From Candidatus Omnitrophota bacterium (GTDB lineage Bacteria > Omnitrophota > Gorgyraeia > Aquiviventales > Aquiviventaceae), in assembly GCA_023247195.1 (NCBI GenBank), contig JAHFGY010000005.1, positions 1 through 44,762 on the forward strand: a stretch of 44,762 bases of DNA, read 5' to 3'. The position numbers and the translations under genes were made by a program. The notes under the pieces were generated by a model. That model saw only the letters and a list, made by a program, of their open reading frames with translations, had not been told where the DNA came from and searched no databases. This document shows, piece by piece, positions 1 through 44,762 of this stretch. The first letter of the stretch is position 1, and each line of letters starts with the position of its first letter.

Positions 1-113
1 ATTTCACGGTTGACTTGATCCAGCCGGTTGCCATGGAGAAAGAACAGCGCTTCGCCATCCGAGAAGGTGGCAAGACAGTCGGCGCTGGCGTTATCACGGA
101 AATTATAAAGTAA
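1..113 (+). CDS. tuf: Elongation factor Tu, C-terminal fragment (5' end outside window)
   Basis: Frame 3 reads [36 protein letters not shown], then TAA at 111-113. This is the conserved EF-Tu C-terminus, and tuf classically precedes rpsJ. Confidence 0.85.
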
Positions 114-119
114 GCCGAT

Positions 120-431
120 ATGGTGCAGCAGCAGCCTCGAATCCGAATCAAACTTAAAGCATACGACCACCGTGTGCTCGACCTTTCCACGACAGAAATC
201 GTTGAGACCGCGCAGCGGACAGGCGCGAAAATCGCCGGGCCCATTCCGCTGCCGACCAAGCGCGAGCTTTACACGGTTCTACGTTCGCCTTTCATCGACA
301 AGAAATCACGCGAGCAGTTCCAGCTCGTAACGCACAAGCGGCTGATCGATATTCTCGAGCCGACATCCAAAACAATCGACGCGCTGCGGAAGCTGAATTT
401 GCCTTCAGGCGTATACGTTGAGGTCAAGTAA
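120..431 (+). CDS. rpsJ: 30S ribosomal protein S10
   Basis: 103 aa with the canonical S10 N-terminus ([17 protein letters not shown]). First gene of the S10 operon, directly after tuf. Confidence 0.97.
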
Positions 432-1153
432 TGGCAATTGGGTTGCTCGGTAAAAAGCTCGGCATGACGCATATTTACGACGACTACGGCCGTCGCAGAG
501 CGGTGACAGCCATTCAGGCGGGTCCTTGCACGGTTTTGGATGTGCGCACGCCCGAGCAGAACGGCTACGGCGCTCTGCAGCTTGGATTCGAAACAGTTGA
601 AGCCAAGGACCTGAACAAACCCCGCCAAGGCCAAGTCACGAAGCAGGCCCAGGGCGCGTTCAAGCATGTTCGCGAGTTTCGTCTGCGCGAGAAGGATAAA
701 GGCGAGTGGACGGTCGGCCAAAAGCTTACGGTTGAGCTCTTTGAGGAATATGAGCTTATCGACGTCGTCGGCATTTCGATCGGCAAAGGCTTCCAGGGCG
801 GTATGAAGCGCTGGAACTGGAGCGGCGGCAATGAGACGCACGGGTCCATGTCGCACCGCGCGCCGGGCGCGAGCGGTTCAGGCACCACGCCGGGCCGCGT
901 CTTTAAGGGACATCACTTTCCCGGGCACATGGGCAACGACCGAATCACCATCCAGAACCTTCGCATTGTGCGCCGAGACGCTGAGAACAATCTTCTGCTC
1001 GTCGAGGGATCGGTTCCAGGAGCGGAACAAGGACTGGTGTTCGTCCGCAAAGCGGCAAAGCGCTACGGCGTGATCCGCAAGCCGCAGGCCATTCAGACCG
1101 TTGTTGAGGAAGAAGAAGAGAAGGGCAAGAAGCCCACGGGGAAGAAGAAGTAA
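431..1153 (+). CDS. rplC: 50S ribosomal protein L3
   Basis: 240 aa with [14 protein letters not shown] and [20 protein letters not shown] motifs. The start overlaps the rpsJ stop. Glu/Lys-rich C-terminal tail. Confidence 0.97.
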
Positions 1154-1794
1154 TGGACCTTCAGATTTTCAGCCTGGACGGAAGTTCTGCCGGTAAGATC
1201 TCCCTGAATGAGGATATCTGGGGCGGGGAAGTGAACCTCGGAGTTCTGTCGCAGGCCATTGCCATGTATCGAACAAACCTGCGCGCATTCACGGCATCCA
1301 CAAAGACTCGCGGTGATGTCTCCGGAGGCGGCAAGAAGCCCTGGAAACAAAAGCATACCGGTCGGGCGCGCGCGGGTTCGACCCGCTCGCCGCTTTGGCG
1401 GCACGGTGGCAGTACTTTCGGTCCCCGGCCGCGCGATGCTTCCTATCGGCTGCCGCAGTCTATTCGCCGGCTTGCGTTGCTCGAGAGCCTCAAAGGCAAG
1501 ATGCGCGATAGTGAGCTCTTGGTTGTCAAAGGTTTATCCGCCAGCGAACCGAAGACCAAGCCGTTTGCCGGCCTGGCAAAAGCATTGAAGGTCGATCGCA
1601 AATCGGTGATCGTGCTGGATGAATCGCGCGAGCCCTTGATTAAGTCGCTTCGCAATTTGGCGCGTTTTGAGTTGCGCCAAGCGGGCAATTTGAATGCCTT
1701 GGATGTGCTGAACGCTCACAAGGTCATCTTGACCGAGCGGGCGTTCGAGCAACTCGAACAGCGGGTGCAGAAAGAACATGCGATCACCAAGTGA
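1153..1794 (+). CDS. rplD: 50S ribosomal protein L4
   Basis: 213 aa with the KPWKQKHTGRARAGSTRSPLWRHGG motif. Operon position is as expected. Confidence 0.96.
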   Translation: MDLQIFSLDGSSAGKISLNEDIWGGEVNLGVLSQAIAMYRTNLRAFTASTKTRGDVSGGGKKPWKQKHTGRARAGSTRSPLWRHGGSTFGPRPRDASYRLPQSIRRLALLESLKGKMRDSELLVVKGLSASEPKTKPFAGLAKALKVDRKSVIVLDESREPLIKSLRNLARFELRQAGNLNALDVLNAHKVILTERAFEQLEQRVQKEHAITK

Positions 1795-2059
1795 GATTGT
1801 TAAAGGCGTGCGTCAGACGGAAAAAGGCGCTCGGATAGCCGTCAGAGACCAGTACCTGGTCGAGGTTACGCCCCGCGCGAATAAGATTGAGATCCGCGAC
1901 GCCGTGCAAAAGCTCTTCAACGTCAAGGTCCTTAAGGTGAACACGCTGGTGTGCCACGGCAAATGGCGGCGGCTGAGCCACAGCTGGGGGCGCCGATCGG
2001 ATTGGAAGAAAGCGATTGTCACGCTTGAGAAGGGCCAGAAGATTGAGGTGAAAGAGTAA
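1778..2059 (+). CDS. rplW: 50S ribosomal protein L23
   Basis: 93 aa with the [23 protein letters not shown] motif. Overlaps rplD by 17 nt. Confidence 0.93.
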
Positions 2060-2060
2060 G

Positions 2061-2893
<833 letters not shown>

Positions 2894-2894
<1 letters not shown>

Positions 2895-3190
2895 TGTCGC
2901 GCTCCACGCTTAAAGGTCCCTTTGTGGACGAGCCGCTTCAGAAAAAAGTGACAGCGGCGCAGAACGCCAACGACCGCAAGCCGATCAAGACATGGTCGCG
3001 GCGCTCCACAGTGACTCCGGAATTTATCGGGTTGAACTTCCTGATCCACAACGGCAAAGGTTTCCAGCCGCTGTATGTCACGGAAAATATGGTCGGCCAC
3101 AAGCTTGGCGAGTTCGCGCCCACCCGCATTTTCAAGAAGCACGGCGGTGTGAAGAAGGAAAGCGGCCCCGGAACCGGGCTGGGCAAATAA
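2894..3190 (+). CDS. rpsS: 30S ribosomal protein S19
   Basis: 98 aa with KGPFVD and [28 protein letters not shown] motifs. The ATG overlaps the rplB TAA by 1 nt. Confidence 0.97.
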
Positions 3191-3526
3191 ATGTTGGCCA
3201 CCGCAAAGGTTAGGCATCTGCGCATGACATCGCGCAAGCTTGCCTACGTTATGGTGCCGCTTCGGAAGCTGACCGTGGCGCAGGCCATGGCGCTGCTGTC
3301 ATCCGCGAACCGCCGCGCCGCCGGGCCTTTGGCTAAATTGATCGCCTCCGCGTTCGCCAACGCCCGCCAGACAAACCCTGTTCTGCGCGAGGACGAAGTC
3401 ATTATCAGCAAGCTCGTGGCGGATGAAGGCCCGACCTGGAAGCGATTCCGGCCGGCGGCTTTCGGGCGCGCGGTCCAGGTGCTCAAGCGAACGTCGCACG
3501 TCACGGTTGAACTGGAGAAGAAGTGA
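3191..3526 (+). CDS. rplV: 50S ribosomal protein L22
   Basis: 111 aa with L22-like sequence (RKLTVAQAMALL, GPTWKRFRPAAFGRA). Operon position is as expected. Confidence 0.95.
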   Translation: MLATAKVRHLRMTSRKLAYVMVPLRKLTVAQAMALLSSANRRAAGPLAKLIASAFANARQTNPVLREDEVIISKLVADEGPTWKRFRPAAFGRAVQVLKRTSHVTVELEKK

Positions 3527-3532
3527 GGACGC

Positions 3533-4249
3533 ATGGGTCAGAAAGTTAATCCGCTTTGTCTTCGGCTAAGCATTTCGCGTGACTGGGCGTCGCGATGGTT
3601 TACGCCGTCTAAAAAGCAGTTCGTCAAGAATCTTAAAGAGGACCGGCTTATCCGGGAGCTTCTGACAAAGGAGCTTTCGTCGGCCGCCGTGGCGCGCGTT
3701 GTGATCGAGCGCTCGGCTGAGCGGATTCGCATCGTGATTCACACCGCCCGGCCCGGAATCCTCATCGGACGCCGCGGTGAGAATATCCAGCGTCTTCAGG
3801 ATGCCGTGTTGAAAATTGTTGGCACCAGCCAGCAGCTCAAGATTGATTATGTCGAGATCACCAACCCGGCGGTGGAAGCTAAGCTCATCGCGGACTCGCT
3901 GGCTTTTCAGCTTGAGAAGCGCATCGCTTTCCGGCGCGCCATGAAGCGAGCCGTGCAGCAGGCCATGGACTCCGGTGCCAAGGGTATCCGGGTCATTTGC
4001 GACGGCCGGCTGGCCGGCGCTGAGATGACGCGCTCCGAAGTTTATCGCGCCGGAACTGTGCCTTTGGGAACGCTTCGTTCATACATTGATTTTGCTACGG
4101 GCACGGCTCACACCACGGCCGGCTGTATCGGAACAAAAGTATGGGTTTGTCGCGGAGATCTTGTTCCGCTGGAACGGCAAAAGGCGCAAGCGCGCCAGCG
4201 ACCGGCTATGGAGCCGAGAGCTCCGGAAGCCGCGGCCGCTACATCATAA
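3533..4249 (+). CDS. rpsC: 30S ribosomal protein S3
   Basis: 238 aa. N-terminus is [12 protein letters not shown] and the KH-domain motif is [11 protein letters not shown]. Confidence 0.97.
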
Positions 4250-4259
4250 GGATCATCGG

Positions 4260-4685
4260 ATGCCTTTTTTACTTCCTAAGCGTGTCAAGTACCGCAAATC
4301 GCATCGAGGCAAGCGCCGAGGCGCGGCTAAGGGCGGTACGTCGCTCGCTTTCGGCGAGTTCGGGCTCAAGGCTTTAGAAAACGGCTGGGTTACCGCCGCT
4401 CAGATCGAAGCTTGCCGCGTGGCGATCAGCCGTTCCATGGCACGCGGCGGCAAGGTATGGCTGCGGATTTTCCCGGACAAGGCCTGCACGACGCACGGGC
4501 AGGAAAAGCCCATGGGTTCCGGCAAGGGACTCGTCGATCACTGGGTCGCGGTTGTGAAGCGCGGCCGCATTATGTTTGAGGTTGACGGTGTGCCCGAGGT
4601 GGTGGCTCGCGATACCTTCCGCCTGGCCGCATCCAAGCTTCCTATTAAGAGCCGATTGGTCAGCCGCAAAGATGAGATCGTGTGA
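4260..4685 (+). CDS. rplP: 50S ribosomal protein L16
   Basis: The ATG at 4260 gives [21 protein letters not shown]. The longer ORF-track start at 4086 overlaps rpsC and was not used. Confidence 0.95.
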
Positions 4686-4909
4686 TGGCTGAAAAAGTCG
4701 CTCCCGTTAAAGAGTGGCGCTCGTTGCCGGACGCCGAGCTGCGCACGCGCCTGCTGGAAATCCGGCAGGAGATGTGGCAGCACCGGATCAAGGCGAAGAG
4801 CGGCGCTTTACAACAAGTGCATCAAATCGGCGCGCTGCGCAAGCAGATCGCACGGATCCAGACCGTCATCCGCGAGCAGCAGCTCGCCACCGCAGGAAAG
4901 AAAGTATGA
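4682..4909 (+). CDS. rpmC: 50S ribosomal protein L29
   Basis: 75 aa helical protein ([18 protein letters not shown]) sitting between rplP and rpsQ. The start overlaps the rplP stop. Confidence 0.9.
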
Positions 4910-5346
4910 GCCCGAAGGAAAGCATGAGTTCAAAAGAAAGCGCCAGCGCCAAGAAGCCGGCCCAGTCGAAGAAAGCATCGGCCGAGGGGCACGTTGAGAA
5001 GCCGGTTTCCTCGCAGGATGCCGAAGATCGCAACGGCCGCAAGGTGCGCACCGGCGTGGTCATCAGCAACAAGATGCAGAAGACCATCGTTGTGAAGGTC
5101 GTTCGGCATGCGCAGCACGGCACTTACAACCGCGTTATCAACCGGTCCACTTCGTTCAAGGCCCATGACGAGCAGAACCAGGCAAAGCCCGGGGATCTCG
5201 TAAAGATCATGGAAACACGCCCTATTTCCAAGGACAAGCGATGGCGGCTGCTTGAAATCGTGCGGCAGGCTTCTTCGGCTCCCCCGGTTCCGGGCGGAGA
5301 AGAGAAGGCGGCCAAGCAGCCTGCAGCTAAAGGCGCATCTGCATGA
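4906..5346 (+). CDS. rpsQ: 30S ribosomal protein S17, with N- and C-terminal low-complexity extensions
   Basis: The ATG at 4906 overlaps the rpmC stop. The S17 core is [21 protein letters not shown] ... [13 protein letters not shown]. It is flanked by a Ser/Lys/Glu-rich N-terminus ([17 protein letters not shown]) and an Ala/Pro/Lys C-terminal tail. Confidence 0.9.
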
Positions 5347-5711
5347 TTTATCTGCGGACGCAGCTCAATGTCGCCGATAATTCCGGCGTGAAGAAAGTGT
5401 GGGCGATCGGCGTTATCGGCCGCGCCAACAAGCAGTCAGCGGATGTGGGAGACGTCATTACCGTGCATGTGCGCGAGGCGGATCCTGATGCTTTAGCCAA
5501 GAAGGGCGACGTGGTACGGTGCGTGGTCGTCCGTACCCGGGCTCCGATCCGTCGCATGGACGGTAGCTCCGTTCGTTTTGACAGCAATGCGGTCGTGCTG
5601 ATCGACAATCAGAACAATCCCAAGGGCACCCGCGTATTCGGACCTGTGGCGCGCGAGTTGCGCGAAAAGCGATTCATGAAGATCATCTCACTTGCACCGG
5701 AAGTCGTGTGA
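5343..5711 (+). CDS. rplN: 50S ribosomal protein L14
   Basis: 122 aa. Begins [18 protein letters not shown] and ends [14 protein letters not shown]. Confidence 0.97.
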
Positions 5712-5732
5712 GCGGGCGATAAAGGGCGACGA

Positions 5733-6050
5733 ATGGCGTTGATCAGGAAAGGCGATACCGTTTCAATTCTAAGCGGCAAGGACAAAGGCAAGAGCGGAAA
5801 AGTTCTGCAAATCTGGCCGGGCACGCAGAAAGCGCTGGTCGAGCGCATTAACCTCGTCAAGCATTTCGAGCGGCGAAGCCAGCAGAATCCTTCGGGCGGA
5901 GTGGTCGAGCGGGAAGGCGCATTGGCGATCTCCAAGCTCGCGATTCTGTGCCCCAAGTGCAAGAAACCGTCGCGCATCGGCTGGGAGCTGGGTGAGGGCT
6001 CCAAGCAGCGCATATGCCGGCGATGCAAAGGAACGATTGACGCGACATGA
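5733..6050 (+). CDS. rplX: 50S ribosomal protein L24 (with C-terminal CxxC...CxxC)
   Basis: 105 aa with a KOW motif ([21 protein letters not shown]). The C-terminal part carries CPKC...CRRC. Confidence 0.93.
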
Positions 6051-6688
6051 GCACCCCAAAAGCAACCTCGAGCACACCAAAAACAACCACTAGGCAGTCC
6101 TCTTCTTCAAAGAGCGGCGAGACGCCTCGCATGCAGGCGCGCTACCGCGACCAGATAGCGCCCGCGCTTGCGAAGGAGTTCAAGTACAAAAACGAGAACC
6201 CCATGGCCGTGCCGAAGCTGGTGAAGATTGTTTTGAACATCGGCTGCGGAGAGGCCGCGCACGATGCCAAGGTTCTGGAGGCGGCGCAGAAAACGCTTGA
6301 GCTGGTTTCCGGCCAGAAGCCGGTGGTCACGCGCGCCAAGAAAGCTATTTCGAATTTCCGCATCAAAGAGGGAGACGCTGTCGGCTGCAAAGTTACGCTG
6401 CGTCGCGCCCGCATGTACGAGTTCCTTGACCGGCTCATCACCGTGGCTTTACCGCGTATCCGCGACTTCCGCGGGTTCAGCCAAAAGGGTTTCGATGAGG
6501 GCGGCAATTACAGCTTCGGTCTTCAGGAGCACAGCATTTTCCCTGAGATCCTTTTGGATCAGATGCCGTACCCGCTCGGTATGGACATCGTGATGGTCAC
6601 AAACGCTCGCTCACGGGATCAGGGCCTGGCGCTTATCAAGGCCTTTGGCTTTCCATTCTCCGGAGCGGGGCAACAGAAGGCAGCCTGA
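6047..6688 (+). CDS. rplE: 50S ribosomal protein L5
   Basis: L5 core is [18 protein letters not shown] ... [15 protein letters not shown]. The ATG at 6047 adds a 28-aa Ser/Thr-rich extension. An alternative start at 6131 (MQARYRD) would give a standard length. Confidence 0.93.
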
Positions 6689-6689
6689 C

Positions 6690-6875
6690 ATGGCGCGAAC
6701 ATCGTGGATCGAGCGTACGAAGCGCACTCCGAAATTCAAGGTTCGTGCAGTCAATCGCTGTTCCCGGTGCGGACGCCGGCGAGCTTTTTACCGACGGTTC
6801 GGCCTATGCCGCATGTGTTTCCGGGAGATGGCTTGGCGAGGTGAGATTCCCGGCCTTGTAAAGGCCAGCTGGTAA
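6690..6875 (+). CDS. rpsN: 30S ribosomal protein S14, short zinc-binding (type Z) form
   Basis: 61 aa from the ATG at 6690 ([39 protein letters not shown]). Has CxxC...CxxC and ends KASW. Confidence 0.93.
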
Positions 6876-6914
6876 GCAACTCAGTAGCTTTTTAGACAAA
6901 GGTGGATAAGCAGC

Positions 6915-7313
6915 ATGGCAATTACTGATCCAACGGCAGACGCGCTGACGAAGATCCGGAACGCATCGCGGGCGAAGCATCCCACGGTTGATGTGCGGCC
7001 TTCCAAATTTACCGAGCATGTCCTGAAGGTGCTTCAGCAGGAAGGGTTCATCCGGACCTACCGCAACGTCGGTGAAGCCGTGCAGAGCCGGACCTGCCGT
7101 GTCTATCTTAAGTATTCAGGCAAGATCCCGGCCATCGCGCAGTTGGTGCGCGTGTCGAAGCCCGGCGTGCGCGCTTACGCGGGAAGGAATGAGCTTCCTC
7201 GCGTGCGGCGCGGCTTGGGCGTGGCCATTGTGACGACATCACAGGGCGTGATGACGGAACGGCAAGCTTATCGCCAAGGTATCGGTGGCGAAATCGTTTG
7301 TTTCGTTTGGTAA
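6915..7313 (+). CDS. rpsH: 30S ribosomal protein S8
   Basis: 132 aa. Begins MAITDPTADALTKIRNA and ends GGEIVCFVW. Confidence 0.96.
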   Translation: MAITDPTADALTKIRNASRAKHPTVDVRPSKFTEHVLKVLQQEGFIRTYRNVGEAVQSRTCRVYLKYSGKIPAIAQLVRVSKPGVRAYAGRNELPRVRRGLGVAIVTTSQGVMTERQAYRQGIGGEIVCFVW

Positions 7314-7324
7314 CGAGGACAGTC

Positions 7325-7885
7325 ATGTCGCGAATTGGTCGTGCTCCGATTGCAGTGCCGAGTACCGTAAAAGTGAAGACCGAGGGACAGAACGTCCAGG
7401 TCGAGGGTCCCAAGGGCAAGCTGGCTTGGTCATTGCCGGAACCTATCCGCATCAAGAGCGAAGGCCAGACGCTGCTTATTACGCGCATCAATGAGGAGCG
7501 TGCGGTGAAAGCCTTGCACGGTCTTTCTCGCGCCTTGATTGCCAACATGGTCAACGGAGTGACGAACGGTTTCTCAAAAGAGTTGGAGATTGTCGGCGTT
7601 GGTTTCAAAGCGCTTCTGCAAGGGAAGCAGGTGACCTTTCTAGTTGGCTACTCCCACCCAGTCGTGGTGCAGATCCCGGAAGGCATCACGGTTGAAATTC
7701 CCAAGCCGACGATCGTAATCATCAAAGGGATTGATAGGCAGCAGGTTGGTCAATTCGCCGCGAATATCCGTGGCATCTATCCGCCTGAGCCTTATAAGGG
7801 CAAGGGCATTCGCTACCAAGGCGAGGTTGTCCGCAAGAAGGCGGGCAAGGCTGCCACTGGTTCCGGCTCTAAGGGAGGAGGCTAA
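7325..7885 (+). CDS. rplF: 50S ribosomal protein L6
   Basis: The ATG at 7325 gives MSRIGRAPIAVPS. Also contains PEPYKGKGIRYQGEVVRKKAGK. Confidence 0.95.
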   Translation: MSRIGRAPIAVPSTVKVKTEGQNVQVEGPKGKLAWSLPEPIRIKSEGQTLLITRINEERAVKALHGLSRALIANMVNGVTNGFSKELEIVGVGFKALLQGKQVTFLVGYSHPVVVQIPEGITVEIPKPTIVIIKGIDRQQVGQFAANIRGIYPPEPYKGKGIRYQGEVVRKKAGKAATGSGSKGGG

Positions 7886-7889
7886 TCCC

Positions 7890-8252
7890 ATGTCAGTCAT
7901 GAGTGGACGTGAAGCGGCTCGTCAGGCCCGGCATACGCGGATCCGAAAGCGTGTCAAAGGCTTGCCAGAGCGGCCGCGGCTGAGCCTTTTCCGCAGCCAC
8001 AAGAACCTGTACGCACAAATCATCGACGATCGGGCCGGCAAGACGCTCATCGGCTGCTCCACAAAGGATGAGCGGCTTAAGCTTGCATCGGGCGCGACGG
8101 TAGCCGCAGCGGAAGCGCTCGGTAAGTTCATCGCTTCCGAGGCTACGGGAAAAGGCATCAAGAAAGTGGTATTTGACCGTGGCGGCTACGCCTACCACGG
8201 ACGGATCAAGATGTTTGCGGACGCAGTCCGCTCGGGAGGACTCGAGGTTTAA
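7890..8252 (+). CDS. rplR: 50S ribosomal protein L18
   Basis: ATG at 7890. Contains [31 protein letters not shown] and ends [23 protein letters not shown]. Confidence 0.93.
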
Positions 8253-8253
8253 C

Positions 8254-8790
8254 ATGGCACGCGATCAGCAGCGATCAGGACAACGGCAGGCGGCGCCCGG
8301 AGACGGCCCGCAATTAATGGAAAAGCTTATCAGCATCAACCGCGTTGCCAAGGTCCACAAGGGCGGAAAACGCATGTCCTTCTGCGCGCTGGCGATTGTC
8401 GGCGACGGCAAGGGCCGCGTCGGCATGGCGCTGGGCAAGTCGAACGAGGCGGCGGATGCTATTCGCAAAGGCTTTATCCGCGCCGAGCGGGATATGATGA
8501 CGGTTCCGTTGAAGGGGAGCACGATTCCCCACGAAGTCTTCGGCTCAGCCGATGCTTCACGCGTGCTCTTAAAACCGGCCAGCCCGGGCACGGGGATCAT
8601 CGCCGGCGGCCCGGTGCGCGCCGTGTGCGAAGCGGCTGGTATCCGCGATATCTTGACCAAGAGCCTCGGCTCGAGCAACGGCGTGAATCTCGTTAAGGCA
8701 ACTTTGAACGGACTGATGGCTCTTGAGCAAGCCGAGCAGGTTTATGCGCGGCGAAGGCCTTCACCGGAAGATGCGGAGATAACGGCATGA
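8254..8790 (+). CDS. rpsE: 30S ribosomal protein S5
   Basis: ATG at 8254. Contains [30 protein letters not shown]. Its stop overlaps the rplO start, so no L30 gene lies between them. Confidence 0.95.
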
Positions 8791-9257
8791 ACGTCACAGA
8801 CATTCCCGCAGTGCGCGGCGCTCGGCACCGGCGAAAGCGCGTCGGCCGCGGCGTCGGGTCCGGCCACGGCAAGACCGCGACTCGCGGTACAAAGGGCCAG
8901 CGCTCCCGTACCGGTTCGCGTAAGCGGCCCGGTTTCGAGGGTGGCCATACGCCTCTGATCCGTCGCATCCCGAAGCGCGGTTTCAAGCAAAAAGCGACCG
9001 GCCGACCCGAACCGTTTGAAATAGTCAATATCGGCAGCCTGAACGACGTTTCAACGACCGGCAAGATAACGCCTGAGGTCCTTCTCGAAGTGGGCCTCGT
9101 GCGCCGCGACGGAATTCGCATTAAATTGCTTGGCGATGGCGAGCTGAAAAAGCGCGTGACGATTGCCGTGCACGCGGCCAGCGCCTCGGCAAAGCAAAAG
9201 ATTGAGCAAGCGGGTGGGACGGTAGAGCTGCTGTCGAGCTCGCCTAAGGCATCTTGA
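8787..9257 (+). CDS. rplO: 50S ribosomal protein L15
   Basis: 156 aa with [23 protein letters not shown]. Confidence 0.95.
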
Positions 9258-9283
9258 GCCAACGCTAACAGCCGCCGAATCGC

Positions 9284-10642
<1,359 letters not shown>

Positions 10643-10643
10643 C

Positions 10644-11315
10644 ATGCGGGTTGTCCTTCTCGGACCGCCCGGCACCGGAAAAGGATCGCTCGCCGCTCTA
10701 TGCGAGGATCGGCTGAAGGTTTCGCACGTTTCTACCGGCGAGATATTCCGCCATGAAATCGCGCAGAAATCCACCTTGGGCAAAAAGGTTCAGACGTACG
10801 TGAAGAACGGACAGCTGGTCCCGGACGACCTGGTCGTGCAAGTCATGGTGAATCGGCTGAAGCGGCCAGAGTTTGCCAAGGGATTCATGCTCGACGGTTT
10901 CCCCCGTACGGACGGTCAAGCGCAAGGGCTGGACGCGGCGCTGAGAAAATTAGGCAAGCCTTTGCACGGCGCGATTTATATTTCATCGCCGCAGCCGGTC
11001 CTGGTCAGGCGATTGTCGGGCCGCCGGGTATGCGAATCGTGCGGGATGAACTTTCATATCCGCACCATGCGGCCCAAGCAAGCCGGCATCTGCGACCGCT
11101 GCGGCAAGGCGTTGACGACCCGCGCGGACGACAAGCCCGAGACGGTGCGCAAGCGCCTGGCGCTCGACGGAAAGAACGCAGCGCCTCTCTTGGCGCATTA
11201 TAAGAAACAGCGGCGCTTATACCGCGTCGATGGCCGAGGCCGGATTGAGACGGTGTTCGGTCGGGCATCCGCTCTTTTCAAGAAATTGGGTTGGGTCCGT
11301 GCCGGGTCCGGATGA
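10644..11315 (+). CDS. adk: Adenylate kinase (Cys4 zinc lid)
   Basis: 223 aa with P-loop LLGPPGTGKGS. The lid carries CESCG...CDRCG. Confidence 0.96.
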   Translation: MRVVLLGPPGTGKGSLAALCEDRLKVSHVSTGEIFRHEIAQKSTLGKKVQTYVKNGQLVPDDLVVQVMVNRLKRPEFAKGFMLDGFPRTDGQAQGLDAALRKLGKPLHGAIYISSPQPVLVRRLSGRRVCESCGMNFHIRTMRPKQAGICDRCGKALTTRADDKPETVRKRLALDGKNAAPLLAHYKKQRRLYRVDGRGRIETVFGRASALFKKLGWVRAGSG

Positions 11316-12073
11316 TTGAGCTGAAAAGTCCGGAAGAAATTAGTCGTATGCGCCGGGCGGGCCGGGTCGTAGCCGAGCTTTTGGACCACCTGAAAGGGTA
11401 CGTTCGAGCCGGCCTCCGAACGCGCGAGTTGGATGCCGAGTCGCGTAATTTTATCAAGCGAGCCGGTGCAAAGCCCGCTTTTCTCGGCTACCGAGGTTAT
11501 CCGGCCTGCATCTGCGTATCGGTGAACGAGGAAGTGGTGCACGGCATCCCGGGCGAGCGCGTCATCCAAGATGGCGACCTGGTAAGCATCGACGCCGGAG
11601 CGGTTGTGGATGGCTTTTACGGCGACGCGGCGATCTCGTTGATCGTGGGCCAAGCCAGCCCCGAAGCCCAGAGGCTGGTGGATACGACGCGCGACGCGCT
11701 CTGGGAAGGCATCCGGCAGGCTCGTGTTGGCAATCGATTGTCAGACATCTCGCACGCGGTTCAGCTCCGGGTGGAGAAAGAAAAATTCGGAATTGTTCGG
11801 GATTTTGTCGGGCATGGAATCGGCCGCGCCATGCATGAAGACCCGCCGATTCCGAATTTCGGGGCGCCGAACATGGGCCCGAGGCTCCGCGCCGGCATGG
11901 TTTTGGCCATTGAGCCGATGGTCACTCTGGGTGACTATGCGGTTGAAGTGCTCAAAGATGGATGGACGGCGGTGACGAAGGACGGGTCGCTCGCCGCGCA
12001 TTTTGAGCATTCCATCGCGATCACGGATAGCGGGGTCGAAGTGCTGACGGAGCTAGCGCCTGTCCGGGCCTGA
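11312..12073 (+). CDS. map: Methionine aminopeptidase, type I
   Basis: The ATG at 11312 overlaps the adk TGA and gives [17 protein letters not shown]. Metal-ligand context FVGHGIG is present. Confidence 0.94.
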
Positions 12074-12075
12074 GG

Positions 12076-12291
12076 ATGTCAAAAGAAGATCTGATTGAAG
12101 TGGAAGGCGTTGTTCGGGAAGCATTGCCGAACACCATGTTTCGTGTTGAGATTCAGGAAGGGCACACGGTGCTGGCTCATCTTGGCGGAAAGCTGCGGAA
12201 AAATTATATACGGATTCTTCCCGGCGATCGCGTTAAAATGGAGCTTTCCCCGTACGACCTTACACGGGGTCGCATTACCTTCCGGCTCTAG
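12076..12291 (+). CDS. infA: Translation initiation factor IF-1
   Basis: 71 aa: [25 protein letters not shown]... Confidence 0.97.
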
Positions 12292-12312
12292 CAACAGTGA
12301 GGGGTCACGGCA

Positions 12313-12426
12313 ATGAAGGTTCGTGCATCAGTGAAGCGTATCTGCAACAAGTGCAAGGTCGTCCGGCGGCAAGGGATCGTGCGCATTATCTGCGAGAATC
12401 CAAAGCACAAGCAACGCCAAGGCTGA
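12313..12426 (+). CDS. rpmJ: 50S ribosomal protein L36
   Basis: Absent from the ORF track because it is under 60 aa. Hand translation gives [37 protein letters not shown], then TGA. Confidence 0.93.
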
Positions 12427-12446
12427 TTTAAGGAGCGAGGAAACGT

Positions 12447-12851
12447 ATGCCAAGAATTTTGGGGGTCGACCTTCCGAAAGGTAAGCGCATCGATGTCGCG
12501 CTTCGGTACCTGTACGGCATTGGGCCGATAACAGCCAACCGGGTGCTGGCTGTAACTAAGTTGGAGCCGAGCAAGCGGTCCGGCGAGTTAACGGATGAAG
12601 AAATCGCCCGGCTGACGCAGGAGCTCCAGGCCAACTACAAGCTGGAAGGCGACCTTCGCCGCGAAATGGCGGCGAACATCAAACGGCTTATCGACATAGG
12701 CACATACCGCGGCAACCGGCATAAGAAGGGCCTTCCCGCCCGCGGACAGCGCAGCCGGACGAACTCGCGCACGCGCAAGGGTCCGAGGCCGCGTGTCGGT
12801 GTCCGCAAGAAGGTTCGCACCCAGACAACGGCAGGGCCGTCTCGTGGCTGA
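12447..12851 (+). CDS. rpsM: 30S ribosomal protein S13
   Basis: 134 aa. Begins MPRILGVDLPKGKRIDVALRYLYGIG and contains YRGNRHKKGLPARGQR. Confidence 0.96.
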   Translation: MPRILGVDLPKGKRIDVALRYLYGIGPITANRVLAVTKLEPSKRSGELTDEEIARLTQELQANYKLEGDLRREMAANIKRLIDIGTYRGNRHKKGLPARGQRSRTNSRTRKGPRPRVGVRKKVRTQTTAGPSRG

Positions 12852-12920
12852 TAAATTTGAGCAATCGGGTAGAGGAGGAGTGAGTGGCATGGCATTGAAC
12901 GTCCAGGAGGCAGGTGGGTC

Positions 12921-13394
12921 ATGAGCGACGAGATTAAGGACGTCGCAGCAGGCGTCAACAAAGAAGCGGAACCGGCCGCGGCTGGCGGCGAAGGGCAAGC
13001 TGCTGCATTAAAGGCGGCGCCCAAGCGACGCGGCAAGAAGCGCTTGCAGTCCACCCAAGGCATTGCGCACATCCTCGCGACGTTCAATAACACGATCGTG
13101 ACCATCACCGACCGCCAAGGCAATACGATTTGCTGGGCCACGTCCGGCGGCAGCGGTTTTCACGGATCGCGCAAGTCGACGCCCTATGCCGCGCAGATCG
13201 CCGCTATGAACGCGGCGCGCAAGGCTTTGGAACTCGGTTTGAAGGAAGTGGAGGTATTCGTCAAGGGGCCCGGCCAGGGACGCGAGTCGGCTATTCGTTC
13301 CTTGCAGCAAGCGGGTCTCAGCATCACGGCAATCAAGGATGTGACGCCGATTCCGCACAACGGTTGCCGGCCTCCGAAACGGAGACGGGTTTAA
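12921..13394 (+). CDS. rpsK: 30S ribosomal protein S11 (N-terminal Ala/Glu/Lys-rich extension)
   Basis: 157 aa. S11 core is [22 protein letters not shown] ... [13 protein letters not shown]. Confidence 0.95.
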
Positions 13395-14023
13395 TGGGAC
13401 GCTATTTAGGAGCCTCCTGCCGGCTATGCCGCCGGGAAGGCATGAAGCTTTTTCTCAAGGGCGAGAAATGCTTCACCCCGAAGTGCCCGGTGGAGAAGCG
13501 CAGCTTCCCGCCCGGCCAGCACGGCCAGCTTCGGGTGAAGCTATCGGACTACGGTATTCAGCTCCGCGAGAAGCAGAAGGTGAAGCGGATTTACGGCACG
13601 CTTGAGCGCCAGTTCAGGCGTTATTTCACCGTCGCGCTGAAGAAAAAGGGCGTGACCGGACAGATGCTTCTCGAGCAGTTGGAGCGGCGACTCGACAACG
13701 TGCTTTACCGAGTCGGCTTTGCAAAGTCGAGGACCGAGGGTCGGCAGATGGTTCGCCACCGCTCGATCACCGTGAACGGCAGGCGGGTCGATATTCCGTC
13801 TTTCACGGTCAAGGTAGGGGACGTGGTGCAGGTCGCTCCCGGCTCCGAGGCCGTGGCCGCTCGATTCAAGCAATCCCTGGAATCGACCAAGGACCGGCCT
13901 CTGCCGGCTTGGATCGAAGTCAACCAGGAGCAGTTGAAGTGCGTCATCCAGCGCATGCCGCAAAAGGATGACATTGGGCTTCCAATTCAGGAACAGTTGA
14001 TCGTGGAGTTGTACTCCAAGTAA
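13394..14023 (+). CDS. rpsD: 30S ribosomal protein S4
   Basis: The ATG at 13394 overlaps the rpsK TAA and gives [27 protein letters not shown]4 domain motif LERRLDNVLYR is present. Confidence 0.95.
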   Translation: MGRYLGASCRLCRREGMKLFLKGEKCFTPKCPVEKRSFPPGQHGQLRVKLSDYGIQLREKQKVKRIYGTLERQFRRYFTVALKKKGVTGQMLLEQLERRLDNVLYRVGFAKSRTEGRQMVRHRSITVNGRRVDIPSFTVKVGDVVQVAPGSEAVAARFKQSLESTKDRPLPAWIEVNQEQLKCVIQRMPQKDDIGLPIQEQLIVELYSK

Positions 14024-14039
14024 TCTCACGGAGGGGTGG

Positions 14040-15047
14040 ATGGGAACGCTTTGGCGGGATTTTGCTACTCCGAAGAAATTGATTTGTGACGAAGAGACGT
14101 TGACGGACTCGTACGGCAAGTTTATCGCGGAGCCGTTCGAGCGGGGCTATGGAATGACGATCGGCAACGGCTTGCGCCGCGTGCTGATTTCTTCGATCGA
14201 AGGCGCGGCCGTGACATCGATCAAGATCGACGGCGTGCTGCACGAGTTCAGCGCCATTCCGGGCGTGCTGGAAGACATCACGCAGGTGGTCCTGAATGTA
14301 AAGCAATTGGTGCTGCGCTTACACTCGCGCCAGCCCAAGACGTTGCTGATCGAGAAGGATAAGAAGGGCGCCGTGACCGCTGCGGACATCCAAGTCGATG
14401 ACACCGTCGAGGTCGTGAACCCTGACCTCCATATCTGCACCCTGACAAAGGGCGGTCCGTTCAAGATGGAGCTTGAGCTCAGCCGCGGCCGCGGGTATGT
14501 GGCCGCTGAGAAGCACAAGAAGGAAGGCCAGCCGATTGGGATGATCCCGATCGATGCCATGTTCTCGCCCGTCAAGCGCGTAAACTTCAGCGTGGAAGAC
14601 ACGCGTGTCGGCCAGGTGACGGACTACGACCGGCTGACGCTGGAAGTTTGGACGAACGGCTCGTTAAGCCCCAAGGATGCCTTGCTCTATGGTTCGCACA
14701 TTCTGCAAAGGCACCTGGACTTATTCGTCAACTTCGGCACGCTGCCTGAAGAGCCCGAGGATGAGGTTCCGGTCAACGTAAACGAAGAGCTTCAAGAGAA
14801 GCTGAAGACGCCGATCGGTGAGCTTGAGCTGTCAGTTCGGTCTGCAAACTGTCTGCGCGAAGCCAAGATCACGACGATCGGCGAGCTTGTTGGCCGCTCG
14901 CCCGGCGAGCTGCTCAAGTGCCGCAATTTCGGCAAGAAGTCTTTGGCGGAGATCGAGGAGCTTTTGCGCGGCATGGGTCTTGAGCTCGGCGTCGGCGGTC
15001 CAGGCGAAGCTGAAGCATCGTCTGAAACCGGCGAAGCGGTTTTGTGA
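14040..15047 (+). CDS. rpoA: DNA-directed RNA polymerase subunit alpha
   Basis: 335 aa with FIAEPFERGYGMTIGNGLRRVLISSIEG. The C-terminal domain contains LELSVRSANCL. Confidence 0.97.
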   Translation: MGTLWRDFATPKKLICDEETLTDSYGKFIAEPFERGYGMTIGNGLRRVLISSIEGAAVTSIKIDGVLHEFSAIPGVLEDITQVVLNVKQLVLRLHSRQPKTLLIEKDKKGAVTAADIQVDDTVEVVNPDLHICTLTKGGPFKMELELSRGRGYVAAEKHKKEGQPIGMIPIDAMFSPVKRVNFSVEDTRVGQVTDYDRLTLEVWTNGSLSPKDALLYGSHILQRHLDLFVNFGTLPEEPEDEVPVNVNEELQEKLKTPIGELELSVRSANCLREAKITTIGELVGRSPGELLKCRNFGKKSLAEIEELLRGMGLELGVGGPGEAEASSETGEAVL

Positions 15048-15064
15048 TCGGAGCGGAATGAGCC

Positions 15065-15580
15065 ATGCGTCACGCAAAACGTAATCAGCGTCTTTCGCGC
15101 CCCACAGAAGCGCGGGATGCGCTAGTCAACAGCTTGGTCAGAAACCTCGTTATCCACGGCCGCATCACAACCACGCTCGCTCGAGCCAAAGAGGCTTCGC
15201 GCGTCGCGGACCGATTGGTGAGCTGGGGCAAGGATGGAAGCGTGCATGCCCGCCGCCAGGCTTTCCGGATCCTTCAGGACCGGACTCTGGTCAAGCAGCT
15301 GTTCGCCGATGTCGCCCCGCGCTTCACCGACATCCCCGGTGGTTACACGCGCGTCGTGCGGCTGACTATCCGCCGCGGCGACGGCGCGCAGAAGGCGTTG
15401 CTCGCGTTCAGCCGTTTGCCGGCCATTGACGCTCCTGTTCGGCCCAAAACCGAGGCTGAGAAAGAGCCGGAGCCGGTCGCGGTGGGAGCGGGCCAGGAGC
15501 TCGAGGAGTCCAAGAAAGATAAGGGGATTCTCGAGGGCATCCGCGGATTGTTGGGTCGTAAGAAGAAAGGGAATGCCTGA
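15065..15580 (+). CDS. rplQ: 50S ribosomal protein L17 (long charged C-terminal extension)
   Basis: 171 aa. Begins MRHAKRNQRLSRPTEARDALVNSL and contains GGYTRVVRL. Confidence 0.95.
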   Translation: MRHAKRNQRLSRPTEARDALVNSLVRNLVIHGRITTTLARAKEASRVADRLVSWGKDGSVHARRQAFRILQDRTLVKQLFADVAPRFTDIPGGYTRVVRLTIRRGDGAQKALLAFSRLPAIDAPVRPKTEAEKEPEPVAVGAGQELEESKKDKGILEGIRGLLGRKKKGNA

Positions 15581-16769
15581 GCTTGTCATGCCGCTGACCG
15601 TCTCCCGACGGCTGCAGCGGGTGGAAAGCTCACCGACCCTGGCCTTGGCGGCAAAAGCCAAGGCGCTTGCCAAGGCAGGCAAAGCGGTTGTCGACTTCAC
15701 GGCCGGTGAACCCGACTTTCCAACCCCTTCCGCAGCCAAACAAGCCGGAATCCGGGCGATCGAGTCGAATAAGACTCGGTATACCGCTGTCGAAGGGATT
15801 CCCGAGCTGCGCCAGGCCATTGCCGATCGCACGAATCGGCAATGCGGCACGAAGTTCGAAGCGGCCAATGTGCTGGTGAGCTGCGGCGCCAAGCATTCGC
15901 TCTACAACGTCTTTCAGGCGTTGTGCGAGCCGGGTGACGAAGTCCTCATCATCAGCCCTTATTGGGTCAGCTATCCCCCCATGGCCTGGCTGGCCGGCGC
16001 AACGCCCGTCATCGTCGAATCCACCGAGCAAGACGGTTTCCAGCCGGACGTCGATGCCCTGCGCTCGCGCATCACCTCGCGCACGCGCGGTATTGTTCTG
16101 AACAGCCCCAGCAACCCCACGGGCGCGGTCATCAGCGCCGAGCGTCTGCGAGCCATTGCCAAACTCGCCTCCGAGCGCGGCCTTTTTGTCATCAGCGACG
16201 AGATCTATGCGGACCTGGTTTATGCGCCGGCGCAAGCGACATCGATCCTCCAAGTTCAGCCGGATAGCGTTGATCGAACGATTCTCGTAAACGGCGTTTC
16301 AAAGAGCTACAGCATGACCGGCTGGCGAATCGGGTACGCTGTGGGCCCGAAAGAGGCGATCGAAGCCATGGCGCGCGTGCAGAGCCATTCCACTTCCAAC
16401 CCCACGACCATCAGCCAATACGCCGCGTTAGAGGCATTGACCGGCTCCCAAGAGCCGGTGGCTGAAATGCGCCGCCACTTTCAGCGCAGGCGCGACTTGA
16501 TCGTGACCGGGCTCAATCACCTCGATCCGCTGAGGTGCTTTAAAGCGGACGGCGCTTTCTATGCTTGGTGCGATGTCCGCGGTACCGGCCTCGGATCCGA
16601 GGTTGTGGCCGCACGCTGGCTGGATGAATCGCTCATAGCCACCGTGCCTGGCGACGGTTTTGGCGCGCCGGGTTGGATCCGCCTCAGTTTTGCCACATCG
16701 GATGAAACGATTCAGGAAGGCTTGAGCCGCATCCAGCGCTGGCTGGGCGGCCTAAAGGCAGGGAAGTGA
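15573..16769 (+). CDS. Class I PLP-dependent aminotransferase, aspartate-aminotransferase-like
   Basis: The ATG at 15573 overlaps the rplQ stop (alternative start at 15588). Contains [13 protein letters not shown] and [17 protein letters not shown] (PLP lysine context). Confidence 0.88.
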
Positions 16770-16770
16770 A

Positions 16771-17874
16771 ATGACGCATCGAGTGACGTTAATCCCTGGA
16801 GACGGGATCGGCCCCGAAGTCGCTTTTGCCGCTCAACGGTGCATCGAGGCGACCGGGGTCAAGATCAAGTGGGACGAGCAGCCGGCGGGCGAATCGGCGA
16901 TCGAAAAATACGGCACCCCGCTGCCGGAAAGCACGCTGCAGTCGGTCCGTGACAACGGCGTTGCCATCAAAGGACCGGTGACAACGCCTATCGGAACCGG
17001 TTTCCGTTCCGTGAACGTGGCGTTGCGCAAACAGCTGAACCTGTTTGCCTGCGTCCGGCCATGCCGTTCATTTGAAGGCGTTAAGAGTCCTTTTGAAAAT
17101 GTAGACCTGGTCATCGTCCGCGAGAACACGGAAGATCTGTATGCGGGAATCGAATTCGCCGCCGGCGAGCCGAACACCGTGCAGTTGATCAAGCAGCTGC
17201 AAGAATGGTCAAAGCAGTCGATCCAGCCGGACTCCGGCATCAGCATCAAGCCCATTTCCACGACGGGCGTGGAGCGCATCGCCAAGTACGCTTTCGAGTA
17301 CGCGCTCGCGCACGGCCGCAAGAAAGTGACCGCGATCCACAAAGCCAATATCATGAAATTCACCGACGGGCTCTTTATGTCGGTTTCTCGCCGGGTGGCT
17401 CAGTCCTACGCGGGCCGCGTTGAGTTCGAAGACCGTCTGGTTGACGCGACCTGCATGCAGCTTGTGCTCCGTCCTCAAGATTTTGACATCTTGGTTCTGC
17501 CGAATCTTTACGGTGATATTCTTTCGGATTTGTGTGCGGGTTTGATCGGAGGGTTAGGCATCGCTCCCGGGGCCAACATCGGGGAAAAAGCGGCCTTGTT
17601 CGAGGCCGTGCACGGGAGCGCTCCAAAGTACAAAGGATTGAACAAGGTTAATCCGACCGCAATGATCCTCTCCGGCGTATTGATGCTGGAGCATCTGGGC
17701 GAAGAGGAAGCCGCCGGCAGGCTGCGAGCAGCTGTTGAAGCGGTGCTGAAGGAAGGCCGGTCCGTGACGTATGATCTGAAAACGGACCGGAACGACCCCA
17801 CAGCCGTCGGTACAAAAGAAATGACCGACGCCATCATCGCCAAGATGAAAACGCACTCCGTGGCGGTCGGCTGA
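16771..17874 (+). CDS. Isocitrate/isopropylmalate dehydrogenase family enzyme (NAD-isocitrate-dehydrogenase-like)
   Basis: 367 aa with [30 protein letters not shown] and [10 protein letters not shown] motifs. Substrate cannot be resolved by eye. Confidence 0.88.
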
Positions 17875-17935
17875 CCTTTCGGTGGCGCGGCTCGGTTGTT
17901 CGAGCCGGCGCCCTCGCGAAACGAGCCCCTATTCC

Positions 17936-18817
17936 ATGCGACATTACCCAGAATGGTTGCGGAAGCGTTTTTCGCCTGACGGCGTTGCCGGCTCCGTCGA
18001 TGATCTGATCGCCGACCTGCAGCTGGCCACGGTTTGCCAAAGCGCTGTGTGCCCCAATCTGCGCGAGTGCTGGAGCCAGCGGCAATTGACGTTCATGATC
18101 CTAGGCGAAACATGCACGCGTTCGTGCCGTTTCTGCGCGGTGCCGCATGGGAAGTCGGAAGCGCCGGCCGCTGACGAGCCCTGGCGAGTAGCGGAAGCGG
18201 TCGGGCGGCTCGGTCTTAGGCACGTGGTGATTACATCCGTTGCCCGCGACGATCTCGCGGATGAAGGGGCCGGGCATTTTGTCCGGGTGCTTCAGGCCGT
18301 TCGCGAGAAATGCCCTGCGACAACGCAAGAGGTCCTTGTGCCTGATTTCCACGGCCGCGTGCGGCTCGTGCGCGCGCTGATGGACGAGGCAAGGCCTGAA
18401 GTATTCTCGCATAACATGGAAACCGTGCGGCGACTGAGCCCGCTTTTGCGGCCGCAAGCCGATTATGACCGCTCGCTTCAGGTCTTGGGCACGGCGGCAA
18501 CGTTTGCCGCGGGCAGTTTTGTGAAGTCCGGGCTCATGGTGGGGCTCGGAGAGACGATCAAAGAGATGGACTCTGTTTTTGAGGATCTTTTGGAAAGCGG
18601 GGTAACGCATCTCACCATCGGGCAGTACTTGCGCCCCGACGCAGAGCATCTCCCTGTAATGGAATATGTGAGTCCGCAGCGATTTGCGGAATATCGCGAA
18701 AGGGCGCTTGAGCTTGGCTTCAAGTGGGTACAATCCGGGCCCTTCGTGCGGAGTTCGTACCATGCCGTGGACGCCGTATCCGGCGCCGCGGAAGAGATAA
18801 TGGCGGGGAATCCATGA
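17936..18817 (+). CDS. lipA: Lipoyl synthase
   Basis: ATG at 17936 (the ORF-track GTG at 17882 is possible). Has the auxiliary cluster motif CQSAVCPNLRECW and the radical-SAM motif CTRSCRFC. Confidence 0.93.
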   Translation: MRHYPEWLRKRFSPDGVAGSVDDLIADLQLATVCQSAVCPNLRECWSQRQLTFMILGETCTRSCRFCAVPHGKSEAPAADEPWRVAEAVGRLGLRHVVITSVARDDLADEGAGHFVRVLQAVREKCPATTQEVLVPDFHGRVRLVRALMDEARPEVFSHNMETVRRLSPLLRPQADYDRSLQVLGTAATFAAGSFVKSGLMVGLGETIKEMDSVFEDLLESGVTHLTIGQYLRPDAEHLPVMEYVSPQRFAEYRERALELGFKWVQSGPFVRSSYHAVDAVSGAAEEIMAGNP

Positions 18818-20103
18818 CACGCGTTTCTGATTTTACAAAGCACCCGTCGGTGCTGAAAGTGAAGCAACGGCTCAAGGAGCAAACACAGGGCGAATCCAAT
18901 CGTACCCAGCGCAGCCTTTTCGCGCCGGCCCAGCGGCTGCAGCAGATCCCGCCGTATCTTTTCACCATCCTGGATCAGCTCAAGGCGCAGGCCAAGTCGC
19001 AGGGCACGGACGTCATCGACCTGGGAATGGGGAACCCTGATCTGCCGCCGCCGGCGCACGTGCTGGAGAAGATGAAAGAGCGGGTCATGGACGCGGAGAA
19101 TCACGGGTATTCCCGTCCGAACGGCGAGGCGGAGCGCAAGGTTCGCGAGGCCATCGCGACTTGGTACAAACGCAAATTCAACGTCACGCTGGACGCAACG
19201 TCTGAAGTGCTTCCGCTGATCGGTTCCAAAGAAGGGATCTCGCACCTCTCGCTGGCTTTCTTGGATCACGATGATGTTGCTCTGGTGCCGAACCCCACTT
19301 ATCCGCCGCATTTCAACGGCATCACGCTGGCGGGAGGAACCCTTCACAATATCCCGATCGATGAGGCGGGCGGCTACTTGCCGGATTTAAAGAGCCTTAA
19401 GCCCGCGGTTGTTAAGAAAGCGAAGATGCTGTTCATCAGCTACCCGCATAACCCCACGACGGCGGTTGCCAGCCGCGCTTTTTTCAAGGACGTGGTGGAA
19501 TGGGCCCGCAAACACAGCGTCATGGTCGTGCATGACTTTGCTTACTCGGATTTCATCTACGAGGGCGAGCGCGCTCCCAGCATTCTAGAAATTCCGGGCG
19601 CGAGCGAGGTGGCGGTTGAATTCCACACGCTGTCCAAATCGTACTGCCTTCCGGGCATGCGGTTTGGTTTTACCGTGGGCAATCGAGATGTCCTTGCCTC
19701 GCTTTCAAAGATTAAGAACTATATCGATTTCGGGATTTTCCGCGTGGTGCAGTGGGCCGCGGTCGACGCGTTGCTGGGGCCCCAGGATTTTGTCACGCAG
19801 ACGATCTCCACGTATGGGCGACGCCGGGATCTTTTTGTGCCATTGCTGAATAAAGCCGGATGGCCGATCCCGATGCCAAAGGGAACTTTTTATGTCTGGG
19901 CCAGAATCCCGAAGGCCTTTTCCGGGCTGACCTCGCTGGAATTCGCCACGCTCCTCATGCAGGAGGCGGGCGTGGTAGCGGCGCCGGGCAGCGGTTTTGG
20001 AGAGTACGGAGAAGGTTTCTTGCGCTTTGCTCTCGTCGAGCCGGATGCAAGGCTCCATGACGCGGCAAAACGCATTGAACGGGTACTCGCTCTGGCCGGC
20101 TGA
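18814..20103 (+). CDS. Class I/II PLP aminotransferase (LL-diaminopimelate-aminotransferase-like)
   Basis: The ATG at 18814 overlaps the lipA TGA. Contains IPPYLFTILDQLKAQAKSQGTDVIDLGMGNPDLPPP and HTLSKSYCLPGMRFG. Confidence 0.85.
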   Translation: MTRVSDFTKHPSVLKVKQRLKEQTQGESNRTQRSLFAPAQRLQQIPPYLFTILDQLKAQAKSQGTDVIDLGMGNPDLPPPAHVLEKMKERVMDAENHGYSRPNGEAERKVREAIATWYKRKFNVTLDATSEVLPLIGSKEGISHLSLAFLDHDDVALVPNPTYPPHFNGITLAGGTLHNIPIDEAGGYLPDLKSLKPAVVKKAKMLFISYPHNPTTAVASRAFFKDVVEWARKHSVMVVHDFAYSDFIYEGERAPSILEIPGASEVAVEFHTLSKSYCLPGMRFGFTVGNRDVLASLSKIKNYIDFGIFRVVQWAAVDALLGPQDFVTQTISTYGRRRDLFVPLLNKAGWPIPMPKGTFYVWARIPKAFSGLTSLEFATLLMQEAGVVAAPGSGFGEYGEGFLRFALVEPDARLHDAAKRIERVLALAG

Positions 20104-20130
20104 CGGGCCTTGAGCCCGGGGACGGAACGC

Positions 20131-21312
20131 ATGAGCAATCGCCGCTTCCTCCTCCTGCACATTACAACCAGTTCCGGGCATCACCGGGCTAGCTGCGCGA
20201 TCCAGCGCAGCCTGCTCGCCGCAGATCCGTCGGTTGTGTGCCGCAGCGTGGATGCTTTTCAGTACGCCAGCCCCGTGGTTCGCTACGCCATCCGCTATTT
20301 GTACTACTCCCTCATTCAGCATCAGCCGGATGTTTGGGAATACCTGTACGACAACCCGTCGGTCCATCGGCGTGTGCAGCACCTGCGGGCTTTGCTGCAC
20401 CGCTACCACGCGGCCAAGTTCCGGAAGCTCGTGGAAGATTTCAAGCCGGATGCGATCGTTTGCACCCAAGCGTACCCCTGCGGCATGGTGGCGGATTTCA
20501 AGCGCCAGAATCACCTTAGTGTTCCTTTGATCGGCGTGCTGACCGACCACGCGCCGCATCTGTACTGGTTCCATGAAACCGTGGATACCTACGTCGTCCC
20601 CTCGGACGAAGTAAGAGAACGCTTTATCCAGCGAGGGGTTGCGCCGGAGAAGCTCCGAGTCATGGGAATTCCTATTGACCGGGACTTTAGGGAGCGGACC
20701 GATCCGGCCGTGACGGCTCGCCGGCTCGGCCTGAACCCCGATCATCCCACTCTCTTGATCATGGGAGGCGGAGGCGGCTTCGGAAGAATGGCTGAGATCG
20801 TGCTCAGCCTGGACCACCTGCCGTTTCCGTGCCAGATGATCGTGGTCGCCGGGACGAACCACGGGCTGTTGCGGTGGGTTCGGCGGCAGCATTTCCGCCA
20901 AAAAGTCGTGGGCCTGGGCTTTGTAAAGGAAATCCCGGCGCTTATGGATGCCGCCACGCTGATCATCAGCAAACCGGGCGGTTTGACGACGGCTGAGTCG
21001 CTGGCGAAACGGCTGCCGATGGTGATCGTGAATCCGATTCCGGGGCAAGAAGCGTACAACGCGCGCTACCTTTTATCTCAGGGAGCTGCGGTGCAGGCAG
21101 GCTCGCCCTCCGTTGTTCGCCAAACGGTTCGCGATTTGCTTGAAGACCCGGGACGCATTGCCTCGATGCGGCAGCGGGCGGCCGAGATTGCGCGGCCGGA
21201 TGCCGCCGACGCTGTGGCGGCCATGTTGCGCCGCGCGTCCGCGGATCAGGTAGAGTTGACAGCGGGATTATCATTGGTGGGACGGGCAAGCTCTGGCGTT
21301 CCAGCTGTTTGA
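20131..21312 (+). CDS. GT28-family glycosyltransferase (MGDG-synthase / diacylglycerol glycosyltransferase-like)
   Basis: ATG at 20131 (the ORF-track start at 20110 is TTG). The N-terminus LLLHITTSSGHHRAS and ISKPGGLTTAESLAKRLPMV are typical of the MGDG synthase / UgtP family. Confidence 0.8.
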   Translation: MSNRRFLLLHITTSSGHHRASCAIQRSLLAADPSVVCRSVDAFQYASPVVRYAIRYLYYSLIQHQPDVWEYLYDNPSVHRRVQHLRALLHRYHAAKFRKLVEDFKPDAIVCTQAYPCGMVADFKRQNHLSVPLIGVLTDHAPHLYWFHETVDTYVVPSDEVRERFIQRGVAPEKLRVMGIPIDRDFRERTDPAVTARRLGLNPDHPTLLIMGGGGGFGRMAEIVLSLDHLPFPCQMIVVAGTNHGLLRWVRRQHFRQKVVGLGFVKEIPALMDAATLIISKPGGLTTAESLAKRLPMVIVNPIPGQEAYNARYLLSQGAAVQAGSPSVVRQTVRDLLEDPGRIASMRQRAAEIARPDAADAVAAMLRRASADQVELTAGLSLVGRASSGVPAV

Positions 21313-21364
21313 CGCCTCGCTGGAAATCGTTGCCGGCCTAAGCGACCGGCTTCCGCGGCCTGTC

Positions 21365-22153
21365 GTGAGCGCGGCAGTTGAATCGATTTTGTCCGCGGGG
21401 CCGGCAATGGCTCCGGAAACAGCCGCGACTGTGCGTGCGCACTTGGCTTGCCTCAGCGGAAAGCCTGTTGCCGAGCGCGACGTTCGAGCGGTTTTTCGAT
21501 CTTTCGGCCGATACTTGGTGGAATTTTTCAGCATGCACCGCGGCCCGTTGCCGGGCGCCAATCTCGACGACACCGGCAGCTTAAAGGCGCTTCTGGCGGC
21601 GAAGCAGGGGTTTATCCTGCTAACCGCGCATCTGGGGAATTGGGAATTAGGGGCGGCCTGGGCGCGGCAGATGGGAGCTCGGTTGGCGGTTATCGCCATG
21701 CCGCATGCCAGCGCGCGAACCGACAGGCTCTTCAGCCGGCAGCGCGAGCGCTGCGGCATAACGGTTTTGCCTTACCGGTTAAGCGGCGCGCGGAAGGCGC
21801 TGCGTTGGCTCCGTGAGGGCGGCGTGGTGGGCGTCTTGGGGGATTTGCCCTTTGATTCTCAGCGCATCCAAGGTACGCTCGGCGGTCTGCAAGCGGAACT
21901 GCCGACCGGTCCTGCCTGGCTGAGCAGGCAGGCGGGCGTTCCATTGGTGCCAAGCTTTTTGATACGGCAAGCGGATGAACGCTTTCACTTCTTCGTGGAA
22001 TCGCCGATTGAACCGATGCCGGAAAGGGATGAGCGATCAGACATCGAACGAATGGTCCGATTGGGCGCTCTAGCAATGGAGAAATACATGCGGAAGTACC
22101 CAACCCAGTGGCTCGTATTTCGCCAGCTGGCAACAAGCGTGGAAATGGGATGA
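21365..22153 (+). CDS. LpxL/HtrB-family lysophospholipid / lipid A acyltransferase
   Basis: 262 aa from a GTG start, with LLTAHLGNWELG (HxxxxD/E-type acyltransferase motif). The N-terminus looks short for the family (see finding). Confidence 0.75.
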   Translation: MSAAVESILSAGPAMAPETAATVRAHLACLSGKPVAERDVRAVFRSFGRYLVEFFSMHRGPLPGANLDDTGSLKALLAAKQGFILLTAHLGNWELGAAWARQMGARLAVIAMPHASARTDRLFSRQRERCGITVLPYRLSGARKALRWLREGGVVGVLGDLPFDSQRIQGTLGGLQAELPTGPAWLSRQAGVPLVPSFLIRQADERFHFFVESPIEPMPERDERSDIERMVRLGALAMEKYMRKYPTQWLVFRQLATSVEMG

Positions 22154-22857
22154 GCAAAGAAGAAACCGCGTCGAAGTTTCAATCACGTTACTGCGTGGTG
22201 GTGCCGGCCTTCGAGGCCGCGGCTACCATCGGAGATTTGGTAAAGCGGATACGTCAGCAGGGGTTGACCGTTCTGGTGGTGGACGACGGTTCCAAAGACC
22301 GGACCGCATCCATCGCCTCCGAGCAAGGCGCCCTGGTCCTGAGCCATTTGAAGAACCGCGGCAAAGGAAATGCTCTGCGCACGGCCTTCAATTACGCGTT
22401 GCGCGCTCAATTTGACGGCGTGATCACCATGGACAGCGACGGGCAGCACCTTCCGGAGGAAATCCCCAAGTTGATCCAGTCCGGGGAGCGCCAGCACGCC
22501 GCGATCGTGCTCGGCAACCGGATGGACCAGGCTCAAGCCATGCCGTCGCTTAGGCGGCAGACCAATCAGCTGATGTCCGCGCTGATTTCCCGGGTGATCC
22601 GGCAGAAAGTGCCGGATTCCCAATGCGGATTCCGTATTATTCGCAAGGAAGTGCTAGCCGCTCTCACGTTGCGAGCCGAGCGGTTCGAGATCGAATCCGA
22701 GGTGGTCTTGGCGGCCGCCAAACAAAAGTGGAAGATCATCTCGGTTCCCGTGACAACTGTCTACCGTCCGGATGAGCGCAGCCATATCCGGCCGCTGCGG
22801 GACACCGCCCGTTTTATGGGTATTTTGTTCAAGCATACCTTCCAGTCTGCGGGTTGA
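22150..22857 (+). CDS. Family 2 glycosyltransferase
   Basis: The ATG at 22150 overlaps the previous TGA. Contains VVVPAFEAAATIGDLV, LVVDDGSKDRT and MDSDGQH (DxD-type) motifs. Confidence 0.85.
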   Translation: MSKEETASKFQSRYCVVVPAFEAAATIGDLVKRIRQQGLTVLVVDDGSKDRTASIASEQGALVLSHLKNRGKGNALRTAFNYALRAQFDGVITMDSDGQHLPEEIPKLIQSGERQHAAIVLGNRMDQAQAMPSLRRQTNQLMSALISRVIRQKVPDSQCGFRIIRKEVLAALTLRAERFEIESEVVLAAAKQKWKIISVPVTTVYRPDERSHIRPLRDTARFMGILFKHTFQSAG

Positions 22858-22883
22858 CGCTGCAGCGACGCCTCAGGTAGGCT
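22854..22883 (+). promoter_or_regulatory. Candidate sigma70-type promoter for riboswitch 1 (TTGACG-N18-TAGGCT)
   Basis: Hexamers read by eye. The -10 is weak. The predicted start lies just upstream of the aptamer. Confidence 0.25.
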
Positions 22884-22894
22884 TTATATGCTCC

Positions 22895-22994
22895 ATGGAA
22901 AGGGCAAACTCACGGTGACGTGAGGGCGCAAAGCTTCTGGATCCCGATGGAAGCCCTTCGCTGAGCGAAGGGGTCGGGATGGCCGGGCTGCCGA
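22895..22994 (+). promoter_or_regulatory. c-di-GMP-I (GEMM-I) riboswitch aptamer, copy 1
   Basis: Reads AGGGCAAAC, then hairpin CUCACG-GUGA-CGUGAG (GNRA loop), then GGCGCAAAGC, a second helix, and GGGCUGCCGA. It matches the conserved blocks of the Vibrio Vc2 aptamer as I recall them, and matches copy 2 at 30282. Confidence 0.8.
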
Positions 22995-23014
22995 AGAGGT
23001 GGCCCGGATTTTTT
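22983..23014 (+). terminator. Intrinsic terminator (expression platform of riboswitch 1)
   Basis: The stem CCGGGCUGCC / GGUGGCCCGG has 10 bp including 2 G-U pairs, with loop GAAGA, followed by A and U6. The 5' arm reuses the aptamer 3' strand. Confidence 0.7.
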
Positions 23015-23140
23015 GTTGCCCTCCGTCAGACAATTTGCTTATATATAAAGCGTTCATAAAAGACTTGAATTATACAGTCTTGCCGGGCATACTTGCTCAG
23101 TGTTTTTGTTTTTAATGCTATCTCGACTGACGGAGGCAAC
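23015..23140. repeat. Inverted repeat (15/14 nt, one bulge) flanking a 97-nt AT-rich segment
   Basis: GTTGCCCTCCGTCAG at 23015-23029 pairs with CTGACGGAGGCAAC at 23127-23140. The 3' arm contains the GGAGG Shine-Dalgarno of the downstream gene. Confidence 0.8.
23065..23093 (+). promoter_or_regulatory. Promoter-like element TTGAAT-N17-CATACT inside the inverted-repeat-flanked segment
   Basis: Hexamers read by eye. It resembles the TTGACA-N18-CATACT element at 30203-30232. Confidence 0.3.
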
Positions 23141-23142
23141 GC

Positions 23143-24699
23143 GTGAGCGCAAGAGAACCGCGTGTAGGGCTTTTTGTTGAGCCGCGCCAGATCTGCCTGG
23201 CTGAAGTAGCCAGCGGGCCGGGCGGGCCGCGTATTGTCCGCTCAGCTGAGGCTGAAGTACCCGAAGGGGGCGCGGCTGATCCGGCTTTGATGGCTGAGGT
23301 CCTGCGCCAGGTTGTGATGAAGTCAGGCATTCGCTCACGCCAGGTGGTGGTTGCGCTCGGAAGCTTGGATGCGATCATCCGCCGCTTCAGCATGCCGCTT
23401 CTTCCCCGCAAGGAATGGCCCAATTCAGTGCGATTTGAGGCGCAAAAGTACCTTCCATTCGATGTCCGCGGCCTTTATACCGATGCCGATAGCGTTCCGG
23501 ACAAGGCCAAGAAGCAGCTGGACGTGGTCTTTGTCGCCGCAAAGAAGGAGAGCGTTACCGGTATCCTCGAATTGCTTCGGCGGGTTGACCTGGAAGCGAC
23601 CGCCATTGAGCCGGTTGCCTGCGCGCTCCATCGGCTCTTACAGCTCGGGGTCAAAAAGGAAGCACCCGGTGTTTCGACCTACCTGCATGTTGACCGGGAA
23701 TCGGGAATGACTCTGCTGATTGCCAATCCCAAGTCGCTCTGGATGACTCGTGAAGGCGCGCTCGCAGCCGTGTCAACAGCCGAACCTGTTTCAAACGGCG
23801 TGGATCCGGAAACAATTGCTTCTGAGATCCGGCTGTCGCTGGACTATTTCGGCAAGCATTATCGGGAGGAAACGGTCAGCAAGATCATCCTTTTTGAGAA
23901 TCCCGCCAGCGCGGGAATGCAGAGCGTACTGACCCGGTTGCTCGGGCTTCCAGTCGAAACGCGCGATCCGATGAAGCTCTTGCGAGGTCATGTGCAGCCG
24001 ACATTGGGCATGGTCGGCGCGGTCGGTGCAGGGCTGCGGGGCCTGAATGTAGGCTCAGCCAAGCGCTTCAACCTGGTTCCCGAAGAGGCGGTATCAACGG
24101 CCCGTTCGATGCCGTCGCTCTCGCGCGAGGAACTGCTGCAGCAAATCGTGTTTTCGGCTTTGACGGGATTGGTGCTCGGAGCGGCTGCGGCCGGCTTGGC
24201 TTATTTCCCGGTGCGGTCTGAAGTGAACGCGGCGCAGCAGGAAGTTCAGGCTGTCCGGCAATCTTATCCGCCGTTGCAATCGAATCCCGTGCCGGCCACG
24301 GTCGAGGAAGCCGAAGCGCTCGCTGACAAGTTGGCTAAAGAGGCCAAATTCCTTTCCGAGGTCATGACAAACCGGATAGTTCTTACCCACAAGCTGAGCG
24401 AGCTGGCTAAGGCGACCCCCTCGGGCGTTTGGCTGACGGCTTTTGAATATGAAGACCGCCGGCTTGCCGACGCCGTTGGACCCAGAAATCTCCGAATGGA
24501 AGGCGCTGTTTACTTGGAAGACGGCAAGGATCATGTAGTAGTGATCAATCGATTCGCGTCCGCGCTCCGGGACAATGCTGTCCTTATGGGCGGTCTGGAT
24601 AGTCTGAAGATCGAGGGCATTCGCAAAGCGGTGATCCGTGAGGCGGACGTCACGACATTCACTCTTAAAGCCGAAGCCACACAGCCGCCGGTGAAATAG
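23143..24699 (+). CDS. Type IV filament assembly protein, natural PilM-PilN fusion (GspL-like architecture)
   Basis: 518 aa, with a GTG start 6 nt after GGAGG. The first ~300 aa are PilM-like. They are followed by RFNLVPEE (PilN N-terminal INLLP-type motif), one TM helix (IVFSALTGLVLGAAAAGLAYF), a coiled coil and a C-terminal periplasmic domain. Confidence 0.85.
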   Translation: MSAREPRVGLFVEPRQICLAEVASGPGGPRIVRSAEAEVPEGGAADPALMAEVLRQVVMKSGIRSRQVVVALGSLDAIIRRFSMPLLPRKEWPNSVRFEAQKYLPFDVRGLYTDADSVPDKAKKQLDVVFVAAKKESVTGILELLRRVDLEATAIEPVACALHRLLQLGVKKEAPGVSTYLHVDRESGMTLLIANPKSLWMTREGALAAVSTAEPVSNGVDPETIASEIRLSLDYFGKHYREETVSKIILFENPASAGMQSVLTRLLGLPVETRDPMKLLRGHVQPTLGMVGAVGAGLRGLNVGSAKRFNLVPEEAVSTARSMPSLSREELLQQIVFSALTGLVLGAAAAGLAYFPVRSEVNAAQQEVQAVRQSYPPLQSNPVPATVEEAEALADKLAKEAKFLSEVMTNRIVLTHKLSELAKATPSGVWLTAFEYEDRRLADAVGPRNLRMEGAVYLEDGKDHVVVINRFASALRDNAVLMGGLDSLKIEGIRKAVIREADVTTFTLKAEATQPPVK

Positions 24700-24708
24700 A
24701 GGCTCGCC

Positions 24709-25248
24709 ATGGGATCTTCGCCGAAGATGCAGCCACTCGCGATCACGCTGGGCCTAGCTTTGGCCGCGTTCATGGTTGGACGCAACATGGTGATTCAGCC
24801 GGCAAAATCCATGGTCATGCGATTGAAAATGGAAAAACAAACGGAAGAACGCAAGGGCCAGGCGATCGGCCGCATCGCGGACTTTGAGCGGCAGATCAAC
24901 GCTGGGCAGTCGGGCCTTTTGCCAAAAACAGACGCTTCAGCGTTTATTGAAATGCTGAACCGGATGGCCGAAGACTCGGGCGTCAGCCTGACCTCCGTGA
25001 CCCCGTTTCCCGTGGAGAAGATGGGGTCGTATGCCAGGCTTCCGATCCAGGTTGAAATGCGCTGCAGCTACCACCAGGTGGGCCGTTTTCTGAGCAAACT
25101 GGAGAGCTCGTCCACATTTATCAAAGTGGAAGTGTTGCAGATCCGGCAGCCTCCGGAAGTGCGCACCGCGGAGTCGACTGAGCCGGAAGAGTCAAAGTTA
25201 TCGGTCGTCATTCTCCTTAACGGACTTTCACGGGCTGAAGCGGGATGA
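24709..25248 (+). CDS. pilO: PilO/GspM-like inner-membrane assembly protein
   Basis: 179 aa with an N-terminal TM helix, a coiled coil, and a C-terminal SYARLPIQVEMRCSYHQVGRFLSKLES pattern typical of PilO. Confidence 0.75.
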   Translation: MGSSPKMQPLAITLGLALAAFMVGRNMVIQPAKSMVMRLKMEKQTEERKGQAIGRIADFERQINAGQSGLLPKTDASAFIEMLNRMAEDSGVSLTSVTPFPVEKMGSYARLPIQVEMRCSYHQVGRFLSKLESSSTFIKVEVLQIRQPPEVRTAESTEPEESKLSVVILLNGLSRAEAG

Positions 25249-25628
25249 AAAAAGCATTCGTTGTGTGGGTAGCATTATTCACGCTGTCTGCAGCGGTCGT
25301 CTCGGCCGCCGCGGCTACGGTTGAATATACGGGGGCAACGAACCGGGATCCGTTCAAGAGCCAGTTGCCCGCCGTCAAACAGCCCGCCAAGCCGGACGAG
25401 AAGACTTCGGCCAAGGACGAGCCCGTGACAGTGGATTTCCTCACGGTGACCGGCGTGGTCTGGGATTCGGAAAAGCCTCAAGCGATTATCAACGGGAAAG
25501 TCGTATCCATCGGGGGACAGGTTTCAGGCGCCGAACTCGTTGCGATCAACGAGGCAGGCGTTCAGGTCCGCTACAAGGGCAAGCTGTTCGTTCTGAAAGC
25601 GGGCAACAAGAAGGGTGGTCAGCCATGA
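25245..25628 (+). CDS. PilP-like periplasmic protein
   Basis: 127 aa with a signal peptide and an RDPF motif. The C-terminal beta-rich segment (VTGVVWDSEKPQAIINGKVVSIGGQV) resembles a PilP/GspC HR domain. The gene overlaps both neighbours. Confidence 0.6.
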   Translation: MKKAFVVWVALFTLSAAVVSAAAATVEYTGATNRDPFKSQLPAVKQPAKPDEKTSAKDEPVTVDFLTVTGVVWDSEKPQAIINGKVVSIGGQVSGAELVAINEAGVQVRYKGKLFVLKAGNKKGGQP

Positions 25629-27217
25629 AGCGCATTCGCCTTGGGTGGTTGGGTGCAGTCAGCATCTTATTGAGCCTGGCGAGTATCGCTTCGGAAGGGT
25701 TTGCCGCCGAGGTAGCCCAAGCTGTCCCTACTTCTTCTCGCACCGTCTCGATGGATTTCGAGGACGCGGACTTGAAGCTTGTCTTAAAGGTGCTGTCGCA
25801 ACAGGCTGGTATGAACTTCGTGGCTAGTGAGGACGCCGAAGCCAAGAAAGTCACGGTTTTCCTGAGCAATGTGTCGGTGAACGATGCCATCGATGCGATC
25901 ATTCGGGCGAACGGGCTTCGCTACGAGATGAAAGCCTCGAGCAATATCTTCATGGTTTACAGCTCGGACGAGCAAGGCCCGCTTCAAACCCGTGTCTTTA
26001 CGCTGAAGTTCCTGCGGCTGTCGATTTCATCGATCGACGTCGGCGGACAGAGCGTGTCGCGCGAGCTTCTGTCAAAAGAAGACATCGCGGCTCTATCGAG
26101 CGGAGGATCGGGCGGTTCTGCCGGCGCCAACCCCGGGGCAGCGGCGGAGGACAAGAAAGACAGCGGGAAGGAAGATAAGCTCACCGCTGAACGAGGCATC
26201 GACAAGCTTGTGGCAAGCCTCCTTTCGGATAAGGGCAAGATAGCGGTGGATGTGAATTCCAACAGCCTGATCGTCACGGATTTGCCGGACAAGCTGGCTG
26301 TTATTGAGACCGTTTTGAATCGCCTGGACGCTCCGCCGAAGCAAGTCATGCTGGAAGCGCAACTGCTTGAAACGAACGCGGGCCTTTTAGATGACAGGGG
26401 ACTGGACTGGGGAGGGGCGGACGGTGCCTTGGCGCGCATTGCCGGGCCCGCACGCGATACCCACTTTCCGTTCATGGGCGAGCGCTTGCACTCGCCGTTC
26501 CGCGCTAAGTCTGCCCAGGATAGCACCATAGGCTCATTGTTTACCTACGGCACCGTGGACTTTCAGAACTTCGCGGCAACATTGAGGTTCATCACCAGCC
26601 AGACCGACACGAAGATCCTGGCCCAGCCGCGGGTACTGACCATGAACAACGAAGCGGCTATCATCAAGCTCGTGACGAATACCGCCATCGCCCAAACGTC
26701 GACCATTACCGCGGCCCAATCCATCGCTACGCTCACTACGGGTGAGGCGCAAAGGCAGGAGACCGGAATCGTCTTAAAAATGACGCCACAGGTGAACACC
26801 GATGACTCGATCACGCTGTTCCTTGAGCCTTCTGTCACCACTGTCGCGACATCGGCATTTTTTCCCGATGACTTTTTGGATCCGACCACTCGGACCGTCC
26901 GCACCTCGGTCAGGGTTTTGCCAGGAGAGACGCTTGTTATCGGCGGCCTGGTCGATACGTCGAACGTTGGCACCGATAAGAAAGTTCCTTTTCTTGGCGA
27001 TGTACCGGTCATGGGCCGGTTGTTCAAGCTGAAGAGCAAGGATAATTCTGAAAGAGAACTCGTGATCTTCGTCACGCCCACACTTGTGCGCCGCTTTGAG
27101 AACGATTGGCGGCGCGAACAGAGCCCGGTCGCGGTTCGCGAACGCGAAATCGAGCAGGCGCTGCAATCGGTGTCGGATAGGCAGGTTCCCGATGGTCCGG
27201 CCAGTGTCGGCGAATAA
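25625..27217 (+). CDS. pilQ: Secretin (PilQ/GspD family), short form
   Basis: 530 aa with a signal peptide, an N0/STN-like domain, and a Gly/Ser-rich linker. The secretin core is LVIGGLVDTS...KVPFLGDVPVMGRLFK...ELVIFVTPTLV. No AMIN domains are evident. Confidence 0.9.
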   Translation: MKRIRLGWLGAVSILLSLASIASEGFAAEVAQAVPTSSRTVSMDFEDADLKLVLKVLSQQAGMNFVASEDAEAKKVTVFLSNVSVNDAIDAIIRANGLRYEMKASSNIFMVYSSDEQGPLQTRVFTLKFLRLSISSIDVGGQSVSRELLSKEDIAALSSGGSGGSAGANPGAAAEDKKDSGKEDKLTAERGIDKLVASLLSDKGKIAVDVNSNSLIVTDLPDKLAVIETVLNRLDAPPKQVMLEAQLLETNAGLLDDRGLDWGGADGALARIAGPARDTHFPFMGERLHSPFRAKSAQDSTIGSLFTYGTVDFQNFAATLRFITSQTDTKILAQPRVLTMNNEAAIIKLVTNTAIAQTSTITAAQSIATLTTGEAQRQETGIVLKMTPQVNTDDSITLFLEPSVTTVATSAFFPDDFLDPTTRTVRTSVRVLPGETLVIGGLVDTSNVGTDKKVPFLGDVPVMGRLFKLKSKDNSERELVIFVTPTLVRRFENDWRREQSPVAVREREIEQALQSVSDRQVPDGPASVGE

Positions 27218-27242
27218 GCCGAAAGCCATCTAGGGAGAAGGC

Positions 27243-28964
27243 ATGGCGACTCCCAAAGTCAAACTGGGCGATTTGCTTGTTTCCGCGGGACTCATCAGTC
27301 CCGAGCAGCTCTCGCGCGCTTTGGACGTTCAGAAGAAGAATCCGAGTGAAACGCTCGGAAGCGTGCTGCTGGGCTTGGGCGCTGTTTCGGAATCGGATCT
27401 TGTTCGTACGTTGAGCAAACAGCTCAACATCCCGTACGCCACGCGCGAGAAAGGCCTGCTCAGTCCGGCAAAGGATCAGGGGCTTGAACAGGTCCTCCCG
27501 GAAGAGATAGCGCGCCGCTACTGCGTGTTGCCGGTGTCCCGTCACCTGAATTCACTGACCGTCGCTTTAACAGACCCCTTGGATCTGCTGGTCGTGGACA
27601 ACATCAGGCGCGTGACAGGCTGCCAGATCAATCCCATCATCGCGCCGCGCAGCGACATTATGCTGAGCATCAGCGAGCTTTACGGCGAAGGGGGAATGCT
27701 CAAGGAAGCTGTCGCCGCTTCTTATCAAGAGTCGGATACCATCAGTTTCGACGGCAAGGCTGACGAACACCTTTCCCTGGATGATCTGGTCAGCAGCGCT
27801 GAAAAGCCGCCTGTTGTGAAGCTCACGGACCTCATCATCCGGCAGGCCATCAAGCAGCGCGCGAGCGATATTCACATCGAGCCGTTGCCGAGCGCTATCA
27901 GCATCCGGTATCGCATTGACGGCGTGCTGCACGAAATCGCTCCTCCGGATGCTCATATGCTGCTCCCGCTTGTTTCGCGCATCAAGATTCTCTCCAAGAT
28001 GGATATCGCGGAGAAGCGTCTGCCCCAAGACGGCAGTTTCCGGGCCACGATTGAGAACCGGCTCATCGACTTCCGCGTGTCCACGATTCCGGCGATGTCC
28101 GGAGAAAAGGTCGTGCTGCGCATCCTGGATCGCTCAGCCGTCTCTCTTGATCTCAACACGTTGGGTTTTGAGAAGGAAGAATTGGAGACCTTTCGCGAGG
28201 CGATTCATCGCCCTTATGGAATGATCTTGATCACCGGACCTACCGGAAGCGGCAAGACAACGACCCTGTACGCGGCGCTGAATGAAATAAAGAGCGTGGA
28301 GAAAAATATCACAACGATCGAAGATCCGGTCGAGTACCAGATCCCGGGGATTAACCAAGTTCAGGTGAAACCGGCCATTGGGTTGACGTTCGCGACCGGC
28401 CTCCGCGCATTCCTGCGTCAAGATCCGAATATCATTCTGGTGGGTGAGACACGCGATCTGGAAACCGCGCAGATCTGCGTGCGCGCGGCGCTCACCGGCC
28501 ATCTGGTTTTCACCACGCTGCACACGAACGACGCGCCAACAGCTATCTCCCGGATGATCGATATCGGCATTGAACCTTATTTTGTCACATCGTCATTGCT
28601 GCTGGTCGTGGCGCAGCGGTTGGTGCGGCAATTATGCGAAAAATGTCGCGAGCCCTACCGGCCCGATCCGCTCAAGCTGCCCAAGGACTTTCCAATGCCG
28701 CCGAACGGCATGCTCTTTCGCGCCAAAGGATGCGACGCCTGCTCCAATACCGGTTTTCTCGGCAGACGGGCTATTTATGAGATGATGCCCATGACGGAAG
28801 AGCTCTCTCATTTGAGCGCCACGCGAGCCCCAACCGCCGAGCTGCGGCGGGCGGCTCAAGCCGGCGGGATGCTGACTCTTCAAGAGGCCGGATTCCGCAA
28901 AGTTGCGGCGGGGCGCACGACCATCGAGGAAGTTCTGCGGGTCACCATGGCCAGCGGGACCTGA
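27243..28964 (+). CDS. pilB: Type IV filament assembly ATPase (PilB/GspE/MshE family) with MshEN-type N-terminal domain
   Basis: 573 aa with Walker A GPTGSGKTT, Walker B IILVGETRD, and a tetracysteine (CEKC...CDAC). The N-terminus carries two MshEN c-di-GMP-binding motifs. Confidence 0.93.
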   Translation: MATPKVKLGDLLVSAGLISPEQLSRALDVQKKNPSETLGSVLLGLGAVSESDLVRTLSKQLNIPYATREKGLLSPAKDQGLEQVLPEEIARRYCVLPVSRHLNSLTVALTDPLDLLVVDNIRRVTGCQINPIIAPRSDIMLSISELYGEGGMLKEAVAASYQESDTISFDGKADEHLSLDDLVSSAEKPPVVKLTDLIIRQAIKQRASDIHIEPLPSAISIRYRIDGVLHEIAPPDAHMLLPLVSRIKILSKMDIAEKRLPQDGSFRATIENRLIDFRVSTIPAMSGEKVVLRILDRSAVSLDLNTLGFEKEELETFREAIHRPYGMILITGPTGSGKTTTLYAALNEIKSVEKNITTIEDPVEYQIPGINQVQVKPAIGLTFATGLRAFLRQDPNIILVGETRDLETAQICVRAALTGHLVFTTLHTNDAPTAISRMIDIGIEPYFVTSSLLLVVAQRLVRQLCEKCREPYRPDPLKLPKDFPMPPNGMLFRAKGCDACSNTGFLGRRAIYEMMPMTEELSHLSATRAPTAELRRAAQAGGMLTLQEAGFRKVAAGRTTIEEVLRVTMASGT

Positions 28965-28979
28965 TAAGAAAGCTTTCCC

Positions 28980-30197
28980 ATGCCACGATTTACCTACAGC
29001 GCGCGTCAGCCGGATGGACGAACGGTCACCGGCGAGCAGGAAGCGGCCAGCGAATATGAGGCGCTTCGGATCCTGCAGCAGCAAGGCTTTATCGTTACCC
29101 GCGTCCAAGAGGGAAAGTTGTCTGAATTGCCGACGAACCTGAACAACGTCCGGCGCCACAAGCGCATCCGCTCGCGCGATATGATCATGTACATCCGGCA
29201 GATGGCGACGCTACTAAGCTCGAATGTGCCGCTGCTGCGAGCGTTGGATGTGATCCGAAGCCAAACCGAGAGCCAGCACTTGGCGGATGTCATGGAAAAA
29301 ATGGCATCCGACATCCGCGCCGGCGCCACGTTCAAAGACGCCATGGGCCGGCATCCAAGGGTATTTCCCGTTCTTTGGTCTTTCCTTATTGATGCGGGAG
29401 AGGTGAGCGGCAAGCTGCCTTTGGTGCTTGAACAATTGGCCCTGTATGTTGAAACGAGCCAGCGCATCAAAACCAAATTCATCACCGCGATGTTCTACCC
29501 GGCGATCCTCACGCTGGTCGCGTCAGGAGCGGTGTCCGTGTTCTTGTTGTTTGTCATTCCCATCTTTAAAAACCTGTTCGACAGCTTTGGCGCAAAGCTT
29601 CCGCTGCTCACGCGGATGGTGATAGCCACAAGCGACGGGCTTCGGCACTATTTCATATTCGTTCTACTCGTGGGTTTTGCGGTCGGATTCTTCCTCAATC
29701 GATTCGTGCGCACGCCGTCCGGTAGGGCGACCGCGGACCGGTTGGTCCTGCGCGTGCCGTTCGTCGGCGCTTTCTTCAAAGATATTATCCTGGCCCGTGT
29801 CGCCAGCAGTCTTTATATCCTGATCAAGAGCGGCGTGAATATCCTTCGCGGCCTGGAAATCACAGCGAAAAGCTCCGGCAATATCGTCTTCGAGGATGCG
29901 CTGTTGCGCGTGCGGGACGAAGTACAGCATGGAAGGCCGATCGCGGTTTCGCTGGCAAAGCATCCCATTTTCCCCGGCATGTTGGTGCAGATGGTTATGA
30001 TCGGAGAAGAGAGCGGCCGTCTGGAAGAGCTTTTGGCGCGCGTTGCCGCCTACTATGAGGAGCAGGTGGACGTCTTTGTCAACCGGCTCAGCACTGTGCT
30101 TGAGCCCCTGATCCTCGTGGTCATGGGGGGCATTGTCGGCGTGCTGGTGATCGCTATGTTCCTGCCTATTTTCCGGCTTAGCTCTGTTATCCGCTAA
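28980..30197 (+). CDS. pilC: Platform protein PilC/GspF
   Basis: 405 aa with two T2SSF-type repeats and hydrophobic helices. Sits in the canonical position after the ATPase. Confidence 0.92.
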   Translation: MPRFTYSARQPDGRTVTGEQEAASEYEALRILQQQGFIVTRVQEGKLSELPTNLNNVRRHKRIRSRDMIMYIRQMATLLSSNVPLLRALDVIRSQTESQHLADVMEKMASDIRAGATFKDAMGRHPRVFPVLWSFLIDAGEVSGKLPLVLEQLALYVETSQRIKTKFITAMFYPAILTLVASGAVSVFLLFVIPIFKNLFDSFGAKLPLLTRMVIATSDGLRHYFIFVLLVGFAVGFFLNRFVRTPSGRATADRLVLRVPFVGAFFKDIILARVASSLYILIKSGVNILRGLEITAKSSGNIVFEDALLRVRDEVQHGRPIAVSLAKHPIFPGMLVQMVMIGEESGRLEELLARVAAYYEEQVDVFVNRLSTVLEPLILVVMGGIVGVLVIAMFLPIFRLSSVIR

Positions 30198-30202
30198 TCG
30201 CC

Positions 30203-30232
30203 TTGACAATCTTCTCTTACCTCAGCCATACT
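30203..30232 (+). promoter_or_regulatory. Candidate promoter for riboswitch 2 (TTGACA-N18-CATACT)
   Basis: The -35 is a perfect match. The element lies about 50 nt upstream of the aptamer. Confidence 0.35.
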
Positions 30233-30281
30233 TAGTGTGTCTGGGCTCCTTGATAAACACCTGATGCGGATGACATTGAAG

Positions 30282-30357
30282 TGACAAGGGCAAACTCACG
30301 GCAACGTGAGGACGCAAAGCCTCCGGCCCCGGGAGATCGGGGTAGCTGGGCTGCCGA
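30282..30357 (+). promoter_or_regulatory. c-di-GMP-I (GEMM-I) riboswitch aptamer, copy 2
   Basis: Reads AAGGGCAAAC, then hairpin CUCACG-GCAA-CGUGAG (GNRA loop), then GACGCAAAGCCUCCGGCC, the inner helix CCCCG/CGGGG, and GGGCUGCCGA. This is very close to the Vc2 blocks GGGCAAAC / GACGCAAAGCCUCCGGCC / CCGA. Confidence 0.85.
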
Positions 30358-30378
30358 TTACGGCAGCCCTTCTTGTTT
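30348..30378 (+). terminator. Intrinsic terminator (expression platform of riboswitch 2)
   Basis: GGGCUGCCG-AUUA-CGGCAGCCC forms a perfect 9-bp stem, followed by UUCUUGUUU. The 5' arm is the aptamer 3' strand. Confidence 0.75.
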
Positions 30379-30477
30379 ATAGGTAGATAAAAACATTGAC
30401 AAACACATGAGACAAGATTATTTAGAAGAGGGTACTGGCGCTTGCAAGACAGCGGTTAACGAGCGGGGGGGTGCGAA

Positions 30478-30891
30478 ATGAGCAAGCAAGATCTAAGAGG
30501 GGTTCTTAGCGGTCGCGGTGGTTTCACCTTGATGGAACTCATGATCGTCGGCATTATCTTGGCAGTGGTGGCTGGATTGGCCGTTCCCGGCTATATCTCC
30601 GCGGTTGAAAAATCCCGCAAGCAAGAGGCGCTGGAAACCCTGGGTGCTCTGCGGAATTCAGAGATTCGCTTTTTCGCCGGCAATGCCACTTACACTCCTA
30701 CGTTTACGCAGTTGGATTTTGATCCGACGAAAGCAACAGGCACGCCGTACTTTACCTACACTGCGGCGGGAGGCGCGACGTTTACCGGAACCGCAACGCG
30801 CAACGCAACGAAATTTAGCGCCTTGAGCGGCTGTACCGCGGGGTATACACTTACGATCACCGACCAGGGTGTTATTACGCAGGGTTGCTGA
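30478..30891 (+). CDS. Type IV pilin (candidate major subunit)
   Basis: 137 aa. The prepilin leader ends G|FTLMELMIVGIILAVVAGLAVPGY with Glu5. A C-terminal Cys pair (SGC...QGC) is present. Confidence 0.9.
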   Translation: MSKQDLRGVLSGRGGFTLMELMIVGIILAVVAGLAVPGYISAVEKSRKQEALETLGALRNSEIRFFAGNATYTPTFTQLDFDPTKATGTPYFTYTAAGGATFTGTATRNATKFSALSGCTAGYTLTITDQGVITQGC

Positions 30892-30943
30892 TTTACTCCA
30901 AGATCACCGCGATATGTAGCGCGGTCGGGGATTTCGGTCGAGG

Positions 30944-30983
30944 TGTGCCAGCCGCGCGATGTGTGGCTGGCACAACTCTTTTC
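30944..30983 (+). terminator. Terminator/attenuator-like hairpin after the first pilin gene
   Basis: TGTGCCAGCC / GGCTGGCACA forms a perfect 10-bp stem with an 11-nt loop, followed by the U-rich ACUCUUUUC. This is the typical arrangement after major pilin genes. Confidence 0.5.
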
Positions 30984-31008
30984 AACAAGACAGCGGGGAG
31001 CGGCGCGG

Positions 31009-31425
31009 ATGACGGCAATGGTTCGAAACGATCGACGCGGTATGACGCTGATGGAGGTCATGATCGTCGTCATTGTCATGGCTGTGGTCGCGGCGCTGGC
31101 TGTCCCTGGCTACCGGCAAACAGTCGAACAGGCGCGATCGAGCGAAGGTACGACGAATCTGAATATTATTCTAATGGGGGAAAAGCTCTACAAATCCGAC
31201 AATAGCACGTTTATCGGCGGGTTGGCTTGCGCGAGCACCGGAACCCCGACTACATGTACCGCCATCAATACCGCGCTCAATACCGACATAACCGCTGAGT
31301 TTTACAACTTAGCCATTGGCGGCGCGACTAAAGCCACGTTCTCGGCAACGGCAACCCGAAGGGGCGGCACGAAAGTCTTTACGATCGATCAGACGGGAAC
31401 CATCACTTCAGCAGGCACGTACTAG
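31009..31425 (+). CDS. Type IV pilin / pseudopilin, second subunit
   Basis: The ATG at 31009 follows GGGGAG. The leader is MTAMVRNDRRG|MTLMEVMIVVIVMAVVAALAVPGY with Glu5. The ORF-track start at 30943 lies inside the hairpin and was not used. Confidence 0.88.
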   Translation: MTAMVRNDRRGMTLMEVMIVVIVMAVVAALAVPGYRQTVEQARSSEGTTNLNIILMGEKLYKSDNSTFIGGLACASTGTPTTCTAINTALNTDITAEFYNLAIGGATKATFSATATRRGGTKVFTIDQTGTITSAGTY

Positions 31426-31426
31426 C

Positions 31427-32443
31427 ATGCGACATGGGCTCCGCCTCTCAGTTCTTCTATTTGTCGCCCTCGCTGCGGCCGGGACGGTTCGAGCCGAAGA
31501 TGTCACCCTCTCCACAGAGCATTCCTCTCCTACCGGGCGATACCGCACCGTTAATGCGAACGAGCGGCTCGATGTCGGCAGCGAGGCTACTTCCGGCGAC
31601 GCGGACTTATTTGGCAGCCTCGAGCTTGAAAAGGCAACGGGCGACCAGACACTGGCGGCATGGACTTCCGGCGGAAGGATGACGATCGAGGGAGGCCTCA
31701 ATATCCGGGACGCTGCGGGCGCTACCTCGTTGCTGTTTGTTGACGCGGCCACGAACCGGGTCGGAATCGGGAATTCGAATCCGCAGATGATGCTGGATGT
31801 AAGCGGACCGGTTCGGGCGATCAATATCCACTCCTACGCGGACGCGAGCACCGGCGATGCCGGTTTCTTTGAGCTCTTCGCGGCCAGCGATGCGTTTGAG
31901 ACTTTTGTTAATGAGCATGTTTCCGTGGCTTGCCATGCAGCCAATGCGCCGCCAGGGGTAAACGATTTTGATCTGCTTCCGCTCTATATCGACGGCAATC
32001 CACTTGTGCTCCAGGGAGAGCTTAAGCCGGGTGTCGTCGAAGCAGGCGGCCACGGCCAAGTAGTGATCAAGGGAGATCCCGTCCCGGGATTGGCCAATGT
32101 CGGACTAGTCGTTGGATACCAGAACTATGGCAAAGCGGCCGCCAACGTGGTCATGCCGAGTTCGCTTGAATTCAAGAAGGATGTCCAGCCGCTGGCACCA
32201 CAGGATTATCAAAGCATCCTTAAGAGCTTGGACACGTTCACGGTTGCTCGGTATCACTATTTAGAGGATTCTCCCGGTGCACCGCTTCAATTCGGTTTCA
32301 TTATGGAAGAAGCTCCCGAACAGGTGCGGTTGGAAGGGGGCATTAGCCTGTACGGGAGCTATGGCTATCTATACGCGGCGGCCAAAGCGCTCAAGGCCGA
32401 CCAAGACATGCTGAAAGCCCGCCTTGAGGCGCTTAAGAAATGA
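31427..32443 (+). CDS. Secreted tail-fibre-like protein 1 with C-terminal intramolecular-chaperone (Peptidase_S74-like) domain
   Basis: The ATG at 31427 gives a 338-aa protein with signal peptide ...GTVRA|EDVTLST. It has a NRVGIGNSNPQMMLDVSG fibre-repeat-like motif. The C-terminal domain runs from Ser245 (nt 32159): SSLEFKKDVQPL...FGFIMEEAPEQV...coiled coil. Confidence 0.8.
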   Translation: MRHGLRLSVLLFVALAAAGTVRAEDVTLSTEHSSPTGRYRTVNANERLDVGSEATSGDADLFGSLELEKATGDQTLAAWTSGGRMTIEGGLNIRDAAGATSLLFVDAATNRVGIGNSNPQMMLDVSGPVRAINIHSYADASTGDAGFFELFAASDAFETFVNEHVSVACHAANAPPGVNDFDLLPLYIDGNPLVLQGELKPGVVEAGGHGQVVIKGDPVPGLANVGLVVGYQNYGKAAANVVMPSSLEFKKDVQPLAPQDYQSILKSLDTFTVARYHYLEDSPGAPLQFGFIMEEAPEQVRLEGGISLYGSYGYLYAAAKALKADQDMLKARLEALKK

Positions 32444-33495
32444 TCCGGCGCTTGGGATTTTTCGGCGCGGCTTTCTTAGGGCTGTGCTCTTTGGCGGTTG
32501 CGGATGATGTGACGCTGACCTCTGCTTATCCGACCCCATATGGGGAATACGGGGACTTGACGATCCAGGATTCGGTCACCGTGGGCAAGAAGGCAACCGC
32601 AACCGGCGCCGCGACCATTTACGGTAACCTCGCGATTGCCGGCCCGGAAGATATCTCCGTGTGGGGGCCGCTCATTGTGGATCCCGCGGCCATTATCGCC
32701 GACTCGTCGCGGCCCGGCTTCTTCCGAGCGGATCCGAACAGCGTGGCTACGCTAAGAGTCGAAACCGACACGATTCCATCCCCACCCTGCGCGGCGCAAG
32801 ATTGGTACTGCCAATCGTACTGGGTCAGCATCGGAAAAACGAATAGCACAGCGCAATCTGAACTGGATGTGAACGGCCCGATTTACGCGGGCGAATTTCG
32901 AGCCGCGGACGGCCCGCTCGAGCAAACGCTCTTTTTAGAGACACGGGCCGATAACACAACCGCTCCGCCAAGGACATGGGGACAGCTCCGGGCCCAGGAT
33001 CCGGCCGGATGGGCCGGCCCCAGGAGCGTGCTGCGGGTCTTTGGCCAAAAAAAGATTGTTCTCAACCGGAACAGTCCCGGAAAAGTCCTTGTGGGCACCA
33101 ATACCGTTCCTGCGCAGTGCGCCGGTCCGAGCTTCAAATTTTGCGTGTCAAATACGCTTCAAACACGCATGAACACCCCGGCCCCCTATAGCTCTCGGGC
33201 TTTTAAGCGGGATATCGCTCCGCTGAGCGCTTCAGATTACCAGCATGTGGCCGACTGGCTCGGCCAATCCAATGCTATCTATTTCCGGTACAAGGAAGAT
33301 TCATCCGACGAGCCCTTAAGGCTGGGGCTGGTCGCGGAACAAGCTCCGCCGGAGATCCTGAGTGATTCCAAGCAGAATATCGCATTTGCCCAGCTCGTTG
33401 GGGCGCTGTACGCCGCAGCCAAATACCTCCATGAGCAGAACCAAGAATTGGAGGCGGAAGTGAGCCGCCTCGAGGCGGAGGTCAACGCTCCATGA
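32440..33495 (+). CDS. Secreted tail-fibre-like protein 2 with C-terminal S74-like chaperone domain
   Basis: 351 aa, joined to paralog 1 by an ATGA overlap. Signal peptide is ...SLAVA|DDVTLTSAYPTPYGEY. The C-terminal domain runs from nt 33190: SSRAFKRDIAPL...LGLVAEQAPPEI...coiled coil. Confidence 0.8.
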   Translation: MIRRLGFFGAAFLGLCSLAVADDVTLTSAYPTPYGEYGDLTIQDSVTVGKKATATGAATIYGNLAIAGPEDISVWGPLIVDPAAIIADSSRPGFFRADPNSVATLRVETDTIPSPPCAAQDWYCQSYWVSIGKTNSTAQSELDVNGPIYAGEFRAADGPLEQTLFLETRADNTTAPPRTWGQLRAQDPAGWAGPRSVLRVFGQKKIVLNRNSPGKVLVGTNTVPAQCAGPSFKFCVSNTLQTRMNTPAPYSSRAFKRDIAPLSASDYQHVADWLGQSNAIYFRYKEDSSDEPLRLGLVAEQAPPEILSDSKQNIAFAQLVGALYAAAKYLHEQNQELEAEVSRLEAEVNAP

Positions 33496-34700
33496 AACGG
33501 GCCAACCGCTGCGCACTCTTGGTATTCATGCTGCTTGCGGGCCGCACCGCCATCGCGCTCGCAGACGACGTCACGCTGACGACCTACCTGCCGTCTCCGG
33601 ATTGGGAAGACTACAAACGGCTGCAAGCAAGAGGTCAATTCACGATTGACGATGCGGCCGCGACGGCCGGCAGCCTGCAGATCTTCGGCAACTTGGACGT
33701 ATGGAATGGGTCGGTGACTGTCACGGGGGATGCTAATCCGATTCACTTCGGCCGGAACTGGGGACCGTACAGTACAGCTGGCACTCCCATTGATGGATTG
33801 CGCGTGCAGCCGGCCGCAAATTGTGTGTCCATTGGCACGAATACCTGCAATCCAGGAACATCGAAACTTAAGGTGTTCACCGCAATCCGCGGCAACGGCC
33901 TTTTTGTAAAGCCGCAAGGTCCTGAGCCAAATTATCTTTTCGCCAACGCCACGTGGACCGGAACACCGTGCCTCTTTGCTAGCCCCGCGAACCCTGATGG
34001 CACGCGTCGCGGATTTCTAGGGGCGCGGCGGATGATTGGCACGGGGCCCGCGCCAGCTGTGGATCCCTTTGCGCCGATGCGGCTGGAAGCCAGGCTTATT
34101 GAAATCGGCGATTGGCGACGCGCAGATATGGGCCTTCCCGTAATTCCTTGTCCGCCGAATCCGCCGACGCGATTCAAATGGTGCTCGACTCCTTACACCG
34201 GTCACCCGGACTATGGAGACACGACGCAAGGCATCTTGGTCGGCGTGGATACGATCCCTAATCCGGGGCAAGAGGATATTGTGCCGGCGGCAACCCCGCT
34301 ATGGTACCAGAATGTCGTCGTGCTCCAGGTTGGTGATCCTGCTAACCCGATGGATGCTTACTTTGGCAACAATATTCAAGCTTTTCCATCCTCGAGAGCC
34401 TTTAAAAAGGACATCGTGCCGTTGACCGCCGCGGAAATGAGCGGGTACTTGACTCAAGCCGCCAAGACGGACGTAGCGTATTACCACTATATTGGAGATC
34501 CGCCGGATCGCGCTCTGCGAATAGGTCTGATCGCGGAGGATGCTCCGAAAGAATTCAGCGACGGGAAATCGATTCACCTTTTCCAAGCGGCCGCCTATTT
34601 GACGGCCAGCATGAAGGCGCTCAAGATGGAAAACGATGCATTGCGGGCGCGCATCGAAGTGTTGGAAGCGAAGAAGGCAGCGCTGCGAAAGGCGCGGTAA
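33492..34700 (+). CDS. Secreted tail-fibre-like protein 3 with C-terminal S74-like chaperone domain
   Basis: 402 aa, joined to paralog 2 by an ATGA overlap. Signal peptide is ...AIALA|DDVTLTTYLPSP. The C-terminal domain runs from nt 34389: SSRAFKKDIVPL...IGLIAEDAPKEF...coiled coil. Confidence 0.8.
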   Translation: MKRANRCALLVFMLLAGRTAIALADDVTLTTYLPSPDWEDYKRLQARGQFTIDDAAATAGSLQIFGNLDVWNGSVTVTGDANPIHFGRNWGPYSTAGTPIDGLRVQPAANCVSIGTNTCNPGTSKLKVFTAIRGNGLFVKPQGPEPNYLFANATWTGTPCLFASPANPDGTRRGFLGARRMIGTGPAPAVDPFAPMRLEARLIEIGDWRRADMGLPVIPCPPNPPTRFKWCSTPYTGHPDYGDTTQGILVGVDTIPNPGQEDIVPAATPLWYQNVVVLQVGDPANPMDAYFGNNIQAFPSSRAFKKDIVPLTAAEMSGYLTQAAKTDVAYYHYIGDPPDRALRIGLIAEDAPKEFSDGKSIHLFQAAAYLTASMKALKMENDALRARIEVLEAKKAALRKAR

Positions 34701-34708
34701 ACCGAGCG

Positions 34709-35053
34709 ATGCGGCGGAATAGGCATGGATTCACTTTGCTGGAAGTTCTGATCGCCACGATTATCCTTGCGGGAATGGGGGCTATCCTTTTCGGTAGCTT
34801 TTTGACCGCTCGCCGATGGGTCGTGCAAGCGACGAGCGGCGTACCGATGAATCTGGCGCGCGAACGGTTGGATGAGCTTCAGATGTCCGTTCGCATGGAT
34901 ACCTGGAACACGGGGCAGATGAAGGTCTCGGCGCCGGCGTGGACCGCGGAGCCGGCCATTGTTTTGGACGGTGTTAGCTACACGCGCCGCACCCGGGTAA
35001 GTACCGTGCCGGGCATGCAGTACCGAAAAGTCGAGGCAAAAGTCGAATGGTAG
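34709..35053 (+). CDS. Minor pilin / pseudopilin (prepilin-type N-terminus)
   Basis: 114 aa: MRRNRHG|FTLLEVLIATIILAGMG with Glu5. Confidence 0.85.
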   Translation: MRRNRHGFTLLEVLIATIILAGMGAILFGSFLTARRWVVQATSGVPMNLARERLDELQMSVRMDTWNTGQMKVSAPAWTAEPAIVLDGVSYTRRTRVSTVPGMQYRKVEAKVEW

Positions 35054-35622
35054 CCCCCCGGCTCCGTCTTAACAAAGGGGTATCTCTCACCGAGCTGTTG
35101 CTCGCCACGATTCTCCTTTCCGTGATTTTCTTGGCGTGCATCTCGCTCTACCTCAGCGCCATGAATTTTCTAAAAGCGCAGAAAGACCGGTGGGCAAGAA
35201 TCGATTCCTTCCTAGCGATGGAGCACGTGGCACGGCGCATTGTCTTAGGCAACGACATTCTCGTGAATCCGGCGCAGAAATGGGTCAAAGTGCGGTGGGA
35301 TTACCAGGGCGACTACAACGTGCCTAACCGCACGCCGGAAAACTTTGCCGACGACCAATGGCTCAAATACGGCATCATCGGCAATGCGCTGCGTTGGCGG
35401 GTGGATGCGACGTCGGCGGCAAACGTCACCGCTGGGGATGCGGAGGTTCAAGCAGGCCTGTTTGTTGACGCCACGGCATCATTCTTTCTCTTGAATAACC
35501 CTCCGGGGCCTGCAGGGCCTCCCACGGTCGACGTGCGCTTGCGCACGCGCATCCAGCAAGCGCCCGATGTTTATATGACGCAGCACACCGGATTGATCGT
35601 GCGCGGACGGGCGGTGGACTGA
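35047..35622 (+). CDS. Minor pilin / pseudopilin (PilW/GspJ-like)
   Basis: 191 aa: ...RLNKG|VSLTELLLATILLSVIFL with Glu5. Overlaps the previous gene. Confidence 0.8.
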   Translation: MVAPRLRLNKGVSLTELLLATILLSVIFLACISLYLSAMNFLKAQKDRWARIDSFLAMEHVARRIVLGNDILVNPAQKWVKVRWDYQGDYNVPNRTPENFADDQWLKYGIIGNALRWRVDATSAANVTAGDAEVQAGLFVDATASFFLLNNPPGPAGPPTVDVRLRTRIQQAPDVYMTQHTGLIVRGRAVD

Positions 35623-36044
35623 TGACCAATCGCCGACTCAACGAACAAGGCGCAGCGCTGACTGTTGCCATCATGACGGTGCTGCTGCTGTCAATCCTCG
35701 GCGTCACGGTTTTGACGCTTGCGTATAATCAGGCCCGGTTAACGAACGCGGCGGTAGGGGGCCGGACAAAGGCTTTCTATCGGGCGCAGGCCGGGATGGT
35801 GGATGGGCAAGAGAAGATTCATGTAGGAAGCTGCCCGGCCTGCCAAAAGGTGGGATGCGCGAGCTGCGACTCGAGCTGTCCGACCTTTGGGGCGGCATGT
35901 CCTTACGAGAACCCAGGTCTGGATCCCAAGGCCTATTCGCTGGATGTCGACGGCGACAAAGTAATGGATACAACGGTCGACATTGGGCCGGTCGACGCGA
36001 AAACAAACCTCAGGGATATTGTGTCGCTGGGACTGCAGAACTAG
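35622..36044 (+). CDS. PilX/GspK-like minor pilin with Cys-rich insert
   Basis: 140 aa. The N-terminus NEQG|AALTVAIMTVLLLSILG lacks Glu5, as in PilX-N/GspK-type subunits. It has a six-Cys cluster and a DVDGD motif. Confidence 0.7.
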   Translation: MTNRRLNEQGAALTVAIMTVLLLSILGVTVLTLAYNQARLTNAAVGGRTKAFYRAQAGMVDGQEKIHVGSCPACQKVGCASCDSSCPTFGAACPYENPGLDPKAYSLDVDGDKVMDTTVDIGPVDAKTNLRDIVSLGLQN

Positions 36045-38799
36045 CGTCGGCTGGTTGTTCAGCCTCGGCGGGCGCTTCTAGCCCGTGCATGATCGTGAAA
36101 AACTCGGGCGTGAAGATCATTTCATAGCCGTAGAAGCCCATGTCCGTGGTTCCTCGGTCTTTAACGGCCTTCCAATCGTCGTAAAATCCCAAAGAGATGT
36201 CCATCCATTTAGGCGCGGTGTCGTACCATTCCGGATGGGCAAGCCCGCCTGCCTTGTACACGCGCGCCAAGTAGGCAAGCGCGTAAATGATCAAGTTGGC
36301 GTTGCCGCCGGTGTCGCGTGCCGCCTCTGAATAGATAAACATCCACTTGTCCGCTTCCCAGCCGTATTTGACCACGAAGTTCATGGTCTGCAGCGCCATT
36401 TCCTGCATGAGCGCGGCATCGCGCAAACCGTAGTCTTTATCATCTTGCATGAAGTGAATCACGGAAGCGATCAGCGGACCGGCCATCCAGGGATTGGTGC
36501 CGTTGTAGAGGGTTTTACCGTGAGGCGGCTCGGGCGAATTGTCCTGCCGGGGGTACATGTACCACCAGCCCGTGCCTTGCTTCCAATCGTTCTTGCCCAC
36601 GAGTTGCCCGTTCACGTAGTGCTCTGAGGGCGTCTGCCACCACTCGGTGAGGTGCTTCACGATTTGTGCCGCGGCCTGGTGGTACTTGGGGTCGCCGGTT
36701 CCGCGGTAAGCCTCATTCAGCGTGAAGAGCGGCCAGGCGTAGTCGCGTTCAGCCTCAGCCCAGTGCGGTTTGCCGACTGGGGTCCCGAATAACACAGGCG
36801 CGGCATTGGACCACCAATCGCCGACTTCGCGCATTACTTCAAGCGCGCGGCGGTCGCCGGTGAGCAGGTAATAATCGGGCAGCCCGGACAGATGAGCGTG
36901 GCCGCCGTGCAGGTTGCGGCATTCATGATCAATCATCTCGTGTTTGATCACATGCGCCTCGCCTGGCCCGAAGCCGACGGGTTTGCCCTTATGGTCCTTC
37001 CAGTAGCCGAGGCGGTTCGCGTGCGAGACGTCGATATCCATCCAATGCCGCGTCGCCATCTCGCCAATGTCCCACCAGATTGGATCAAGGGAGCGCAGGT
37101 ATTGGATGAAGTAGATATGCGCGCCGATGTGAGTGTCGTTATAGAAGCCGGGAATCTTCACGTTGTCGCGCACGCCCGCCCAACCGGGACGCATGCGGTC
37201 GCCGTAGTCGCGCCAGCCAAAGAGCACGGATAGCGATCCGGATTCAAGATGGTCTCCGATGCTTCGCTGGTATACGCCATCGTGGAGCCACGCTTCATAG
37301 CCTTCGGACCAAGGCCCGGCTTCGAGAAGATCGCCGAAGACGCCGCTTTGGCAGTACCACGCCGCGGACGCCAGCGCGCGCGGCGGGTCGTCGAACGTGC
37401 GCGCCAGATCACGAATCGTGGCCCATTGGCCCGGACCCTTGTGAAACTGTAAGAGCATCTGGTAGGTCTTGGCTCCGCCTTCGCGGGGAAAATAGAACGT
37501 GTTCGGCCGGCGGTAGCGGTTGTCCTCAGCATGGTTCGCGGGATAGCGAACATCCGGGCGGTCGCCGCTCGCACGCTGCGGGTGCAGCCAGACAAGCATC
37601 TTGCCGTCGTCGATCGCGAGCTCTTTGGGGAACTGCTGCCAAAATTTGCGGACGATCACGGCAACGCCTTTTTGCTCGTTGCTGAGGTCCATCCACCCAT
37701 CGGCTTTTCGGCCCTGAGCGATTCCTTCAAAGGAAAAGTCAAAAGGCTGCAGCGAGCCGTCGACGTAGCGCATCTCGCCGGATTGGTAAAGATAAGGGGA
37801 TCCTTCCGACGGGCCGGCAAAGACCTGGCCGCCTTCTCCGGCAAAGAGCCCGGTTGCTGACGGGAGCTTCACCGGCAGCTCGATACCGTAGCCGCTGACG
37901 GCCAAGGCAAGCTGCGAACGTTCGGCCTCGACGTCGCGCTCCTCGCGCGTGTCGACCAAGGAATAATCAACCTGCACCGTGTCTTGGCCGGCATAGGCGT
38001 ACAGGCGGATGATGTAGTCCGTCAGCTTCTTGCCCTTGTCCGAGTGAAGCGAGCCGGCGGCGCGGATCACAATGCGCAAGGGGCCGGCTTCTTCCACTTC
38101 GATGCGGGGATGCGGATCAAGGGACACACGAAAAGTTCCGCCTTCTTTAGCATCGGTCAGAAAAATATCGGCCGGCGCGGTCAGGATAGCTTCGTTGTCG
38201 GTAAATTGGCCGTCGGCATTGGCATCGGCCCAGGCTTGGCGGAACAAGGTAAAGCGATCTTTGCCGATGGTGAACCGCAACGGCCCGGTCGTGACCGTAA
38301 GTTCCTTGGGACTATCGGCGACCTGCAAGGGAGTTGCGGGCGTGCTGGGCGCAACAGCGGGATCGCTTTCAAGCTGGAACGCCTCCGAACCCGGATCCGC
38401 CAGGAAAGTCACCAGGACAGACTTGTAGCTGCCGTCCGGCCAGCGGGCAAGGCCGGCGAATTGCGCCGGGATCACGCTGCCGGCGGCGTCTTTGAGCTGC
38501 AGATGCGCGAGCGAGGTGACCGCCGCGCGAGGGAACGGAACGCCGGAGGAAACCGGCCAGCGTGTTGTGACGGGGCGAGAAAGAGATAAAGGAACCTGCG
38601 TCACTGAAACGGGCGGCTTGTCGGCAACAGCGCTCGGAGCGAGCAGGTGCGAGGTTGTTCCAGAGGACGCGTGCTGCTGCGATGCCGGGGAAGATTCTTG
38701 CGCAGCATCGGAGGGAGCCGATTTTCCGCAGCCGGAAAATCCGATGACCGTGAGCGCGCTCAATAAGACTGCATGATGTACTCGCATGAGCCGCATCAT
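36010..38799 (-). CDS. Large lipoprotein, possible polysaccharide lyase/hydrolase-like enzyme (function uncertain)
   Basis: 929 aa with lipobox ...VIGFSGC. The N-terminal pattern WPVSSGVPFP...LKDAAGSVIPAQ...RWPDGSYKSVLV resembles YetA/exo-rhamnogalacturonan-lyase-like proteins as I recall them. The Trp/Tyr-rich C-terminal half is consistent with an alpha/alpha barrel. Confidence 0.8.
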   Translation of the reverse strand: MMRLMRVHHAVLLSALTVIGFSGCGKSAPSDAAQESSPASQQHASSGTTSHLLAPSAVADKPPVSVTQVPLSLSRPVTTRWPVSSGVPFPRAAVTSLAHLQLKDAAGSVIPAQFAGLARWPDGSYKSVLVTFLADPGSEAFQLESDPAVAPSTPATPLQVADSPKELTVTTGPLRFTIGKDRFTLFRQAWADANADGQFTDNEAILTAPADIFLTDAKEGGTFRVSLDPHPRIEVEEAGPLRIVIRAAGSLHSDKGKKLTDYIIRLYAYAGQDTVQVDYSLVDTREERDVEAERSQLALAVSGYGIELPVKLPSATGLFAGEGGQVFAGPSEGSPYLYQSGEMRYVDGSLQPFDFSFEGIAQGRKADGWMDLSNEQKGVAVIVRKFWQQFPKELAIDDGKMLVWLHPQRASGDRPDVRYPANHAEDNRYRRPNTFYFPREGGAKTYQMLLQFHKGPGQWATIRDLARTFDDPPRALASAAWYCQSGVFGDLLEAGPWSEGYEAWLHDGVYQRSIGDHLESGSLSVLFGWRDYGDRMRPGWAGVRDNVKIPGFYNDTHIGAHIYFIQYLRSLDPIWWDIGEMATRHWMDIDVSHANRLGYWKDHKGKPVGFGPGEAHVIKHEMIDHECRNLHGGHAHLSGLPDYYLLTGDRRALEVMREVGDWWSNAAPVLFGTPVGKPHWAEAERDYAWPLFTLNEAYRGTGDPKYHQAAAQIVKHLTEWWQTPSEHYVNGQLVGKNDWKQGTGWWYMYPRQDNSPEPPHGKTLYNGTNPWMAGPLIASVIHFMQDDKDYGLRDAALMQEMALQTMNFVVKYGWEADKWMFIYSEAARDTGGNANLIIYALAYLARVYKAGGLAHPEWYDTAPKWMDISLGFYDDWKAVKDRGTTDMGFYGYEMIFTPEFFTIMHGLEAPAEAEQPADASSAVPATQYP

Positions 38800-38880
38800 A
38801 GCATGGAGTCCTGCAGCGAAAAAAGATTTGTGCGGGTGTAGGGGCTTGTGCTAGGCTGGCGGCAACCAAGGAGGAAATCC

Positions 38881-39444
38881 ATGTCCAAAGCATCACGGGT
38901 GGGTACTTTGTTGATGGCGAGTGTTTTGCTCTCCAGCGGTTGTTACGGTCCTTTTTATCTCACGAGAAAAGTTTGGGAGTGGAACGGCCAGGTTGGCGGG
39001 AAGTGGGCGAATGAAGTCGTTTATATCGTCATGGCGCACATTATTCCCGTGTACGGAATTGCCGGGTTGGCGGATGCGGTGATCTTCAACTCCATCGAGT
39101 TCTGGGGCGGAGCGAACCCCATGGCGCCGACGGCTAAGGACGGCACCTCGGTTCAGACCAAGCAGATTGCCCGGGGCGACGATGAAGCCCGCGTCAGCAA
39201 GATTTCAGGGCCTGAAGGCGAGCAGCTTTTGATCGAGCAATTCCACAAGGGCGAGCCTTCCGGCACGCTGCGCGTGGCGCAGATCAACGGCGTGACCACA
39301 GGCACGGACGCCGAGGGTAATGTGCTCTTCACCGCGAAGACGCTTGAAGACGGCAGCGTAGTCGTGAATGATGCCAAGGGCATTCAGGTTGCCTCGCACT
39401 CGCCTGAGGATGTGGCCAAGCTTCAGAAGGTGGCCCTCCAGTAA
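38881..39444 (+). CDS. DUF3332-like lipoprotein
   Basis: The ATG at 38881 follows AGGAGG. Lipobox is LLSSGC, followed by YGPFYLTRKVWEWN...DAVIFNSIEFWGGANP, which is characteristic of DUF3332. Confidence 0.8.
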   Translation: MSKASRVGTLLMASVLLSSGCYGPFYLTRKVWEWNGQVGGKWANEVVYIVMAHIIPVYGIAGLADAVIFNSIEFWGGANPMAPTAKDGTSVQTKQIARGDDEARVSKISGPEGEQLLIEQFHKGEPSGTLRVAQINGVTTGTDAEGNVLFTAKTLEDGSVVVNDAKGIQVASHSPEDVAKLQKVALQ

Positions 39445-39500
39445 TAAATCGAGCTCCAGGTCTTGGCGGCATCAGCCGCCGGATGGTAAGCTTGTAAAGC

Positions 39501-39532
39501 ACGGCGGTCCGAAAGGACCGCCGTTGCTTTTT
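39501..39532 (+). terminator. Intrinsic terminator
   Basis: ACGGCGGTCC-GAAA-GGACCGCCGT forms a perfect 10-bp stem with a GNRA loop, followed by TGCTTTTT. Confidence 0.8.
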
Positions 39533-39545
39533 GAAAAGGAGCCGA

Positions 39546-40262
39546 ATGCCGCGACAAGTGAAAAAAGCAAAGAATAATCAGACAGGTTTCCTGAGCTTGA
39601 TCTCGCACAAGCTGCATACGCCGCTTGCGGTCGTCCATTTGAAGGCTTCCATGCTGCTGGACGAAACGGACGGCGATCTGAACGAAAAGCAGCGGCGATC
39701 GCTGCAGGAAATCATGCGATACGCGCAGGAGCTGCGCTGGTCGATCGAGAAATTGCTCGTTTTCTCGGACATGGACCGCGTAGGGCCTTCAGCAGCGCCG
39801 CGTCCGGTGGATCTATCGAGCTATGTGCCATGGGGGGTGGAGCGCATCGTAAGGGAAGTGGGGAGCAGCCGCGTGCGGCTCGCGATCGGGAAAGTGATGC
39901 CCGGAATCAAACTGCGGATGAACGAAGTCTATATCGACTTAATTCTGCGGAACCTGATCGAGAATGCCGTGAAGTTTTGCGACAAGCCGGAAGTCCTAAT
40001 CGCGGTCGCACTGGAAAAACGGGGCGGAGATGCGCTACTGAGCATCGCAGACAATGGCCCGGGTGTTACCCCGGCGCAGCGGAAGAGGATATTCGAGCCG
40101 TTTTACCAAATCGAGGCCAACGCGAGCGGGCAGGTGCAAGGCATCGGGCTTGGCCTGGCGCTCGTGAAGCGGTTGGCTCAAGCGCACGGCGGCCGGGTTG
40201 AACTTCAGTCCAAACGCGGCAAAGGCACGACGATCTTGGTCAGACTCCCAGCGCTACCGTGA
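39546..40262 (+). CDS. Histidine kinase core (DHp + HATPase_c) without recognisable sensor domain
   Basis: ATG at 39546 (the ORF-track TTG at 39531 lies inside the terminator tail). H-box is FLSLISHKLHTPL, N-box is LIENAVKF, and G-boxes are DNGPGV and GIGLGLALV. Confidence 0.85.
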   Translation: MPRQVKKAKNNQTGFLSLISHKLHTPLAVVHLKASMLLDETDGDLNEKQRRSLQEIMRYAQELRWSIEKLLVFSDMDRVGPSAAPRPVDLSSYVPWGVERIVREVGSSRVRLAIGKVMPGIKLRMNEVYIDLILRNLIENAVKFCDKPEVLIAVALEKRGGDALLSIADNGPGVTPAQRKRIFEPFYQIEANASGQVQGIGLGLALVKRLAQAHGGRVELQSKRGKGTTILVRLPALP

Positions 40263-42993
40263 TCAAGTGCGTGCCCGCCTTGGGCAGAGCCGACAACGCC
40301 GATCGCGCCACGGTAACGCCTCCTTCCGGACGCTCAGTGAATGCGAGCGCATGGCCGCGCGAGCGGATGGCTTTCACGCGGTAACGGCCCGCGTCCACAT
40401 TCGACGGATTCTCAATCCGGACCTCAAGCGACCTTCCCGCGAACTGGAAGTGCGCCGTCAGACTTTTTTGCTTGCCGAAATCATCGCGCGTCAACTGCGG
40501 ATCGACCACCCAGTTTCCTTTTTCTCCGCGCAAGCCGCAGACCTGGGTCAAGACAAGGTAGATGAGCCACGACGCGGAACCCGTGAGGTAGCTGTACATG
40601 CCCCGGTTGTCCGCGTTGAAGTATTCAGGCAAGCAAGGGAAGATGCCGGCAACGGATGAATCGTTGGCCATCCGGTACAGCGCTTGCCAAACGCGGCGGC
40701 CATCGTGCGGGCGGCGCCGAAGGTACAAGGCGTACGCGTACATCACGGCCATGTGGCTGAACACCGCGCCGTTTTCTTTTTCGCCGTAGGCGAACGAGAA
40801 GGCGCGGCCAAGGTCAGGCTGGATGGAACCGAAGTCGGTGTTGAGGCGAATACCGCCGGTGCCCGAGTCGCGCAAGTGCGCGTTCACGCACCGGACCACG
40901 GCGTCTACCTGAGGTTCGGTCGCAATGCCGCTCATGATGGGAAAAACCTGGCCCGTGAGCGTCATGCGCATGCGGCCGGCTCGCATGCCTTCGACCCGCC
41001 TGCCGCGGTTGTCATAGTAGCCGTTGAAAAAGCCGCGCTTTCCGTCGGTCAGCCATTCGTGCCGGCGGATCTCGCCCGTGATCGCGTCCGCTTTGGCGCG
41101 CAGGTCTTTTGCCAGCGCGTCGAGCTTCACCAGGTGCTGCTTGCCGGAAATATCCCGCGCGACCTCTTCAAGGTAACGCCGTAACGCGGCGCGTTTTGCC
41201 GATGGCGAACGATAAGCGATGCGCCGGGCTCCCGGGAGGCGATCGAGTAAAATCAGGAGCTCTTCCGCGAGGAGAATGGAGTCCATGCCTTCTTCGCGCA
41301 ACCGATCAAGCCAATGGGCCAGGCGGCGGAAATTCCAGGCATAGAACGCGCTGAACGCCACGGATTCGCCGCGCTGGGCGGCCATGTCCAACCCGTCGTT
41401 CCAGTCCGCGCCTTCGAGCAAGCACTGGTTGTGCTCGCCGACGTTAAAGAACGCGGTGACATGCTGGACGATCATGTGCTCTAACAGCGTCCCGCGGTAC
41501 ACGCGGCCGGAGCGCATGCGCAACGCATTCCCATAAGCGGGCGTCCACTTCGCATCCTGCTCGCGGCAGCGGAAAATCTGCGGATCTCGGAAATACTCGC
41601 GCTCTTCCAAGAGAAATCGGGTGTCGCCGGTTTGGTCAACGTAAAGCAGCGTTGTCAGAGCGGGCCACGCGCCGTGATCCATCCAGGTGCGCGGAATGCT
41701 GTTGCGGTCCGCGATGAAGCTGCCGTCTTTGCCGATAATGGTGGCGTTCGAGCCATCGATGCGGATGCCGCCAAAATTGTGAAGCAGTATGCCGCGCACA
41801 GATGCCGGGTCGGACAATAGAAGCGCGAGGCAGTCTTGCCACAGGTCGCGCCAGCCGCGCCCGCCGCGGCCGTAGTCGAACTGCGGCAGGTAGGAGTTTC
41901 CATAGAGCCGGCGAAGCATGGGTTGAATGCTGACCCAAGTGAGCCAGCTGTCGAGGTTGCGGTCATCGGAGACAAACGCCACCGGCCGAACGTCGGCCAG
42001 CCAATACCGCTTGGTTTTTTCCAATGAACGGCCGGCAAGTTCAGGCCGGGAAAAGATGCGGGCCCATCGCCGGATCCGCTGGTTTTGCTCGGTCGCGCCG
42101 CTTACGATCAGAAAATCGGCCGAGCGGCCCGGAGCCAGGCTGCATGGCTTGAAGCGAAAAGCCCCGATGGCTTCAAGCCCCGGATCGGATCTAAAGGGGC
42201 GGTGGGGAGTCGTTTCTCGCTTCCACACTGCGTCCGGAGCGGCAAACGTGCCGCTGCCTAAGAAGTCTTCCTCAACCGACCAGACCGCGGCCGGCGGCGC
42301 GCCTTGGGGGCCGAAGCCCAGCACAGCGTATCGCATCGCGTTCAGCCGATGCCCGCGCTCGTCAAAGGACATCGTGGGTTTGACTTGCAGGCCATGTTTC
42401 AGCAATTCAAGCCGATGCAGCAAGACCGTGACGTGGCGGTGGTCCCGGACATTGTCGGCTGAGCGCGCGTAAAGAGGCACAGCGGCGTAGGGCATGAAAC
42501 GAACCGGTGACGCGCCGGTGTTCGTGACCGTGACGCGCATGAGCTCGACCGGCTCGGCCAGATCCGATGGACACCACAGAACCGCGGTTGCTTCAAGTCC
42601 GCGAGCGGGCGACCGTCGGGTAAGGGAGAACCAACCGGGTCCGCCGGTGATTCGGCGGGATGCGAGCGCGCGCGGGTCAAAACCCGCGAGGCTGAACGGC
42701 TCGCCCGAGGAAAAAACCATCCAAAAATCCCGGTGAACAAGGCTGTGGGCCAGGTCTTCTGCCGTGAGCGGGGGCGAGAGGTAGTGATGATGGCCGATCG
42801 CCGGGCTTCCTTGCAGGAGCGGCGATGTCCACGAGAGCATTCCGCCCTCGTTCGCCAACGGAAAATATAACCGGCCGACGTGCCCGGCGCCTTGTGCGAC
42901 AAAAGTGCCGTCCGCGGGCCGGCCGTCGGTTTTATTCTGAAAACGCCACCACCCGTGGCTGGGATCAGTAGGCATTGGGCCCAATTCTAGCAT
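40240..42993 (-). CDS. GH94-like glycoside phosphorylase (cellobiose/chitobiose phosphorylase family)
   Basis: About 917 aa from the ATG at 42993 (alternatives at 42975 or 43080). Contains the GADWNDGLDM catalytic-Asp context typical of GH94. The 3' end overlaps the kinase gene convergently. Confidence 0.75.
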   Translation of the reverse strand: MLELGPMPTDPSHGWWRFQNKTDGRPADGTFVAQGAGHVGRLYFPLANEGGMLSWTSPLLQGSPAIGHHHYLSPPLTAEDLAHSLVHRDFWMVFSSGEPFSLAGFDPRALASRRITGGPGWFSLTRRSPARGLEATAVLWCPSDLAEPVELMRVTVTNTGASPVRFMPYAAVPLYARSADNVRDHRHVTVLLHRLELLKHGLQVKPTMSFDERGHRLNAMRYAVLGFGPQGAPPAAVWSVEEDFLGSGTFAAPDAVWKRETTPHRPFRSDPGLEAIGAFRFKPCSLAPGRSADFLIVSGATEQNQRIRRWARIFSRPELAGRSLEKTKRYWLADVRPVAFVSDDRNLDSWLTWVSIQPMLRRLYGNSYLPQFDYGRGGRGWRDLWQDCLALLLSDPASVRGILLHNFGGIRIDGSNATIIGKDGSFIADRNSIPRTWMDHGAWPALTTLLYVDQTGDTRFLLEEREYFRDPQIFRCREQDAKWTPAYGNALRMRSGRVYRGTLLEHMIVQHVTAFFNVGEHNQCLLEGADWNDGLDMAAQRGESVAFSAFYAWNFRRLAHWLDRLREEGMDSILLAEELLILLDRLPGARRIAYRSPSAKRAALRRYLEEVARDISGKQHLVKLDALAKDLRAKADAITGEIRRHEWLTDGKRGFFNGYYDNRGRRVEGMRAGRMRMTLTGQVFPIMSGIATEPQVDAVVRCVNAHLRDSGTGGIRLNTDFGSIQPDLGRAFSFAYGEKENGAVFSHMAVMYAYALYLRRRPHDGRRVWQALYRMANDSSVAGIFPCLPEYFNADNRGMYSYLTGSASWLIYLVLTQVCGLRGEKGNWVVDPQLTRDDFGKQKSLTAHFQFAGRSLEVRIENPSNVDAGRYRVKAIRSRGHALAFTERPEGGVTVARSALSALPKAGTHLITVALGV

Positions 42994-43060
42994 ACGCGGA
43001 CAAATATTCGCAGAAGTCTGCGCTCTGGTAGAATGGCGCAATAACAAAGGAGAATCGGCA

Positions 43061-43855
43061 ATGCCTGCGAACCGCTTCATCCATTCCGTGCTCGTTGTCA
43101 GTTGTCTCCTCTGGGGAGTACCCCTCGCATCCGCCGCGCCGCATAGCCAGACCGTTGAGTACCGAGATGGGGACGCGGTGCTGGAGGGCTACCTTGCTTA
43201 CGACGATTCGATCCAAACCCCGCGGCCCGGCATCTTGGTTGTGCATGAATGGAAAGGCCTGAATGACTACGCCAAACGGCGGGCAGATCAGCTGGGGGAG
43301 CTGGGGTACGTGGCATTCGCGGCCGACATGTACGGCAAGGGCGTGTACGCAAAGGATCACGATGAAGCGGCGAAACTCTCGGGCATCTACCGGAACGACC
43401 GGGCGCTCATGCGGGCCCGGGTAACCGCGGCGCTCGATGAGCTCAAATCGCTCCCACAAGCGGATCCCAAACGCCTCGCGGCTATCGGCTATTGTTTCGG
43501 CGGCATGAGCGTGTTGGAACTGGCGCGCAGCGGGGCGGATGTGCGCGGAGTGGTGAGCTTTCATGGAGGGTTATCCACGCCGAACCCGGAAGATGCGAAG
43601 CAAATCAAAGGACGTATCTTGGCGTTGCATGGCGCGGATGACAGGTTCGTAAAGCCGGAAGAAGTCGCGGCTTTCGAAAAGGAAATGAAAGACGCCGGCG
43701 TCGCCTATAAGTTGATTAAATACCCGGGCGCGGTGCACGCATTCACCGTGGCGGAAGCCGGGAACGACCCTTCCACAGGCATGGCTTACAACGCGGATGC
43801 GGATCAGGCATCGTGGGCTGAGCTTGTAAAATTCCTGGCGGAGGAGCTCAAATAG
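43061..43855 (+). CDS. Dienelactone hydrolase family protein (secreted)
   Basis: 264 aa with a signal peptide. Contains PGILVVHEWKGLNDY, the nucleophile elbow IGYCFGG, and GAVHAF. Confidence 0.88.
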   Translation: MPANRFIHSVLVVSCLLWGVPLASAAPHSQTVEYRDGDAVLEGYLAYDDSIQTPRPGILVVHEWKGLNDYAKRRADQLGELGYVAFAADMYGKGVYAKDHDEAAKLSGIYRNDRALMRARVTAALDELKSLPQADPKRLAAIGYCFGGMSVLELARSGADVRGVVSFHGGLSTPNPEDAKQIKGRILALHGADDRFVKPEEVAAFEKEMKDAGVAYKLIKYPGAVHAFTVAEAGNDPSTGMAYNADADQASWAELVKFLAEELK

Positions 43856-43858
43856 CCC

Positions 43859-44593
43859 ATGCGCCGGCTGATACTGGCACTGGTTTTACTCGGATTCGGT
43901 TTCCCGGCGTCCGGAGCGCGGGCGGACACCATCCGCCTCAAGAACGGCAACCGGTTCAAAGGCACTGTTATGCAGCAGGCCGAGGATCACGTGATCATTG
44001 AGATACCCGACATGGGCAAGATGCGATTCGAGGCGAACGAAATCGCTTCGGTCAAGGTAGATAATCCTCCTCCGCCCGCTCCCGCCCCCACGCTTGAGAC
44101 CACGCTAGGCGCTCCAACGTCGTCCTCAGAGCCATTGGCAGAAGAATACAAGGACTCCACCCAGAATACGGACCCGGTTTTTGAAGACACGCCAAGCGCA
44201 GGAAATACCCTGCGCGAATGCGACAGCCGATCGGTTGCCGGTATTTTTGTGAACTTGGTCGGAGAGGAAGGCTTATATAGCGCGCAGGTTTCGTTCAAGG
44301 ATAAAAAGTATCAAACGTGCGCTACGCGAGGCGTTCTGCTCATCAGCCGGGAGACTACCGAATATAAGAAGGACTTTAAGCAAGAGTGCGTCACTTGTTT
44401 TGCCGAGCAAGTCGATGTGCCGGTGACAAAAATGGAATCCGTTCGATCCATCAACTTCAAGCCCGCGGATTTTGAAACCAAAGAAACCGGCAACCCTTAC
44501 CTTCTTGTTAATTTCCGTTCGGGCCAGATCGAGGAGGAAGATTTTCTGCGTTTTCAATACCGGTCGTTTGAAGTGCGCAAGAAAGTTCCCTAG
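43859..44593 (+). CDS. Hypothetical secreted protein
   Basis: 244 aa with a signal peptide and a Pro-rich linker (NPPPPAPAPT). I recognise no family. Confidence 0.6.
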   Translation: MRRLILALVLLGFGFPASGARADTIRLKNGNRFKGTVMQQAEDHVIIEIPDMGKMRFEANEIASVKVDNPPPPAPAPTLETTLGAPTSSSEPLAEEYKDSTQNTDPVFEDTPSAGNTLRECDSRSVAGIFVNLVGEEGLYSAQVSFKDKKYQTCATRGVLLISRETTEYKKDFKQECVTCFAEQVDVPVTKMESVRSINFKPADFETKETGNPYLLVNFRSGQIEEEDFLRFQYRSFEVRKKVP

Positions 44594-44604
44594 CTGCAAC
44601 GATA

Positions 44605-44762
44605 ATGTCGAAGGCCAAATTGAATCACGGCGTTCGGATCGTATCCGCCGCTCTTTACGCGGTTGCAGCCGGGTGTTTGCGCGTCAGCTTGCCGCAAGCG
44701 AATCTCATGCCAGCCGCGCCCGCGCATGAATTGGCTTGGCAAGAAGCGGTCGCGCTTGCGCT
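44605..44762 (+). CDS. Hypothetical lipoprotein, N-terminal fragment (runs off window)
   Basis: The ATG at 44605 gives MSKAKLNHGVRIVSAALYAVAAGC..., which is lipobox-like. Too short to classify. Confidence 0.3.
   Translation, partial: MSKAKLNHGVRIVSAALYAVAAGCLRVSLPQANLMPAAPAHELAWQEAVALA

Follow-up and report, generated by a model that had tools for sequence, protein, structure and literature searches.

What kind of machine does a compact type IV filament locus of a Candidatus Omnitrophota bacterium build, and why do three genes for proteins resembling phage tail fibres lie among its minor-pilin genes? The locus consists of 14 genes, all on the + strand at positions 23143-36044 of the stretch of DNA that we analysed (44,762 nucleotides, hereafter the window). 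They encode, in order, a PilM-PilN fusion, PilO, a PilP-like protein, a secretin, a PilB-type ATPase, PilC, two pilins, three Sec-dependent fibre proteins and three minor pilins (Table 1), and are flanked by ribosomal and housekeeping genes at one end and by glycoside-hydrolase-like genes at the other. A sequence-only reading had listed these co-directional genes and proposed a dedicated fibre-handling machine. We recovered every gene that it listed, in place and with assignments backed by Pfam and NCBIfam. The full gene order recurs in independent genomes and metagenomes, and the arrangement is therefore not due to chance.

The genes are also packed as tightly as that reading had described. 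Neighbours overlap or sit at most 25 nt apart, with two exceptions, a gap of 280 nt between pilC and g7 and one of about 114 nt between g7 and g8, each of which contains a terminator-like hairpin; by their coordinates, the fibre and minor-pilin genes overlap by 1–7 nt or are spaced by 8 nt. Its division into two operons may need a correction: among the pilin genes, g7 may be transcribed by itself and g8-g14 as a separate unit. The hairpin upstream of g1 is likely to be the 5' boundary of the locus, and that following g7 is possibly an attenuator that sets the major pilin gene apart from those of the tip module. The longest open reading frames of g8 and g9 were over-extended, and realistic starts (31006 and 31427) are given in Table 1.

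Table 1. Features of the pilus locus and its boundaries (arrows, cleavage sites; E, E-value)
Feature	Position	Strand	Assignment	Evidence
Hairpin	22983..23007	+	Terminator-like, between upstream GT2 gene and g1	10-bp stem, 8 GC pairs, then T-run; consensus match only
g1	23143..24699	+	PilM-PilN fusion	PilM_2 E 1.8e-11; TIGR01175
g2	24709..25248	+	PilO/GspM-like alignment protein	T2SSM_b 46 bits; PilO 39 bits
g3	25245..25628	+	PilP-like, small, periplasmic, Sec signal, 127 aa	Weak T2SSB/T2SSC matches (E about 3e-4)
g4	25625..27217	+	Secretin, 530 aa	Secretin 132.7 bits; one Secretin_N; STN
g5	27243..28964	+	PilB-type assembly ATPase	T2SSE 455 bits; MshEN 62 bits
g6	28980..30197	+	PilC/GspF platform protein	T2SSF domain twice, 192.8 bits
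Promoter-like site	30203-30232		In the 280-nt gap	Consensus match only
Hairpin	30348..30369	+	Terminator-like, in post-pilC gap	Consensus match only
g7	30478..30891	+	Candidate major pilin, GG↓FTLME, mature about 122 aa	N_methyl, ComP_DUS fold matches
Hairpin	30944..30974	+	3' of g7; function inferred	Strong hairpin, 14-bp stem, T-rich tail
g8	31006..31425	+	Second pilin, RG↓MTLME	N_methyl E 2.7e-7
g9	31427..32443	+	Fibre paralogue A, N-terminal motif EDVTLSTEHSSPTGRY	S74 domain from Ser245; orthologue group A
g10	32440..33495	+	Fibre paralogue B, A↓DDVTLTSAYPTPYGEY	S74 domain from Ser251
g11	33492..34700	+	Fibre paralogue C, A↓DDVTLTTYLPSPDWEDY	S74 domain from Ser300
g12	34709..35053	+	Minor pilin, HG↓FTLLE, 114 aa	N_methyl E 1.2e-6
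g13	35047..35622	+	Minor pilin, KG↓VSLTE, 191 aa	Weak N_methyl match
g14	35622..36044	+	Pilin-like, QG↓AALTV, resembles PilX/GspK	PilX_N E 5e-4, below threshold

We evaluated the class of the machine from its components, which mix features of type IV pili (T4P) and type II secretion systems (T2SS), as had been noticed from the sequence. The g1 fusion has a single transmembrane segment (~aa 335-355) that leaves the actin-like domain cytoplasmic and the other domain periplasmic, a GspL-like topology; its C-terminal half matches PilN weakly (18 bits), and its orthologues in two related loci (L164, L165) score 28.3 and 26.2 bits, above the Pfam threshold of 22.8. The alignment protein g2 scores slightly higher as GspM/T2SSM_b than as PilO (NF040576, 56.6 bits against a cut-off of 60), and the best-scoring model for g6 is GspF (TIGR02120, 373 bits). 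We named g3 PilP-like because of its position between pilO and the secretin gene, which is kept in all related loci, its domain matches being weak. No AMIN domain occurs among the domain matches of the secretin, which fits GspD and PilQ models equally (about 210 bits each). The ATPase carries an N-terminal MshEN-type c-di-GMP motif (NF053729, 59.9 bits against a cut-off of 38) and, from this motif, probably binds c-di-GMP. Among solved structures, its best relatives are PilB of Geobacter and Myxococcus (about 500-520 bits, with alignment over its full length), and GspE scores lower (about 410 bits).

The canonical G↓(F/M/V)xLxE processing site with Glu5 expected in five subunits was present in 5/6 pilin-like proteins, g14 (G↓AALTV) being the one without Glu5. 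Related loci contain 1–3 copies of the g7-type pilin, and a single g8 that always lies immediately 5' of the fibre trio, the FimU/GspH position by synteny. Size and position make g12 GspI/PilV-like (with weak XpsI/GspJ N-terminal matches) and g13 GspJ/PilW-like. Orthologues of g12 occur in all related loci and those of g13 and g14 are conserved there; g14 is probably the tip-most subunit.

The absence of PilT, PilD and PilY1 in cis was confirmed across the window. A tblastn search with the locus ATPase found no second T2SSE-family ATPase, and no ORF other than those of SecY and PilC encodes a polytopic membrane protein, which leaves no PilT or PilD there; Pfam and NCBIfam searches found no PilY1 domain. 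In organisms with type IVa pili (T4aP), pilT and pilD are frequently located away from the pilus cluster, so their absence in cis tells little about the system. The genes for the prepilin peptidase and for a retraction ATPase, if there is one, must lie outside the window.

These components bear on whether the machine could work as a T2SS, in which a short periplasmic pseudopilus would act as a piston and the fibres would be cargo that passes the secretin and is then set free or attached to the cell surface, instead of staying on a pilus tip. The GspL-like fusion, GspM-like PilO, GspF-like platform, short AMIN-less secretin and G/H/I/J/K-like pilin set are all shared with T2SS, as are the lack of a retraction ATPase in cis and the co-encoded Sec-dependent proteins. 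The fibres, Sec-dependent and presumably folding in the periplasm, resemble T2SS substrates, and many proteins with their N-terminal motif (below) are encoded apart from pilin genes, as is usual for such substrates. Moreover, TcpF is set free after pilus-mediated export (PMC10120004). Against this, the ATPase clearly sides with PilB, a convincing GspC with HR and PDZ domains is missing (g3 being small and weakly matched), the secretin has one Secretin_N domain, and all equivalog models fall below their cut-offs at this locus. Fibre genes inside a minor-pilin operon, apparently translationally coupled, would be unusual for T2SS cargo, and Omnitrophota clusters of this kind have been classed as T4aP, with T4a pili reported as expressed in V. 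archaeovorus (PMC10066038). We consider secretion of this kind unlikely. The view that a T2SS-like piston is as compatible with the locus as a motility pilus is right about the mix of features, but the ATPase and the published class favour the pilus. We class the machine itself as an ordinary one, a type IVa-like pilus of a kind that is common among Candidatus Omnitrophota and their relatives.

We then examined the three fibre proteins, which are about 340-400 aa long. Their sequences strongly support export of g9, g10 and g11 by Sec and a tail-fibre/endosialidase-type chaperone domain at the end of each. All three share one plan: a Sec signal, a conserved mature N-terminus (DDVTLTTYYPSPxGxY) starting two residues past the signal-peptide cleavage site, a shaft rich in beta structure and, at the C-terminus, an intramolecular-chaperone domain of the kind found in phage tail fibres (Peptidase_S74). 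Domains of this type drive the trimerisation of a beta-rich fibre, from which they are afterwards removed by self-cleavage. Each protein scores under the Pfam S74 threshold (g9, E 3.8e-3), and g10 matches a PHROG tail-fibre family (phrog_18983, E 3e-8). A profile of the fibre C-terminal domains matches, at E 1e-8 and with Ser and Lys(+5) aligned, the chaperone domain of an L-shaped tail fibre of T5 type (8hqz), as well as the MYRF ICA domain (7dc3) and another tail fibre (8jov). The aligned fibre sequences have invariant Ser, Lys, Asp, Gly, Glu and Pro residues and keep the Ser/Lys (+5) dyad, which they share, along with a GxIAEE motif and a terminal coiled coil, with the S74 domains of phage tail fibres and spikes, endosialidases and MYRF. 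The g11 protein has a Cys-containing insertion of ~45 aa. Within one locus, shaft lengths are similar in some cases and different in others. An AlphaFold model of the g9 monomer, from a 7-sequence alignment, had a pLDDT of 36, too low for the model to be used.

We next compared related loci. The order of g8, three fibres and three minor pilins is found in the window and in ten others (L001, L002, L003, L004, L005, L007, L008, L163, L170 and L171); a further one (L006) is a partial contig on which two fibre genes are complete and a third is represented by its C-terminal end. In a neighbour-joining tree, paralogues A, B and C separate cleanly into three orthologue groups whose internal topologies match, and the site of the trio between the last pilin (g8) and the minor pilins is invariant in 11/11 full trios. 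The ATPases of these lineages are 63-81% identical to that of the window. The nearest named ATPase relatives belong to Omnitrophota MAGs (58-66% identity), and some related MAGs are labelled Planctomycetia or Eisenbacteria.

The trio is not universal. Three of ten ATPase-sampled orthologous machines (L164, L165 and L169, Omnitrophota) have the same machine and minor pilins with no fibre gene in cis, and two others (L166 and L167, Omnitrophota) instead encode, directly 3' of the three minor pilins, a single different Sec protein with the same motif (EDVTVTTYYPSPAGVY, EEVEITAYYPSPYGNY); the ATPases of these five are 58-65% identical to that of the window. Since orthologous loci come both with and without fibre genes, the machine is not dedicated to fibres, and the initial proposal fails on this point. 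Absence from orthologous loci had also been named as a sign that the fibre genes were passengers; loci lacking them do exist, but the fibre genes are not passengers: where full trios are present, they are conserved and co-diverging in 11/11 cases. It is with the minor pilins, and not with the machine, that the fibres are linked. In one Omnitrophota MAG (L015), a PilX-like gene, two minor pilins and one motif-bearing S74 fibre form a module within a 20-kb stretch, with no ATPase or secretin in ~7 kb upstream or 10 kb downstream, and in five further loci (L058, L062, L065, L105 and L136), as in L166 and L167, the motif protein follows pilin genes, here immediately upstream of it.

Beyond such loci, the motif lies just past a Sec signal peptide in every one of at least 120 metagenome matches, and it is absent from 2.9 million viral contigs. 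Among 67 metagenome motif proteins with at least 1.5 kb of upstream sequence, four have a pilin gene close upstream, versus a background of about 2%. Because most are not beside pilin genes, the motif could have a role unrelated to docking on a pilus, for instance in nucleating the trimer or in anchoring it to another surface structure. This low fraction, the orthologous pilus loci without fibres and the wide occurrence of S74-type fibres in bacteria outside a pilus context (L009-L042) would fit fibres that are independent of the pilus, forming surface fibrils or adhesins by another export and anchoring route and sharing the operon only through co-regulation of adhesion. We regard this as improbable: the trio holds its exact position between g8 and the first minor pilin with overlapping reading frames, different motif proteins were independently recruited to the same operon (L166, L167, L015, L058), and the locus encodes no other component to export or anchor a soluble periplasmic trimer. 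Decaying tail-fibre genes inserted by chance from a prophage, suggested by the C-terminal matches to phage families in PHROGs and PDB, can be dismissed almost entirely, as it is contradicted by Sec signal peptides and intact frames in all three genes, orthologue groups kept across lineages, the lack of other phage genes nearby and a motif without viral matches.

Known systems provide partial parallels. The loci L163-L171 share with the window the order PilMN, PilO, PilP, secretin, PilB, PilC and pilins. The paper that classes such Omnitrophota clusters as T4aP is silent on tail-fibre-like or S74 genes in them (Seymour et al. 2023, PMC10066038). We found no published description of tail-fibre-like proteins built into the minor-pilin operon of a pilus locus. 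Unlike phage S74 fibres, g9-g11 are cellular and Sec-exported, and belong to a pilus operon rather than to a virion or contractile-injection-system module. In accounts of the FimU-PilVWX systems of T4aP in Pseudomonas and Myxococcus, PilY1 is a large non-pilin Sec protein from the minor-pilin operon, thought to be a tip adhesin on the priming complex. Our locus too encodes Sec-dependent non-pilin proteins within this operon, but as three paralogues with a self-cleaving trimerisation chaperone and no PilY1 domain; on these grounds their fold and origin differ from those of PilY1, and they would be trimeric, not monomeric. TcpF and CofJ are likewise Sec-dependent and encoded in pilus operons, and their conserved mature N-terminal segment is an export signal that binds the trimeric tip minor pilin, TcpF being trimeric when bound (PMC9565799, PMC10120004). 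They are, however, globular cargo of type IVb systems with one large homotrimer-forming minor pilin, have no S74-chaperone fibre and show no sequence similarity to g9-g11, for which such binding is inferred.

Our preferred reading of these sequence features, to which we give about even odds, is that the fibres are trimers that use their N-termini to dock on the minor-pilin tip complex and leave through the secretin under the push of the pilus. On this model, g8, g12, g13 and g14 would make up the priming complex on which the machine polymerises the g7 pilin, while g9-g11 would fold in the periplasm as A:B:C heterotrimers or as three kinds of homotrimer. Their conserved mature N-termini would dock on the tip complex, in a manner mechanistically like that of TcpF and CofJ, and the growing pilus would push the fibre out. 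The new part of this locus is the fibre trio in the minor-pilin operon, the pilus machine itself being already known from Omnitrophota, for whose clusters attachment to host cells has been proposed (PMC10066038). The fibre may be displayed on the pilus tip as a receptor-binding adhesin, although release fits the sequence equally, and would then functionally stand in for PilY1.

The fourteen genes that the sequence-only reading assigned to a type IV filament locus (g1-g14) are all real and co-directional, and domain searches back their labels. The first, g1, is the proposed PilMN fusion, with a PilM domain, one transmembrane segment (around residues 335-355) and a PilN-like C-terminal half. That half matches PilN weakly, and the fusion is supported because the corresponding halves of the g1 orthologues in two comparison loci from other genomes (L164 and L165) exceed Pfam's PilN threshold. 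g2 scores slightly higher against T2SSM_b/GspM than against PilO, and g3 is PilP-like by size, position and weak T2SSB/T2SSC matches only. The secretin g4 comprises STN, one Secretin_N and a Secretin domain and, as claimed, has no AMIN domain; the MshE/PilB-type ATPase g5 bears MshEN and T2SSE domains, and g6 is PilC/GspF. The pilins g7 and g8 and the minor pilins g12 and g13 carry the class III signal site G|(F/M/V)xLxE. The last minor pilin, g14, has G|AALTV without Glu5 and matches PilX_N weakly.

The same reading held the locus to be as compatible with a T2SS-like piston as with a pilus. Some T2SS-like traits were indeed present, but the ATPase lies nearest to T4aP PilB and the machine is of a known T4aP kind. 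Against the PilB model TIGR02538, g5 scored 609 bits over positions 1-563 of 564, below the equivalog cut-off of 675. Among solved structures, its best relatives were the T4aP PilB proteins of Geobacter (~520 bits) and Myxococcus (499 bits), both aligned full-length, with GspE at ~410 bits. Its nearest named relatives among 5.8 billion proteins (58-66% identity) came almost entirely from Candidatus Omnitrophota/Omnitrophica MAGs, and loci fetched via these ATPases had the common order PilMN, PilO, PilP, secretin, PilB, PilC, pilins. Certain related MAGs are labelled Planctomycetia or Eisenbacteria; these labels may be unreliable, since the closest named ATPases come from Omnitrophota. The locus contains a PilB-type assembly ATPase, a PilC platform with a PilM/N/O/P complex and PilQ secretin, and major and minor pilins, as expected of a T4aP. 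It differs from the standard form in that PilM and PilN are fused, the PilP call is positional with weak matches, and the secretin lacks AMIN. It is like a T2SS in topology, but none of its T2SS equivalog models reached the cut-off (GspE 586 against 630, GspF 373 against 424, GspM 56.6 against 60, GspD 210 against 351), and GspC, at 15.8 bits against 101.6, is effectively absent from the locus. Omnitrophota clusters of this kind have been classed as T4aP, occur in every Omnitrophota class and have a proposed role in host attachment (Seymour et al. 2023, PMC10066038). The PilB-like ATPase, the Omnitrophota relatives with the same gene order and this published class together identify the machine as an ordinary one of known kind with some T2SS-like traits.

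The lack of pilT and pilD in cis is also ordinary. There is no second T2SSE-family ATPase within the window, and its only polytopic membrane ORFs are SecY and PilC, so PilT/PilU and PilD are absent in cis, as had been noted. The PilY1/PilC beta-propeller domain, likewise reported missing, was unmatched in every locus protein (Pfam, NCBIfam). A second T2SSE-family ATPase was likewise not found downstream in L005, L007 and L008, nor among the called genes of L163-L171. The prepilin peptidase, plus any retraction ATPase, must be encoded outside the window. Residues 7-60 of g5 contain two tandem copies of an MshEN-type c-di-GMP-binding motif, KLGDLLVSAGLISPEQLSRALDVQ ... LGSVLLGLGAVSESDLVRTL, and g5 passed the NCBIfam model NF053729 for this MshE-type motif (59.9 bits, cut-off 38), which suggests that pilus assembly is probably under c-di-GMP control. 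The genes are mostly packed tightly, but 280 nt separate pilC from g7 and ~114 nt separate g7 from g8. Both intervals hold a terminator-like hairpin, the one behind g7 with a 14-bp stem. These features suggest that g7 would be the abundantly expressed major pilin and g8-g14 a lower-expressed 'tip module'.

We then considered the proposal that this is a dedicated fibre-handling machine, which did not hold. Only four of ten loci sampled through their ATPases (L001, L163, L170 and L171) bear the trio of paralogous fibre genes seen in the window (g9, g10 and g11, here fibres A, B and C). Two (L166 and L167) have one different Sec protein directly after three minor pilins, three have no fibre gene (L164, the complete genome CP070837.1; L165, Ca. 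Gorgyraea atricola; and L169), and in L168 the pilin operon is cut short. The single Sec proteins nevertheless start, after the signal peptide, with the motif that opens the mature fibres (DDVTLTTYYPSPxGxY in its conserved form), reading 'A|EDVTVTTYYPSPAGVY' in L166 and 'A|EEVEITAYYPSPYGNY' in L167. In an Omnitrophota MAG (L015), a PilX-like gene and two minor pilins accompany a single 658-aa fibre with 'MSTYYPSP' and a C-terminal Peptidase_S74 (S74) domain, the intramolecular chaperone of phage tail fibres and endosialidases. The 20-kb stretch covered there, with ~7 kb on the upstream side of this module and 10 kb on the downstream side, has neither an ATPase nor a secretin. With motif proteins beside minor pilins in all three, the constant association is between minor pilins and proteins carrying the N-terminal motif. 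L166 also has a PhdYeFM/ParE toxin-antitoxin pair inserted between pilB and pilC and a YfhO-family membrane protein between pilC and the pilin genes, in a pilus locus that is otherwise orthologous.

Where the trio is present, its setting is stable. A g8-like pilin followed by three fibres and then by three minor pilins was found in the window, L001 (whose ATPase is 81% identical to the window's), L002, L003, L004, L005, L007 and L008, and recurs in L163 (an Omnitrophica MAG), L170 and L171, which were reached via the ATPase alone; on the partial contig L006, two fibre genes are complete and a third is represented by its end. The relatives with the trio include GCA_022072175.1, a complete or near-complete genome. 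When 33 fibres were placed in a neighbour-joining tree, they fell into clean orthologue groups A, B and C with matching internal branching, a pattern that indicates a single ancient triplication with co-divergence since. Within the trio, the genes run A-B-C in L001, L002 and the window; all other full trios have B-A-C. The possibility that they are unrelated passengers was thus set aside, given an order kept across loci and three co-diverging groups. An origin as prophage remnants was rejected on their Sec signals, intact frames, conserved orthologue groups and a motif without match in 2.9 million viral contigs. In the tree, the fibres of L008 (in NCBI as an 'uncultured Planctomycetia' MAG) can hardly be told apart from those of L171 (JGI metagenome 3300015360), so near-identical populations were assembled independently. 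One scan of genome contigs found no cultured organism with the trio. An exhaustive fibre profile search gave 91 matches at E<1e-30; word-indexed protein searches with g11 and with a 26-sequence profile returned four proteins each (five distinct) and missed known paralogues, and hence are no census.

Each of g9-g11 consists of a Sec signal peptide, a conserved segment A|DDVTLTTYYPSPxGxYxxL beginning two residues past the predicted cleavage site, a beta-rich middle with a 'VGIG...P...L.V.G' element and a C-terminal domain of ~100 aa. The latter follows the pattern SS-x3-K-x-D-I ... G-x-I-A-E-E-x-P ... coiled coil. Within SS-x3-K-x-D, the Lys and the Ser directly before x3 are invariant; the preceding Ser, with the Lys at +5, is kept in at least 90% of sequences (Cys in two) and aligns with the Ser of the T5-type fibre. 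The C-terminal domain of the fibres, closed by a coiled coil, thus opens with a Ser/Lys(+5) dyad. Peptidase_S74 (PF13884, 'chaperone of endosialidase') scored 16.9-19.5 bits against g9-g11, just under the threshold of 22, and PF13884 matches are on record for the fibre orthologues in L003, L170 and L171. A C-terminal-domain profile built from 26 fibres matched the T5-type L-shaped tail-fibre chaperone 8hqz (E 1e-8), the Ser and Lys(+5) positions coinciding, as well as the MYRF ICA domain and another tail fibre, these solved chaperones spanning E 1e-8 to 1.5e-3; PHROG tail-fibre families match the same region. S74-type chaperone domains drive the folding of trimeric fibres and then cleave themselves at the Ser. 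As putative members of this domain family, g9-g11 would trimerise and self-cleave at Ser. An AlphaFold monomer model of g9 from a 7-sequence alignment had a pLDDT of 36 and was unusable for fold search. Fibre C has a Cys-containing insertion of ~45 aa (…CPPNPPTRFKWCSTPYTGHPDYGDT…) that is common to its L001 and L002 orthologues and missing in paralogues A and B and in the L003 C orthologue.

The N-terminal motif extends beyond these loci. A degenerate DNA pattern for TTYYP[SA]P[YF]G gave at least 120 matches in metagenome contigs and none in 2.9 million viral contigs. In every listed metagenome match (at least 120), the motif comes shortly after a Sec signal peptide; its start is 2-8 residues past the predicted cleavage site, both in the fibres, without exception, and in at least 120 proteins from metagenomes. 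Protein length among the matches listed is 71 to 572 aa; many of these proteins have GNVGIGT repeats, some have S74 ends and others Cys-rich ends (L045, L048, L077 and L132 among the latter). Pfam scans of motif-bearing proteins left the N-terminal region unmatched, and we found no entry for the motif in NCBIfam or in the literature searched. Pilin genes directly precede the motif protein in L058, L062, L065, L105 and L136. Metagenome contig Ga0210019_1008099 (L108) encodes an MshEN-only protein, two tandem PilB-type ATPases, a response-regulator-like gene, PilC and a motif Sec protein; this protein, 'A|ADEKITITTYYPSPYGSY', directly follows PilC, where a pilin gene would be expected. A pilin gene lies within 3 kb upstream of 4 of the 67 motif proteins with enough upstream sequence, against a background of ~2%, and on these figures a pilus link for the broad motif family via gene neighbourhood was dropped. 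Outside the pilus context, tandem paralogue pairs of motif proteins are frequent (L045, L103, L127, L132, L135, L143), and a subfamily of ~235 aa ('GSETLTLTTYYPAPYGGY…CCRF') recurs in many metagenome samples. In two Omnitrophota MAGs (L015 and L032), a Cys-rich secreted protein follows the motif fibre gene.

The window DNA is chromosomal, with ~59% G+C (features are collected in the table). The PcRGLX/GH127-like gene also adjoins the pilus locus in L001 and L002 (67-92% identity); this neighbourhood is conserved, and any functional link to the pilus is putative. In most relatives, the place 3' of the minor pilins is taken by a conserved module of three proteins: one of ~260 aa with a transmembrane segment and a coiled coil, one with TPRs, and a large one of ~390-530 aa whose N-terminus is prepilin-like. 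This module is missing from that place in the window, L001 and L002, which have the convergent PcRGLX/GH127-like gene instead. A 696-aa antisense ORF in the window is most likely a spurious long ORF, as expected in G+C-rich DNA.

Positions of features in the window and in comparison loci
Sequence	Feature	Position	Strand	Remarks
Window	S10/spc/alpha ribosomal-protein cluster	1 to ~15.6 kb		L3, SecY, Adk, Map, S4 and RpoA confirmed
Window	696-aa ORF	8693-10783	-	antisense to SecY and Adk; no Pfam match
Window	Housekeeping genes	~15.4-22.9 kb		aminotransferases, isocitrate/isopropylmalate dehydrogenase, radical SAM enzyme, MGDG-synthase-like, lipid A acyltransferase, GT2 glycosyltransferase
Window	Pilus locus, g1-g14	23143-36044	+	
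Window	MshEN-type motif copies in g5	27243-27420	+	
Window	Cys-containing insertion in g11	34100-34240	+	aa ~205-250
Window	PcRGLX/GH127-like protein	36010-38799	-	929 aa; 3' of pilus locus
Window	GH94-like protein	40240-43080	-	3' of pilus locus
Window	DUF3332, histidine kinase, dienelactone hydrolase		+	beyond the two minus-strand genes
L003	Module 3' of minor pilins	5118-6935		
L004	Module 3' of minor pilins	6497-7279		
L008	Module 3' of minor pilins	12923-15645		
L163	Module 3' of minor pilins	18315-21122		
L170	Module 3' of minor pilins	19026-21713		
L171	Module 3' of minor pilins	18844-21566		
L015	Cys-rich secreted protein	10348-11385		
L032	Cys-rich secreted protein	9347-9976		
L108	ATPase, PilC and motif-protein genes	1-8104		
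L166	PhdYeFM/ParE pair	11821-12383		
L166	YfhO-family membrane protein	13958-15739		

What is new is the presence of tail-fibre-like proteins with a common N-terminal motif inside a minor-pilin operon, for which no description was found in the literature searched; the literature on Peptidase_S74 that was searched all concerned phages, contractile injection systems or viruses. The observation made from sequence alone stands, and its interpretation is only partly supported. We propose that the fibres would form periplasmic trimers relying on the chaperone domain, that their N-termini would dock on a complex of g8, g12, g13 and g14, and that the fibre would pass through the secretin as PilB drives g7 to polymerise, and would then serve as a tip adhesin, standing in for PilY1. 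Docking is suggested by the predicted chaperone-dependent periplasmic trimers, the conserved free N-terminus, the fibre genes' apparent translational coupling to the minor-pilin genes and the precedent of TcpF/CofJ, whose N-terminal segment binds the tip minor pilin (PMC9565799, PMC10120004). Like TcpF/CofJ, the fibres have a Sec signal, a conserved mature N-terminal segment and a gene within the pilus operon; TcpF/CofJ belong to T4b machines, whereas the machine here is T4a-like; the likeness is one of functional analogy, not family membership. Alternatively, the fibre may be released after export, in a T2SS-like mode, instead of being kept on the tip, and the paralogues may form three kinds of homotrimer instead of A:B:C heterotrimers; compared within each locus, the shafts are of similar length in some loci and of different length in others.

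A further, broader reading we regard as possible but on balance doubtful. In it, (D/E)(D/E)xTLTTYYPSPYGxY would be a general docking/export signal of a type IVa-like pilus, marking a repertoire of trimeric, tail-fibre-like receptor-binding proteins and uncultivated nanobacteria such as Omnitrophota would use these proteins, loaded on the complex of minor pilins at the tip, for recognition of host or prey cells. For the clade of the window, the fibre would be an A:B:C heterotrimer matched to the three different minor pilins of the tip. To our knowledge, the recognition of non-pilin passengers by type II secretion and type IV pilus machines is largely unsolved, and a linear signal has been defined only for type IVb pili, at the N-terminus of TcpF/CofJ. 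The motif, on fibres repeatedly recruited to a T4a-like minor-pilin operon, is a directly testable candidate passenger signal. If the reading is true, a linear targeting signal would for the first time have been described for a machine of T4a/T2SS-like type, and the pilus would carry an exchangeable, phage-like fibre for receptor binding. Omnitrophota are regarded as nanobacteria that depend on a host and attach to it via T4a pili (PMC10066038). Their host recognition would gain a concrete mechanism in tail-fibre-like tip proteins with a self-cleaving chaperone, and these would be a case of phage receptor-binding architecture put to new use on a bacterial pilus.

Follow-up and report, generated by a model that had tools for sequence, protein, structure and literature searches.

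Phage-type fibre genes in a minor-pilin operon of Omnitrophota

Three coupled genes for short, secreted proteins resembling phage tail fibres lie within a minor-pilin operon of an uncultured Omnitrophota bacterium. This arrangement suggests, as a prediction, that the type IV filament of this bacterium bears a receptor-binding fibre in the style of phages, or exports one. In the reading that we prefer, with a probability of roughly 0.45, the three proteins would form one heterotrimeric, self-cleaving fibre, docked with its N-termini on a tip of three pilins and acting in the role of PilY1. A literature search yielded no description of phage-type fibre genes inside a minor-pilin operon.

According to Pfam scans, the window (the whole analyzed stretch of 44,762 nucleotides) also holds a ribosomal protein/SecY/RpoA operon, glycosyltransferases and a type IV filament machine (Table 1). 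As the sequence-only reading had stated, scans of the other large ORFs in the window found no phage genes. The ribosomal-protein operon and the absence of phage genes mark the contig as chromosomal Omnitrophota DNA. The genes for chains A, B and C are linked by ATGA start/stop overlaps (32440-32443 for A/B, 33492-33495 for B/C), with a 1-nt gap between the end of pilin 2 (31425) and fibre A and an 8-nt gap between fibre C and the next minor pilin (34709). These coordinates, overlaps and small gaps agree with the earlier description of three coupled fibre genes between pilins and three minor pilins, and the pilin nature of the neighbours was confirmed by N_methyl/ComP_DUS matches upstream and N_methyl and PilX_N matches downstream. 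The overlaps and the gaps of 1-8 nt link the fibre genes both with pilin 2 and with the minor pilins; a strong 14-bp hairpin with a T-tract at 30944-30974, 3' of pilin 1, sets pilin 1 apart from this block. The ATGA coupling would favor equimolar synthesis of the fibre chains, and their embedding in the minor-pilin block implies a low, pilin-matched stoichiometry.

Table 1. Features of the filament and fibre locus (all positions refer to the window; domain positions of the proteins are given in residues)
Feature	Position	Strand	Evidence and remarks
c-di-GMP-I riboswitch aptamer	22893-22995	+	Rfam RF01051, 55.5 bits (gathering score 35); 5' of machine genes
PilM-PilN fusion, GspL-like architecture, assembly platform	23143-24699	+	PF11104 PilM_2, TIGR01175; 518 aa
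PilO/GspM-like alignment protein	24709-25248	+	T2SSM_b E 4e-12, PilO E 1e-9, GspM_XpsM 56.6 bits
Small secreted protein in PilP position	25245-25628	+	127 aa, signal peptide, no family match
Outer-membrane secretin	25625-27217	+	PF00263 E 1e-38, Secretin_N, STN
Assembly ATPase PilB/GspE, N-terminal MshEN c-di-GMP-binding	27243-28964	+	T2SSE E 1e-136
Inner-membrane platform PilC/GspF	28980-30197	+	T2SSF x2; GspF 373 bits, PilC 326 bits
c-di-GMP-I riboswitch element	30279-30369	+	Aptamer 30279-30358; RF01051, 71.8 bits
Pilin 1 (G/FTLMEL)	30478-30891	+	N_methyl/ComP_DUS; PilA/GspG N-terminal matches
Pilin 2 (G/MTLMEV)	31009-31425	+	N_methyl E 2.7e-7; opens the tightly packed pilin-fibre-minor-pilin block
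Fibre chain A	31427-32443	+	338 aa; signal peptide 1-23; docking-type N-terminus EDVTLSTEHSSPTGRY; beta-rich fibre, capping loop VGIGNSNPQMMLDV
Chain A S74 domain	32159-32440	+	Residues 245-338; S245/K250
Fibre chain B	32440-33495	+	351 aa; signal peptide 1-21; N-terminus DDVTLTSAYPTPYGEY; terminal helix acidic
Chain B S74 domain	33190-33492	+	Residues 251-351; S251/K256
Fibre chain C	33492-34700	+	402 aa; signal peptide 1-24; N-terminus DDVTLTTYLPSPDWEDY; insert with Cys; terminal helix basic
Chain C S74 domain	34389-34697	+	Residues 300-402; S300/K305
Minor pilin, GspI/PilV-like (G/FTLLEV)	34709-35053	+	N_methyl; weak XpsI, GspJ, PilV matches
Minor pilin, GspJ/PilW-like (G/VSLTEL)	35047-35622	+	191 aa; weak N_methyl, PilV matches
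Minor pilin, GspK/PilX-like, without Glu5 (G/AALTVA)	35622-36044	+	PilX_N E 5e-4

The fibre C-termini are Peptidase_S74 domains

All three chains share the architecture previously read from the letters: a Sec-type leader (ending VRA/ED, AVA/DD and ALA/DD; called by eye, without a predictor), a conserved mature N-terminus of the type [ED][ED]-V-T-L-T-T-Y-Y-P-S-P-Y-G-x-Y, a strongly divergent middle region, a V(G/S)IG...L(D/K)V motif and a conserved C-terminus of ~95 aa. The latter had been assigned to Peptidase_S74. The corresponding profile PF13884 matched the three window chains from its first position with 17.9, 16.9 and 19.5 bits (E 1e-3 to 8e-3), which is below the gathering score of 22 bits, but six orthologues in two related loci (L007 and L008) clear this cut-off with 23.9-34.9 bits. 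In addition, a profile of 81 family sequences was compared with the PDB. The best sequence match for the S74 part was the ICA domain of MyRF (myelin regulatory factor; E 7.7e-9); the L-shaped tail fibre of phage T5 (E 4.3e-8), in which the catalytic SGIEYKKDV lines up with SSRxFKKDI, and the Bdellovibrio fibre Bd2133 (E 2.6e-7) were matched as well. The orthologues and the PDB matches substantiate the assignment. The proposed Ser-Lys pair at i/i+5 is present in A, B and C and kept in >90% of the 81 relatives.

An AlphaFold (AF2) monomer model based on a deep alignment reached a pLDDT of 77.9, with 87-97 in the S74 part and only moderate confidence in the N-terminal region 24-90. Its top Foldseek matches were the Bdellovibrio MAT (mosaic adhesive trimer) fibres, the MyRF ICA domain, the intramolecular chaperone 3GW6 and many viral S74 proteins, in line with the predicted fold. 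PHROG tail-fibre families also matched the C-termini (phrog_18983, tail fibre, with chain B: E 3e-8). Taken together, S74 domain identity, catalytic dyad and fold are established for the fibre C-termini. The C-terminal helix of T5 pb1 makes up a central trimeric coiled coil that has a core Asn and a register fixed by inter-chain salt bridges; cleavage is carried out by Ser1264/Lys1269 (PMC4690869).

Linkage of fibre and minor-pilin genes is conserved

In at least nine lineages and in three operon layouts, relatives of the fibre genes have a pilin or minor-pilin gene as neighbour, which bears out the expectation that they recur next to pilins. In the window/L006, L001/L002, L003, L007, L008, L009-11 and L016, the triad is flanked by pilins on one side and by three orthologous minor pilins on the other, and L004, a short contig, holds its start only. 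These triad loci range from 40 to 66% GC and from 63 to 73% ATPase identity. In L012, L014/L015 and L018, the minor pilins have one or two fibre genes directly 3' of them, and a short relative with the same N-terminal motif sits between pheS and pheT, outside any pilus locus. The linkage of fibre and minor-pilin genes is therefore conserved. The sequence-only reading had named missing S74 similarity, a non-fibre fold and homologues confined to phage clusters as evidence against itself; in each case the opposite was found.

Orthogroups and composition of the trimer

The relatives (96 sequences) sort into three orthogroups, with one member of each per complete locus, and the gene for chain C is the last of the triad, adjoining the minor pilins, in every locus. 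The fibre paralogues are three old, co-inherited orthogroups and not recent interchangeable copies, which argues for one heterotrimer rather than three homotrimeric fibres. The terminal helices carry mean net charges of +1.3 (A), -1.5 (B) and +3.1 (C). In a crude count over four g-e' pairs, the order A>C>B had a mean summed charge product of -3.3 (each of the five complete loci lay between -3 and -6), compared to +0.3 for A>B>C, +0.3 for AAA, +3.0 for BBB and -0.5 for CCC. The coiled-coil charges thus appear to favor one A-C-B heterotrimer over homotrimers.

Alternatively, A, B and C could each build a separate homotrimeric fibre that recognizes a receptor of its own, comparable to the MAT family or to multi-fibre phages, and share one machine. 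The solved S74 structures met here are all homotrimeric (T5 pb1, PMC4690869; Bd3182, PMC10769870), the middle regions of the paralogues differ strongly, and the CCC score ties that of the heterotrimer in the window (both -3) and in L001. Moreover, one or two fibre genes suffice in the variant loci, which means that the family can do without a heterotrimer. We nevertheless regard separate homotrimers as rather unlikely: receptor-binding repertoires typically show gain, loss and tip-swapping, unlike the strict one-of-each orthogroups with fixed placement of C over lineages of 40-66% GC. The B helices are acidic and self-repulsive, those of A neutral to repulsive, and equimolar synthesis would be favored by the ATGA coupling. 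In addition, the mixed order A>C>B scores on a par with relatives outside the three orthogroups (-3.0), among them several single- or dual-gene fibres, whose helices are self-complementary.

The filament machine and the role of the fibres

The machine genes carry features of type IVa pili as well as of type II secretion machinery. Orthologues of the PilM-PilN fusion bear PilM_2 and PilN, and the PilP position is filled by a gene of 100-195 aa in L009, L012, L014 and L018 as well. GspD and PilQ scores tie for the secretin (210 bits each), and the assembly ATPase scores 609 bits with PilB (TIGR02538) versus 586 bits with GspE; its c-di-GMP motif (NF053729) lies above the cut-off (59.9 versus 38). 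No retraction ATPase was found in the window. Pilin 1, probably the major pilin, is preceded by the second riboswitch, with a promoter-like site upstream (30203-30232) and a terminator-like hairpin (30348-30369) that overlaps the aptamer. Pilin 2 has relatives in three loci (L012_2, L014_2, L018_2) and is possibly the GspH/FimU equivalent. Both the GspI/PilV-like and the GspJ/PilW-like minor pilin have orthologues in L007, L008, L009 and L016 (38-42% identity for the latter), and orthologues of the GspK/PilX-like pilin, the predicted tip-most subunit, keep a G-x-ALT-L/V-A-I N-terminus.

Judged by these matches, the machine is assignable to neither class. Since PilB/GspE, GspF above PilC, the GspM-like protein and the GspL-like fusion leave the class ambiguous, a role of the fibres as cargo fits the gene set equally. 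Type IVb pilus operons encode the secreted proteins TcpF and CofJ, whose N-terminal segment binds the tip minor pilin before release. With this precedent, the self-cleaving fibres could fold in the periplasm and be pushed by a short pseudopilus through the secretin of a T2SS-like machine, staying on the surface as MAT fibres do or being released; the conserved N-terminus would then be a secretion or surface-anchor signal instead of a permanent tip attachment. The T2SS scores that match those of type IVa pili, the five pilin-like genes in the window (compare GspG-K), the Sec signal peptides and the location of MAT fibres at the cell surface (PMC10769870) are consistent with this. However, low stoichiometry implied by the minor-pilin block is atypical of secreted cargo, pilin 1 comes with a riboswitch leader of its own and a terminator-like hairpin, as is the case for abundant major pilins, and these Omnitrophota systems have been classed with the type IVa pili, with expression in V. 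archaeovorus (PMC10066038). Export as cargo is therefore a tentative second option in our view.

A PilY1-type domain was found neither in the window nor in the gene table of any related locus, as had been noted for the window, and the absence of PilY1 leaves its role vacant. For the heterotrimeric tip fibre that we prefer, we infer trimer composition, self-cleavage, docking on pilins and passage through the secretin as follows. Chains A, B and C would constitute a short secreted phage-type fibre working with the surrounding type IV filament machine. Each chain would be exported by Sec and lose its signal peptide. In the periplasm, the S74 domains may join the three chains via the central coiled coil, with helix charges favoring A-C-B, chaperone the folding of the intertwined beta-fibre and then use the Ser-Lys dyad for self-cleavage in front of the conserved Ser (S245, S251, S300), which would expose the distal tip. 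The conserved mature N-termini would anchor the fibre on the I-, J- and K-like minor-pilin complex that primes and caps the filament. Extension would then carry it through the secretin for display at the tip as a receptor-binding adhesin, the role of PilY1 in classical type IVa pili. In this lineage, expression would be controlled by c-di-GMP.

That the fibre genes are a phage- or tailocin-derived insertion without functional tie to the filament genes is very improbable and largely refuted: phage fibres typically have an S74 domain and capping-loop repeats, PHROG families match the C-termini and Bacillus phage tail fibres are the best GenBank phage matches, but these GenBank matches are limited to the C-terminal 40% (26-29% identity), phage collections yielded no close relative and an IMG/VR motif scan none, the window is core chromosome without phage genes, and pilin synteny is kept across deep divergence and three operon layouts.

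Comparison with known systems

Phage S74 (CIMCD) fibres and spikes, such as the K1F endosialidase (3GW6) and the T5 L-shaped fibre pb1 (4UW8/8HQZ), share with the window fibres the C-terminal intramolecular chaperone, the central trimeric coiled coil, the Ser-Lys pair at i/i+5, expected cleavage directly before the Ser, and the polarity of an N-terminal attachment end and a C-terminal receptor end. In contrast, the window fibres belong to no virion, have no phage genes nearby, are Sec-exported and much shorter, and form three co-inherited paralogues. The MyRF ICA domain has a similar capping loop (VGI..P..L.V) and terminal coiled coil, but MyRF is a membrane-bound transcription factor of eukaryotes whose biological role is unrelated.

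PilY1 is described as a Sec-exported non-pilin that is encoded among minor pilins and carried at the pilus tip (PMC7541494). PilY1/PilC-type adhesins (with FimU-PilVWX) and the window fibres are alike as Sec-exported non-pilins from a minor-pilin operon, and both are proposed, for PilY1 according to the same source, to ride the minor-pilin priming complex at the tip and to mediate adhesion. They are unrelated in sequence and fold: PilY1 is a large monomeric beta-propeller protein, whereas the window proteins are beta-fibres that are small, form trimers and carry a chaperone that removes itself.

Among known systems, the nearest relatives are the MAT fibres of Bdellovibrio bacteriovorus, whose S74 subgroup (e.g. 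Bd3182) is cellular (Caulton et al., 2024, PMC10769870) and which are direct profile and fold matches. Both are cellular, non-phage proteins with signal peptides, a C-terminal S74 chaperone/protease with the Ser-Lys motif, beta-helix capping loops of the type V-G-G/N-x-x-x-P-x-x-x-L and a conserved N-terminal region as the proposed link between fibre and producer; the producers are alike in a proposed predatory or host-dependent lifestyle. MAT proteins, however, comprise ~1,000 aa and are encoded by 21 genome-dispersed genes with swapped tips, whereas the window fibres (338-402 aa) fall into three fixed orthogroups within a minor-pilin operon that belongs to a type IV filament system, and in contrast to the homotrimeric MAT fibres their coiled-coil charges suggest a heterotrimer.

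Three fibre-like genes are coupled to a pilin operon

Chains A, B and C, the three fibre-like proteins of the window, are encoded between two prepilin genes and three minor-pilin genes (Table). The A/B and B/C junctions are ATGA stop/start overlaps at 32440 and 33492, a single nucleotide separates the stop of the upstream pilin gene (31009-31425) from the start of chain A, and 8 nt lie between the end of chain C and the minor-pilin gene at 34709. The tight coupling that the sequence-only reading had deduced from the two overlaps and the 1 nt gap was borne out in every detail. Its description of a common architecture also held: all three chains carry a Sec-type leader (AxA↓, judged by eye), a conserved mature N-terminus, V(G/S)IG...P...L.V motifs and a conserved C-terminus of ~95 aa, and they are mutually 25-33% identical, varying with the alignment. 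An assignment of chain B as a lipoprotein (GLCS) was dropped, as the residue preceding the Cys is unfit for a lipobox. The last minor pilin (35622-36044) is without Glu5 (G↓AALTVA), an absence which we take to be typical of GspK/PilX-type tip subunits as well.

Features of the filament locus and its surroundings in the window
Feature	Position	Strand	Remarks
Ribosomal-protein operon, complete-looking	431-15580	+	L3, L4, L2, S3, S17, L5 ... SecY, Adk, Map, S4, RpoA, L17
c-di-GMP-I riboswitch aptamer	22893-22995	+	upstream of PilM-like gene; Rfam RF01051, 55.5 bits
127-aa secreted protein, no family match	25245-25628	+	PilP position, between PilO-like and secretin genes
Promoter-like site	30203-30232	+	precedes second aptamer
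c-di-GMP-I riboswitch aptamer	30279-30358	+	upstream of pilin 1; RF01051, 71.8 bits
Terminator-like hairpin	30348-30369	+	overlaps second aptamer
Upstream prepilin genes	30478-30891, 31009-31425	+	prepilin leaders; N_methyl, ComP_DUS or PilX_N matches across five pilin genes
Strong hairpin	30944-30974	+	14 bp, 9 GC, T-rich tail; directly 3' of pilin 1
Chain A	31427-32443	+	338 aa ORF
Chain B	32440-33495	+	351 aa ORF
Chain C	33492-34700	+	402 aa ORF
Downstream minor-pilin genes	34709-35053, 35047-35622, 35622-36044	+	prepilin leaders; N_methyl, ComP_DUS or PilX_N matches across five pilin genes

The filament machine is encoded upstream and comprises a PilM-PilN fusion, a PilO/GspM-like protein, a small secreted protein, a secretin, a PilB/GspE ATPase and a PilC/GspF protein. 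A gene of similar size to that of the small secreted protein occupies the PilP position also in four related loci (L009, L012, L014, L018). The family scores of the machine (PilB 609 vs GspE 586 bits, GspF 373 vs PilC 326, GspD equal to PilQ at 210; all below the equivalog cut-offs) do not tell a type IVa pilus from type II secretion, and no PilT gene was found within the window. These scores leave room for the main rival to a fibre-tipped pilus, namely a secretion-like machine with the fibres as cargo that ends on the cell surface, which we consider possible, if rather unlikely.

The locus is chromosomal and without phage neighbours

The window opens with 15.6 kb of a ribosomal-protein/SecY/Adk/Map/RpoA operon, whose RpoA is 81-85% identical to named matches labelled Candidatus Omnitrophica. 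The contig belongs to the core chromosome of an uncultured member of the Omnitrophota, and its closest relatives come from groundwater metagenomes. The window was stated before any database search to lack capsid, tail, baseplate and integrase genes. Neither these nor lysis genes were found among its large ORFs, all of which have ribosomal, metabolic, glycosyltransferase or filament functions; the related loci examined likewise contain no such phage-type neighbours. A motif scan of IMG/VR found no close relative, and GenBank phages align with no more than the C-terminal 40% of the protein (26-29% identity). A prophage or tailocin reading was rejected on these grounds.

The C-termini belong to the S74 family

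The Pfam profile PF13884 (Peptidase_S74, an intramolecular chaperone domain that as a rule trimerises a fibre before cleaving itself off) matched chains A, B and C from profile position 1 with 17.9, 16.9 and 19.5 bits, all below its gathering score of 22 bits, whereas the orthologues in loci L007 and L008, 23-33% identical, all exceeded it (23.9-34.9 bits). Tail-fibre C-termini of PHROG also matched the three chains; no NCBIfam model did. Run exhaustively with HMMER, the family profile retrieved 11,168 proteins at E<=1e-3, dozens of them full-length relatives of 320-420 aa. Searches of the PDB with profiles of 3 and 11 sequences gave no significant match, and only a profile of 81 sequences succeeded: it matched the MyRF ICA domain (E 7.7e-9), the L-shaped fibre of phage T5 (pb1, E 4.3e-8), whose catalytic SGIEYKKDV aligns with SSRxFKKDI, and the Bdellovibrio fibres Bd2133 (E 2.6e-7), Bd3182 and Bd1334.

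The catalytic pair lies at the domain start with i/i+5 spacing (S245/K250 in A, S251/K256 in B, S300/K305 in C). Both residues are more than 90% conserved among the 81 relatives and align with T5 Ser1264/Lys1269. In several family members the catalytic Ser is replaced by Cys (C-S-R-x-x-K; L007:7995-9005, P0031, P0039, P0068, P0085, P0099), and one, P0054, has lost the Ser altogether. Such chains might cleave by means of a thiol or not at all, which would be of interest if the fibre is a mixed trimer.

AlphaFold2 modelling of the monomer from the 81-sequence alignment reached a pLDDT of 77.9 overall and 87-97 over residues 250-338, superseding an earlier run on 8 sequences (37.8). The model shows a helix (258-268), strands and a 30-residue helix (308-337) with a heptad pattern and Asn/Gln in a core position. 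The best Foldseek matches in the PDB were Bd2133, Bd3182, the MyRF ICA domain and the intramolecular chaperone 3GW6; 7DC3 aligned with a TM of 0.51-0.54 on the target. Viral models gave 83 matches at E<=1e-3; within the best 50, those that carry a name are mostly S74 proteins. The sequence-only reading had assigned the C-termini to S74 with a Ser...Lys pair: window chains fall below threshold alone, orthologues, family profile and model all support the assignment, and the pair is present in all three chains. Its call for structure prediction was answered favourably for the monomer fold and the S74 matches. On profile and model evidence we accept the C-termini of chains A-C as S74 domains, and we infer that the chains cleave themselves.

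The whole family can be described by an ordered signature: a signal peptide, the motif [ED][ED]xTxTTYYPSPYGxYxxL, capping loops (in chains A-C VGIGNSNPQMML, VSIGKTNSTAQSEL and VSIGTNTCNPGTSKL) and S74. The N-terminal motif also occurs away from pilus loci: a short relative of 186 aa (P0118, L017:658-1218), in which signal peptide, TTYYPSPYG motif and S74 are joined by hardly any fibre, is encoded between pheS and pheT. The sole find of a genome-contig scan, a Planctomycetales S74 protein adjoining tail-collar-domain genes, is without N-terminal motif or pilus context and was excluded from the narrow family. Giant proteins of 2,000-6,600 aa found by the profile search share only the fibre repeat, without the family N-terminal motif. 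They hold 10-47 repeat copies (profile positions about 50-137), some are also S74-terminated, and they may be related to the giant ORFs reported in Omnitrophota.

Fibre genes recur beside pilin genes

The three-gene block recurs in L001/L002, L003, L006, L007, L008, L009-L011 and L016, flanked as in the window by pilins on one side and by three orthologous minor pilins on the other, and its start is seen on the short contig of L004. These loci include two long contigs of 65% and 46% GC (L007, L008) and the 40% GC group L009-L011; their ATPases are 63-73% identical and their minor pilins 28-46%. In L012 (labelled Omnitrophota), L014/L015 and L018, one or two motif-bearing fibre genes directly follow four pilin-like genes in the same operon type, with the pilin-fibre block of L018 placed upstream of the machine genes. 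The neighbourhood survey proposed from the sequence alone hence found fibre genes beside pilin or minor-pilin genes in L001-L004, L006-L012, L014-L016 and L018. Sec-exported non-pilin proteins inside the minor-pilin operon are common to the window and the related loci. The supposed absence of a PilY1-type adhesin was confirmed as well: the beta-propeller domain PF05567 had no Pfam match in chains A-C or the other scanned ORFs.

The surroundings vary. Three distant triad loci encode a coiled-coil protein of 264-298 aa without specific family match after the three minor pilins (L007:11382-12188, L008:11466-12260, L009:12452-13348), which is absent from the window. Here, a 929-aa PcRGLX/GH127-like protein with a lipoprotein-like leader (36010-38799, minus strand) is encoded convergently with the last minor-pilin gene, overlapping it by 35 nt; this gene also adjoins the operon in L001 and L006, not in L007-L009. 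Together with a 946-aa GH94-like protein (40240-43080, minus strand), it makes two large glycoside-hydrolase-like genes downstream. Glycosylation genes are found in the window at 20110-22857 (GT28/MGDG-synthase-like, acyltransferase, GT2), between the ATPase and PilC genes of L012 (Wzy_C and GT2, L012:4259-6437) and after the fibres of L015 (STT3 oligosaccharyltransferase and GT2, L015:3321-9148). Their position beside filament and fibre genes hints at glycosylated pilins or fibres.

Each complete locus carries one chain of each kind

Clustering of 96 relatives resulted in three clean groups, and each complete locus holds exactly one member per group. The gene order is A-B-C or B-A-C, with C always adjoining the minor pilins. 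A variable repertoire of receptor-binding proteins would not show such a pattern. The C-terminal helix of S74 proteins forms a central trimeric coiled coil in which inter-chain salt bridges help to set the register (T5 pb1, PMC4690869). We assigned heptads to the terminal helix, whose mean net charge is +1.3 in A, -1.5 in B and +3.1 in C, and summed the charge products over g-e' pairs, negative sums being attractive. On this crude measure, by which CCC equals the mixed trimer in the window, A>C>B scored -3.3 (-3 to -6 in 5/5 complete loci), the reverse order A>B>C +0.3, and AAA, BBB and CCC +0.3, +3.0 and -0.5, respectively. Relatives outside the three orthogroups, several of them single- or dual-gene fibres, scored -3.0 when self-paired. 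A single A-B-C fibre is favoured by the charge scores, the one-of-each inheritance and the ATGA coupling, and we give it an even chance.

Regulation by c-di-GMP is lineage-specific

Since two c-di-GMP-I riboswitch aptamers precede filament genes (Table) and the PilB/GspE ATPase of the window carries a MshEN c-di-GMP-binding motif, the messenger would act at two levels. The hairpin at 30944-30974 resembles an attenuating terminator, by which the major pilin would be made in large excess over pilin 2, fibres and minor pilins encoded downstream; its position after pilin 1 suggests that pilin 1 is abundant and that pilin 2, fibres and minor pilins form a lower-expression unit. No c-di-GMP riboswitch was found in the eight related loci scanned (L003, L007, L008, L009, L012, L014, L015, L016), which places riboswitch regulation outside the conserved module as a lineage-specific trait.

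A proposed fibre-tipped pilus and its known counterparts

A bolder reading, with a probability of roughly 0.3, is that host-dependent Omnitrophota nanobacteria make a retractable filament with a phage-type fibre at its tip. If confirmed, the fibre would be the first heterotrimer known for S74; each of its N-terminal peptides would dock on one of the three downstream minor pilins (I/J/K-like), and the chaperones would cut themselves off, arming the tip. In the mechanism that we find most likely, chains A, B and C would meet in the periplasm via the S74 coiled coil and fold into a short intertwined fibre, the chaperone being removed before S245, S251 and S300 to leave mature chains of ~221, 229 and 275 aa. 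The conserved N-termini would hold the fibre on the I/J/K-like pilin cap, and the growing filament would carry it through the secretin as an adhesin. By analogy with phage fibres, the N-terminus would be the attachment end and the cleavage-exposed tip the binding end. If the bolder reading is true, three different N-termini on three tip pilins would reconcile the three-fold symmetry of the fibre with the asymmetry of the pilin cap, and the whole would be a cellular harpoon built of phage and pilus components.

The Omnitrophota are a widespread group of ultra-small, uncultured bacteria thought to be predators or parasites, with type IV pili among their listed "symbiosis" traits (PMC10066038). 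With a phage-style receptor-binding fibre genetically wired into a pilus tip module, the locus is a concrete, testable candidate for what such pili bind with and for how members of a major uncultured phylum attach to hosts or prey; it may also represent a new way of arming a pilus. The small mature size (~220-275 aa) makes expression and modelling easy. In the full-text literature, we found no paper tying an S74 or "chaperone of endosialidase" domain to pilins, and two Omnitrophota papers treating type IV pili made no mention of S74, endosialidase or secretin.

The fibre genes mirror the operon position of pilY1 within fimU-pilVWXY1E, although chains A-C do not contain the beta-propeller (PF05567) of the PilY1/PilC tip adhesin. 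By sequence and predicted fold, the closest known proteins are the mosaic adhesive trimer (MAT) fibres of Bdellovibrio, for which the PDB entries used for matching cover the tips only. Like chains A-C, MAT fibres are cellular and S74-terminated, with a signal peptide and capping loops (V-G-G/N-pi-x-x-P-x-x-x-L); their beta-helix is trimeric, as is predicted for chains A-C. In contrast, they are ~1,000 aa long with exchangeable tips, compared with 338-402 aa in fixed orthogroups here; the operon embedding and the putative heterotrimer set the present locus further apart. All MATs share a conserved beta-rich N-terminal domain of ~130 aa, and the present family has a conserved N-terminal motif of its own. 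The locus would extend the cellular use of the self-cleaving S74 chaperone beyond MAT fibres and suggests an answer to what anchors such fibres. The MAT study itself considers an interplay with type IV pili possible (PMC10769870), and the same docking logic could explain how MAT fibres are held on the predator.
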